A DNA stretch of 28,470 bases from Candidatus Pacearchaeota archaeon. Lineage in GTDB: Archaea; Nanobdellota; Nanobdellia; Pacearchaeales; GW2011-AR1. The stretch spans positions 1 through 28,470 of the forward strand of contig RFLO01000041.1 in the NCBI GenBank assembly GCA_003693875.1, in the 5' to 3' direction. How positions within the stretch are numbered: the stretch's first letter is position 1; every line of letters starts with the position of its first letter. The notes beneath the pieces are model-generated. The model was not told the origin of the DNA. It saw nothing but the letters and a program-made list of their open reading frames with translations, and did not search any database. Position numbers and translations under genes: made by a program. Positions 1 through 28,470 of the stretch are shown here, piece after piece.

Positions 1-3000
1 CTTGAAGATATTATGAATCTTTGAAAAAGTAAGGCCTTTGTTTTCATCATCTAATTTGTTTTTTTCCTTAACAACTTCAAACTTCTGCTTTGCAAATTCG
101 CTCCTTTCGCCCGTCTTCAAAGAAAAAGTAAGATTTTCAAATACATAAAAATCCTCATTGCCACCATTATCACTAACCCTAATAATTGACCCGGATTCTG
201 GTTTTTCGTTTTTCTCACTTGCACTCCCGGAAGTAGAACTACTTGCGCTACTCCCCCCGCTCGCCTGGTTAGTTTGAGGTCCATTAGTGGCTGCTGGCCT
301 TGGACCAATCTCTCTAATCCTCGCATTCTTCTTAGCAAAAGACAAAAGCACTGCTTTGGCATAAACGCGAACCTTCAATAAAAGAAGAGATGCCTTCTCC
401 TCATTAGTACTGTCATTCGCAGCCACAATCTTCCTTAGGGCTTCATCAATATCCTGCCCCGAAACAGAAGGCTTCCCTAACAATTTATTTACCTCGCTTA
501 TGGTATTCCCAACAGAAGGGCTTATTCCCGTCTGCAAATTTTGAATGGAATCTGAGCTTATCTCCTTTAGCTTGTTAAGTGTTCCAACATAACCAGAACT
601 GCTTATTTTTTTCATAACTTCTTTGACGCTTTTCAAATCAAGAAAGCAGCGAATATTTTCCTTGCCGCAATATCCAACATCGCGCCATCGGCTGCTGTCC
701 TCCACAGAACCTTTCGTTGCACAAACTCTGACAATCCCTTTAAGATCTGCCCTTGGATTAACTGCCCCTTCTACAACCTCTTGAATATTTGGACTAATTG
801 AGGAAAGAGATGGCTTGCCATAAATGCACTCCTTTTCTGAAGTAACTTCATTTTTTGCTGCTTCGTCTGCAAGTTCCATTGAAAGTTCGTTTAGGGCAAA
901 CTCTGTTGTAACCTGTTCAAATCCGCAGTGTGGCTGTCCATCAATTTCAACGCAAAGTTCTTTGTACCCGGCAGGAGCCGTAAAGTCCAAAGTTTCTGAA
1001 GCCGTTTCCCCTCGCGGGACATAGCCTGTCTTGACCATTACCGTTGGATTTGAGACATAATACCCAGAAGTTGGCGGGCTTTGAAGATAAATTCTAAAAT
1101 TCACTCCCTTGTCCTTGCCGGCATAAATATGATAGTAAACCTTGTAAGCAGAAGTTGCCGGAAGCGTCGCTTCACTTAAAACACTCTCTGAAAAACGAGC
1201 ATAAAACTGCGTTGGAGAATCCGGTTCAAGAAGCTTGTCAATAGCTTTCGCAGAAGTTGGAATACTTGTCCCAATAAAGCTCCTGCAAAAAGTGCTCCCT
1301 GCTTCCTCAATGCTTCTCAATTTGAAAGCTCTAAACATCTCTTTTGCATAGTTGTCGCGAAAAAACTTTGCACTTTCATCAAAAGCATCAACCGCACTCT
1401 TGGCAAAAAGATATTCCCCTCCGCCACGAACACCGGCACGGCTGCCGGAAACAGATTCAAACAGTGCTGGAATAAGAAGCCGCGTCATCGGAGCTACCTG
1501 CTTCCAAAAGAACTCGCATTTGTAAACTGAAGTTATCTCATCGCAAATCCCAACATACCTTCCGCTTTTAGCATTTTCTTTTAGGCAATCACGATAACCT
1601 TTCAGGACAGAAAGGTACGCGTCAATGCCCGCGTGAATCCCGCTCAAGCAAACAGGAACATAAATCTTTTCGTTAAAATTCGGAAGGCAAAGCACAATGC
1701 TTCCAATAACCCCTGACTGGATAACGCTTGAAACAGGAAATCTTCCACCCATATCGCAACGCGAAGTTGGACAAACTACCGGATCACAGACATTAAACAG
1801 GATAAGGCATTCATCAACACTCATAAGATCCTGGCACTCAAGCCCCCCAATCTTAACAAAGGGCTTCCCAACACTAAAAGATTCTCCAAAAATCTTAACT
1901 CTGGGGCTGCCATACTGCCTTGCCGCCTCCCTCAATGCACTAAGTCCTGTTCGATAAAGAGCCTTGACCTCCCTGGGTGAAAGACCCTCACAGCCTATAA
2001 ACTGGTCAACACTACCCGCAGTATTGATATCAAAACTCTGACATATGTCATCACCTTCTCCATGCTCAATAAGGCCGTTCTTGCCAACCGAGCAAATCTT
2101 AAAATAAGTGACCTCTCCAGAAGCCCTGTAACCCTTGGGAACATTCTCCAAAATAGAACCCCCTGAACTTTCCACATAAGAATACCAAAAACCTCCATTA
2201 AACTCAAAAGGAACTATCGCGGGATAAGCCTTGTCCCTCCCGCTCTCATAATACCTAACTTCCAGATTTTCTTCTCCCCCCTTCTTAAAACTACACTTAT
2301 TTCTGTCATTCTTGCCCCCTCCATCATTATTAGAATTTTTCAAAAAAGAAGCAAGCGACTTTAGCCCTTCATTAAGCGTCTTTTCTGCGATTCTTCTCAA
2401 TTCCTGTCTTTTAATAAGTTCCTCATACAAAAGAACCGAACGAACCTGAGAAACCGTAGTAAGATTATCTTTAGAAATATTCACTCCATCTACACTCCAC
2501 GACTCATTCTTCAAGGATTCCTTAAGCTTGTTAACATACTCTTTTGTATTGATAACAGTGCCTTTATCAAAAAGCCCACCGCTTGAAACCATTCCTTGCT
2601 TTTTAAGAACCGAATCCATCTTTTGATTAACATTTTTAAGTGCTTCGGCAACTTTCTCCACATCTCTTTCAATTTCAGAAGAATGTTGCTCATAACACTT
2701 TAAAATCTCATGAGGATTCCCGCGGCTACTCTCCCTGCAAATTTCGCGATAATAATCCATAACTTTTTTCCTTGCTATTGCCTTCCCACTAAACCCGCTA
2801 AAAAAATTCTTAAGTGTCAAAACCGCAGAAGTTGCAAGGCACGCCCCCTTAAAGCCGCGAACAAGCTTTCCTATGTTTTTGTTTATCCTCTCCCACTTTT
2901 CAATAGTCCTTTCTACCTTTTCGGCTTTTTCAAGGCTCTTGTTTGGATTAAGCTTAAAGGCTCTTTTTTCAATTCCAATACTAAAAGTAAAAGGAGCCGA

Positions 3001-4653
3001 TGTCCGAGCAGAGCTTATCTTTGGAATAACCGAAACATAAGCCACTGGCTTAACACTCACATCCAAAAGCTTTATGTTATGACTTCCAAGTCTTAGAAAA
3101 CCGCCCACCTCAACCTTGCCTACAACCCCTTTATCACCCTTTGAAACCAATCTAAACTCCGCCCCACCCGGAAAAATTCTTTCAAGATAAATCTTATCGC
3201 CGCTATTCTCCCACTTTTCTCCTTCCCCCTTATTTAGTAGCTCCCCCCCGTCAACAGAAAAGTCGGCACTCTTTTCCTCTTTGCCCTTTTTCCAATCGGC
3301 AATGCCAATAAAGTGATGCTTCCCTGCAACATAAACTCCCCTATAAGCATTTGAAAAGTCATATCCTGAACGAAGAATAAGTTTTCGCAAGCGAACATCT
3401 TCGCCATACTTATCAATAAAGGTTTTCTCAAGACTTTTTGCCTCCTTGCTTCTTCCAGTTTTTAACGCAACACGAATACCCTCAAGCAAGGCTTCTTTTC
3501 CAAAAACCCTGCCCGAAAGATCCTCTTCCGTATTTGGAAAATCATTCAAAATTTCGTAAATTGTTTCATTCATTTTTGTAAAATTTTCATCATCGTTCCC
3601 GTTTCTACTATTTCTGCCATCTCCATTCTTCTGAGCAACAAGTTCAAAAGAACCAGAACCCGCGCACGATATTTTAGCAGAAACTTTTTCGCTCTTATTT
3701 CCTCTATCAGCTTCTTTTTCAATTTGGATATTTGAAACATAGCACTGCCCATTCAAAAATCGCGAACCATCACGCAACCAAGTTTCATGGCCATCAACAT
3801 CAATCAGGACAGAGTCCTCATCTGCTACAACCTTGTTTAACCTGACCTTAAAAGAAGCACGGCAGTAATAGCCGGGAAGATAAATTGATGGGCTGCTTTC
3901 TCCAACCTTTAGGTCAAACTCCCTTAAGATGCGGTCCGGTGCCTTGAAAACTGCAATCCTTGCATGGTCGCTTGAAACATCTACTGCCCTCAAAAAAGCC
4001 TTGCCATCAAAAAACTCAGAGCGCGCATACTCTCCAAGAAGCCATTGCTCATCACTTATAACTGGAAGGTAAAACTCGCTTCTTCCCGCCCCAAATGCCT
4101 CGTCTGCATCAAAATGGATAACCGCCGTAAGGTTTCCAGATATTTTTTCAGGAAGGTCCTTTTCAAGACCCCGCCTTACCACCAAAACAACATAGCCAAT
4201 ATTCTCAATCACCGGGCTTCCAGAAATCTTTCTAAAAGACCTAACAGCTGCTCGTGCGGGATGGTAACTTATTGAAACAATTCCTTTTGGTTTTTTACCC
4301 TTAAAGTAAATTGAAGTAATAGAAGATGCTCGAATCAGTGGATTTGTCTTAACTGAGTAAAGCTGGCAAAAAACAGGCACATTCTGGTCTTGAAGCAAAT
4401 CGCTCCTGACAACGCTCGGGCTACAGCCATTTGGTGGAATCATTACAACAAAATCTGTTCCGTCTTCCTTACACTGCCCGTCACGGATTTTACTAATAAT
4501 CGGCCAGTACTTTGAAACATCTCCGCTATAAAGCCTGTGAAAGCTTGGGGGGCTGTATTGCCACGAATTAACCGGCCCGTTAAATGCCTGCTGCGATAAG
4601 ACAGGCGAAGCTAAAAAAATCAATGCAAAAGTCAAAAAAATTCCTGCTTTCAT
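1..4653 (-). CDS. Giant secreted Cys-rich hypothetical protein, >1551 aa, 3'-partial (runs off window); not in ORF track
   Basis: Manual translation of the minus frame from ATG at 4653 to position 1 shows no stop. N-terminus MKAGIFLTFALIFLASPVLSQQ is a Sec-type signal peptide. About 30 Cys and several N-x-S/T sequons. The start overlaps the upstream stop (ATGA, 4650-4653). Confidence 0.93.
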   Translation of the reverse strand, partial: MKAGIFLTFALIFLASPVLSQQAFNGPVNSWQYSPPSFHRLYSGDVSKYWPIISKIRDGQCKEDGTDFVVMIPPNGCSPSVVRSDLLQDQNVPVFCQLYSVKTNPLIRASSITSIYFKGKKPKGIVSISYHPARAAVRSFRKISGSPVIENIGYVVLVVRRGLEKDLPEKISGNLTAVIHFDADEAFGAGRSEFYLPVISDEQWLLGEYARSEFFDGKAFLRAVDVSSDHARIAVFKAPDRILREFDLKVGESSPSIYLPGYYCRASFKVRLNKVVADEDSVLIDVDGHETWLRDGSRFLNGQCYVSNIQIEKEADRGNKSEKVSAKISCAGSGSFELVAQKNGDGRNSRNGNDDENFTKMNETIYEILNDFPNTEEDLSGRVFGKEALLEGIRVALKTGRSKEAKSLEKTFIDKYGEDVRLRKLILRSGYDFSNAYRGVYVAGKHHFIGIADWKKGKEEKSADFSVDGGELLNKGEGEKWENSGDKIYLERIFPGGAEFRLVSKGDKGVVGKVEVGGFLRLGSHNIKLLDVSVKPVAYVSVIPKISSARTSAPFTFSIGIEKRAFKLNPNKSLEKAEKVERTIEKWERINKNIGKLVRGFKGACLATSAVLTLKNFFSGFSGKAIARKKVMDYYREICRESSRGNPHEILKCYEQHSSEIERDVEKVAEALKNVNQKMDSVLKKQGMVSSGGLFDKGTVINTKEYVNKLKESLKNESWSVDGVNISKDNLTTVSQVRSVLLYEELIKRQELRRIAEKTLNEGLKSLASFLKNSNNDGGGKNDRNKCSFKKGGEENLEVRYYESGRDKAYPAIVPFEFNGGFWYSYVESSGGSILENVPKGYRASGEVTYFKICSVGKNGLIEHGEGDDICQSFDINTAGSVDQFIGCEGLSPREVKALYRTGLSALREAARQYGSPRVKIFGESFSVGKPFVKIGGLECQDLMSVDECLILFNVCDPVVCPTSRCDMGGRFPVSSVIQSGVIGSIVLCLPNFNEKIYVPVCLSGIHAGIDAYLSVLKGYRDCLKENAKSGRYVGICDEITSVYKCEFFWKQVAPMTRLLIPALFESVSGSRAGVRGGGEYLFAKSAVDAFDESAKFFRDNYAKEMFRAFKLRSIEEAGSTFCRSFIGTSIPTSAKAIDKLLEPDSPTQFYARFSESVLSEATLPATSAYKVYYHIYAGKDKGVNFRIYLQSPPTSGYYVSNPTVMVKTGYVPRGETASETLDFTAPAGYKELCVEIDGQPHCGFEQVTTEFALNELSMELADEAAKNEVTSEKECIYGKPSLSSISPNIQEVVEGAVNPRADLKGIVRVCATKGSVEDSSRWRDVGYCGKENIRCFLDLKSVKEVMKKISSSGYVGTLNKLKEISSDSIQNLQTGISPSVGNTISEVNKLLGKPSVSGQDIDEALRKIVAANDSTNEEKASLLLLKVRVYAKAVLLSFAKKNARIREIGPRPAATNGPQTNQASGGSSASSSTSGSASEKNEKPESGSIIRVSDNGGNEDFYVFENLTFSLKTGERSEFAKQKFEVVKEKNKLDDENKGLTFSKIHNIFK

Positions 4654-6482
4654 TCTACTCTTACAATCAAAAGCGAATCCTCCATTAGCTCATAATTTTT
4701 CTGAAGCTCATCAAGACTCTGCGGCTCGCCGAACATCGGGACACTAATCTTCAAAACATCCCCCTTGAGCTGCTCTTCTGTCAAATACTCCTTGCTCTTT
4801 CCCCCTCCAACAAGAGCCATCTCTGACTTAGTTTCAGGAATTTCAACTTCAAAACATTTTTCTCTTGTCGCACCAAAAAAGCCGGCAAGCCCATGTTCTG
4901 GAACCTCTACACAAGTCCTTTTCTTAGAACTTGGAAAAACAATTGAACTATTGCCATAAGCATAAACCGAAACATTGTAATAGCCATCTACTAATTCAAT
5001 TGAATCCTGCTCAGGGTAGGAGGCATAGGCAGAATAGCCATCTGACTCAAAATAAACAAGGGCTCTTTCAACTTCCCCGAGATCAAGCTTTAACTTATGC
5101 TTCTTGCTTAAAACCAAAATCGCATCACTTTTGTCATTTGTAGAAATTTTTTGTTTGCCTTCGGCATACCCCTGTGCATTTGCAAAAAGAAAACCGTTGA
5201 CACATTGAGGAACCTTCGCTTTTAAAACCGCCTTTCCTCCGCTAAGCTGTGTTTCTCCAAGCTCGCAGGAAAAATCTGCACACTTAAAACTAACGCTGGC
5301 TTCAACAGGATTTAATGAGAGGTCATAAGTTGAAACTTCAATCTCCTTGTTGGCATAATCGCACGCATCAGATGTGCGGTTAGTGGATACAATCCGCGAG
5401 TTGTCTGGCATATTCCCTGAAATCAAAACAGCAATAGGAAATTGGAAAAAGTCCTCACCGTCATATAGCTGAACCATCACTGGAAAGGCAACATCATAAA
5501 CGAAGTGATACGGGACAAAACAAAAGCCAAGAACCCCAAGACCCTTCTGTGGCCCAACAGGTTTTGCAACCTCATCTCCATGAATTTCAATCTTAGTCGG
5601 CCAAGAAGGATTATACATAAAATTCACAAGGTGATTAGCTTCAAAACCGGTGTCAACAACAAAGTATTTGTTTGAAGGCTTCTCATTGTAATATGTGCCC
5701 CGAACCTTGACGGCGGGGATATTTGCCGAAAGCCCCTCCGAAATATCTTTCCTTATCTTGTCAAAAGAAAAAAACTTCGGAGAACAGCTAATCTCCACGC
5801 CAGTTACCGGAGCATAAAGCCTAACAACATCAATGGCATAATTTTCAAGAAATCTCTGTTCCTTTTCTGCATTGTAAATCATCAGTGCCTCATCGTAAAG
5901 CTTTCCAAGATTGCTGTTAAAATCAACTTCGTGTTCAAGAATTGCTGTTGACTGGTTTCCCCGAAAAACCTTGAACGGTGCATCAACAAAAACCTTCACG
6001 CCATCATCATAAATATCAACCGAAACATCTCCCGAAGTTGCATAAACATCAAAACCTTCTTTTTCAAAACTTGAAAAATCGCAATCCTCAATCCGCTCCC
6101 TTATGTATTCGGCAAGCTGTTCCTCCATTTGCTCTTTTGTCGGTACCTTTTCCCGAACAAGATTATTTCCTGAAACATAAAACCAGTAGGGAACCCCCTG
6201 ACCTAAAAAATCAAGCTCTGAAGAAAATGGCATAAAAGGAGAGCCTGGTTCAAAGACTGGTTTTTCAATATAGCCCGCAGAATCCCCAAGAAGTTTTGTC
6301 CCATACCTTGCAACATCCTCAATACAGGAAAGATAAGCATCGTAAACTGGTTTAAATTCCGAAGACACGGCACTCTTCCCACTTGGCTTGACAACAAAGT
6401 AAATCGCTATTGCCCCAACAATCACTAAGGCAACAACAACAAAAATTGTAACCTGCCCCCTTTTCAAAACCAAATTGCTCAT
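4650..6482 (-). CDS. Large class III signal-peptide (prepilin-like, KRG|Q) protein, about 610 aa, with Cys-containing extracellular domains
   Basis: LKRGQVTIFVVVALVIVGAIAIYFVV fits the type IV prepilin N-terminus. TATA TTTATATA at 6511-6504 supports the ATG at 6482 (track start is GTG 6485). Confidence 0.85.
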   Translation of the reverse strand: MSNLVLKRGQVTIFVVVALVIVGAIAIYFVVKPSGKSAVSSEFKPVYDAYLSCIEDVARYGTKLLGDSAGYIEKPVFEPGSPFMPFSSELDFLGQGVPYWFYVSGNNLVREKVPTKEQMEEQLAEYIRERIEDCDFSSFEKEGFDVYATSGDVSVDIYDDGVKVFVDAPFKVFRGNQSTAILEHEVDFNSNLGKLYDEALMIYNAEKEQRFLENYAIDVVRLYAPVTGVEISCSPKFFSFDKIRKDISEGLSANIPAVKVRGTYYNEKPSNKYFVVDTGFEANHLVNFMYNPSWPTKIEIHGDEVAKPVGPQKGLGVLGFCFVPYHFVYDVAFPVMVQLYDGEDFFQFPIAVLISGNMPDNSRIVSTNRTSDACDYANKEIEVSTYDLSLNPVEASVSFKCADFSCELGETQLSGGKAVLKAKVPQCVNGFLFANAQGYAEGKQKISTNDKSDAILVLSKKHKLKLDLGEVERALVYFESDGYSAYASYPEQDSIELVDGYYNVSVYAYGNSSIVFPSSKKRTCVEVPEHGLAGFFGATREKCFEVEIPETKSEMALVGGGKSKEYLTEEQLKGDVLKISVPMFGEPQSLDELQKNYELMEDSLLIVRVE

Positions 6483-6503
6483 CACATCTTAAAATAAAAA
6501 AGA

Positions 6504-6511
6504 TATATAAA
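6504..6511 (-). promoter_or_regulatory. TATA box for the 610-aa prepilin-like/giant protein operon
   Basis: TTTATATA on the minus strand ends 22 nt before ATG 6482, the same spacing seen at many genes here. Confidence 0.6.
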
Positions 6512-6522
6512 GATTGTGAATG

Positions 6523-6609
6523 TCAACCAGAAAGAAAAAAGTAAGCAAGTATTGCTAAAGCTATTAAAATTCCAAGGATTACCAAAATCGTCATCTGCGC
6601 CTTCTTCAT
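6523..6609 (-). CDS. 28-aa micro-protein consisting only of a class III signal peptide (MKKAQMTILVILGILIALAILAYFFLSG)
   Basis: ATG at 6609, TGA at 6525-6523. KKA|Q plus a hydrophobic helix, closely resembling the N-terminus of the neighbouring 610-aa protein. Below the ORF-track size cutoff. Confidence 0.6.
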   Translation of the reverse strand: MKKAQMTILVILGILIALAILAYFFLSG

Positions 6610-6610
6610 A

Positions 6611-6681
6611 TGGCCCCACCAAGAATCGAACTTGGGCCTCATCGAAGTCAGCGATGCGTTCTACCACTAGACTATGGGGCC
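6611..6681 (-). tRNA. trnV: tRNA-Val(GAC), intronless, no encoded CCA, atypical U37
   Basis: GGCCCCA/TGGGGCC acceptor stem, D-arm GTCTAGTGGTAGAAC, anticodon arm CATCG-CTGACTT-CGATG, T-arm CCAAG-TTCGATT-CTTGG, discriminator A; 71 nt. Confidence 0.88.
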
Positions 6682-6704
6682 ACTCGAAAGAAAAACAGTC
6701 CTTG

Positions 6705-6711
6705 CTTTTAA
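6705..6711 (-). promoter_or_regulatory. TATA-like box for the tRNA gene
   Basis: TTAAAAG about 24 nt upstream of the tRNA 5' end, overlapping the stop codon of the upstream small ORF. Confidence 0.5.
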
Positions 6712-6986
6712 GTCTTGCGCCTCGCTCTTCCTCCCTTAACCTGCCCCCACCTGCCACTAATAAACTCCACATCAAAATCCTTCGGATTAAAACCACAAAG
6801 CAAGCAAATGTCAAGAAAAAGGTCCTTCGGCAAAATCCTGCTTTCAACAAAATAATTCTTAAGAGTAGAATAATTAACCCTCAAGCCAAACTGTAAAAGC
6901 CCCCTAAGTGACGGCGAGTTAAGCTTTCTTATTGCAGCCTTCAAAAATTCTCTTTGCCCTCCATTGCGAAAAAAGACTCTCTCCAT
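6708..6986 (-). CDS. Small basic helical protein (about 92 aa) ending in a WGQVKGG motif; possible DNA-binding domain
   Basis: MERVFFRNGGQREFLK...YSTLKNYFVESRILP...WGQVKGG. From memory it resembles the N-terminal module of DPANN LAGLIDADG-like proteins. Alternative start at 7004. Confidence 0.65.
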   Translation of the reverse strand: MERVFFRNGGQREFLKAAIRKLNSPSLRGLLQFGLRVNYSTLKNYFVESRILPKDLFLDICLLCGFNPKDFDVEFISGRWGQVKGGRARRKT

Positions 6987-7044
6987 AAAGAAGAGAAAAT
7001 GCATAAGTTTTTAGATTTAACTGCGGGACCATCAAACAGCAAAA

Positions 7045-7052
7045 TTTAAAAA
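7045..7052 (+). promoter_or_regulatory. TATA box for rpl44e-rps3ae-ndk operon
   Basis: TTTAAAAA preceded by an A-rich BRE-like stretch, ending 22 nt before ATG 7074. Confidence 0.6.
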
Positions 7053-7073
7053 AGAATCAGAAGATAGATTACC

Positions 7074-7376
7074 ATGAAAATCCCAAAGAAAGTAAATCGG
7101 TATTGCCCTTTTTGCAAGAAAAAAACAGAACAAAAAATAAAAGAGCCAACCAAGCAAAAAGCAAGCTCACTTAAACGCGGAGGAAAAATAAGAATCAGGC
7201 TTCGCGGCCTATGGAGGGGAATTGGAAACAAGGGAAGATACTCCCGTATGAAAAACCAACAAAAAAGGAAAAGGAAAACTACAAAAAAAACAAATCTCCT
7301 TTACACATGCACTGAGTGTGGAAAATCAAAAAACCAAAAAAAAGGAAAAAGAACCAGCAAAGTCCTAATTGAATAA
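7074..7376 (+). CDS. rpl44e: 50S ribosomal protein eL42 (L44e)
   Basis: MKIPK...RYCPFCKK...YTCTECGK zinc ribbon, highly basic, KTTKK motif. Confidence 0.93.
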   Translation: MKIPKKVNRYCPFCKKKTEQKIKEPTKQKASSLKRGGKIRIRLRGLWRGIGNKGRYSRMKNQQKRKRKTTKKTNLLYTCTECGKSKNQKKGKRTSKVLIE

Positions 7377-7921
7377 TGGCAGAAAGAAAAAAATACATAG
7401 CAGTGAAAGTTCCAATGCTAAACTCTGAACTAAGAGTCTTGGGAACCCCAAAAGAATTGCACAACAAGACAATAAAACTCGACCTGTCAAGAAAAAGTCG
7501 CGGAAAAGGCATCTTTGTTAAGTTTAGAATTTTCAATACCGAGGACGGGTTAGTTGGAATCCCAAACCGCCTTGAACTTCTAACAACCTACATCAGAAAA
7601 GCAATGAGAAAAAGAACAAGCTATGTAGAAGATTCTTTTAGAACAAAATGTGCAGATATCCGTGCAATAGTCAAGCCATTCCTCATAACAAGAAAAAAAG
7701 TTTCCCGCGCAATCCGAAAAAATCTGCGAAACACAGCAAGAGAGTTTATAACCGAATACCTAAAAGAAAAAAATTTTACAGAAGTCTTCAAGGAAGTCTT
7801 TGACGGAACGCTCCAAAAAGCAATGCTGCCAAAACTCAAAAAAGTGTATCCCTTGGCTTTTTGCGATATAAGAATTTTTGAAACAAAAGAGATTCAAAAA
7901 GCAAAAATCCAAAATGATTGA
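7376..7921 (+). CDS. rps3ae: 30S ribosomal protein eS1 (S3Ae), divergent DPANN form
   Basis: YIRKAMRKRTSYVEDSF, VKPFLITRKKVS and KLKKVYPLAFCDIR match S3Ae motifs. TAATG coupling to rpl44e. Confidence 0.85.
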   Translation: MAERKKYIAVKVPMLNSELRVLGTPKELHNKTIKLDLSRKSRGKGIFVKFRIFNTEDGLVGIPNRLELLTTYIRKAMRKRTSYVEDSFRTKCADIRAIVKPFLITRKKVSRAIRKNLRNTAREFITEYLKEKNFTEVFKEVFDGTLQKAMLPKLKKVYPLAFCDIRIFETKEIQKAKIQND

Positions 7922-8405
7922 GCAAAGCCTCGTATTGATAAAGCCCGACGGAGTTGCAAGGGGGCTCATCGGAGAGATAATAAAACGATTTGAACAGCGC
8001 GGACTAAAAATAGTTGCCCTAAAAATGTTGCACCCAACAATTGAGCAGGCAAAAAGGCACTACACAGAAGACATTGCAAAAAGGCGCGGAGAAAAAGTAA
8101 GGCAACTTCTTCTGGAATTCATAACTGAAGGCCCAATAGTTGCTATGGTAATTGAAGGAGTAAACGCAATAGAAAATGTCAGGAAAATTGTCGGAGACAC
8201 CGAATCAAAATCTGCGCTTCCCGGAACAATCCGAGGAGATTTTTCCCATGTAAGCTTTGAATACGCGGACAAAAGACAAATTCCTGTAAGAAATGTTATT
8301 CATGCCTCAAGCAGCAAAGAAGAAGCTAAAAAAGAAATAGATGTTTGGTTTTCAATTGATGAAATTTATGAATATAAAAGAGCTGACGAACAGCATGTCT
8401 TTTAA
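7914..8405 (+). CDS. ndk: Nucleoside diphosphate kinase
   Basis: LVLIKPDGVARGLIGEII...PGTIRGDF...NVIHAS (catalytic His). Likely start is Met13 of the track ORF (7914). Confidence 0.97.
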   Translation: MIEQSLVLIKPDGVARGLIGEIIKRFEQRGLKIVALKMLHPTIEQAKRHYTEDIAKRRGEKVRQLLLEFITEGPIVAMVIEGVNAIENVRKIVGDTESKSALPGTIRGDFSHVSFEYADKRQIPVRNVIHASSSKEEAKKEIDVWFSIDEIYEYKRADEQHVF

Positions 8406-8506
8406 CGTCGCTTTCCCTGGACCCATCTCTCTTGTTTTCTTTTACGTCGCGCATACCGCCAACTACGCGCTCTTCTAAATCTCTTTGGTTTGTTTTTAGC
8501 CGACAT
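8402..8506 (-). CDS. 34-aa highly basic protein (MSAKNKPKRFRRARSWRYARRKRKQERWVQGKRR); candidate small ribosomal/RNA-binding protein
   Basis: 17 of 34 residues are K/R. TTTAAAA at 8535-8529 and GAGG lie just upstream. The stop overlaps the ndk stop tail-to-tail (TTAA). Not in ORF track. Confidence 0.65.
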   Translation of the reverse strand: MSAKNKPKRFRRARSWRYARRKRKQERWVQGKRR

Positions 8507-8530
8507 AAAAAATCCTCAAAAAGACAGATT

Positions 8531-8845
8531 TTAAATCTTTCGAAAGCTAACCTTCCCAACACCGCTTCCATCAAAACCAAAATTCCAGGGAGCGTGCCCA
8601 AACTGAACCAAAACATCGCAACTGCTTTTTGGAATGTCACACGCACCAAAGCAATCACCAAGCCAAATCCTTGGCAAAATTCCTGTCTTCTCCTCAACAA
8701 ACTCCACAAAAGGAACCGCCCACACCTTCAATCCGTCCGGAAATTGAAACAAAACCTGCTTCCCCTTGAATTTTTTAAGCTTCAAAATAATCTCTTCAAG
8801 GTCAACTTCAAATCTTTTCTCCATATCAAAAACCGAGTAAGCCAT
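8531..8845 (-). CDS. Short Dph2-like (diphthamide synthesis) N-terminal domain protein, about 100 aa
   Basis: VLFQFPDGLK...GDCFGACD...DVLVQFGHA matches the Dph1/Dph2 N-terminal domain. Alternative start at 8824. Confidence 0.8.
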   Translation of the reverse strand: MAYSVFDMEKRFEVDLEEIILKLKKFKGKQVLFQFPDGLKVWAVPFVEFVEEKTGILPRIWLGDCFGACDIPKSSCDVLVQFGHAPWNFGFDGSGVGKVSFRKI

Positions 8846-8857
8846 AAAACAAAATCC

Positions 8858-9049
8858 CTAAGATGATTTTTTACACCTGCATTTACCAAGAGCCGGACAA
8901 AAGACAATGGCAACATTCAAAAGTACAAAAAGAATTGCCGAGCTAATAAAAAGATTTCCTTCAACCCTCAAAAGATACTGGATATAGTAAAGCGAAACAA
9001 AAAAAGCCACTTCTGACACAATCCATGAAAAAACCTGCCTTCCCTCCAT
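8858..9049 (-). CDS. Small membrane protein, 2 predicted TM helices, Cys-rich basic C-terminus
   Basis: 63-aa ORF with two hydrophobic segments. TTTTTAAA at 9078-9071 ends 22 nt before the ATG. Confidence 0.65.
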   Translation of the reverse strand: MEGRQVFSWIVSEVAFFVSLYYIQYLLRVEGNLFISSAILFVLLNVAIVFCPALGKCRCKKSS

Positions 9050-9070
9050 ACCTTAAAATAGGAGAATTAA

Positions 9071-9102
9071 TTTAAAAAACTTCCTACCCCAAAGCTTTTA
9101 AC
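9071..9102. promoter_or_regulatory. Divergent TATA pair (membrane protein / infB)
   Basis: Minus-strand TTTTTAAA (9078-9071) and plus-strand TTTTAAC (9096-9102), each ending 22 nt before its ATG. Confidence 0.55.
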
Positions 9103-9123
9103 TAAAACAAAATAAAAAAATCT

Positions 9124-10848
9124 ATGAAACTCAGACAGCCAATCGTAACAGTAGCAGGCCATGTTGACCATGGCAAAACTTCAATTCTTGACAAAATTAG
9201 GGAACTCTCAATTCAGGACAAGGAAGCCGGAGGGATTACGCAAAAAATTTCCTTCACAGTCCTCCCAAGAGAAATAATACAAAAAAAGGCTGGAGATTCA
9301 CTCAAAAAATTCAACATTCCAATGAATATTCCTGGCATCCTTTTCATTGATACCCCAGGCCACGCAGCATTCACAAACTTAAGAAAGAGGGGGGGCTCTC
9401 TTGCCGATATAGCAATCCTTGTAATTGACATAAACGAGGGAATAAAGCCGCAGACATCTGAAGTCCTGCAAATCTTTCGTTCAAACAAGACACCATTCAT
9501 AATAGCCTTAAACAAAATTGACAATATCCGCGGATGGAAAAAAAGTCCCTCGGGCCTTTCAATAGAATCGGTCCAAAATCAAGCAATAGCCATCCAACAG
9601 GAATTCAACGAAAAATACCTAACAATCGTCGGAGCTCTCCAATCATTTGGTTTTGATTCGGAACTCTACTTCAAAATAAAAGACTTTACAAAAAAAGTGG
9701 CTATGGTTCCTTGTTCGGCAAAAACAGGCGAGGGAATCTCTGAAATTCTCGCGGTCCTCTACGCGCTATCCCAAAAATATCTCACGGAAAAAATAAAGGT
9801 CCACTCAAATGCAAAAGGAGTAATCCTTGAAATCAAAAAAGAAAAGTCTGGAAGCTTCCTTGAATGCATACTCTACGACGGAATTCTAAGCATCAAAGAC
9901 GAGATAGCAATAGCAACACTAAAAGAGCCGATAATAACGCGAATAAGAAGTTTAAGGGAAGCCCTCCCAAGAAATTCTGGATTCGAAGCAAAGGAGAAAG
10001 TAGAAGCCGCTGCAGGCTTGCAAATTCAAATAACCTCAAAAGAAGAAGTCTTGCCAGGGATGCCCTTCCAAAAAATTGACAAAAATTTAGACGAAATAAG
10101 AGAAGAATTCAAAAAACAAATCTCAGAAGAAATAAAAACAGATGAAAGCGGAATTGTCGCAAAAGCAGAATCCCTTGGAAGTCTTGAAGCATTTCTTATT
10201 CTGCTCAGGCAAAACGGAATAAGAGTGATAAGGGCAGGAATTGGCCCAATAACCAAAAAAGACATCTATACTGCTGCAACACTCCCAGAAGAAGACCGCT
10301 TAATTGCCGCATTTAATGTAGAAATTTCTGAAGAAGCAAAAGAAGATTCTTCAAAAATAAAGATAATAAAAAATCAGGTAATCTACAAATTAATTGAAGA
10401 CATTCTGGAATGGAGGAAAAATAAGGCAAGAGAGATAGAAAAAAGAAAATTAGAAAGCCTCCCAAGCATCGCAAAAATAAGAATTCTTGACTTTGTTTTT
10501 AGAAATTCAAATCCTGCAGTATTCGGCATAAAAGTAGAGGCTGGCAAACTCAAACGAGAGGAAAAACTAATTAATTCAGAAGGCGAAAGAATAGGACACA
10601 TCAAAGAAATCCAAGAAGAAAAAACCGGGATAAAAGAAGCCGAGGCTGGAAAAGAAGTTGCAGTTTCCATGCCCGGGGTAAATTTTGAAAGAAGATTGAA
10701 AGTTGGAGAATTCCTCTACACAGACATCTCAGAATCCCAGTTTAGGAAATTTAAGGAATACAAGGATCTTTTAACATCCGAAGAAAAATCCATTCTCCAA
10801 GAAATAGCGAAAATAAAACGAAGAGAAAATCCAAGCTGGGGAATATGA
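9124..10848 (+). CDS. infB: Translation initiation factor aIF5B (IF2)
   Basis: RQPIVTVAGHVDHGKT (G1), DTPGHAAF (G3), NKID (G4), archaeal-type C-terminus. Confidence 0.98.
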   Translation: MKLRQPIVTVAGHVDHGKTSILDKIRELSIQDKEAGGITQKISFTVLPREIIQKKAGDSLKKFNIPMNIPGILFIDTPGHAAFTNLRKRGGSLADIAILVIDINEGIKPQTSEVLQIFRSNKTPFIIALNKIDNIRGWKKSPSGLSIESVQNQAIAIQQEFNEKYLTIVGALQSFGFDSELYFKIKDFTKKVAMVPCSAKTGEGISEILAVLYALSQKYLTEKIKVHSNAKGVILEIKKEKSGSFLECILYDGILSIKDEIAIATLKEPIITRIRSLREALPRNSGFEAKEKVEAAAGLQIQITSKEEVLPGMPFQKIDKNLDEIREEFKKQISEEIKTDESGIVAKAESLGSLEAFLILLRQNGIRVIRAGIGPITKKDIYTAATLPEEDRLIAAFNVEISEEAKEDSSKIKIIKNQVIYKLIEDILEWRKNKAREIEKRKLESLPSIAKIRILDFVFRNSNPAVFGIKVEAGKLKREEKLINSEGERIGHIKEIQEEKTGIKEAEAGKEVAVSMPGVNFERRLKVGEFLYTDISESQFRKFKEYKDLLTSEEKSILQEIAKIKRRENPSWGI

Positions 10849-11405
10849 GACTGCTTACAATTGACACGGAAACTACCGGACTTCAGCCAGCCATTCACCA
10901 GATACTAACTGTCGGACTTCTTGTAATAGAAGTTGAAAAAGACCACCTTAAAATGCTCGAATCTTTGCATATTCCTGTAAAACACAAGTGTTACAGAGCC
11001 GATAAAAAAGCTCTAATGGTCAATAGGATTTGTCTTGAAAGGCATCACAAAATCTCAATTGAGCCAAAAATGGCATGTGAAAAAATCTCCCGGTTCATTG
11101 AAGAAAATAATTTAGGCTCAACCCCTCTTCTCGGACACAACATAGCATTTGACCTATCATTTCTAACAGAACTATTCAGAAAAGAAAAAAAGAGATATCC
11201 TTTTGCCAAAAAATTTTATGATACAATGTTTATCTGGAATGCCCTAAAAAGACAAGGCAGGGTTCCAAGCCACCTAAACAGCACACTCCAAACAATAGCC
11301 GAATATTTCAAAATAGACTACTCAAACGCCCACGATGCCCTCTCTGACTGCGAAATAACCTCAACAGCATACCACAAGATGATTCAGTTGCAGGAAACTT
11401 TTTGA
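10845..11405 (+). CDS. DEDDh 3'-5' exonuclease (DnaQ/RNase T-like)
   Basis: IDTETTG (ExoI), GHNIAFD (ExoII), AHDALSD (ExoIII). ATGA overlap with infB. Confidence 0.92.
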   Translation: MRLLTIDTETTGLQPAIHQILTVGLLVIEVEKDHLKMLESLHIPVKHKCYRADKKALMVNRICLERHHKISIEPKMACEKISRFIEENNLGSTPLLGHNIAFDLSFLTELFRKEKKRYPFAKKFYDTMFIWNALKRQGRVPSHLNSTLQTIAEYFKIDYSNAHDALSDCEITSTAYHKMIQLQETF

Positions 11406-11878
11406 ACAGTGTATGTGCTACAAACAATTTTTTTGCCATCCCTTTCAATCTCTGGTTGAATATCTATAAGTTTCAAATCGCTATACCTACCTGGAAAAAG
11501 ATAACTAAACTTTCTTTCTTCTCCTGGAAAAAGTTTTTTAGATGGGGGCTGTCCTCCGGGCGGTAAGGGAGGTTCTACAGGTTCCTCTACACCAAACTTT
11601 GAGTTGGAGCTGTCACTTACCCTAATAACAAAACCGCTCGTATTAAATCTCCCCTTATTTTTCAAGGTAACTGAAAAACTATGAAAACTCTTGGAACACG
11701 TATAATTTGTGATAACAAGGCTTACTCCGTCTGGACACTCCAAGGGCTCCTTAACCTCAACATAAGCCTTAAGCCACTGGTAAACAATTGCTGAAAGAGA
11801 AAGAGTTATAGTTATAAGCAAAACATATGAAACCATAATACTTACTGCATACCTATTGGACTGAAACAAAACTCTCAT
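11384..11878 (-). CDS. Archaeal type IV pilin-like protein
   Basis: NRYA|VSIMVSYVLLITITLSLSAIVYQWL class III signal, followed by a Cys-containing beta domain with N-glycosylation sequons. Confidence 0.8.
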   Translation of the reverse strand: MRVLFQSNRYAVSIMVSYVLLITITLSLSAIVYQWLKAYVEVKEPLECPDGVSLVITNYTCSKSFHSFSVTLKNKGRFNTSGFVIRVSDSSNSKFGVEEPVEPPLPPGGQPPSKKLFPGEERKFSYLFPGRYSDLKLIDIQPEIERDGKKIVCSTYTVQKVSCN

Positions 11879-12446
11879 CTTTTGAATCCTTTTGAATTAT
11901 AAAAATCACTTGCCTGCTTGGTAAAATTTCAAAGGTAAAATTTTGACCGCGAACTGTAACTGTAATATTTTTAACATCCTTTCCGATATAACTGGCGTTC
12001 CAAAAATCCCCGCGCTTACCATAATCAAAGGAAACCCTTTTTGAAAGATACCCTGCCCCATTTCTAATCCTAATCGTTCCCTTTATTTTAGCCCTTCCTC
12101 CCTTTAACCATCTCCCCCCAGCATATACTCCTTCCCGACCATAATTCCTCAGATACAAAGCACTTTGATTTCCATAAACAACCATAAAGTTAGCCGACGG
12201 GTCCTTTTCCCTAATCATCTGCGAAACATTGCCAATAAAGGGTTCAAGAGCCACATTGGCTCCCAAATTTCTATATATCTCATAATCAATAACCTTGCCT
12301 GCCTCTTCTTTTACAGTAGACCCAAGATCATAAACTTCCATGGGCTCAGGATTTGCCTTTGCACTATTAATGACGCTTCCAAGACTAATTATAATTGCCG
12401 AAATTACGACGCTCGCAAAAAGAAAAAACTGTCCCCTCTTATCCAT
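11853..12446 (-). CDS. Class III signal-peptide (KRG|Q) pilin-like protein
   Basis: MDKRGQFFLFASVVISAIIISL. TTTAAAA at 12474-12468 supports the start at 12446. Five N-x-S/T sequons. Confidence 0.78.
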   Translation of the reverse strand: MDKRGQFFLFASVVISAIIISLGSVINSAKANPEPMEVYDLGSTVKEEAGKVIDYEIYRNLGANVALEPFIGNVSQMIREKDPSANFMVVYGNQSALYLRNYGREGVYAGGRWLKGGRAKIKGTIRIRNGAGYLSKRVSFDYGKRGDFWNASYIGKDVKNITVTVRGQNFTFEILPSRQVIFIIQKDSKDESFVSVQ

Positions 12447-12467
12447 AAACGTATTAGGCATTGCCTA

Positions 12468-12510
12468 TTTTAAAGCTTTTAGGTATCGCAAAATTAGTTA
12501 ACATTATAAA
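12468..12510. promoter_or_regulatory. Divergent TATA pair (pilin-like genes / glycosyltransferases)
   Basis: Minus-strand TTTAAAA (12474-12468) and plus-strand TTATAAA (12504-12510), each ending 22 nt before ATG 12446 and 12532 respectively. Confidence 0.55.
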
Positions 12511-12531
12511 CTCATGCACATTGTCAAAAAA

Positions 12532-13602
12532 ATGGATTTAAGCATTGTAATCCCAACTTACAACGAAAAAGACAACATAAAAAATATTGTTCAAAAAGTA
12601 TTATCAGAATTCAAAAAAAACAAAATAAAAGGCGAGTTGATAATAGTAGATGATAATTCTCCAGATGGAACGGGCAAAATTCTGGATAACCTGAAAAAAT
12701 CTGAAAAAAGATTAATTGTAATCAAAAGAAAAGCAAAGCTTGGACTCTCCTCTGCGGTCCTTGATGGGTGGAAGGTTGCTCGTGGAAATGTCCTTGGAGT
12801 TATGGATGCCGACCTGAGCCATCCGCCTGAAAAGATAATAGAACTCTACAACCCCCTAAAAAAAGGAGATGCAAATATTGCAATAGGAAGCCGATACATT
12901 CCGGGAGGAAAAATAATCGGTTGGGGAATAAAAAGAAAAATGATGTCAAGAGTTGCAACCCTTCTCTCAAGAGTTTTCACTGAAGTCCGCGACCCTATGA
13001 GTGGGTTTTTTCTTGTAAAAAAAGAATGTATTAAAAATGCAGGTCTAAATCCTCGCGGCTTCAAAATACTCTTAGAAGTCTTAATAAAATGCAAATCCCT
13101 TAAAATAAAGGAGGTTCCAATCACCTTTACTAACCGCATAAGGGGAAAAAGCAAGGCAGGGATAGGAGAAGTCCTGTCACTTCTTAAAAATCTTGCAGGT
13201 TATTTAAAATACAAAAAAACAGTCATAAACGAATTTGTCAAATTCGGAATTGTGGGCACAACAGGGGCAATAATAAACCTCTCCATCTTGTACTTGTTAA
13301 CTGAAAAATTGGGATTATACTACATCCTCTCTGCAATAATCTCATTTCTCGTGGCAATGTCTTCCAATTTTTTCTTAAACAAGATATGGACTTTCAAAGA
13401 AAAAATCAAAATACAAATCAAAAAGAAATATCTAAAATTTGGAGTTGTGAGCACATTTTCTCTTTTGGTGAATTTAACTTTTCTATACATATTTACTGAA
13501 GTTTTCGGAATCTATTACCTAATCTCGCAGGCAATAGCAATAGCAATAGCGTGGTTGCTCAATTTCATTGGAAATAAAATCTGGACATTTCAAAATAACT
13601 AA
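12532..13602 (+). CDS. GT2 polyprenol-phosphate glycosyltransferase (DPM1/GtrB-like) fused to a GtrA-like membrane domain
   Basis: SIVIPTYNE, IIVDDNSPDGT, VMDADLSHPP, DPMSGFF, followed by FVKFGIVG...NFFLNKIWTF GtrA-type helices. Confidence 0.93.
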   Translation: MDLSIVIPTYNEKDNIKNIVQKVLSEFKKNKIKGELIIVDDNSPDGTGKILDNLKKSEKRLIVIKRKAKLGLSSAVLDGWKVARGNVLGVMDADLSHPPEKIIELYNPLKKGDANIAIGSRYIPGGKIIGWGIKRKMMSRVATLLSRVFTEVRDPMSGFFLVKKECIKNAGLNPRGFKILLEVLIKCKSLKIKEVPITFTNRIRGKSKAGIGEVLSLLKNLAGYLKYKKTVINEFVKFGIVGTTGAIINLSILYLLTEKLGLYYILSAIISFLVAMSSNFFLNKIWTFKEKIKIQIKKKYLKFGVVSTFSLLVNLTFLYIFTEVFGIYYLISQAIAIAIAWLLNFIGNKIWTFQNN

Positions 13603-13610
13603 AAATTAAG

Positions 13611-15044
13611 ATGAAAAAAGAATCAAAAATATTAATCATTCTCTTCTTAATGTCTTTTGTAATAAGATTTGTTTTTATTCTCTCAACACCACTGAAAATC
13701 TGGGATGAAACAGTCTACTCAAATCTTGGTTACGACTTATCAAAAGACCCCTTTGATTACTCGGTTTCAAAAAACGGTTGGAGTGACTTTATCCCTTCAA
13801 GTGACAAATTATATGCCTGGCCAAGAATGGGCTTTAGGGCGCCGGCCCTTCCTTACGCAATCGCACTCCTCTATACATTTGGAATAGGAAACTTCTCGGA
13901 TATTTTCATATCACTAATTGGAGCTGCGTCTGTCTGCTTAGTTTATGTTCTTGGAAAAGAAATGTTTGGAAAAGAAGCCGCAATCTACTCCGCCCTGTTC
14001 TTTTCCTTAATCCCCCTACATGTATTGAATAGTTCAAAAATTATGACGGAAGCCCCCTTTACATTTTTCGTCATTCTAACATTTATTAGCTTTTGGAAGG
14101 GATACGAAAAAAACGACAACAAAAACAAAATTCTTTTTGGATTTTTCCTCTCTTTATCCCTTTTGTCAAGATACACTGCCCTCTGGATTATGCCAGTATT
14201 TCCTCTATACTTCCTAATAAGAGATTCCTCACTTAAATTTCTAAGGGACAAATACTTATGGTATTCCGTTGCAATATTCTTCATAACCCTAAGTCCGTGG
14301 CTTCTCTATGGGGTCTTTGAGTATCAAAACCCTATTGGCCCCTTTATTCATGGGGCAAAGGCGGCATCTTACTGGGGGGGCTCACAACCACCTTACTTTT
14401 TCTTAATTTATTGGGTACCTATGTTTTCCTTGACTGGATTAATCTTTCTTACATCCCTAATCTACATCCCATTAAAAAGATTATACAAAAAAGAAATACT
14501 GCTTCTAATAATCTGGACAATACTCTTTATTGGGATTGCAAGTCTGATTCCCCACAAGGAAGGGCGATTCATAATTGCAGCCGCCCCGCCAATATCCCTA
14601 ATCTCTGGATATGTAACAACGCAAGCTGGCAAATACAAGAAACCAATTATAGCCCTAACAATAATTGCAAGTATTGTAATCCTTTCATTAAATTTTTACA
14701 CAACCTACAAAAACTCTTACACCCCGACAAACATTTGCTTTCTTAAGGGAAACGAGTTCCTAAAAAACCAAGAAAGGGAAATAATCTTAACCGACGAGTC
14801 AAGCATAGTTTACCATTATACAAAAAAAATAACACGCTTCTATCCACGACCATTAAATATCAGCTCGTTAAAAAAAATAAAGGACCAAAACCCTGGAAAA
14901 AAAGTTCTTGTATTCTTCACAGATTTTGACATGCCCCTAAACAGAAAAGAAAATTTAGAATTCAAGAAAAGTCTTGACAAAAACCTGTTAAAGATTTGGG
15001 GATGTGGCAAACCAGAAGAAAGGGCTGCAATTTATGAACTCTGA
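13611..15044 (+). CDS. GT-C fold membrane glycosyltransferase (ArnT/PMT-like)
   Basis: WDETVY in the first loop, many TM helices, IMTEAP, HKEGRF, and a soluble C-terminal domain. Confidence 0.85.
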   Translation: MKKESKILIILFLMSFVIRFVFILSTPLKIWDETVYSNLGYDLSKDPFDYSVSKNGWSDFIPSSDKLYAWPRMGFRAPALPYAIALLYTFGIGNFSDIFISLIGAASVCLVYVLGKEMFGKEAAIYSALFFSLIPLHVLNSSKIMTEAPFTFFVILTFISFWKGYEKNDNKNKILFGFFLSLSLLSRYTALWIMPVFPLYFLIRDSSLKFLRDKYLWYSVAIFFITLSPWLLYGVFEYQNPIGPFIHGAKAASYWGGSQPPYFFLIYWVPMFSLTGLIFLTSLIYIPLKRLYKKEILLLIIWTILFIGIASLIPHKEGRFIIAAAPPISLISGYVTTQAGKYKKPIIALTIIASIVILSLNFYTTYKNSYTPTNICFLKGNEFLKNQEREIILTDESSIVYHYTKKITRFYPRPLNISSLKKIKDQNPGKKVLVFFTDFDMPLNRKENLEFKKSLDKNLLKIWGCGKPEERAAIYEL

Positions 15045-15152
15045 CAACACTCAGTTGGAGCATTTTACCTAAGCCCTGTCACAATTAGCTGATAAACCTT
15101 TCCAAAAATCCTTAAACAACAAATTTAAAAACAAGGAAGCAATAAATAGAAG

Positions 15153-15581
15153 ATGAGAAAAGCCCTCTCACCCGTGCTTGCAACAGTCTTCTTGGTTCTC
15201 TTTGTGATGATCTTAGGAGTAATTATCTATCTTTGGGCTCAGGGCTTTCTTGAAGAACATCTGGAAAAATTCGGCAGACCAATAGACAGCCTGTGTTCAG
15301 AAATAAAATTTGATGCAAAAAAAGTCGCAGGTCAAAAAAATCAAATAGAAATTACTAACCGCGGCAACATAGACATCTTTAAGTTCTCAATAAAAATAGA
15401 AAAAGACGGAGACACGAAATTTGAAGATTTTGAATATTCTGCTCCGGCAAGGGGCTCAGCAAGGGGAGATTTCGGAATAATCGGCAAGAAAGCAACAATC
15501 TATCCAGTAATAATCGGAAAATCGGGCTCAAAAAACAAGATTTACACATGCATAAACAACGGAAAAACTATCAACCTGTAA
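15153..15581 (+). CDS. Archaeal type IV pilin
   Basis: MRKA|LSPVLATVFLVLFVMILGVIIYLW canonical archaeal pilin N-terminus. TTTAAAAA at 15124-15131. Confidence 0.88.
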   Translation: MRKALSPVLATVFLVLFVMILGVIIYLWAQGFLEEHLEKFGRPIDSLCSEIKFDAKKVAGQKNQIEITNRGNIDIFKFSIKIEKDGDTKFEDFEYSAPARGSARGDFGIIGKKATIYPVIIGKSGSKNKIYTCINNGKTINL

Positions 15582-15641
15582 AGCAGAACAAAAACTAACA
15601 AAGCATATCGCCAGTTTCAACTCCCTAAATAATTATTATTC

Positions 15642-15659
15642 CTGCTGCAAAAGTAGCAG
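15642..15659 (+). terminator. Small stem-loop between pilin genes (possible terminator or processing hairpin)
   Basis: CTGCTGC-AAAA-GTAGCAG, 7 bp with one G-U pair. No clear poly-U tail. Confidence 0.25.
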
Positions 15660-15736
15660 CCATTTGTTGATAAAAGGCAGAACGCAACGGGCATAAATAG
15701 AGAAAAGTTTAAAAATGATACATGTTTAAAGCTAAT

Positions 15737-16228
15737 ATGAACAAAAGAGGTATATCGGCAATTGTTGCAACAGTCCTCATAATTCTTATAACTGTTGCGG
15801 CAGTAGCAATTGTCTGGTCTGTTATAATCCCCCTTATAAACAATTCAATAAAGGGCAGTTCTGTTTGCTTCGATGCATCAACCTCTCTTACAATAATCGG
15901 AGGATCTAAAACTTGCAAAACAAAGGATAATGTGTCCATAACAATTTCCCGCTCATCAAGAGACTTCAAGTTAGAAGATATACAGATCCAGCTAATAAAG
16001 TCAGATGGGGACTCCATATCAGTTAATGCAAAAAATCTATCAATAAAAAAAGGTCTCCCTGGAATAAATGAACAAAGAGTATTCATAATTAACAAAACAG
16101 ACGTAGGAAAAACCACCGACCTTAACAGTATTCAATCCGTAAAATTTGCACCCATAGTCATTACAAGCGATGGAGAAAAAAAGACATGTGATGCTTCTGC
16201 TGGGAAGGCAGTTCCCTCCTGTCAGTAA
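15737..16228 (+). CDS. Archaeal type IV pilin
   Basis: MNKRG|ISAIVATVLIILITVAAVAIVW. TTTAAAAA at 15708-15715 supports the start at 15737 (track start 15722). Confidence 0.9.
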   Translation: MNKRGISAIVATVLIILITVAAVAIVWSVIIPLINNSIKGSSVCFDASTSLTIIGGSKTCKTKDNVSITISRSSRDFKLEDIQIQLIKSDGDSISVNAKNLSIKKGLPGINEQRVFIINKTDVGKTTDLNSIQSVKFAPIVITSDGEKKTCDASAGKAVPSCQ

Positions 16229-16258
16229 TCTTTTATACCCCTTATTCTTTTAAGATTA

Positions 16259-16843
16259 ATGAAAAAAGGGATTTCGCCGCTGGTTGCCACTTCTTTCCTG
16301 ATAGTAATTGTAATGATAATTGCAACGATTATCTGGTTCTTTCTTTCTGCAAAATTTGGCCTTGAAGCCCGTCTTGCTTATGAATGCAAAAAGGCGTCAA
16401 ACCAGTTAAAACTCGTTGACACCTGCAAATACTCTAAGGTAGGCACCAGAGCAGAAAACATCTCGGTCATAATAGAAAGAAAACCAACAGAAGAGGCGGC
16501 TTCCATAAAAGACATTCAGCTGATAGCAAGAACCAAACTAAACGAAAAGTTTTCGGCAAGAATTGCACCCCTCTACGGAAAACAATCAATCCCCAAAGTT
16601 GGAAAAAGAAAAAGATACGACATAAATGTCTCGGGATTAATCCTTTACTTGACTCACTTAGGAATCGCTCCAATAATCGAAATTGAAGGAAAAGAAAGAA
16701 TATGCAACATCCAAGATGAACAAAGGATATGCTGGTGTGAAAATTTCATAAAAGAAGTAGAAAACGTAAACAAATCAATTGCTGCATACCTTAGAAGATG
16801 CCAAAAGCCAAAAGGCGATCCGCTAAAGGGTAAGTGGAGCTAA
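16259..16843 (+). CDS. Archaeal type IV pilin
   Basis: MKKG|ISPLVATSFLIVIVMIIATIIW. TTTTATA at 16231-16237. The stop lies inside a tandem duplication. Confidence 0.88.
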   Translation: MKKGISPLVATSFLIVIVMIIATIIWFFLSAKFGLEARLAYECKKASNQLKLVDTCKYSKVGTRAENISVIIERKPTEEAASIKDIQLIARTKLNEKFSARIAPLYGKQSIPKVGKRKRYDINVSGLILYLTHLGIAPIIEIEGKERICNIQDEQRICWCENFIKEVENVNKSIAAYLRRCQKPKGDPLKGKWS

Positions 16844-16855
16844 AGGGTAAGTGGA
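16822..16855 (+). repeat. Perfect 17-bp tandem duplication GCTAAAGGGTAAGTGGA x2
   Basis: Copies at 16822-16838 and 16839-16855 are identical. Confidence 0.95.
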
Positions 16856-16933
16856 AAACTGCCCCACCATCCGGCACACAATGATGAGCAAAGATGAAGT
16901 TAAATATATAAATCACTAAACATAACAAATCAC

Positions 16934-17452
16934 ATGAAAAGGGGGCAGGTTTGGGTTGAAACGGTCATCTATACACTTATTGGTCTTGCGATAATTGGTA
17001 TTGTCTTGGCGCTTGTAAAACCAAAGATAGATGAAAAAAAGGACATAGCAGCAATTGAACAGGCAATAGATTCTCTAAACATCCTTGACTCAAAAATCTT
17101 TGAAATCCAAACAATTCCAGGGAATAAAAGGGTAGTTACATTGAAAATTGGAAAAGGAGATCTCCTAATAGATGCTGAAAACGACGCTATAACATGGGAG
17201 CTGGAGTCAAATACACAATATAGCGAAGTAGGGAGTATAATAAAGATAGGTGACTTAAACGTCTTAACAAAAATAGATGGTAATCTCTGGAAAGTTTACA
17301 TACAGGCAAACTACTCATCAATAAACCTAACATACAATGGAGTTGACAAAACAACCCAGGTCCTAAGCGCTGCAAAAAACCCTTACAAGATTACCCTTGA
17401 AAATGTCGGAAAACAAAATAGAAAAACGGTAATTGACATTGGAGGTTTCTGA
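16934..17452 (+). CDS. Pilin-like protein (KRG|QVWVE), first gene of the pilus assembly operon
   Basis: MKRGQVWVETVIYTLIGLAIIGIVL class III signal with Glu at +5. TATA-like AAATATATAAA at 16902-16912. Confidence 0.85.
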   Translation: MKRGQVWVETVIYTLIGLAIIGIVLALVKPKIDEKKDIAAIEQAIDSLNILDSKIFEIQTIPGNKRVVTLKIGKGDLLIDAENDAITWELESNTQYSEVGSIIKIGDLNVLTKIDGNLWKVYIQANYSSINLTYNGVDKTTQVLSAAKNPYKITLENVGKQNRKTVIDIGGF

Positions 17453-18981
17453 TGGGAGATGTAAAGATTAACCTTAATCCAAAAAAACCACAGCTAACTC
17501 CGCTGTCGGATAAAACAAAGATAAATCTTCGTTACATGGTAATTGAACCATTTGTTTCAATTCACATCCACTGGGAACCAAAATCAGGCGAACTGATCTA
17601 CGAAGTAGAAGAACCCTTAATGGATGAAGAGGATGTAAAAAACCTCGAAAGTATAGAAAATTCTATGAGAGAAATCGTAAGCATCAACATGCTCCAGGAA
17701 AAAAGAACAATAGAAAGCCTCTTAGATTATGTTGAAAAAACCGCAAAACTCATCATATCAGAATTAGGATTAGAGATTGAAGAAGAAAAATTCCCAAAAA
17801 TAATTTACTATCTTTATCGAGACTTCATAGGCTTAAACGAAATAGAACCAATGATGCAGGACTGCTTCATAGAAGACATTGAATGCAACGGCGTAGGGGA
17901 GCCAATTTACATTGTCCACAGAATCTTCAGAAACCTGAAAACAAATGTAAAATTTACTTCAATAGAATCCCTTTCAAGCTTTGTTGAAAAAATGGCTCAA
18001 AAGGCAGGACGCTATATTTCCTATGCAAGTCCAATTCTCGATGGCAGTCTGCCAGATGGCTCGCGTGTAAACGCAACATATACAAAAGATATAACTTCTA
18101 AGGGCCCAACATTCACAATAAGAAAATTTACAAAAACACCTTGGACACCTACGCAATTGCTCGGTTTCCGCGAACTCTCCCCGGAAATGCTTGCTTATTT
18201 CTGGATTCTCTTGGAATATCAGTCCAACATAATGATTATCGGTGGGACAGCTTCTGGAAAAACCACGCTCTTAAACGCAATTGCTTTCTTCATACCTCCT
18301 GAAAAAAGAGTAGTTTCAATTGAAGACACAAGAGAACTAAACTTGCCAAGAGAAAACTGGCTACCCTCCGTAGTTCGCACAGGGCTAACATCTACGGGCG
18401 TTGGTGAAGTAGACATGTTTAGCTTGCTCCGCGGTTCATTCCGCCAAAATCCAGACTATGTAATCGTTGGAGAAGTTAGAGGAAAAGAAGCCTCTGTTCT
18501 CTTCCAGGGAATGGCATCCGGGCACGCATCAATTTCAACTATGCACGCAGATTCTGTTGAAGCTGTAATAAGAAGACTCGAAACGCCTCCAATAAATTTA
18601 AGCCCGATGCTCGTAAATAGTCTCGACGCTGTTGCAATAATGGCTCACGCAATAGTCAAAGGACATGAAACAAGACGCTTAAGGGAAATATCTGAAGTAG
18701 TCCAAATACTGCCCGACGGGACAGCGACAACAAACACTCCTTTTATCTGGGACCCTGCAACAGACACGTTCAGATTTCAGGCAAAAAGCGCTGTTTTCAC
18801 AAAAATCTCAAGAAAATATGGGATTAATCTGAGAAGTCTTGAAGACGAATTCCAAAAAAGAGCAAAATACCTGAGAGCTCTCTTCAGATACAAGATACTA
18901 AGTTACGAGACAGTCCAAAAATACATAAATGCCTACCAAAAAAATCCCGTTGGCATGCTTAAAAAATTCGGCATATACTAA
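17452..18981 (+). CDS. Type IV pilus/T2SS assembly ATPase (VirB11/TadA/FlaI family)
   Basis: IEDIECNG, LPDGSRV, GPTFTIRKF, Walker A GGTASGKTT, SIEDTREL, Walker B VIVGEVRG, STMHA. Confidence 0.96.
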   Translation: MGDVKINLNPKKPQLTPLSDKTKINLRYMVIEPFVSIHIHWEPKSGELIYEVEEPLMDEEDVKNLESIENSMREIVSINMLQEKRTIESLLDYVEKTAKLIISELGLEIEEEKFPKIIYYLYRDFIGLNEIEPMMQDCFIEDIECNGVGEPIYIVHRIFRNLKTNVKFTSIESLSSFVEKMAQKAGRYISYASPILDGSLPDGSRVNATYTKDITSKGPTFTIRKFTKTPWTPTQLLGFRELSPEMLAYFWILLEYQSNIMIIGGTASGKTTLLNAIAFFIPPEKRVVSIEDTRELNLPRENWLPSVVRTGLTSTGVGEVDMFSLLRGSFRQNPDYVIVGEVRGKEASVLFQGMASGHASISTMHADSVEAVIRRLETPPINLSPMLVNSLDAVAIMAHAIVKGHETRRLREISEVVQILPDGTATTNTPFIWDPATDTFRFQAKSAVFTKISRKYGINLRSLEDEFQKRAKYLRALFRYKILSYETVQKYINAYQKNPVGMLKKFGIY

Positions 18982-20348
18982 TGGCGAATCTTCATATAGG
19001 ATTCCCTTATCCTTTCCCTTTCAGCTTCTACAAGGCGCTCAACCTCTTCGTAATCTGAACCAACAGCAATAATTCTTGCAAGATCATGCGGCACATCAAA
19101 GCCTGGAAGAAAAGTTCCCCTTTCTGGAAAATTCAAAACAGAACTACGGGCTCCTCTGCCATCAAAAATAGACCTATCATCGTAGATGGGGTCAATATCT
19201 TTTGTAATCTTGGCCCTTCCATAGGTCTTAAAAATCCTCATAGCCCAACAGATATTCTTATCAGGCTCCCATAAATCCTCCTCGCCAATCTCCATGCCAA
19301 GACTAGCATAAAGCTCCATTTCAGAAATTGAGAGTCTATTAGATGGTCTGTTAGCCTCAAGACTTGCAACAAGAATTGATGTTGACCGATTTTTTCGTGC
19401 ATTAATCTCACTAAAAAGAACCCTTCCGTCCTCTGTTACAATCCAATCAAAGCCACAAAAACCAACATAGCCCTCCTTTCGCATAACCTCTGCAAGTTTA
19501 ATGCTTGCCTTTCTTATCTCCTCCTTTGAACGAGAATCAATTCTTGAAGGAAAAATATTTCCAAAATAATTGACATCTCTTACAATTATCTGGTCACTAA
19601 GTCCGAGATAATAAACTCTATCCCTTGAAATCAACACCTGTGAATTGGGTGAAGCAATTTTTCTTTCCCAAGCAGTCATCAAAAAAGGAGGTGAAGCTTC
19701 AAAATCGGAAATCTCCTCGAGATTCCTAAGATGTTTGGCAGACCTCCCACCGGCACCGCGAACAGCAGTCATAAACACCCCGTCTTCCGAATTAGAAAAA
19801 ACATTCCTAAAATTATCCATTGCCTCTTCAAAGGAATTCGCAACAACTCCGTAAGGCACACCAATCCCAAGTTCCCTTGCCAAATTATATGAAAAAATCT
19901 TGTTTGAATACTTTCGTGCAAGATTCCCATCTGCCCCAAGAACAAAAAACCCGAGTTCGCGAAGCTTCTCTATCGTAGGAGTCGTAGAATAGGAATTAAA
20001 AACTATCTTCCTGCCGTCACGAATGTCTTCAAGCTTACGGCTAACCTCCCGTTTAAAACTTTCCGCAGAATCTTTCCATTTAAAGTCTATCTTTTCTCCA
20101 CGCAACGGACAATCACCCCCTGACTCAACAACCAACCGATGCAAACAGCCTTCGCTTAAGGGAAGACTCATACGGCTCCGAGTAAAACCACCATAAGCAA
20201 CCTCAACCCTTTTAAGAGACCTATCTGCATAATTCCCCCCATTAACTGTAACAATTAAATCTGGAAAGCCAATGTCGCAGGTAAGGCTGCCTATATGGGT
20301 TGGATCCTTTCCCATCGCAATAAGGCAGTATTCACTTTCAAGGGACAT
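18978..20348 (-). CDS. ATP-grasp ligase, PGM1/pre-ATP-grasp peptide-ligase-like
   Basis: NKIFSYNLARELGIGVP, GAGGRS loop, SPNSQ...DQ...YFGNIFPS, GYVGFCGFD, EINAR. Confidence 0.8.
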   Translation of the reverse strand: MSLESEYCLIAMGKDPTHIGSLTCDIGFPDLIVTVNGGNYADRSLKRVEVAYGGFTRSRMSLPLSEGCLHRLVVESGGDCPLRGEKIDFKWKDSAESFKREVSRKLEDIRDGRKIVFNSYSTTPTIEKLRELGFFVLGADGNLARKYSNKIFSYNLARELGIGVPYGVVANSFEEAMDNFRNVFSNSEDGVFMTAVRGAGGRSAKHLRNLEEISDFEASPPFLMTAWERKIASPNSQVLISRDRVYYLGLSDQIIVRDVNYFGNIFPSRIDSRSKEEIRKASIKLAEVMRKEGYVGFCGFDWIVTEDGRVLFSEINARKNRSTSILVASLEANRPSNRLSISEMELYASLGMEIGEEDLWEPDKNICWAMRIFKTYGRAKITKDIDPIYDDRSIFDGRGARSSVLNFPERGTFLPGFDVPHDLARIIAVGSDYEEVERLVEAERERIRESYMKIRH

Positions 20349-20360
20349 CGCAGTAAAAAG

Positions 20361-20378
20361 ATTTTTAAACTTAAAAAT
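20361..20378. promoter_or_regulatory. Compact bidirectional promoter / inverted repeat ATTTTTAA-AC-TTAAAAAT
   Basis: Plus-strand TTTTTAAA (20362-20369) and minus-strand TTTTTAAG (20377-20370) each end 22 nt before ATG 20391 and 20348. Confidence 0.7.
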
Positions 20379-20390
20379 TTTTCCGAAAAA

Positions 20391-21386
20391 ATGAAAGCAG
20401 ACCTCCCATACTACTGGTGTCGCGATAGCATAGACCGCAACATAATTCTAAACGAAGCAGCAAGAAGGGGAATAGAAATAGAACCATTTCCACAAAGCCA
20501 AGGATACTTTCTATTAACATTTAAGGGCCACAAAGAAATTCTGGGTTATTTAAACACAAGTTCTCTTGGATGGCTCGCAGGCAGAATTTCAAAAAATAAA
20601 AGACATACAAAATGGCTTTTAAGAAAAGAGGGGGTAAAAACCCCAATAGGGGACGCATTCAAGAAGGGAGAAGAGGGCAAAATATCCGATTGGGTAGCTG
20701 AAAAAAAAGTTATAGTAAAACCAAACAAAGGGGCTTGCGGAAAAAATGTTTATCTATGTAAAGATGCCTACGAAGCCATTCAGGCAGCAAAAGAAATCTG
20801 GAACTCCGGAAGTCCAGCGGCATTGGTAGAGGAGTTTTTTCCTGGAAAAGAGTACCGAGTTTTTGCAACAAGGGAAGGCTTTGTTGCTGTATGCAACCGC
20901 GTTCCCGCAAATGTCATCGGAGATGGTCGCTCAACAATAGAAGATTTGGTAGAAGAAAAAAACAAGGATAGGGGCCCTCCTGAGGAGCATTATGTTTGGC
21001 TTCCAATAAAAATTGATAATGTTGTAATTGAATTTTTAGAATCTCGGGGAAAAAACTTGAAATATGTTCCAAAAGAAGGGGAACAGGTTTTCCTGCGGGC
21101 AAACAGCAATTTATCAACCGGCGGAGACTCAATCACAATACCGCGAGAATCTCTCGATAAAAAAGTAGAAGATATCGCAATGAGATGTCTTTTTGCAGTG
21201 CCGGGAATGGCATACGCTGGAATTGACCTTATCTGCGAAGACATAAGAGGCTTTGACGACTACCGAGTAATTGAGATAAATAAATCTCCGGGAATGACTA
21301 ACCACCATTACCCAAATTTCGGAGAGCCTCAAAATGCCGCAGGCGCCCTCATCGACCAAATCTTTCCAGAAACAAGAGGATTGTAG
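20391..21386 (+). CDS. Stand-alone ATP-grasp ligase, cyanophycin synthetase N-domain / GshF(GshAB) C-domain-like
   Basis: EAARRGI, VIVKPNKGACGKNV, LVEEFFPGKEYR, RVPANVIGDGRSTIEDL, NSNLSTGG, AGIDLI, IEINKSPG. The true start is probably Met33 of the track ORF. Confidence 0.88.
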   Translation: MKADLPYYWCRDSIDRNIILNEAARRGIEIEPFPQSQGYFLLTFKGHKEILGYLNTSSLGWLAGRISKNKRHTKWLLRKEGVKTPIGDAFKKGEEGKISDWVAEKKVIVKPNKGACGKNVYLCKDAYEAIQAAKEIWNSGSPAALVEEFFPGKEYRVFATREGFVAVCNRVPANVIGDGRSTIEDLVEEKNKDRGPPEEHYVWLPIKIDNVVIEFLESRGKNLKYVPKEGEQVFLRANSNLSTGGDSITIPRESLDKKVEDIAMRCLFAVPGMAYAGIDLICEDIRGFDDYRVIEINKSPGMTNHHYPNFGEPQNAAGALIDQIFPETRGL

Positions 21387-21398
21387 ATTTAAATCCTC
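21376..21398 (+). terminator. Inverted repeat spanning the ATP-grasp stop codon (possible terminator hairpin)
   Basis: GAGGATT-(9 nt)-AATCCTC. Confidence 0.25.
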
Positions 21399-21431
21399 AA
21401 CATTAATAAATGCCACTCACCTCTTTTTTTA

Positions 21432-21593
21432 ATGGTTGACCTGCTATTTGTTGAACATCTGATAGACTCAATGTATTCTGCAACAATAAAACTTGAAAAG
21501 GCAATCAAGGAAAACCGGCCAGAAGAGATAAGCAAGTTAAGAACAATGATATTTCACCTCCAACAAAACCTTGACAAGGTTACAAAAATCTAA
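21432..21593 (+). CDS. 53-aa amphipathic helical protein upstream of the platform genes (MVDLLFVEHLIDSMYSATIKLEKAIKENRPEEISKLRTMIFHLQQNLDKVTKI)
   Basis: Open frame from ATG 21432 to TAA 21593, 2 nt before the next ATG. TTAATAAA at 21403-21410 ends 22 nt upstream. Helical-hairpin pattern. Not in ORF track. Confidence 0.75.
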   Translation: MVDLLFVEHLIDSMYSATIKLEKAIKENRPEEISKLRTMIFHLQQNLDKVTKI

Positions 21594-21595
21594 AA

Positions 21596-22819
21596 ATGCT
21601 TGAAAATATAAAGGAAAATTTAAGGCAGGAAAAATTGCTAATTGAGAAAGCAAGAGTTCTAAGAAAGGCTATGCTTCAAAATCCTGAAAAAAAACAAATT
21701 TACAAAAAAAGCATCATAGCAATCCTCAACCAGATAAACCTCCTAAACAGAGCCTTGCCAGAATTGTTAAAAGAAACCTCCCCCTTAAAAACAATACAAA
21801 GAAAAAATCCAGTTCAGATAACTCACAAAACACCTGAGAAAAAAAGAGTTATCACAATAAATCGCGAAGATAAAAAGCGGTATCTCGAAGAGCTTCGGTT
21901 ATCAGAAGAAGGGCTGGCAGCCATAAGAAAGTCGCATCAGGAAGAAAAAATTGTCCAGACAAAACCAAATGAATTTGCAAGACTCTCCAATAAGGTTTTT
22001 AGACGATACTCAGAAAAGTTAGCGCCAAAGATGAAAAATCTGGCAGAGGACCTAAAACGCGGAAATGTTCCATTTCTTCTCTCAACCTATATTTCAATGG
22101 CGATAATGTCAACACTTATAAGCTTCATCACAGGAGCATTAATCTTCGTAACACTTGTCATAGCCGACCCATCAAAAGTAATTCTCTTCTGGATTCCAAT
22201 TGTCTTGCCACTCATAACCCTCTTTTTGTTCTACATCTATCCAGCAAGCGAAGCCTCTTCGTCTAAAAAAAGAATCTCTCAAGAACTTCCTTTCGTTGCA
22301 ATACATATGGCCGCTATCGCCGGTTCGGATATAGAACCATCAAAAATATTTAGAATCATTGCCGAATCAAAGGAGTACCCCAGCATAGGAGCAGAACTAA
22401 AAAAAGTCCTTTCACAAGTAGAAATATACGGTTATGATCTTGTAACATCCCTTAAAAATGTGGCAAGGCTCACATCAAACGAAAAATTAGCAGAGCTTTT
22501 TAATGGACTTGCAACAAATATCAGCACAGGAGGGGAACTAAAAGATTACCTCGAAAAAAAGGCTGAAACCTTTCTTATGGACTACAAACTCGAAAGAAAA
22601 AGATACACCGACCTTGCAGGAACTTTTATGGATATCTACATCTCCATCTTAATCGCAGCACCACTAATCCTGATGATGGTCTTCATAGTTATGAATATAT
22701 CTGGCTTAACCATTGCTGGCCTTGGAATAAACACGCTACTTGCAATAAGCATCGCTGCAATAGTCCTTGTAAATGTCATATTCCTCGTCATCCTCTCAAT
22801 AAAACAACCAAAGATATAA
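21596..22819 (+). CDS. Type IV pilus platform protein (TadC/FlaJ, T2SSF family) with about 150-aa soluble N-terminal extension
   Basis: ISQELPFVAIHMAAIAGS, YGYDLVTSLKNVA...LAELFNGL...TGGELKDYL, plus TM helices. Confidence 0.9.
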   Translation: MLENIKENLRQEKLLIEKARVLRKAMLQNPEKKQIYKKSIIAILNQINLLNRALPELLKETSPLKTIQRKNPVQITHKTPEKKRVITINREDKKRYLEELRLSEEGLAAIRKSHQEEKIVQTKPNEFARLSNKVFRRYSEKLAPKMKNLAEDLKRGNVPFLLSTYISMAIMSTLISFITGALIFVTLVIADPSKVILFWIPIVLPLITLFLFYIYPASEASSSKKRISQELPFVAIHMAAIAGSDIEPSKIFRIIAESKEYPSIGAELKKVLSQVEIYGYDLVTSLKNVARLTSNEKLAELFNGLATNISTGGELKDYLEKKAETFLMDYKLERKRYTDLAGTFMDIYISILIAAPLILMMVFIVMNISGLTIAGLGINTLLAISIAAIVLVNVIFLVILSIKQPKI

Positions 22820-23643
22820 TGGCAAAACTAAGATACTTGGCAGGAATTCTGATTCTCCTTGCAGCAGTCGCTGTAGAATTTTTCACAATAAGTCAGAAGA
22901 ATACAAGAACTTTTATCATTGTGATAACCATCATTCTTTCTTCTCTGCCCTTCATAATTTCAATTATCATTTCTCAAAAACGGCAAACGGAAAAAGAAGA
23001 AAGATTCCTTGAATTCTCGCGTGACCTTGTGGAAAGCACAAAATCCGGAACCCCTATTGTCAAAGCAATACTAAATGTTCAAAAAAAGGACTACGGCACC
23101 CTAACGCCCCACATACAAAAACTTGCAAGCCAGCTAACTCTTGGAATAACACTAAACGATGCACTCCAAACCCTTGCAAGGGAATCAGGAAGCCGAGTTA
23201 TAGCAAGAGCCGTAGCCCTTATATCCGAAGCTGAAAGAGCCGGGGGAAAAATTGAAACCATCCTTGAGTCAGTCGCAAATTCCGTAAATCAAATAGAATC
23301 CCTAAAAAAAGAAAGAAAATCTTCTATCGCAAACCTGATAACTCAAGGTTACATCATCTTCATTGTTTTCATAATAATCATGTTAATCCTTGAATTCAAA
23401 ATTCTACCGCTTGTATCCGATGTAACCGCTCCGTCAGACAACATCAAAATAAAAGCGCGCCCACTCGCACCACAGGATTTTTCAAAGCCGCTTTTCATAA
23501 TGCTAATTATTCAATCACTGTTCGCAGGAATTGTAATCGGCAAAATATCCGAAGGCTCCATTAAATACGGAATAAAGCATTCTTTTATCCTATTGTCCCT
23601 AACTCTCCTTGTCAAAACAGGGGCAAATGCCTTCTTCGGATAA
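22819..23643 (+). CDS. Second TadC/T2SSF platform protein
   Basis: FLEFSRDLVESTKSGTPI, DYGTLTP, LISEAERAGGKI, AGIVIGKISEG. TAATG coupling. Confidence 0.9.
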   Translation: MAKLRYLAGILILLAAVAVEFFTISQKNTRTFIIVITIILSSLPFIISIIISQKRQTEKEERFLEFSRDLVESTKSGTPIVKAILNVQKKDYGTLTPHIQKLASQLTLGITLNDALQTLARESGSRVIARAVALISEAERAGGKIETILESVANSVNQIESLKKERKSSIANLITQGYIIFIVFIIIMLILEFKILPLVSDVTAPSDNIKIKARPLAPQDFSKPLFIMLIIQSLFAGIVIGKISEGSIKYGIKHSFILLSLTLLVKTGANAFFG

Positions 23644-23681
23644 TCAAGAAAACTTATAAACAAATTAATCCTAAAACCCAT

Positions 23682-24380
23682 ATGAAAAAGGGGTCATCTC
23701 ATATTGAAATTGTAATGGCTTTCATATTTTTCATAGCTTTCGTCGCTTTCACTTTCTCAATTGTTCGCCCCTACAATCCAAAACAGATGACTGGTTCAGC
23801 TCTTCTAACCCTTGAAAAATCTCTAATCAAAAAAACAGAAGTAAACCTCTCTTCATACTTCTTAAAGTCAACATTATCTGATCCGAGAAGACAATGCTCA
23901 ATAACACCAATACCCGAGACAATAAAGATAAATAAGGAATCTAATTCATTCACAACAACCTATCCAAATGAAGCCCATATTGATTCAAAAATTAGTGGTA
24001 GAAAACTCTTTGTAAAAAAGAGCAAAAAGAGCAATTACTACAACGTAAGAATATCCGAAGAATTTGCCCCTCAAAAACCCGCCGCGTGCATAAATGCTGA
24101 CTCTTATTATATAGGGGGCATAAATGAAAAAAAAGTCGCATCAAACAAATCCCTCTCGGAATTAACCAACAAATACCGCACCAAATATGAAAAATTAAAA
24201 GAAGAATTGGGCATACCTCAGAAATACGATTTCTCAATAATCTCGCCAGACATGCCGCAGTTCAATATGAAAAAGTCGCCCCCGCAGACAGCCGAAGTTT
24301 ATTCAAAAACAATTGTTTTAGAAATCTTAAATGAAAAAGGGGAAATAAAAAACGCAAGGTTCCAGCTAAGAGTATGGTAG
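23682..24380 (+). CDS. Minor pilin-like protein (KKG|SSHIE)
   Basis: Class III signal with Glu at +5 and a hydrophobic helix. TTATAAA at 23654-23660. Confidence 0.75.
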   Translation: MKKGSSHIEIVMAFIFFIAFVAFTFSIVRPYNPKQMTGSALLTLEKSLIKKTEVNLSSYFLKSTLSDPRRQCSITPIPETIKINKESNSFTTTYPNEAHIDSKISGRKLFVKKSKKSNYYNVRISEEFAPQKPAACINADSYYIGGINEKKVASNKSLSELTNKYRTKYEKLKEELGIPQKYDFSIISPDMPQFNMKKSPPQTAEVYSKTIVLEILNEKGEIKNARFQLRVW

Positions 24381-24793
24381 GCAAAAGAGGATGGCTAAGG
24401 ATAATGGAAGCAACAATTGCGATAATGATAATAACCGGAGTCCTCCTGATAGCCCACATAAACAAACCAAATCAACCAAACAAAGCAACAGAGTTTATCC
24501 TTCAAACAGAAAGAAAGATTCTAAAAGACATAAGAACAAATTCTACCCTTCGCAAATACTCCCTTGATAAAAATGAAAAAAAACTTAAAGATTACGCAGA
24601 AAAAATAATGCCAGGCTCTACAGCAGTTGAGGTGCGTATTTGCGAAGCTGACAGGCCGTGCAAACCAAAAAACAAAGCCTTCATAATAGGAAGCAGGGAA
24701 CGTGAAGTAATTGCTGAAGAAACCTTAATTTCGTCAAACCTTACCCTCTTTGCTCCAAAAAAAGTCAAAATTTTTGCATACCAGAGAAGATAA
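24374..24793 (+). CDS. Minor pilin-like protein (KRG|WLRIME)
   Basis: MVGKRGWLRIMEATIAIMIITGVLL class III-like signal; C-x6-C pair in the head domain. Confidence 0.72.
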   Translation: MVGKRGWLRIMEATIAIMIITGVLLIAHINKPNQPNKATEFILQTERKILKDIRTNSTLRKYSLDKNEKKLKDYAEKIMPGSTAVEVRICEADRPCKPKNKAFIIGSREREVIAEETLISSNLTLFAPKKVKIFAYQRR

Positions 24794-26094
24794 TGGCATT
24801 TGACATAATTATCGGAAGAGATGCAAGTGACAAAAAAAACTTCGGAAAGCGCGGCCTTGCCTTCATCGGAAAAAGCTATGTAAAGATGGGCAATTATACT
24901 TCACTCTCAAACAAAATATTTCTTGACATAGCAAGAACTCACGTCATCCTAATTTCTGGAAAACGTGGTAGCGGAAAATCGTATACCATAGGAACTATAG
25001 CAGAAGCCCTAAGCGACCTTGGAAGCGAAGAATCTGGAAACATTGCCTCTTTAATTTTTGACACTATGGGAATCTTTTGGACGATGAAGTTCAAAAACGA
25101 AAAAGACAAAAACCTCTTAGCAGAGTGGGAGCTAAAACCAAAAAACCTGCCAATAGAAGTTTTCTCACCTTTTGGTTACTTAAAAGAGTATCAACAGGCA
25201 GGAATAAGTGTGGACAAAGAGTTTGCAATAAAAATCTCAGACCTCGAAGCATCAGACTGGATAAGCCTTTTCAACCTAAACTTTACAGAGCCAACAGCTG
25301 TCCTAATAGAAGAAGTTATAACAAAGTTAAAAGAAAAAGAAAGCTTCAATTTTGGTGATATTTTCTCTGAAATTCAGGAAACAAAAAACACAAGCCAGGA
25401 TACAAAGAATGCCTGCATTGCACTTTTTCAAGCCGCAAAAACTTGGAAAATTTTTGATGAAAAAAAAGGGACTCCAATAGATGAACTAATATCTGCCGGC
25501 AAAACCTCAGTAATTGACCTTTCTATGTATGCTTCTGTGGGCTCGTTTAATATCCGCGGCCTTGTAATTAGCCTTGTCTCAAAAAAATTATTCACAAGAA
25601 GAATGGAAGAAAGAAAAAAAGAAGAAATACAATCCATCCAACACGGCATCAATTACGAAAGATACACCATAAGACGAAAACTCCCTCTTGTCTGGATTTT
25701 TATTGATGAGGCACATGAATTCCTACCCCTAAATGGAAAAACACCTGCAACAGATGCCTTAGTTCAACTGCTAAGAGAAGGTCGCCAGCCTGGAATTTCC
25801 CTTGTCCTTGCAACACAGCAACCTGGAAAAATTCACACAGATGCAATGACTCAGTCAGATATTGTAATCTCCCACAGGGTAACTGCAAAACCAGACGTAG
25901 AGGCACTCAACTCAATTTCACAATCCTATCTTTACGAAAGTATAGTTGATAAAATAAACCAGCTGCCAAAACTAAAAGGTTCTGCTATAATCCTTGATGA
26001 CAACTCAGAAAGGATATACCCTGTAAGAATTAGGCCACGTTTCACATGGCACGGGGGCGAGTCTCCTGCTGCAATAAAAAGGTCAGAAGAATAA
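24793..26094 (+). CDS. HerA/FtsK-superfamily (DUF87-like) P-loop ATPase lacking the HAS barrel
   Basis: Walker A SGKRGSGKS, IFDTMG, Walker B WIFIDEAHEFLP, LREGRQPGISLVLATQQP. TAATG coupling to the upstream pilin. Confidence 0.92.
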   Translation: MAFDIIIGRDASDKKNFGKRGLAFIGKSYVKMGNYTSLSNKIFLDIARTHVILISGKRGSGKSYTIGTIAEALSDLGSEESGNIASLIFDTMGIFWTMKFKNEKDKNLLAEWELKPKNLPIEVFSPFGYLKEYQQAGISVDKEFAIKISDLEASDWISLFNLNFTEPTAVLIEEVITKLKEKESFNFGDIFSEIQETKNTSQDTKNACIALFQAAKTWKIFDEKKGTPIDELISAGKTSVIDLSMYASVGSFNIRGLVISLVSKKLFTRRMEERKKEEIQSIQHGINYERYTIRRKLPLVWIFIDEAHEFLPLNGKTPATDALVQLLREGRQPGISLVLATQQPGKIHTDAMTQSDIVISHRVTAKPDVEALNSISQSYLYESIVDKINQLPKLKGSAIILDDNSERIYPVRIRPRFTWHGGESPAAIKRSEE

Positions 26095-26097
26095 CTC

Positions 26098-26880
26098 CTA
26101 TCTTACAACAAAGCTTGCTCTTACCCTAAACCTCTTATACCCAATATCTCCTGCCGTTTTCAAATTGAGGTCTTTAACCCTACCTCCAATCTCCCTTTTT
26201 ATCTCTTCTTCTACACTTTTTTTATCTCCAAAACCATGATAAAAAATCTTCGTTCCTTTTTTTGAAAGCTTCAAAGCAGTTTTCAAGAAAGTCTCTTTAA
26301 TGTTTGGCCGCGGCATCACTATGAAGTCAAATTTTCCAAGCTTCTTTTTCGGCAAATCCCTTGCATCACCTTCCACAAATTCAATAAAATCCAAGACCTT
26401 ATTAAGCTTGGCATTCCTTTTTGCAGCTAAAAAAGCATCGGGATTAAGCTCATTTAAAAAAATCCTCAATTTTTTCTTTCTTGCTTTTGCCATCTTAGCT
26501 AAAACTATCGGGTAAGGGCCGACGCCTGCAAACATTACAAGAACACGAAAAGATTTTTTCTTCGATCCCAAAATCTCGCGGCTTATTTCAAGACGTTCAT
26601 TTGAAAGCCGTGGAGAAAAATACGTCTTGTCCACATTAAACTCAAAAATACATCCACTCTCCTTATAACGCGCAACATTGGTTCTCTCTCCTGCAAGGTG
26701 CTTCAACTTAGGCACCCTCAGTTCTCCAGAAAAGCCCTCCACTTTTTCCAAGACCGTCCGAACATTCCGATTATGTCTTAAAAACCTCCATGCAAGAAAT
26801 TTCTTCTTTAAAAGCCACATCCCCCTTGGAAATTTCAAAATAGCAATGTTTCCTAAAATGTCTTGGGGAATTTTTCTCAT
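26098..26880 (-). CDS. trm5: Trm5/Taw22-family (Met-10+) SAM-dependent tRNA position-37 methyltransferase, short form without D1 domain
   Basis: DILGNIAI, KESGCIFEFNVDKTYFSPRLSNER, VLVMFAGVGPY, NELNPDA, MPRP. Confidence 0.82.
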   Translation of the reverse strand: MRKIPQDILGNIAILKFPRGMWLLKKKFLAWRFLRHNRNVRTVLEKVEGFSGELRVPKLKHLAGERTNVARYKESGCIFEFNVDKTYFSPRLSNERLEISREILGSKKKSFRVLVMFAGVGPYPIVLAKMAKARKKKLRIFLNELNPDAFLAAKRNAKLNKVLDFIEFVEGDARDLPKKKLGKFDFIVMPRPNIKETFLKTALKLSKKGTKIFYHGFGDKKSVEEEIKREIGGRVKDLNLKTAGDIGYKRFRVRASFVVR

Positions 26881-26910
26881 AAAAAAGAAAAAAACTCGTC
26901 CTATAAAAGA

Positions 26911-27363
26911 CTATCTTTTCAAATGAAGCCTGTAATAGCCAACAAAAATTGAAACCAAAAGAGCGATTCCAATAAAAAGTGCTCTTTGAGCATAACTTAC
27001 AACTGACCACCCCTTGCTCGCTCCCAAGATGACATACCAAAACCCGGCAATTAAAAGGCTAAAATATATCCAAGCAGGGCCACCAATAGCAGATAAAAGG
27101 ATTAAAACAATGCCAATAGAAACATAGATATAAAACCGTTCAGTCAAAAAAGGTTCCATTTCCTCCTTTTCAAAACGGTCATAACATTTCGGGCTTTGCG
27201 GTTCAAGATTTTTTTTCTTACAAAAATTATCGTGATAACCATCTTTTTCTTGCGGATTGCTATGAACCGCTTCAACGACAAGATAAAGAAAAAGGATTAA
27301 TACTATAGAAACTCCAATGGTCATAATAACAGAGAGAATTTTCCGGCCCATATCACTTTCCAT
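26911..27363 (-). CDS. Hypothetical 4-TM membrane protein with a Cys-pair extracellular loop
   Basis: Four hydrophobic segments. TTTATAAA at 27392-27385 supports the ATG at 27363. Confidence 0.75.
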   Translation of the reverse strand: MESDMGRKILSVIMTIGVSIVLILFLYLVVEAVHSNPQEKDGYHDNFCKKKNLEPQSPKCYDRFEKEEMEPFLTERFYIYVSIGIVLILLSAIGGPAWIYFSLLIAGFWYVILGASKGWSVVSYAQRALFIGIALLVSIFVGYYRLHLKR

Positions 27364-27393
27364 ACCTATCACAACCAGAAATCATTTATAAAG

Positions 27394-28470
27394 TTAACTA
27401 TAAGGGTCAAATTCCTCTTTCTTCTCGACTTTATTTTTTTGAAATTCTTTTTTTGGAACCGGTTTACCCCCAACAACACGGCTTGAAGAAAAAACAGCCG
27501 GGACTTCCTTAACAGTCGGCCTTCGCACAAGAGGTTGTATCTGACTTTTCTTTGGTTGAGGACTAACAAGAGAAGATGTTGGCTTTTGGATTGGTCCTTG
27601 GACAGGCGGTCTTTGGATTGGTTTTTGGAAGGGTGGATTTTGCGCCGGTTTTTGGACAGGTTTTTGTTGGACAGGAACATTTCTTTTAATAGCAATACCT
27701 GCATAATTTGCCGGATGAGCATAATTTACTGCAGTCTTATAATCCCGATTTGAAAGTCCCCCAGATTCTGCCACAGATTTTTGAGCGGGTTGTTGTATTT
27801 GTGGTTTCGTTTCAGAAACTGGCCTTCTTGCTGTAATCGGAACCCCTTTTAGGGTCCGTCCAATCGGAACATTGGGTTTTTGAACGGGTTTGATACTTGC
27901 CGGCAACTGAGTTTGTTTTTGCAACGTTGTAGGCGCCCTAACCTGCCGGGGGGGCTGACTTGCAGGCAGCCTAAGCCTATAAGACCTTGGAACATATGTG
28001 TTAAAAGCCCCCACTGGAACAGGCCTTGTTGTGCTCACCGGACTTGAAGGCTTTACTTCCGCAGGCTTTACGGGCGATTCTTCTCCTTCTCTTTTCCGCT
28101 TTAACTCATAAAAATATCCAAAAGCAATAGAAAAAATAACTCCGATAAGCAGAACCCAGAACCCAAGTTTAGCTGGAACAAACTCTCCAACAGTTTTTTC
28201 AGTCTTACCCTCATCTTTTGGAATCTCTTCACTGACTGGAGGGGTGGTTTCGTTTACGCCTGGTTGTCTTATCTTCTCTCTATAAAAAATTGCATATTTC
28301 CTTGTCTTGGTAAAGTTAAGTTCAATAACAAAGTCGTCTCCGGAAAGTCTATCAATATTTACTCTTGCAAGTTGGCTAACCCCAACCTCTTTTGAGATTC
28401 CAAGATTCTTAAAGTAAAATGTTGCGCCCTTATCTGAAACCTTCCTTACAACCAGCAAATATTCTTTTCC
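27394..28470 (-). CDS. 5'-partial single-pass membrane protein: extracellular beta domain, TM, then about 237-aa Pro/Gln/Lys-rich tail
   Basis: The frame stays open to the window edge (GKEYLLVVRK...). TM LGFWVLLIGVIFSIAFGYFY is followed by KRKR, then low-complexity QKP repeats. Confidence 0.85.
   Translation of the reverse strand, partial: GKEYLLVVRKVSDKGATFYFKNLGISKEVGVSQLARVNIDRLSGDDFVIELNFTKTRKYAIFYREKIRQPGVNETTPPVSEEIPKDEGKTEKTVGEFVPAKLGFWVLLIGVIFSIAFGYFYELKRKREGEESPVKPAEVKPSSPVSTTRPVPVGAFNTYVPRSYRLRLPASQPPRQVRAPTTLQKQTQLPASIKPVQKPNVPIGRTLKGVPITARRPVSETKPQIQQPAQKSVAESGGLSNRDYKTAVNYAHPANYAGIAIKRNVPVQQKPVQKPAQNPPFQKPIQRPPVQGPIQKPTSSLVSPQPKKSQIQPLVRRPTVKEVPAVFSSSRVVGGKPVPKKEFQKNKVEKKEEFDPYS

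Follow-up and report, generated by a model that had tools for sequence, protein, structure and literature searches.

Large secreted proteins encoded beside prepilin-type proteins are known from the tip complexes of bacterial type IV pili (PilY1/PilC with minor pilins), where the large non-pilin protein is presumably displayed by the pilins for adhesion. In the bindosome of Sulfolobus, a class III signal holds a large extracellular protein at the cell surface without a long fibre, and the proteins anchored in this way are solute-binding. The SPEARE giants of Nanohaloarchaeota are said to be DPANN surface proteins proposed for host interaction, which reportedly contain protease, adhesion and restriction-endonuclease-like domains. 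We know of no cultured representative of the Pacearchaeota or Woesearchaeota. PilY-like adhesins have been mentioned in archaeal T4F clusters (PMC13705601). For large lineage-specific proteins of the kind studied here, a cell-wall binding or degrading role was proposed by Castelle et al. 2021 (PMC8204110), who cite Rinke 2013 and Castelle 2015 as earlier reports.

We analysed a window of 28,470 nucleotides of a Pacearchaeota archaeon, whose features of interest are compiled in Table 1. An earlier note made from the sequence had described a minus-strand frame of at least 1551 codons, and this was confirmed, as the frame begins with ATG and runs without a stop up to the window edge, which is base 1 of contig C14. 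The frame probably ends 96 codons further on, on contig C44, giving a protein of 1647 aa (~182 kDa). The end of C44 and the window start share an exact overlap of 19 nt, across which the frame continues in-frame for these 96 codons to a stop, and synteny (TFIIB, SRP54) also matches at this join. The extension of the contig suggested by the note is thus probable from the overlap. Only one DNA run, from a hot springs metagenome, contains the window, and its Logan contigs likewise break off where the window begins and do not bridge the join. With this member, the family is also found in a hot-spring metagenome. Public runs searched for evidence of expression list no RNA dataset holding the window. 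The designation of the giant as unannotated was true only of the first ORF track; a partial protein identical letter for letter is present in public protein collections. The genome (~0.5 Mb) is assembled to 70% completeness, and the gene pair makes up ~1.3% of the assembled part.

Table 1. Features of the giant gene and its partner gene (residue numbers refer to the respective protein)
Feature	Position	Strand	Basis
Gene of the giant secreted protein, open at its 3' end after 1551 codons	1..4653	(-)	ATG start
Start of hypervariable C-terminal tail, residues 1446-1551: Ser/Gly-rich linker, then small domain	1..318	(-)	No Pfam match
Most conserved body, residues 800-1350	604..2256	(-)	~50% identity across family; AF2 model m1fec7a19d623
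Helical module, dense in Cys and hydrophobic in part, residues 935-1255	889..1851	(-)	Alignment A5
Middle region, residues 355-775: TPR-like helical hairpin stretch, beta domain, long helices	2329..3591	(-)	AF2 model
N-terminal beta-rich domain(s), residues 23-345, 6 conserved Cys	3619..4587	(-)	Conservation profile; AF2 model m69ac53cf5b19, pLDDT mostly >85
Predicted Sec-type signal peptide, residues 1-22	4588..4653	(-)	Most hydrophobic 19-mer of giant
ATGA stop/start overlap of partner and giant genes	4650-4653	(-)	Direct sequence check
610-aa partner, class-III (prepilin-type) N-terminus, 10 invariant Cys, beta-sandwich C-terminal part	4650..6482	(-)	ESM Atlas model and structural neighbours
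Predicted class-III-like signal/anchor: short charged N-terminus, KRG|Q, hydrophobic helix	6393..6482	(-)	Sequence motif

The giant and its partner constitute a real two-gene unit common to many DPANN archaea. The ATGA coupling described before is present in the sequence, and the identical 4-bp overlap was found in the relatives L002-L005, L024 and L026. In four distant genomes the two genes overlap by 4-8 bp or stand 40 nt apart. By comparison of coordinates, each of the 27 genomes of the same order that gave a giant-body match has the partner gene immediately upstream in the same orientation, and this gene adjoins the giant in most other genomes present in both match tables. The neighbourhood of the pair, comprising the housekeeping genes L44e, S3Ae, NDK and TFIIB, is conserved as well. 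These data affirmed that synteny and coupling are strongly kept in relatives. At least 260 homologues of the giant body were obtained (E down to 0), with BLAST alignments spanning residues 24-1500, and the profile of the helical module recovered 1473 clusters at 50% identity and matched 230 of 401 genomes. With these numbers of clusters and homologues, reading the giant as an orphan gene was rejected. Within its own family, 25 of 27 genomes carry one copy of the body, as do 10/10, 12/12 and 14/15 genomes of three other families. As to the suspected confinement of the pair to Pacearchaeota and Woesearchaeota, all matching genomes among those sampled from the phylum belong to a single class, and the named homologues come from MAGs designated Pacearchaeota or Nanoarchaeota; the DPANN assignment is in line with these names.

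The partner, 610 aa long from ATG and 611 aa from a GTG one codon upstream, had been ascribed a class III signal peptide, and by sequence its N-terminus is of this type: K-R-G-Q is followed by ~22 hydrophobic residues, in agreement with the scheme in which a few residues, charged in part, lead to [KR][GA], then to Q, A or S, and then to a hydrophobic helix of ~20 residues. The motif [KR][GA]Q-V-T-I-F (RGQ/KGQ/KAQ/RAQ) is kept in 100 of 120 partner homologues. Both an assembly ATPase and platform proteins are encoded in the window, namely T2SSE (17452-18981) and two T2SSF proteins (21596-22819 and 22819-23643), and the pilin-like partner ties the giant to this type IV filament machinery. The class III signal peptidase (Peptidase_A24) was not found in the assembled 70% of this genome; in the family to which it belongs, 28 of 30 genomes encode the enzyme. 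The pilus machinery genes lie 11-19 kb from the pair with housekeeping genes between them, and were absent from the flanks of up to 10 kb in two relatives. The window also holds a DUF87/HerA-like ATPase with weak TrwB/FtsK matches. Together with the pilus genes and the SLT domains of some giant homologues (see below), this ATPase would suit an accessory role of the pair in DNA transfer or uptake, comparable to that of VirB1-type lytic transglycosylases in conjugation. We regard such a role as highly improbable, as homology to any T4SS component is lacking, the ATPase lies 20 kb off and is unlinked to the pair in relatives, and the pair resides in a chromosomal housekeeping context and not on a mobile element.

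Export of the giant was predicted from its N-terminus, at which one Lys precedes a hydrophobic stretch of 19 residues with a Kyte-Doolittle value of 1.93, the maximum of the protein. Since 114 of 119 homologues begin with a segment of the same kind, the proposed Sec-type signal peptide is well compatible with hydropathy and conservation. The manual count of about 30 Cys turned out to be exactly 30. Overall, Cys makes up 1.9% of the giant, compared to 1.2% in the long ORFs of the genome, and the notable features are not this content, but a cluster of 10 Cys within residues 940-1046 and a conservation among homologues of 94% or more for 28 of the 30 Cys. Along with the 10 invariant Cys of the partner, the signal-like N-terminus and the conserved Cys suggest that the giant is extracellular and disulfide-rich. 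The many sequons mentioned in the note did not exceed chance (10 observed, 9.8 +/- 2.8 in shuffled sequences), and unusual glycosylation was therefore rejected. A C-terminal hydrophobic segment that could serve as an anchor was found in none of 120 giant homologues.

The statement that the giant contains no known domain was borne out, since Pfam, NCBIfam and PHROGs gave noise-level matches only, for both proteins of the pair. Searches of the PDB with single sequences and the profiles A2, A3 and A4 yielded nothing or TPR-like noise at E 0.027, and a feature-based search of the ESM Atlas gave no usable match for the giant. Segments of the giant were modelled in two AF2 runs, and neither a known enzyme nor an S-layer fold was matched confidently: Foldseek (PDB, AFDB clusters, BFVD), VIA-align wide and the ESM Atlas by shape returned generic beta-sandwich, TPR-like and three-helix-bundle matches, with TM by query of at most 0.26 and Z of at most 9 on short helical stretches; as both models are multi-domain (661 and 769 residues) and were searched whole, the absent matches do not establish new folds. 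For the N-terminal domain(s), structure searches revealed no fold match. An origin of the giant from a phage or tape-measure protein was rejected on the basis of PHROGs and the fold searches. Outside residues 551-650, conservation is lower in the middle region. The helical module is the sole part of the body that BLASTP or tblastn detected in the most distant relatives. It includes hydrophobic 19-mers at residues 943-961, 972-990, 999-1017 and 1053-1071, and its helices were modelled at low pLDDT.

The C-terminal tail is hypervariable. Homologue pairs with 60-70% identity in the body showed tail similarity of any kind in just 1% of cases, 49 of 118 tails were without any relative, and BLAST detected no relative of this giant's tail among 120 homologues. 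At most 17 of 119 tails (~13%, about one in eight) matched one of seven Pfam families of peptidoglycan hydrolases or binding domains (SLT, SLT_4, Hydrolase_2, Amidase_3, Peptidase_M15_4, Glucosaminidase, LysM). Because only eight of the 119 tails carry SLT, this domain is, as judged by sequence, an accessory of the family and not a defining part; in this giant, Pfam detected it neither within residues 1-1551 nor in the stretch added by C44. The present member shows that a hydrolase is dispensable for the family. By homology of its body, the giant belongs to the DPANN giant surface proteins of Pacearchaeota and Woesearchaeota and, going by the description in the paper alone, its family probably equals the 'large murein-transglycosylase proteins' of Castelle et al. 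2021, fam00969. Lineages, size class (up to ~3000 aa) and predicted extracellular location agree, and some homologues of the giant carry SLT and are so named in NCBI. The conserved body, the pilin-like partner and the tail polymorphism are not described in that paper (PMC8204110).

The degradation of murein suggested in print (PMC8204110), the hydrolase tails of some homologues and the missing anchor in all of them would also be expected of a released lytic or scavenging exoprotein that degrades bacterial walls or other polymers, with the upstream protein acting as a secretion or folding helper instead of an anchor. This explanation is improbable in our view: most tails, including this one, contain no recognisable enzyme, a genome of 0.5 Mb would pay a high price for a diffusible enzyme with a conserved non-enzymatic body of ~1350 aa, and the giant is strictly coupled, throughout the class, to a partner held in the membrane, which argues for retention.

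Like PilY1/PilC, the giant is a large protein encoded beside a prepilin-type gene, but no sequence or fold likeness was found, the pair lies outside the pilus gene cluster, and the partner, with its 610 aa, is far above the size of a minor pilin. A PilY1 beta-propeller was neither matched by Pfam nor seen among the fold matches of the whole multi-domain models, in which a single domain may have been missed. The bindosome makes similar use of a class III signal, whereas in the pair the anchored protein falls outside the known families and has a giant as its coupled second component. Rhs/CdiA-type toxins and phage tape-measure or tail proteins share a layout in which a long conserved N-terminal part precedes a C-terminal module that can be exchanged and is sometimes a peptidoglycan hydrolase, yet they show no homology to the giant, and the only shape match of Rhs type was at noise (TM 0.22). 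No immunity-like gene was seen downstream of the giant, and the pair differs further in belonging to the single-copy core of the chromosome. The SPEARE proteins are likewise DPANN giant surface proteins, but differ in lineage and domains.

We give an even chance to the reading that the pair forms a pilin-anchored host-contact apparatus. The partner would be exported and presumably processed like a prepilin, and its N-terminal hydrophobic helix would keep it in place, either in the membrane or within a short fibre resembling a type IV pilus, which the ATPase and platform proteins of the window would assemble. The giant would leave the cell by the Sec route, be stabilised by ~14 disulfides and, since it has no anchor of its own, might be kept at the surface by binding to the 610-aa partner. 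Its conserved body may act as a scaffold or working part, and the tail, a bacterial cell-wall hydrolase in about one-eighth of the relatives and a small domain here, would meet the partner cell. That the pair encodes such a cell-surface complex, with the partner binding the giant, as a core feature of Pacearchaeota/Woesearchaeota-type DPANN archaea, seems to us about evenly balanced. A complex prediction with residues 800-1350 of the giant and 35-455 of the partner, run without controls, scored 0.00, below the mark, which speaks neither for nor against binding. From the host-attachment module assumed in the earlier note, host contact stands as plausible in view of the hydrolase tails, but this member carries no recognisable hydrolase or adhesin domain; for that reason the pilus-tip adhesin is only one of several possible geometries, and a bindosome-like, membrane-proximal anchor may be another.

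The identity of ~50% in the body is unusual for host-facing adhesins and suits a structural or enzymatic role too. The pair could be a general structural component of the envelope (S-layer, sheath or scaffold) that every cell needs, without a specific role in host contact. Such a function would fit the near-universal, single-copy occurrence in small genomes, the invariant disulfides, the housekeeping neighbourhood and a weak shape likeness to an archaeal CARDB/S-layer cluster (TM 0.24). We nevertheless hold it to be rather unlikely, as no S-layer family was matched in Pfam or NCBIfam and a hypervariable tail, with cell-wall hydrolases in some relatives, is hard to fit to a lattice protein. The existence of a separate surface-layer-like protein on contig C46 is a weak point in the same direction, this protein likewise being without a family match.

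A further idea, which we consider quite improbable, starts from the segment ~940-1110 of the module, the one part of the giant conserved class-wide, whose placement by AlphaFold is of low confidence. Its four long, partly hydrophobic helices could be membrane-active, so that, once the swappable tail has breached or recognised the wall, the pilin-presented giant would enter the host envelope and create a pore or intercellular bridge there. The pair would then be a device for penetration on contact, with no relation to any secretion or fusion machinery known so far.

Being single-copy, near-universal in the families with the smallest genomes, apparently extracellular and equipped with a fast-changing outward end, the pair is one of few concrete handles on host contact. 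The kind of host may be predictable from the type of tail, with peptidoglycan hydrolases implying a bacterium, and the conserved body offers a target for antibodies, pull-downs and cryo-ET.

Contig C46 of the same genome encodes a separate protein whose N-terminus is typical of surface-layer-like proteins of archaea and for which no family was matched. It also contains two further pairs of a class-III-signal protein and a coupled Cys-rich secreted protein, the latter showing no homology to the giant by BLASTP or hhalign. Hence the design of a pilin-like protein with a coupled Cys-rich secreted protein occurs three times in one genome of 0.5 Mb.

The reading frame of the giant protein begins with ATG at position 4653 of the minus strand and runs without a stop through 1551 codons to the window edge, which is base 1 of its contig (C14). 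The uninterrupted frame reported by the earlier note was therefore confirmed, but the protein was wrongly taken to be unannotated, since an identical partial product, letter for letter, is already deposited in databases. The source genome comprises 516 kb in 47 contigs and is 70% complete. A survey of frames running in from contig ends disclosed on another contig, C44, an inward frame whose first six residues are the last six of the frame in the window. The end of C44 and the start of C14 have 19 exact bases in common, the sole such overlap among all contig ends, and across this join the frame continues for 96 more codons to a stop. Beyond it, C44 harbors two bPH_2 genes followed by those for aIF2-alpha, UDG, TFIIB and SRP54; in relatives, TFIIB is likewise located downstream of the giant, and SRP54 is close by in one of them. 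On its other side the giant and its upstream partner gene are flanked by L44e, S3Ae and NDK, in the window as in relatives. The frame could be extended past the contig edge by the C44 overlap, but not by the Logan contigs of the sole public run containing the window (a hot springs metagenome), which did not bridge the gap and also break at the window start. Judged by these sequences, the join and a giant of 1647 aa are probable. The shared break point may be due to strain-level variation or a repeat.

Positions of the features in the window and on two other contigs of the source genome
Contig	Coordinates (strand)	Feature	Remarks
Window (C14)	1-20	Probable junction with the end of C44	Break point, within the hypervariable tail, shared by the window's assembly and by the contigs built independently by Logan from the same run
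Window	1-4653 (-)	Giant	
Window	~2256-2330 (-)	Giant residues 775-800	Insert of ~100-125 aa, found in nearly all 120 homologues, missing here and in only three others
Window	4650-6482 (-)	Partner	610 aa from ATG
Window	6523-6609 (-)	28-codon ORF	Only K-K-A-Q plus a hydrophobic-helix peptide, similar to the partner's N-terminus
Window	6610-6682 (-)	tRNA-Val(GAC)	
Window	6708-7004 (-)	98-aa ORF	No Pfam match; upstream of the tRNA, on the strand of the pair
Window	17452-26094	Type IV filament machinery	Genes for a T2SSE-type ATPase and for two T2SSF-type platform proteins, with two ATP-grasp genes in between
Window	24793-26094	DUF87/HerA-like ATPase	
C44 (L006)	10449-11457	Two neighbouring membrane proteins	Bacterial PH (bPH_2) domains; directly past the giant's probable stop
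C46 (L028)	5918-12405	Two gene pairs	248 aa + 1101 aa and 259 aa + 566 aa; second protein Cys-rich and secreted, reading frames overlapping in both
C46 (L028)	17647-19248 (+)	>534-aa protein, 3'-open	Signal-anchor-like N-terminus, Thr/Ser-rich beta-type sequence, no family match

More than 260 proteins of 1560 to 2650 aa matched the giant in a word-indexed search, and BLAST homology extended from residue 24 to approximately residue 1500. Residues 800-1350, the most conserved part of the body, were found in 100 members of a phylum sample of 400 high-quality genomes; these included 25/27 from the family of the window and 10/10, 12/12 and 14/15 from three others. The matching genomes almost always contain a single copy, within an open frame of 1100-3200 aa. 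Residues 935-1255 form a Cys-dense, partly hydrophobic helical module, whose profile, built with four distant members included, detected 1473 clusters at 50% identity among 1.84 billion representatives; 965 clusters reached E <= 1e-30. By these counts the possibility that the giant is an orphan was rejected. As to whether the pair is confined to Pacearchaeota and Woesearchaeota, the named matches of the giant are MAG proteins of 'Candidatus Pacearchaeota', 'Nanoarchaeota' or 'archaeon', and the 229 genomes of the 400-genome phylum sample matched by the module profile all belong to one class. In agreement with the statement that no known domain is recognizable, searches of Pfam, NCBIfam, PHROGs and PDB (sequence and profile) yielded nothing above noise for giant or partner. 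Two AlphaFold2 models of the giant, used as large multi-domain queries, gave only generic similarities to beta-sandwich, TPR-like and helical-bundle folds; with queries of this size, the outcome does not prove the folds to be new. A general envelope or S-layer-type role of the pair appears rather unlikely to us.

The coupling of the two genes was confirmed, the ATG of the giant overlapping the TGA of the partner gene (ATGA). Two relatives inspected in their context have a gene of 615-616 aa ahead of the giant, again with a 4-bp overlap. In all 27 genomes of the same order with a body match, that match is preceded at 2.7-3.6 kb, on one contig and strand, by a partner homologue, which is the distance expected for direct adjacency. 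Most other genomes for which both matches were listed showed the same arrangement; in the few exceptions the two genes lie on separate contigs, and in two of these cases the partner gene borders a contig end. The predicted synteny was even seen in four distant genomes, where in each case a gene of 516-721 aa precedes a giant of 1002-2117 aa and the two either overlap by 4-8 bp or are separated by a 40-nt gap. Judging from the starts shown, two of the four upstream genes encode a K-[KR]-G-Q-V-T N-terminus. The distant giants are recognizable only at residues ~956-1243, and at least two of them open with a different, apparently fibronectin-type-III-like domain.

The giant starts with one Lys and a 19-residue hydrophobic stretch, its most hydrophobic segment, in accordance with the signal peptide proposed earlier. 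Such an N-terminal segment is present in 114/119 homologues and a hydrophobic C-terminal segment in 0/120, which marks the giants as secreted and as lacking any anchor themselves. That they are released as exoenzymes is quite improbable in our judgment. The manual count of about 30 Cys proved to be exactly 30. Their overall content is modest (1.9% vs 1.2% in the genome's long ORFs), but density and conservation are locally high: 28 of the 30 are conserved at >=94% and 19 are invariant in an alignment of 120 sequences. Ten Cys lie within residues 940-1046, inside a stretch that contains four 19-mers of moderate hydrophobicity (Kyte-Doolittle 0.9-1.8). The sequons called numerous by the earlier note are at shuffle level (10 N-x-S/T sites, expectation 9.8 +/- 2.8). 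In the same alignment the conserved blocks span residues 50-300, 550-650 and 800-1350, while conservation is wholly gone past about residue 1450. AlphaFold2, run with 60-sequence alignments, modelled residues 22-790 well (mean pLDDT 80.5), predicting beta-rich domains, long helices and a region of TPR-like hairpins. Residues 790-1450 were mixed (mean pLDDT 73), with confident flanking beta domains and four long helices of pLDDT ~40-70 in the Cys-dense region. The boldest reading, and quite an improbable one, is that these hydrophobic helices, kept throughout the class, are membrane-active.

At the N-terminus of the partner, K-R-G-Q leads into some 22 hydrophobic residues. This fits the archaeal class III pattern, and 100/120 homologues keep the motif as RGQ, KGQ, KAQ or RAQ, so that the assignment as a class III signal-peptide protein stands at the level of sequence pattern. 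Its family is wider than that of the giant (336/400 genomes, one to five matches each) and comprises >1300 database proteins that hardly differ in length; ten Cys are invariant. The ESM Atlas model (pTM 0.61) had unnamed DPANN clusters as neighbours, with TM values up to 0.86 by hit over residues 5-453, and a weaker likeness of the C-terminal part to carboxypeptidase-regulatory-like beta-sandwich proteins. Peptidase_A24, the class III signal peptidase, was not detected in the 70% of the genome that is assembled and is probably encoded in the remainder; as it is present in 28/30 genomes of the same family, prepilin-type processing of the partner seems possible in this lineage. The T2SSE/T2SSF genes of the window are candidates for the assembly machinery of the pilin-like proteins. 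Since they lie 11-19 kb from the pair and pilus genes were absent from the flanks (up to 10 kb) of two relatives, the pair does not belong to a pilus operon. The DUF87/HerA-like ATPase and the filament genes show no linkage to the pair in relatives. A function as an accessory of DNA transfer is highly improbable. The 28-codon ORF between the tRNA and the partner gene may be what is left of a duplicated 5' end, or it may encode a genuine mini-protein.

The tails, i.e. everything past the conserved body, were scanned against Pfam in 119 homologues. SLT was matched eight times, Hydrolase_2 twice, and Amidase_3, Peptidase_M15_4, Glucosaminidase, SLT_4, LysM, DUF1615, TSP_3 and DUF3781 once each. 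Hence, no more than 17/119 tails contain a member of one of seven different peptidoglycan-cutting or -binding families; the others, including that of this member with its C44 continuation, contained no domain recognizable by Pfam. BLAST-detectable tail similarity was shared by 1% of the pairs with 60-70% body identity and by 13% of those with 70-80%, and 49/118 tails had no relative within the set. Tails are thus far more variable than bodies, the pattern of a conserved carrier whose outward module can be exchanged or diversifies rapidly.

The most economical reading, to which we give about an even chance, is a surface complex in which the partner, fixed either in the membrane or within a short structure resembling a type IV filament, would retain the anchorless, disulfide-stabilised giant, whose variable end would point outward. 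The bacterial-cell-wall-specific hydrolases in some tails argue that the target outside is another cell's envelope, at least in these lineages. The host-attachment or pilus module proposed earlier is partly supported, namely by the class III partner, the coupling and the hydrolase tails of some relatives, but not by the location outside a pilus operon or by this member's own tail. The same target was proposed by Castelle et al. for a family of large DPANN proteins (PMC8204110), and again in PMC10936187; very probably this family, fam00969, is the one to which the giant belongs. The conserved body, the coupled pilin-like partner and the tail polymorphism were found nowhere described in the literature searched. 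The window's pair is one more member with particular features rather than a new kind.

Two shorter paralogues of the partner's N-terminal part, each with a K-R-G/A-Q-type start, are encoded on contig C46 as first members of the two pairs listed in the table. The Cys-rich proteins of 1101 and 566 aa are 34% identical to each other and have no detectable similarity to the giant. Taken together with the giant's pair, the design of a class-III-signal protein and a coupled Cys-rich secreted protein thus occurs three times in this small genome. After the C46 pairs come a gene for a 680-aa protein, related to the C-terminal half of the 1101-aa product, and small pilin-like genes of 162, 165 and 160 aa. 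The >534-aa protein on the same contig looks like a surface-layer candidate.

Follow-up and report, generated by a model that had tools for sequence, protein, structure and literature searches.

What does a reading frame of 28 codons encode when it starts a single nucleotide behind a tRNA gene and stops just after a prepilin-like signal and one membrane helix: a pilin stripped of its head, or the stranded front end of a gene? The frame (hereafter the stub) lies on the minus strand of a Candidatus Pacearchaeota archaeon contig, in a window of 28,470 nt (the whole stretch of DNA analysed here) whose other genes include those for a type IV pilus ATPase, a pair of platform proteins and pilins; the genome assembly amounts to 516 kb and is 70% complete. 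An earlier note on this DNA had suggested that tRNA 3′ processing releases a leaderless message for a functional head-less pilin, and had named a gene relic as the alternative. On the evidence below we lean, somewhat, towards the view that the stub is what remains of the 5′ end of a K-x-G-Q prepilin-like gene; tRNA read-through and release by RNase Z would express it as a membrane peptide that the cell tolerates.

Anatomy of the stub

The stub (6523..6609, minus strand) runs from its ATG at 6609-6607 through 28 codons to a TGA at 6525-6523. It comprises a basic N-terminus, a class III-like site (K-A before Q), a hydrophobic helix of 21 residues (the H-domain, residues 6-26, with a best 19-residue mean hydropathy of 3.1), Ser-Gly and the stop. 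Immediately 5′ lies tRNA-Val(GAC) (6611..6681, minus strand), which has no encoded CCA; ARAGORN called it at 6610-6682, and the pairing of the acceptor stem gives G6681 and the discriminator A6611 as its ends. A single T (6610, minus strand) separates the discriminator from the ATG and would begin the message once RNase Z has cut; the +1 base after this tRNA is usually T in relatives as well. The tRNA has a TATA-like box, TTAAAA (6706..6711, minus strand), at -30..-25 from G6681, a spacing that matches other tRNA promoters in the genome, and the box overlaps the stop codon of an upstream 92-residue frame. The stub has neither a promoter nor a Shine-Dalgarno (SD) word of its own, the 60 nt upstream of its ATG being tRNA body with no TATA at -27..-29. 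The first T6 run 3′ of the tRNA (6535..6540, minus strand) falls inside the stub, at codons 24-25, and may act as a termination signal. Eleven nucleotides past the stub stop begins the TATA box of the next gene, TTTATATA (6504..6511, minus strand; -29..-22), which is present in orthologues too. The earlier description of a signal-only frame one T from the discriminator, lacking a TATA box and aligning with the N-terminus of the next gene up to the end of the helix, is thus accurate; the alignment is ungapped, with 10 of 27 residues identical.

The stub is more than a chance reading frame. It is the only short frame in the genome that combines K/R-[GAS]-Q, a hydrophobic stretch and a stop, and six order-2 Markov genomes contained no frame of this type. 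Across 698 nt of the region, an independent Logan assembly shows no difference. RNA folding there is unremarkable (z = -0.9), the 45-codon stop-to-stop frame used as a protein query gave no matches, Pfam and NCBIfam returned sub-threshold membrane-helix matches only, and ESM Atlas scores of 0.75-0.76 to nameless clusters of 35-37 residues are at chance level. Two other ways of reading the region were rejected: a 39-residue frame that begins inside the tRNA (6642) has its start in the anticodon stem, and a read-through or frameshift fusion to the next gene is ruled out by the different frame and by a stop just before that gene's start.

The tRNA and its surroundings have features of their own. 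Its anticodon loop reads CUGACUU, with U at positions 37 and 38, where the usual base 37 is a purine. U37 occurs in 43 of the 132 distinct Val(GAC) genes compared, largely from congeners, the remainder having G37 or A37; judged by these copies, it is a lineage-wide oddity and not a sequencing error. The 92-residue frame (6708-6986, minus strand; no Pfam match) accompanies this tRNA in several congeners. Two different tRNA-Val(UAC) genes are found elsewhere in this genome (G000), at C15:3666-3740 and C31:2360-2432, the second of which resembles the Val(GAC) of the window in its acceptor and T arms (81% identity).

Kinship with prepilin-like genes

The gene that follows the stub encodes a K-R-G-Q prepilin-like protein of 610 residues (4650..6482, minus strand; ATG 6482) without a Pfam or NCBIfam match. 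It is present in 373 of 400 family genomes, its best homologue is 53% identical, and its homologues carry Pacearchaeota or Nanoarchaeota names. The N-terminus of the stub belongs to the same family and is homologous to both K-x-G-Q prepilin-like families, the one of 610 and the one of about 260 residues, its best peptide matches being to the N-terminus of a congener's main gene (62%) and to that of a 278-residue paralogue (68%). Profiles do not tell which of the two families is the parent, the method being 56% correct on the family of about 260 residues.

At the DNA level the stub shares 44 of 72 nt with the 5′ end of its neighbour, which ranks only 62 of 180 orthologues, and 40-41 of 72 nt with the two paralogues of about 250 residues in the genome; the nearest known 5′ end is identical at 51 of 72 nt. 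A recent tandem duplication of the adjacent gene is thereby rejected and, by these comparisons, no gene of the assembly was recently copied to give the stub. The gene relic that had been offered as the alternative becomes the better reading than a head-less pilin, with the amendment that it did not arise recently from the gene next door.

Occurrence in relatives

Among 183 distinct orthologous gene starts, 177 have at least 400 nt upstream, and homologous stubs occur at three of these 177: the present one, one of 31 residues in G085 and one of 25 residues in G112. In 48 congeners the stub peptide matches only the N-termini of long frames, the shortest open frame being of 78 codons. Only here, among 142 tRNA-Val(GAC) contexts, does an ATG stand at +1. 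A profile of the two complete stubs (this one and that of G085), run against 1.84 billion representatives, found no protein of 54 residues or fewer. No orthologue with a conserved start and stop was found in relatives, the nearest genomes being distant (53% identity for the homologue of the 610-residue protein). A functional head-less pilin is therefore not supported: the refuting condition named by the earlier note, absence from relatives, holds for the 48 congeners, none of them close.

The three stubs do not appear to form a shared family of small proteins. The G085 stub starts 65 nt behind a tRNA, and a second contig is identical over it; G085 itself has no congeners. It has 10 of 26 residues in common with the present stub, below the median of 13 for random pairs of the family, and the two therefore look like independent events. 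In G085 a second copy of the tRNA 3′ end precedes the ATG of the stub by 11 nt. The G112 stub has its promoter and 5′ DNA in common with the main gene of G112, breaks in mid-helix and, by that layout, is a plain relic.

Stubs also occur at places unrelated to this locus. In L325 a stub of 38 residues stands in tandem before a paralogue of 260 residues. In L319 a signal-only frame of 34 residues (2501-2605 on a Woesearchaeota-like contig) has its own TATA and SD word within a pilus locus; it is found on 12 contigs of one species and is missing from 30 related loci. L327 carries a stub of 47 residues; the L319 and L327 stubs lie at unrelated places and stop at different positions. The search for short proteins otherwise yielded mostly contig-edge or frameshift pieces, and the short database 'micro-pilins' P0132, P0156, P0185 and P0225 were discarded as frameshifted full-length genes. 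Scattered over unrelated places, stubs of 25, 28, 31, 34, 38 and 47 residues are compatible with accidents that keep happening at the repeat-like 5′ ends common to a large gene family; repeated recruitment would explain these lengths and places as well.

The 3′ flank of tRNA-Val is a hotspot of insertion. tRNA-Val(GAC) is syntenic in relatives, and the stretch from it to the 610-residue gene differs among them in orientation, length and content: the tRNA may be inverted or displaced, and in between lie a frame of 39-45 residues, other small genes, or hairpin inserts accompanied by a duplicated tRNA end. The window has neither an integrase nor an att pair. Short hairpin inserts, each with a copy of the tRNA 3′ end after it, occur in L007, L009, L012 and L068 (3′ of tRNA-Val) and in L105. 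The conserved frame of 39-45 residues starts MKKYLLL and sits just upstream of the 610-residue orthologue (L003, L005, L007, L009, L013 and others); in front of it are its own TATA box and a repeated motif resembling TAAGTTAGT. It heads the operon in most congeners and is absent from the window; it is a candidate small DNA-binding regulator.

Constraint on the stub

Residue +5 of the stub is Leu, a position occupied by Phe in 90-94% of both families, and the stub scores at the 4th percentile of the family profile. Together these two features point to relaxed constraint. The stub has a pN of 0.32-0.34 against the three full-length paralogues of the genome. On the other side, a simulated copy under neutral decay at 0.3 substitutions per site had both site and helix intact in only 2% of cases. 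The divergence may nevertheless have arisen in a full-length parent, as in the broken G112 stub (pS 0.70, pN 0.05). A low pN/pS was rejected as proof of function, since that broken stub has a low ratio too.

A probable tRNA-led route of expression

A TATA-like hexamer lies 24-34 nt before the ATG in 124 of the 337 long reading frames of the genome, with a peak at -27 to -29, and 52 of the 337 have an SD-like word; near-leaderless messages are therefore common here. RNase Z is encoded, with a match above the cut-off. In addition, three other genes start almost flush with a tRNA: bcp, for a peroxiredoxin (G000 C10:4576-5100, L397), begins 1 nt after tRNA-Glu(UUC), hisS (G000 C10:10177-11400, L398) begins 2 nt after tRNA-His(GUG), and the gene for a membrane protein of 204 residues begins 2 nt after tRNA-Thr. 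In about one-third of congeners tRNA-His lies upstream of hisS, with a spacer of 11-74 nt when adjacent, compared with 2 nt here, so that in this lineage spacers have collapsed down to the start codons. A promoter would not fit in front of hisS, from which we infer that a tRNA-led route must work for at least one essential gene.

The stub has the same layout: its ATG lies within a few nucleotides of the discriminator, it has no TATA or SD word, and RNase Z is present. The junction by itself proves little, because 8 of 10 sampled tRNA-T-ATG junctions in the family open frames of 25 codons or fewer. Set beside the in-genome controls (RNase Z, hisS, bcp and the TATA peak), the proposal of the earlier note, that the stub is co-transcribed with the tRNA and freed by RNase Z as a near-leaderless message, gains support. 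RNA polymerase would start at the tRNA promoter and continue past the tRNA, RNase Z would cut after A73, and the resulting U-AUG message, a leaderless mRNA, would direct synthesis of a short membrane peptide in N-in orientation. The layout makes release by tRNA 3′ processing plausible, and the stub is probably translated.

In mitochondria, protein frames stand behind tRNAs on one transcript, an arrangement known as tRNA punctuation. Co-transcription of a tRNA and a protein gene is also documented in Thermococcus kodakarensis, where tRNA-Lys lies in the 159-nt 5′ UTR of TK0306 (PMC4247193). As with the frames of both systems, the stub follows a tRNA on one putative transcript and lacks a promoter of its own. 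Unlike in TK0306, its spacer is of 1 nt, so that tRNA 3′ cleavage itself would make the leaderless 5′ end; the cargo is a stub of 28 residues and not a conserved gene, and the arrangement is read here from sequence.

Relation to pilins

Archaeal class III signals have a charged residue at -2 and Gly, Ala or Ser at -1 (PMC4371748), and the stub conforms, with K3-A4 before Q5 and a hydrophobic H-domain of about 20 residues after the site. The EppA-type class III prepilins EpdA-E of Methanococcus maripaludis have the sites RAQI, KGQV and KGQL (PMC4371748). Like these, the stub has a basic residue at -2, Gly or Ala at -1, Gln at +1 (Q5) and then a hydrophobic helix; unlike them, it lacks the Glu at +5 of EppA substrates (Leu here, Phe in the Pacearchaeota family), a globular head and orthologues, and its cleavage after K-K-A is only predicted.

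The stub stops two residues past the helix, leaving no globular head, and neither Pilin_N nor TIGR02537 matches it; TIGR02537 does match, or nearly so, three true pilins in the window. Headless and unmatched by a pilin model, the stub should not be filed as a pilin, and would at most work like the membrane anchor of one. Geobacter PilA-N, of 61 residues when mature, is conserved and pairs with a separate head, PilA-C. The stub resembles it as a pilin reduced towards the N-terminal helix, and differs in being about 2.5 times shorter, without a PilA-C-like partner and without conservation. An A24 prepilin peptidase was found in 44 of 48 congeners and, by profile or congener queries, in no part of the 70%-complete assembly, a gap likely due to the incompleteness. 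The genome presents a full pilus locus and many class III-type frames with no prepilin peptidase assembled. The H-domain of Haloferax pilins plays a regulatory part in its own right (PMC4371748), which leaves room for a function of the stub.

Origin and competing explanations

The remnant reading would start from a signal peptide and membrane helix stranded between tRNA-Val(GAC) and the 610-residue gene, by partial duplication or gene replacement, the parent being an orthologue or paralogue and not a recent copy of the neighbour. Loss of spacer in a compacted lineage would then have brought the ATG flush with the tRNA, and the peptide would be tolerated under relaxed constraint, with no selected job, and perhaps clipped to 24 residues if a peptidase exists. 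The anatomy, the family membership of the N-terminus, the patchy occurrence and the hotspot are direct observations. 5′ gene remnants occur at tRNA-linked insertion hotspots, the example here being G112/L119, and the stub is likewise a promoter-proximal fragment of a neighbouring family, by a tRNA with inserts and end duplications in its 3′ flank; it differs in the lack of an integrase or att pair, and in being flush with the tRNA and, by prediction, probably translated. Several points stand against a remnant: site and helix are intact even though the nearest 5′ end is so distant and a neutral copy rarely remains so; the ATG is placed as in the working genes bcp and hisS, and the stop is flush with the next promoter; no decayed gene body remains, and no parent gene was identified in the 70%-complete assembly; and the stubs of G000 and G085 both stop at the helix boundary.

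The main rival is a selected, lineage-specific head-less pilin, a possibility we take seriously but consider unlikely. Such a protein would have evolved from a gene stub, possibly more than once, and been kept; the tRNA transcript would encode it and an A24 peptidase would cleave it behind Lys-Ala. In the membrane or the filament base it might serve as core filler, as partner of the helix of the 610-residue protein or as a competing peptidase substrate. The intact motif and helix at high divergence, the exact T-ATG junction in a genome where the tRNA-His–hisS spacer also collapsed, the similar complete-helix stubs in G085, L325 and L319, the pilus genes of the window and the Haloferax H-domain all argue for it. 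They are offset by the lack of an orthologue in the congeners, in the 177 loci (besides unrelated stubs) and in the representatives searched, by the unrelatedness of the stubs to one another, by the lost Phe at +5 and by the missing peptidase; moreover, the searches detect only whole-helix stubs, so that the 'complete helix' is partly a selection bias. Slightly more doubtful is the wider proposition that Nanoarchaeia repeatedly make prepilin-like 5′ ends into selected, stand-alone head-less helices of 24-30 residues, the message here coming from tRNA 3′ processing and linking a pilus-related peptide to tRNA synthesis.

An improbable third explanation treats the stub as a translated spacer, in which ribosomes would shield the tRNA run-on from T-run termination and carry transcription into the operon of the 610-residue and 1551-residue proteins. 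The frame exactly fills the gap from the tRNA to the next promoter and contains the first T6 run, and a metallo-beta-lactamase frame of the size of aCPSF1/FttA (648 residues; putative identity) is present in the genome, but the downstream gene has its own conserved TATA box, the class III motif is left unexplained and 174 of the 177 loci lack a stub. Finally, a silent remnant that is never translated, its T-ATG junction coincidental, has very little to recommend it: T is usual after this tRNA, such junctions mostly open very short frames, and RNase Z-cut trailers carry a 5′ monophosphate and may be rapidly degraded, but a signal peptide typical of the family truly begins at this ATG, and hisS, with the same layout in the same genome, must be expressed.

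Implications

As a relic, which is the reading we prefer, the stub would show clearly, on a small scale, how the tRNA flanks of streamlined DPANN genomes gather gene stubs whose expression probably comes at no cost, and it would caution that a signal-only 'micro-pilin' may be no more than a fragment. Were the peptide under selection, its length would be far below that of any pilin known to us, and it would test whether a bare helix can act in the assembly of type IV filaments. The context stands on firmer ground: with hisS, bcp and a membrane-protein gene starting 1-2 nt after tRNAs in one genome, tRNA punctuation outside mitochondria becomes testable by 5′-end mapping.

Follow-up and report, generated by a model that had tools for sequence, protein, structure and literature searches.

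A divergent ATP-grasp ligase pair probably gained between the assembly ATPase and platform genes of a DPANN filament locus

In a contig of Candidatus Pacearchaeota archaeon (RFLO01000041.1), the assembly ATPase gene of a type IV filament locus is parted from a 53-aa gene and the platform operon that it heads by about 2.4 kb containing two ATP-grasp genes. This raises the question of how the pair came to lie there, and whether its arrival altered the expression of the filament genes. A sequence-only reading of the window (the whole stretch of 28,470 nucleotides analysed) had proposed that a cassette entered a TAATG stop/start overlap, that TAATGG was duplicated at the target, and that a TATA box imported with the cassette restarts transcription of the platform genes. 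A recombinase-free insertion targeting a stop/start overlap would have been of a new kind, but the data do not support it, and this model is now extremely unlikely. The host is a small hot-spring DPANN (Woesearchaeota-type) archaeon with a streamlined genome. The features discussed are listed in Table 1.

Table 1. Features at the ATPase/platform junction, by position in the window
Feature	Position	Strand	Basis or remark
Type IV filament assembly ATPase, 509 aa, ArlI/FlaI-like	17452..18981	+	Pfam T2SSE 2.4e-31
456-aa three-domain ATP-grasp ligase, rare family, BesA/LdmS/PGM1-like type	18978..20348	-	AF2, profile matches
Left TAATGG	18979..18984	+	ATPase stop plus reverse complement of the last His codon of the minus-strand ligase
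Divergent promoter region (putative), 42 nt, two back-to-back A/T boxes	20349..20390	.	Read from the sequence; palindrome there
331-aa stand-alone ATP-grasp ligase, homolog of CphA1 G domain and GshAB C-terminal part	20391..21386	+	PDB, NCBIfam matches
Ancestral ATPase/53-aa spacer, kept right of the insert	21387..21431	+	Aligns with spacers of relatives
Promoter box AACATTAATAAA	21399-21410	+	Same box in relatives without the insert
TTAATAAA box	21403-21410	+	-29 from the ATG of the 53-aa gene
Right TAATGG	21430..21435	+	ATG at 21432 starts the 53-aa ORF; 35-45 nt inside ancestral sequence
53-aa gene, conserved, first of the platform operon	21432..21593	+	tblastn matches in 13 relatives
Split platform protein, 407 aa + 274 aa	21596..23643	+	Pfam T2SSF 5.4e-15 and 9.2e-18

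The filament locus and its gene order in relatives

The locus encodes an ArlI/PilB-type ATPase and a polytopic T2SSF platform protein, the combination that defines archaeal type IV filament systems. The platform protein is split into halves corresponding to the N- and C-terminal parts of ArlJ/FlaJ-like proteins (NCBIfam ArlJ profile positions 10-249 and 277-541), and a TAATG overlap at 22817 links the two genes. The ATPase scored 401.6 bits against NCBIfam FlaI, under the cut-off of 550, and since neither the FlaI nor the ArlJ equivalog cut-off was reached, the filament may be a pilus or an archaellum. Many prepilin-like genes were also found near the insert.

The ATPase locus was compared in 35 relatives, 24 of the same genus and 11 of other families. 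Their ATPase orthologs are 61-75% identical and align up to residue 508 of 509, so that the C-terminus ends as in the orthologs and the stop codon TAA (18979-18981) is at its ancestral position. In most of these genomes the gene 3' of the ATPase is the 53-aa gene or a platform gene, and the order ATPase, 53-aa gene, platform genes is conserved both within the genus and in other families. None of the 35 has an ATP-grasp gene after the ATPase. The 2.4-kb segment is thus best read, from this comparative evidence, as a lineage-specific insertion; an insertion is also what the sequence-only reading had inferred. That reading was also right that the segment lacks a mobility gene: its interior consists of the two ATP-grasp ligase genes, with no transposase, integrase or recombinase among them.

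The manner of insertion is where the comparison departs from the earlier proposal. Relatives had been expected to show direct ATPase/53-aa coupling, a spacer being named beforehand as the refuting outcome, and a spacer is what they have: 30-397 nt between the ATPase stop and the 53-aa gene in 12 of the 13 relatives with a recognisable 53-aa gene. In none of them does a TAATG overlap occur at the homologous Met-Val start. The exception is genome L024, where the homologous 53-aa start is ATA and the nearest in-frame ATG, upstream of it, falls 14 nt within the ATPase gene, so that an ATPase/53-aa overlap may exist there. In contrast to the ATPase spacer, the 53-aa gene in the 13 relatives lies directly 5' of the platform gene, mostly overlapping or abutting it (-8 or +1 nt), and the N- and C-terminal platform genes likewise overlap or abut.

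A promoter box, AACATTAATAAA or TTAATAAA, precedes the 53-aa gene at -28 to -42 in all 11 insert-free relatives examined for it. Furthermore, the ATPase and platform genes are non-adjacent in six genus-mates, being unlinked in G024, G020, G006 and G016, and with no platform gene within 8 kb downstream of the ATPase in G012 or G019. Already before the insertion, the ATPase and the platform genes belonged to different transcription units, a promoter lying between the two, and the proposal that the cassette newly decoupled their expression does not hold. In this genus the filament ATPase and the platform operon are independent units, and their junction is a recurrent synteny breakpoint.

Borders of the insert and the TAATGG repeat

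The TATA box at 21403-21410 exists as originally described, but it was not brought in by the cassette: the box of the 11 relatives is the same as that at 21399-21410 in the window, and is therefore ancestral. As the box and its flanking bases are conserved in 11/11 insert-free relatives, the right TAATGG lies inside ancestral DNA, which, as judged from the alignment, puts the true right border at about 21387-21398 and leaves some 35-45 nt between it and the second TAATGG. The search turned up no empty site in a genome of the same species. Because even the closest ATPase ortholog is only 75% identical, the borders are placed by conservation alone and to within about ±10 nt.

Both TAATGG copies are present, at the ATPase stop (18979) and at the ATG of the 53-aa gene (21430). 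Deleting one copy together with the interior is formally valid in silico and yields a TAATG junction that resembles three real stop/start overlaps in the window, at 7374, 22817 and 24791. However, the relatives have a spacer at this point, and the restored coupling is a chance match. Four of the six bases of the right copy (ATGG) belong to the conserved Met-Val start of the 53-aa gene and three of the left copy are a stop codon. The window contains 22 TAATGG against 15.6 expected. Among genome positions 2451 nt apart, some 6-mer was shared in 2% of trials when a tolerance of ±6 nt was allowed, in 21% at ±15 and in 51% at ±25; with the border 35-45 nt from the right copy, chance alone should give a shared 6-mer in half of trials or more. 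In addition, the left TAATGG overlaps the last codon and the stop codon (TAG, 18978-18980) of the 456-aa gene, so the proposed cassette edge would cut that stop codon in two. No pair of terminal inverted or direct repeats was found at the two borders, only scattered imperfect matches of 10-20 nt. The TAATGG match is a chance one and not a target-site duplication.

An artefact that joined unrelated DNA to the filament locus during assembly or binning is a rival reading, which could draw on the source being a metagenome bin that is 70% complete. Independent Logan contigs (one holder run) span 16500-20163 and 20221-21756, leaving 20164-20220, inside the insert, unbridged. This break falls within a single continuous ORF, however: continuity there is given by the source assembly and by the unbroken 456-aa ORF, which matches homologs along residues 1-454, end to end. 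At both insert/host junctions the same contigs run through with 0-1 mismatches and at similar depth (13.4 and 10.2); the assembly is real. With the host-like composition of the segment (see below), these data leave a chimera with almost no probability.

The two ATP-grasp ligases

The 456-aa gene is convergent with the ATPase gene, their stop codons overlapping by 4 nt. Its AF2 model (pLDDT 94.5, pTM 0.93) has the three-domain ATP-grasp fold, with Foldseek matches at probability 1.00 to biotin carboxylase, PurD, PurT and peptide ligases (TM 0.55-0.67). The best profile matches of the protein were BesA (PDB 8yi6, 1.3e-14 with the family profile), LdmS (NCBIfam, 1.1e-9), PGM1 (3wvq) and the Streptomyces peptide ligase 8ynd. 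It shares with them the three-domain fold, a size of about 410-475 aa and the Mg/ATP motif D...E-x-N-x-R, here D301 and E314-x-N316-x-R318 (GFD...SEINARKN). All 36 family members compared have D301, N316 and R318, and conservation of E314 among them is at least 90%.

The resemblance does not extend to equivalog status, with NCBIfam scores of 37.6 against a cut-off of 475 for LdmS and 20.4 against 750 for BesA, and structural-alignment identity to these four enzymes is only about 15%. No Pfam ATP-grasp model exceeded its gathering score, the only match being ATPgrasp_YheCD (19.1 against 26.8 bits), while 28 of the 36 family members matched ATP-grasp_3. The protein belongs to a rare family of its own: a search of 1.84 billion cluster representatives gave only 13 at E<1e-30.

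The 331-aa protein matched PDB entries 7wac (2.8e-37) and 3ln6 (1.9e-31) and contains the E-I-N motif. It aligns over its whole length with residues ~169-484 of CphA1 and ~429-749 of GshAB. Its match to the cyanophycin synthetase model TIGR02068 (1.2e-58) covers profile positions 163-474 of 862, at 198.9 against a cut-off of 850, and that to the GshAB model only positions 436-755 of 756, at 192.2 against 425. The start at 20391 is supported by homologs whose alignments begin at residues 13-19. Identification as cyanophycin synthetase or GshAB was rejected, since the protein is a stand-alone domain: of CphA1 (N, ATP-grasp G and Mur-ligase-like M domains, ~860-910 aa) it has the G domain only, and the GshA half of GshAB is absent. 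In the tree it groups (100/98 support) with a clade in which the contexts of the known members are archaeal, a placement made uncertain by its long branch (1.16) and atypical composition.

Judged by these motifs and alignments, both enzymes are predicted to be intact ATP-grasp carboxylate-amine ligases. In the 42 nt between their starts, a TTTTTAAA box at 20362-20369 lies 21 nt before the ATG at 20391. On the minus strand, the ATG at 20348 is likewise preceded at 21 nt by a box, the reverse complement of CTTAAAAATT (20370-20379), an arrangement suggesting that the region serves as a putative bidirectional promoter.

Origin and likely function of the pair

The search for the two genes covered 35 other genomes of the genus and 400 genomes of the order. 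No ortholog of either ligase gene was found in the genus; the 456-aa gene had no match there and three distant ones in the order, and the 331-aa gene had a single distant match in the genus (23% identity) and was matched in 4/400 genomes of the order. The best homologs of the insert genes are 43-48% identical, the donor thus being unsampled.

An ancestral pair lost from the relatives would accord with the very tight packing of the two genes against their neighbours and with their composition and codon usage, which are host-like (GC at the 86th percentile, GC3 at the 47-54th, codon fit at the 31-57th) and so carry no compositional signature of transfer. The relatives' genomes are, however, essentially devoid of the pair, the site lacks it in 24/24 same-genus and 11/11 other-family genomes, and because the outgroup families already have the ATPase beside the platform genes, many independent losses would be needed. 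Retention from an ancestor is therefore very improbable.

The likely explanation is that a divergent two-gene ligase module was gained in the spacer between two pre-existing filament transcription units. It would have been acquired in the lineage of this archaeon and landed in the short ATPase/53-aa intergenic spacer, directly 3' of the ATPase stop (18981) and directly 5' of the ancestral platform promoter. The inserted DNA would comprise about 18982-21390, with its own bidirectional promoter and without mobility gene, terminal repeats or target-site duplication. The likely route would be recombination, illegitimate or of another kind, after which non-coding flanks were trimmed away; both insert genes are intact and have zero non-coding flank. 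The platform operon would still be expressed from its own ancestral promoter, so that nothing was decoupled, and with the TAATGG duplication and the restored coupling being chance matches, the event would be no more than the ordinary gain of genes at an operon boundary. Like IS elements and integrative cassettes with target-site duplications, the insert forms a discrete block of foreign genes at an intergenic site, but it differs from them in lacking a transposase or integrase, terminal repeats and any verified duplication, and its borders are gene ends. It would be a clean, well-delimited case in which a streamlined DPANN genome made a lineage-specific gain where two transcription units meet.

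Some ATP-grasp enzymes, such as RimK and the TTL family, modify proteins. The pair could accordingly have been recruited for the filament system, for instance for peptide modification of pilins or platform proteins, with its position being functional, as its setting between pilus genes and close to the prepilin-like genes might suggest. However, all relatives run the same locus without the pair, which brings a promoter region of its own and does not share the orientation of the operon. Homologous pairs occur in non-pilus contexts: on an archaeal contig, a 43% identical homolog (P0003) and a 332-aa ATP-grasp_3/RimK gene form a divergent pair of the same layout, flanked by RIO1 kinase and PHP genes, and P0002 is arranged in the same way. 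Homologs of the 331-aa protein are found beside alanine dehydrogenase, GATase or GNAT genes. Recruitment for the filament is decidedly unlikely, and no link of the ligase pair to the pilus is indicated.

By analogy with known ATP-grasp ligase pairs, which act in this manner, the two predicted ligases probably act in sequence, forming a dipeptide and then extending it to give a short peptide. Precedents for such sequential pairs are RhiM/RhiC of rhizocticin (PMC13579937) and LdmS, an L-amino-acid ligase (PMC9486568). RhiM and RhiC are, like the insert pair, two different ATP-grasp ligases encoded side by side, with the working model of a dipeptide made first and extended afterwards, but the homology shown is at superfamily level, and the insert is archaeal and has no other biosynthetic genes. 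A more speculative and rather unlikely proposal is that the pair, with its shared 42-nt promoter, is a self-contained, horizontally moving "peptide-synthesis module" of DPANN archaea; it would make an undescribed small peptide or cyanophycin-like polymer and enter operon boundaries without a recombinase of its own, with the ATPase 3' flank as a recurrent landing and breakpoint site. As a rare, uncharacterised ATP-grasp ligase pair, the two genes could be of interest to enzymologists seeking new L-amino-acid ligases.

A ligase-gene block in a type IV filament locus

The window is contig C14 of an archaeal bin (0.52 Mb, 70% complete), and only one public run contains the stretch, a hot-springs metagenome stored as contigs, which is probably the source. 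Two ATP-grasp ligase genes, encoding proteins of 456 and 331 aa, lie between the gene of a type IV filament ATPase and the genes of a split platform protein. The two platform genes match ArlJ/FlaJ in its N-terminal (profile positions 10-249) and C-terminal half (277-541), respectively; they are joined by a TAATG overlap, and the split is also conserved among relatives. The pilin-like genes p168 and p194 (window 15722-16843; relatives' loci L025 and L029) are paralogs, found in one to four tandem copies among relatives.

Genes of the window around the inserted ligase genes
Feature	Position	Strand	Remark
Prepilin-like genes, several	around the insertion	+	
T2SSE/ArlI-like ATPase	17452-18981	+	
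456-aa gene	18978-20348	-	stop TAG overlaps ATPase stop by 4 nt
331-aa gene	20391-21386	+	
53-aa gene	21432-21593	+	
Split ArlJ-like platform protein	21596-23643	+	407 aa + 274 aa
Two small proteins	between platform genes and HerA/DUF87 ATPase	+	
HerA/DUF87 ATPase	24793-26094	+	

Independent Logan contigs of the hot-springs run cover 16500-20163 and 20221-21756 with at most one mismatch each and at similar depth. Both junctions of the insert are bridged by these contigs, indicating that it is not an assembly artefact. The 57-nt gap between them falls within the 456-aa ORF, which is continuous and is matched by homologs over residues 1-454. At this break (20164-20220) the right-hand contig has a depth of 10.2 vs 13.4, and the break and the drop could reflect strain variation within the insert. 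A contig joining across the insert, as expected from an excised allele, was not found among the contigs of this one run, which attest the presence of the insert and do not speak to the absence of an empty-site allele.

The orthologous ATPase locus (ATPase identity 61-75%) was compared across 24 same-genus genomes and 11 from other families of the order, and all window proteins were mapped onto these loci. The usual order in most relatives was pilin-like genes, ATPase, 53-aa gene, platform-N, platform-C, p232, p139 and HerA. ATP-grasp genes were missing from the 3' side of the ATPase in all 24 genus and 11 other-family loci, in agreement with the sequence-only reading of the 2.4-kb segment as an insertion. 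Whole-genome searches found the 456-aa protein in none of 35 genus genomes, and across 400 genomes of the order they returned three distant matches (24-27% identity); the 331-aa protein had one match of 23% identity in the 35 genus genomes and matches in 4 of the 400. In the outgroup families the ATPase already adjoins the platform genes, so that a gain on the lineage of the window is the parsimonious reading. Scanning metagenomes with the ATPase (10 loci, highest identity 73%) brought up no closer relative with an empty site, and neither did a second contig scan (5 loci, all ≤61%), whose ATPase relatives carry the GenBank label Candidatus Woesearchaeota.

Comparison of these loci shows a lineage-specific block of 2.4 kb, with two intact ligase genes, between the ATPase stop and the putative ancestral promoter of the platform operon. 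It is of a known kind on both counts, the proteins being ATP-grasp ligases and the event an ordinary gene gain at an operon boundary.

Other extra segments were seen in the genus. G009 (L025, 6940-9234) has its own additional 2.3 kb between platform-C and p232, and G014 (L040) has an extra 1.1 kb between the ATPase and the platform gene, with two ORFs of 108 and 175 aa without Pfam match. In G007 (L035, 6920-9334) the match to the HerA/DUF87 ortholog is broken close to the Walker A region into residues 1-60 and residues 44-433, with about 1.06 kb in between, which could be due to an intein or an inserted element.

Borders of the insert and the TAATGG repeat

A 53-aa gene could be recognised in 13 relatives, and in 12 of them its ATG lies 30, 31, 32, 38, 42, 54, 56, 59, 79, 81, 120, 287 or 397 nt from the ATPase stop. 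L024 (genome G013) is the exception: its codon homologous to the Met start is ATA, and further upstream an in-frame ATG occurs only within the ATPase gene, 14 nt in. The start may be unusual, the sequence may contain an error, or the two genes may genuinely overlap in that genome.

All 11 short spacers of relatives contain an A/T box that precedes the ATG by 28-42 nt and reads TTAATAAA in eight, often extended as AACATTAATAAA, and TTATAAAT or TTAAAAAT in three. The longer distances are accompanied by a GAGGT-type ribosome-binding site. The window carries AACATTAATAAA at 21399-21410 (position -29), and its 45 nt from 21387 to 21431 resemble the spacers of relatives, for example that of L025, in which ...TCCTCGCAACATTAATAAA immediately follows the ATPase stop. 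On the right, the inserted DNA therefore ends somewhere from 21387 to about 21398. The TATA box earlier assigned to the cassette is therefore ancestral, since it is conserved in the relatives' spacers. The C-terminus of the ATPase (..KFGIY*) ends level with those of its orthologs (..KYGIT*, ..KYGVT*), so that the left border is the ATPase stop. Together, these borders define an insert of about 18982-21390, composed of two complete genes essentially without flanking non-coding DNA.

From sequence alone, TAATGG at both edges of the segment had been taken as a target-site-like duplication. Both copies are indeed present, at 18979 and 21430, and it is their significance that fails. The window contains 22 copies of TAATGG, where 15.6 ± 3.4 are expected. 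For pairs of genomic positions separated by 2451 nt, some 6-mer in common turned up in 2% of trials when ±6 nt were allowed, in 8% at ±10 nt, in 21% at ±15 nt and in 51% at ±25 nt, and the right copy is itself 35-45 nt away from the true insertion border. In the left copy, TAA is the ATPase stop, and TGG is complementary to the final codons (...IRH*) of the 456-aa gene. In the right copy, ATGG is the Met-Val start common to relatives, most of which have ATGGTG or ATGGTT. The repeat does not exceed chance. Moreover, the conserved spacer box of relatives makes the second copy ancestral, and it cannot be a duplication made by the insertion. A repeat search at both borders yielded nothing meaningful, and terminal repeats were not found there.

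The ATPase-platform junction

The TAATG overlaps that link real gene pairs at 7374, 22817 and 24791 were confirmed. Among relatives, the distance between the 53-aa gene and platform-N is either -8 nt (seven relatives) or +1 nt (three), and about half have platform-N and platform-C separated by -4 to +2 nt. The junctions coupled in the window are thus likewise tight in relatives, and the spacer from the ATPase to the 53-aa gene carries a putative promoter instead (L024 excepted). The proposed restoration of a TAATG coupling by excision is not supported, since 12 of the 13 relatives in the empty-site comparison have spacers of 30-397 nt at this point.

In six of the 24 genus-mates the platform genes do not follow the ATPase (G012, L033; G024, L038; G020, L039; G006, L041; G019, L042; G016, L043). 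In G024, G006, G019 and G016 the end of a convergent gene reaches or overlaps the ATPase stop, with an overlap of 4 nt in G019, as in the window. The convergent gene of G020 lies 187 nt past the stop, and in G012 a same-strand RNA methyltransferase gene follows the ATPase. In G024 the platform gene shares the contig with the ATPase at a distance of 47 kb, whereas G020, G006 and G016 have it on other contigs. The 3' flank of the ATPase is thus a transcription-unit boundary and a recurrent synteny breakpoint. With a promoter-bearing spacer already at the junction and no adjacency in six genus-mates, ATPase and platform genes were never coupled and their expression was not decoupled by the insert, so that the insertion itself is what stands of the earlier interpretation.

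The block was probably acquired via recombination that involved no dedicated recombinase, with trimming of its flanks afterwards. Each ligase would be expressed off its own box in the common bidirectional region, and the ancestral promoter would still drive the platform operon.

The two ligases and their origin

The 456-aa family is rare: three matches (43-47% identity) came from a word-based search among 5.8 billion proteins, and exhaustive HMMER against 1.84 billion cluster representatives found 13 with E<1e-30 and 114 with E<1e-10. The AlphaFold model (36 family members; pLDDT 94.5) predicts a three-domain ATP-grasp enzyme, for which Foldseek against the PDB found generic ATP-grasp matches only and no specific function. 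The best match of the family profile was the L-propargylglycine--L-glutamate ligase BesA (8yi6, 1.3e-14), with further matches to Streptomyces ATP-grasp peptide ligases and PGM1; NCBIfam matches to LdmS and BesA were weak and far under the cut-offs. The metal/ATP motif D301 / E314-x-N316-x-R318 is conserved in the family. Over its whole length the 331-aa protein aligns with the cyanophycin synthetase G domain (7wac, 2.8e-37) and with the ATP-grasp at the C-terminus of GshAB (3ln6, 1.9e-31), but lacks all remaining domains of both; it keeps the E-I-N motif.

The 42 nt between the two genes (20349-20390) contain two back-to-back A/T boxes, putative promoters, each 21 nt from its own start codon. 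This distance is the usual archaeal leaderless geometry, and the earlier remark on host-like TATA spacing therefore holds. The two ligases probably act in sequence, one forming a dipeptide and the other extending or polymerising it. RhiM/RhiC is a precedent for such pairs (PMC13579937), and LdmS for an L-amino-acid ligase (PMC9486568).

Similar pairs were found elsewhere. P0003, a homolog with 43% identity to the 456-aa protein on an archaeal contig of 42.7 kb, is divergent from a 332-aa ATP-grasp_3/RimK gene, a partner matched by length, Pfam families and orientation in the contig gene table only; the pair is flanked by RIO1 kinase and PHP genes. A second homolog, P0002, also has a divergent neighbour, truncated by the contig end. 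These layouts indicate that the two-gene arrangement recurs in a non-pilus context, and they were the only other loci with the exact pair among those examined. These data do not support a functional link between the pair and the pilus, since the relatives' loci all lack the pair and its homologs sit elsewhere.

Partners of other 331-aa homologs were YheC/D-type ATP-grasp, alanine dehydrogenase, GATase and GNAT; the YheCD-type 349-aa partner in L060 and the 407-aa partner in L084 were considered as relatives of the 456-aa protein and rejected for lack of detectable relatedness. The Logan contig L083 (813-3842) carries three tandem 331-aa-type paralogs with 43%, 34% and 34% identity to the window protein, which suggests multi-step peptide assembly by this enzyme family. 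On a CPR-like bacterial contig (L062, 1080-6020), a 331-aa-type ligase follows 7TM-transglutaminase, ATPgrasp_ST and RimK genes.

A maximum-likelihood tree of 57 homologs placed the 331-aa window protein within a six-member clade (support 100/98), a placement that is tentative because the window branch is long (1.16) and its composition atypical. The known members of the clade are one Woesearchaeota protein and proteins on contigs with archaeal marker genes, and the adjoining larger clade includes Patescibacteria proteins. Tests of GC, GC3 and codon usage gave no sign of foreign origin, both genes being ordinary for the host genome, which would fit either a gain long ago or a donor whose composition was similar, for instance another DPANN archaeon.

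Follow-up and report, generated by a model that had tools for sequence, protein, structure and literature searches.

A horizontally acquired pair of ATP-grasp ligases in the pilus operon of a DPANN archaeon: a candidate cassette for two-step synthesis of a small peptide

In a tiny hot-spring archaeon with a genome of roughly 0.5-0.9 Mb, the pilus ATPase is separated from the platform genes by two different ATP-grasp ligase genes, which stand head-to-head with 42 bp between them, and this arrangement raises the question whether the two enzymes serve the pilus or make a product of their own. The locus was analysed within a window of 28,470 nucleotides (the whole stretch of DNA under study), the features of which are collected in Table 1. 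We consider it moderately probable that the pair came in by horizontal transfer as a self-contained cassette and builds a small Asp-X(-Y) peptide stepwise, in two ATP-dependent steps. Of the two-step amide-bond system that an earlier note on this DNA had proposed, the functional unit is retained, small-peptide synthesis being in agreement with the families and gene contexts of both enzymes, and the link to pili or pilins is not supported.

Table 1. Coordinates of the two-ligase cassette and of the neighbouring pilus genes in the window
Feature	Coordinates	Strand	Basis and description
Ligase 1 (P0001, 456 aa)	18978..20348	-	ORF and translation; three-domain ATP-grasp carboxylate-amine ligase with LdmS-type aspartate pocket
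Divergent promoter region, 42 bp	20349..20390	.	Read directly from the sequence
Ligase 2 (P0002, 331 aa)	20391..21386	+	Stand-alone ATP-grasp module, cyanophycin-synthetase G-domain / GshF clan
Inserted cassette, ~2.4 kb	18982..21399	.	Synteny with same-genus loci, ACATTAATAAA recurrence, GC
Pilus assembly ATPase (T2SSE/PilB-like)	17452..18981	+	Pfam T2SSE 2.4e-31; host context, outside the two-ligase system
orf53 and two T2SSF platform genes	21432..23643	+	Pfam T2SSF, synteny; host context, outside the two-ligase system

The cassette and its insertion in the pilus operon

The two T2SSF genes were located by Pfam at 21596-23643, and four pilin-like ORFs with a class-III signal lie at 15153-17452, further pilin-like ORFs being also present in the window. 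The stop of Ligase 1 and that of the pilus ATPase overlap by 4 nt. For Ligase 2, the longest plus-strand ORF begins at 20295 and the start matching the homologues is the ATG at 20391; this ATG was adopted because the N-terminus of the partner in locus L001 aligns from residue 1 (53% over 47 aa), and the length of P0002 and the extent of the spacer in Table 1 follow from it. The coordinates agree with the earlier description of two different ligases in divergent orientation within a pilus locus, and the catalytic residues of both enzymes are intact (see below). Since only 42 bp separate the genes and only about 13 bp lie between P0002 and the native promoter box downstream, the cassette leaves no room for a precursor ORF, the lack of which had been noted before; likewise, the window ORFs that were scanned include no member of the Mur-ligase, glutamate-cysteine ligase or cyanophycinase families.

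Within the spacer, a TATA-like box on the plus strand, TTTTTAAA (20362-20369), abuts one on the minus strand, TTTTTAAG (20377-20370), the centre of the former lying about 25.5 nt from the ATG of Ligase 2 and that of the latter about 25.5 nt from the ATG of Ligase 1. An inverted repeat, I18, occupies 20357-20368 and 20371-20382, and the divergent spacer of L001 is comparably AT-rich. By the general rule for the spacing between the archaeal TATA box and the transcription start, these distances imply that both genes are transcribed as leaderless messages from co-located starts, as predicted from the box positions.

The pilus ATPase was used as query against 36 same-genus genomes (35 of which hold it) and 30 same-family genomes (27 of which hold it), the orthologues being 58-75% identical across family and genus. 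In the 40 loci examined from these genomes, neither ligase gene adjoins the ATPase, and a search of 400 genomes of the order to which the archaeon belongs gave no Ligase 1 at E<=1e-30. In the relatives, orf53 and the T2SSF genes come directly after the ATPase, the same-genus loci having the order ATPase, 37-130 bp, orf53 and T2SSF, free of ligase genes. The cassette extends from directly behind the ATPase stop to directly in front of the native orf53 promoter box ACATTAATAAA (21400-21410), an 11-mer that occurs once in the window and is met again, between the ATPase and orf53, in several loci of the genus. The GC content is 0.41-0.42 in the 1-kb bins of 18001-21000 that span the cassette, as against 0.354 and 0.370 in the flanking bins. 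The cassette is thus a lineage-specific insertion, and we regard it as horizontally acquired. Other species of the genus carry at the ATPase/orf53 junction HTH plus HEPN genes, radical SAM, RNA methyltransferase or a lectin-like protein, so that within the genus insertions have repeatedly entered behind the pilus ATPase; the cassette is found in the pilus operon because this junction tolerates insertions.

These loci bear directly on the tempting link to pilin modification, according to which pilins, once processed, would be acylated at their new N-terminus by one ligase or by both, or a protein terminus would be lengthened as PGM1 or RimK do. The position of the cassette between ATPase and platform genes, the fold class shared with PGM1 and the RimK-type Pfam matches of Ligase 2 would suit such a role, but linkage was seen in 0 of the 40 loci, Ligase 1 was not found in the 400 genomes of the order, and sister species hold unrelated cargo at the same junction. 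Moreover, on the archaeal contig of the Ligase 1 homologue P0005 the pair is surrounded by housekeeping genes (RIO1, SRP54, FtsY, ribosomal proteins) and is not near a pilus gene, the relatives of Ligase 2 sit in metabolite-type clusters, and the sequence match between Ligase 1 and PGM1 is not significant (see below). Pilin modification, as once suggested for this locus, is accordingly unsupported, and we regard it as very improbable.

Families and pocket residues of the two ligases

Ligase 1 is a divergent ATP-grasp protein, of which the best family matches are the NCBIfam LdmS model (1.1e-9) and BesA (1.8e-4); the LdmS structure PDB 7r8p was matched at 2.3e-4. The fold, the Mg-binding acidic/Asn residues and the catalytic Arg of the ATP-grasp superfamily are all present, the conserved catalytic residues being K150, D301 and E314-x-N316-x-R318. 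The AF2 model (pLDDT 94.6) gives fold scores of Z 24-27 against PurD, PurT, biotin carboxylase, 8ynd, PGM1 and BesA, all of them tied. In single-sequence searches the top-scoring characterised relative is LdmS, the L-aspartate--L-methionine ligase of S. aureus (PDB 7R8P/7R8Q), which is likewise a stand-alone ATP-grasp protein of the L-amino-acid-ligase type; the score to the NCBIfam LdmS equivalog, 37.6 bits, is under the 475-bit cut-off. With the family profile of Ligase 1, biotin-carboxylase-type chains score up to 5.6e-10, slightly above LdmS, and all those alignments end at the Arg of E-x-N-x-R, beyond which Ligase 1 has the LdmS pattern R-x-N-x-S.

Along an alignment of about 90 residues (roughly 28% identity), Q253, Y261, N264, R318, N320 and S322 of P0001 are the same as Gln244, Tyr252, Asn255, Arg305, Asn307 and Ser309 of LdmS, which form its L-aspartate pocket and include the catalytic Arg. 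Of the 40 family members aligned, 17 have all six residues, among them 14 of the 17 closest relatives; more distant ones show changes. In LdmS, Tyr252, Asn255, Arg305, Asn307 and Ser309 are active-site residues and Gln244 belongs to a polar cavity, while L-Met is bound by Arg47 and a hydrophobic N-loop cavity (PMC9486568). The N-terminal domains of Ligase 1 and LdmS, the site of Arg47, gave no alignment by sequence. The two enzymes differ also in their partners: LdmS, which is reported from Firmicutes only, is paired with the HmrA peptidase (PMC9486568), and Ligase 1 with a second ligase.

The label PGM1-like, given to this protein before, proved to be loose. The pheganomycin peptide ligase PGM1 (PDB 3WVQ/3WVR) shares the three-domain ATP-grasp fold with Ligase 1 (Z 24.4-24.6), but this score ties with those of PurD, PurT and biotin carboxylase, the match to 3wvq has an E of 0.78, no PGM1-specific Pfam family is among the matches, and a precursor peptide gene is missing from the cassette.

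Ligase 2 matched the cyanophycin synthetase model TIGR02068 (1.2e-58, 198.9 bits) and the GshAB model NF002688 (1.5e-56, 192 bits), in both cases over the ATP-grasp part only, as well as PDB 7wac (2.8e-37) and 3ln6 (1.9e-31); Pfam ATP-grasp_3, GARS_A and RimK are all above cut-off. R156, E295 and N297, which are invariant in the family alignment, place it in the ATP-grasp superfamily. It covers the whole G domain of CphA1 (7wac residues 169-484) and lacks the three-domain N+G+M architecture (positions 163-474 of 862 matched, the 198.9 bits lying below the cut-off of 850). Similarly, the fused glutamate-cysteine ligase domain of GshAB is absent (positions 436-755 of 756 matched, 192 bits against a cut-off of 425), and GCS2 (PF04107), the one family searched genome-wide, was found neither in the window nor in the remainder of the 70%-complete genome.

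After mapping to TeCphA1 (7wac), R156 and G301 turned out to be the equivalents of the catalytic Arg309 and Gly456 of CphA1, whereas the positions of Glu215, His267 and Arg458 are taken by Arg65, Cys116 and Thr303. In the CphA1 G domain, Glu215 recognises the primer by its Arg side chain, the P-loop His267 stabilises the acyl-phosphate and Arg458 binds the incoming Asp, while GshF is distinguished by Leu at the Glu215 position, Tyr/Phe in the P-loop and Met/Tyr at the Arg458 position (PMC9427784). None of these GshF residues is found at the three positions of P0002. Hence, of its earlier description as a stand-alone cyanophycin-synthetase/GshF-like enzyme, the family matches stand and the specificity residues of both families are missing. 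From the shared G domain, Ligase 2 would be expected to activate the C-terminal carboxylate of a peptide, as CphA1 does (PDB 7WAC, 7LG5; PMC9427784), with the difference that the N domain and the Mur-ligase-like M domain are wanting. The similarity to the C-terminal ATP-grasp module of GshF/GshAB (PDB 3LN6, 3LN7) is equally high (192 vs 199 bits).

The same comparison bears on polymer synthesis, in which a dipeptide from Ligase 1 would be polymerised by Ligase 2 into a cyanophycin-like storage poly-amino acid by a split, minimal enzyme set. CphA2 polymerises beta-Asp-Arg, and Ligase 2 matches two PDB chains of about 630-640 aa, 7ta5 (2e-22) and 8fxh (2e-19), which we take to be CphA2-type enzymes, although their depositors did not name them as such. 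Ligase 2 is closest to CphA1 G domains, Ligase 1 has an Asp pocket, and one gammaproteobacterial relative of Ligase 1 is encoded directly downstream of a gene for Peptidase_S51, a family that includes Asp-X dipeptidase and cyanophycinase. On the other hand, Ligase 2 lacks the N domain, which in CphA1 helps to keep hold of the polymer as it grows, and has R65, C116 and T303 in place of Glu215, His267 and Arg458, and no cyanophycinase was seen in the window; polymer synthesis is therefore judged improbable. The Peptidase_S51 neighbour was counted for the Asp-X peptide reading as well.

Recurrence of the pair in other genomes

Two further contigs, at the least, carry the head-to-head pair, and a third probably does so too, with 43-53% identity. 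P0005 is divergently adjoined by an ATP-grasp gene of 332 aa, and the divergent neighbour of P0003 has a 47-aa N-terminus 53% identical to P0002; that of P0004 is incomplete, ending at 281 aa, and a pair is likely. The four Ligase 1 proteins concerned (that of the window, two from shown pairs and one from a likely pair) group together in a single clade, which has an SH-aLRT support of 98% and in which the members are 43-48% identical. Thus, of the co-occurrence and pilus linkage put forward for checking, the pair does recur on other contigs and the pilus linkage was not borne out.

Outside this clade, the relatives of Ligase 1 had no Ligase 2 neighbour in the loci examined; relatives of 38-44% identity occur without one, so that Ligase 1 can work alone. 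Ligase 2 belongs to an archaeal clade with 98% support, in which each member with known context adjoins another carboxylate-amine ligase together with tailoring enzymes, namely GCS2 with an EgtC-like amidotransferase, AlaDH with a YheCD-type ATP-grasp protein, or GATase and GNAT with a YheCD-type ATP-grasp protein. Stand-alone bacterial relatives with Phe/Leu/Tyr at the discriminating positions form a separate clade in the tree, and a stand-alone cyanophycin/GshF-type ligase adjoins a second, variable ligase also in at least one bacterial locus (probably Patescibacteria). The solitary relatives of Ligase 1 and the several different partners of Ligase 2 relatives would be expected if two unrelated enzymes merely travelled together, each with its own product (for instance, two different dipeptides) and no common pathway. 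This is nonetheless unlikely, since the head-to-head order and short shared promoter region are kept across a clade of only 43-48% identity, which would be difficult to account for if co-expression were not under selection.

Proposed two-step synthesis and its meaning

For the favoured synthesis of a small Asp-X(-Y) peptide, Ligase 1 would phosphorylate L-aspartate, or another small acidic amino acid closely resembling it, at the alpha-carboxylate and link this group with the amine of the next amino acid to yield an Asp-X dipeptide, as does LdmS. Ligase 2 would then activate the C-terminal carboxylate of this dipeptide and add one amino acid to give Asp-X-Y, a step of the kind known from the ATP-grasp module of GshF and from the G domain of CphA1; the opposite order may also apply. 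The GshF module attaches a third residue to a dipeptide supplied by a different ligase, the same logic as proposed for Ligase 2. A single compact bidirectional promoter would drive both genes, so that both enzymes would be made together. Substrates and step order are what we infer from family relationships, as is the role of the product, which may be a compatible solute, a redox or storage peptide, or another.

Tripeptides from successive ATP-grasp ligases are of an established kind: in the case of rhizocticin, RhiM and RhiC, two ATP-dependent amino-acid ligases acting in succession, form a tripeptide without ribosome or NRPS (PMC13579937). Pathways of this type belong to antibiotic clusters of bacteria, in which genes for precursor supply are also present, whereas the present cassette consists of two ligases only, is archaeal and employs other enzyme subfamilies.

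The pair fits a wider pattern, in which stand-alone cyanophycin/GshF-type ligases of DPANN archaea adjoin a variable second ligase. For DPANN archaea of this genome size (0.5-0.9 Mb), most metabolites are assumed to come from hosts; the acquisition of a self-promoted, ATP-consuming ligase pair therefore implies that some small peptide is worth making. A bolder reading, which we hold to be rather doubtful, sees the pair as a split, minimal relative of the pathways to cyanophycin or glutathione, by which DPANN archaea would make an aspartate-based tripeptide or oligomer not described before; alternatively, Ligase 1 would cap proteins with Asp at their N-termini. In a broader form of this reading, the stand-alone G-domain ligases of DPANN and CPR would represent a modular second-step toolkit, paired with interchangeable first-step ligases (GCS2, YheCD-type or LdmS-type), and a family of small peptides would be made in organisms thought to be almost devoid of biosynthesis.

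Organization and recurrence of the divergent ligase pair

The two ATP-grasp genes, referred to as ligase 1 and ligase 2, lie among four pilin-like ORFs whose products carry class III signal peptides, a T2SSE ATPase gene, a 53-codon ORF (orf53), two T2SSF genes and further pilin-like ORFs. The head-to-head pair with a 42-bp spacer inside a pilus locus, described in the earlier note, was indeed recovered, both ORFs lying at the coordinates listed in the table. Since residue 1 onward of ligase 2 aligns with the N-terminus of the partner gene on L001, a contig carrying a ligase 1 relative, the ATG at 20391 was taken as its start, and the spacer is therefore 42 bp. The spacer contains a pair of TATA-like boxes that abut each other; the centre of each lies about 25.5 nt from the ATG of its own gene. 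The spacing of archaeal TATA boxes before leaderless transcripts follows a general rule, and the geometry of the spacer is as would be expected for leaderless transcripts and joint expression.

Features of the ligase pair, of ligase 2 relatives and of the ATPase/orf53 junction
Feature	Locus	Position	Strand	Content
Ligase 1 (P0001)	window	18978-20348	minus	ORF, 456 aa
Ligase 2 (P0002)	window	20391-21386	plus	ATG at 20391, 331 aa
Ligase 2 relative	L026/L027			GCS2-type ligase and EgtC-like amidotransferase, glutaredoxin gene nearby
Ligase 2 relative	L017, L024, L025			AlaDH-like gene and YheCD/STM4014-type ATP-grasp gene
Ligase 2 relative	L018			AlaDH-like and YheCD/STM4014-type arrangement, from ORF layout
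Ligase 2 relative	L019			YheCD-type gene; upstream side cut off
Ligase 2 relative	L051	274-3656		class I glutamine amidotransferase, ligase-2-like ATP-grasp, GNAT acetyltransferase, YheCD-type ATP-grasp
Ligase 2 relative	L052	865-4290		as L051
Bacterial ligase 2 relative	L023			7TM-transglutaminase/RimK-type cluster
Insert before orf53	L066			HTH protein and weak HEPN match
Cargo at junction	L063			Laminin_G_3 protein
Cargo at junction	L070			RNA methyltransferase
Cargo at junction	L080			radical SAM protein
Cargo at junction	L081			two unknown ORFs

The genome of this archaeon (516 kb in 47 contigs, 70% complete) is a small archaeal genome, and genes of eL42, eS1 and aIF5B type are present in the window. 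In the search of sequencing runs, a hot-spring metagenome was the sole run with this stretch and is its likely source, and no RNA run matched. The fourth pilin-like ORF (16934-17452) gave a weak Pfam match, barely above the cut-off (E 1.2e-5), to the PCC_BT domain of propionyl-CoA carboxylase, which is probably spurious for a pilin with a class III signal. Just upstream of the pilin genes (12514-15044) are encoded a GT2 glycosyltransferase with a GtrA-like membrane domain and a PMT-family mannosyltransferase-like protein, which are candidates for the glycosylation of pilins or of other proteins at the surface.

The pairing was found again beside two relatives of ligase 1 and probably beside a third: a 332-aa ATP-grasp gene is divergently adjacent to P0005 (43% identical to ligase 1) on a 42.7-kb contig, the divergent neighbour of P0003 on L001 (47% identical) is 53% identical to ligase 2 over its first 47 residues, and the gene lying divergently next to P0004 is incomplete at 281 aa. 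Together with ligase 1 these three proteins form one clade (SH-aLRT 98%), within which the two ligases constitute a unit. The rival explanation, independent functions of the two enzymes, has to be weighed against this recurrence; ligase 2 was not found near the relatives outside the clade (P0125, P0126, and those of a Peribacteria genome and two Gammaproteobacteria), and the complex prediction for ligase 1 plus ligase 2 (score 0.00) is evidence neither way. Scanning of metagenome and genome contigs with the ligase 1 family yielded five loci and no further pairs.

Insertion site in the pilus locus

Its position among pilus genes had suggested that the pair is linked to pili, and modification of pilins or other proteins is accordingly one of the rival explanations of its function. 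Among the ATPase loci of 11 other genera of the family, seven have the first T2SSF gene no more than a few hundred bases after the ATPase gene and the remaining four lack a T2SSF gene in the 1.5 kb examined; no ligase gene is present in any of the 11. None of the 29 loci examined in other species of the genus contains either ligase; many of them show the order pilin, ATPase, 37-130 bp, orf53 and T2SSF, with orf53 and T2SSF directly after the ATPase in 12 loci. A search of 400 other genomes from the order, which cover 35 species in the genus and 355 in the family, gave no ligase 1 match at E<=1e-30. The pair on the P0005 contig is surrounded by RIO1, SRP54, FtsY, PHP and ribosomal protein genes, away from pilus genes. 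These absences, this housekeeping setting and the unrelated cargo found at the same junction in other loci do not support a tie to the pilus or pilin modification; co-occurrence of the two families, which the earlier note had coupled to pilus linkage, stands within one ligase 1 clade, and the linkage falls.

The ATPase/orf53 junction (18981/21400 in the window; L054-L082) looks like a recurrent hot spot of insertion or rearrangement in the genus. The 11-mer ACATTAATAAA occurs in the window as a single copy at 21400-21410, and was found between ATPase and orf53 in L054, L058, L059, L062, L068, L071-L073 and L077 and upstream of the ATPase in L055-L057, L059, L061, L065, L066 and L068. Its positions are promoter-like, about 25 nt ahead of start codons in many species of the genus, and it may represent a genus-typical BRE/TATA element for leaderless genes. 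Since it recurs between ATPase and orf53 in same-genus loci, the native orf53 promoter has been preserved on the right-hand side of the insert, and with this promoter intact at 21400 the insert extends from about 18982 to 21399. The 1-kb bins spanning the insert have a GC content of 0.41-0.42, higher than the 0.354 and 0.370 of the two flanking bins. The sole repeat common to both edges, TAATG (5 nt), was rejected as an insert junction or target-site duplication, because the copy on the right lies past ACATTAATAAA, in the leader native to orf53, and because the ATPase and orf53 genes of the genus are 37-130 bp apart and not overlapped.

Predicted specificities of the two ligases

The ligase 1 family is small: a search of 1.8 billion proteins gave 13 cluster representatives at E<=1e-30. 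Its structure model is confident (pLDDT 94.6) and has the three-domain ATP-grasp fold, and the structure search placed PurD, PurT, biotin carboxylase, the 8ynd peptide ligase, PGM1 and BesA in a tie (Z 24-27), confirming a predicted generic fold that is uninformative on substrate. The designation "PGM1-like" is loose, the sequence match to PGM1 being not significant (E 0.78) and its fold score tied with the others. In single-sequence search the nearest characterised protein was LdmS, the L-Asp--L-Met ligase of Staphylococcus; with the family profile, biotin-carboxylase-type chains score slightly above LdmS. In the alignment, LdmS Gln244, Tyr252, Asn255, Arg305, Asn307 and Ser309 correspond to Q253, Y261, N264, R318, N320 and S322 of ligase 1. 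In LdmS these residues form the polar cavity for the L-Asp side chain, with the Arg binding its alpha-carboxylate, and their mutation abolished or strongly lowered the activity (PMC9486568). The complete set of six is conserved in 14 of the 17 closest family representatives and in 17 of 40 aligned members, and in more distant members the six positions shift to another signature. From these residues, the substrate activated by ligase 1 is inferred to be L-Asp or a closely similar compound.

Downstream of a Peptidase_S51 gene and an alpha/beta hydrolase gene in an uncultured gammaproteobacterium (L047:3665-6212) directly follows a relative 32% identical to ligase 1; this peptidase family, which we take to be that of Asp-X dipeptidases and cyanophycinases, fits an Asp-dipeptide product. 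In L041 (6001-8137) the relative P0126 ends in an overlap with an Amidohydro_2 gene, and another gene of this kind lies four genes from P0005; Amidohydro_2 may be a recurrent partner.

Ligase 2 matched the models of cyanophycin synthetase (199 bits) and GshAB (192 bits) in the ATP-grasp parts only, bearing out its description as a stand-alone cyanophycin-synthetase/GshF-like ligase, and its alignment with CphA1 spans the complete G domain (7wac residues 169-484); the N-acetylglutaminylglutamine amide synthetase model also matched (4.7e-39). Ligase 2 itself was missed when the genome was searched for the RimK family, and the result of that search was left unused. The residues discriminating CphA1 from GshF are Glu215/His267/Arg458 versus Leu, Tyr/Phe and Met/Tyr (PMC9427784). 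Unlike either enzyme, ligase 2 has Arg65, Cys116 and Thr303 at these positions, with the equivalents of catalytic Arg309 and Gly456 of CphA1 retained as R156 and G301. Among 36 family members the catalytic core is invariant and the three specificity positions vary widely. Because the catalytic residues are kept and the specificity residues differ, ligase 2 is predicted to be an active enzyme of the CphA1-G/GshF clan with a specificity of its own.

Partner ligases and proposed chemistry

The tree of 40 family members places ligase 2 inside an archaeal clade of eight (98% support), every member of which with known neighbours adjoins another carboxylate-amine ligase and tailoring enzymes. On DPANN-like metagenome contigs (L026:4806-7754 and L027), a GCS2-type ligase gene overlaps the start of the stand-alone GshF-type gene P0012, which has a P-loop Cys as in ligase 2 and is followed by the EgtC-like amidotransferase gene, with the glutaredoxin gene 1.5 kb off; this may be a split pathway for a glutathione-like or other thiol peptide in a small archaeon. 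The L051/L052 set, on archaeal-type contigs, resembles enzymes for N-acetylated, amidated dipeptide osmolytes (NAGGN-like). What recurs in these contexts is a ligase of G-domain type that acts on small molecules together with another ligase of variable kind. The neighbours of ligase 2 relatives that are 407 and 349 aa long, considered as hidden ligase 1 homologues, turned out to be GCS2 and YheCD-type proteins. A fourth, different context is that of L020 and L021, from genomes of the same class as the window genome (G315 and G338), in which ligase-2-like genes are flanked by a DUF3419 protein, a 175-226-aa ORF and a SAM methyltransferase.

For the pair itself, ligase 1 would make Asp-X, of which the C-terminal carboxylate would be activated by ligase 2 for addition of a third residue; Arg65, at the position where Glu215 of CphA1 holds a basic side chain, would suit an acidic donor peptide. 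Polymer formation by the two ligases is a rival to this short-peptide route. The glutathione-like reading was rejected for this genome, GCS2 being not found in it at 70% completeness; the glutaredoxin-domain genes that it does carry are too widespread to be informative.

GshA and GshB are two successive ATP-dependent ligases that yield a short peptide. RhiM/RhiC is a further such case (PMC13579937). The kind of system is thus already known, and pilin modification, the most exciting part of the first reading, is without support. No paper was found in our literature search on the pairing of LdmS-type and stand-alone CphA-G/GshF-type ligases. Three features are new: an Asp ligase of LdmS type is paired with a stand-alone ligase of CphA-G/GshF type, the two genes occur in DPANN archaea as a mobile cassette, and ligase 2 has its own set of specificity residues.
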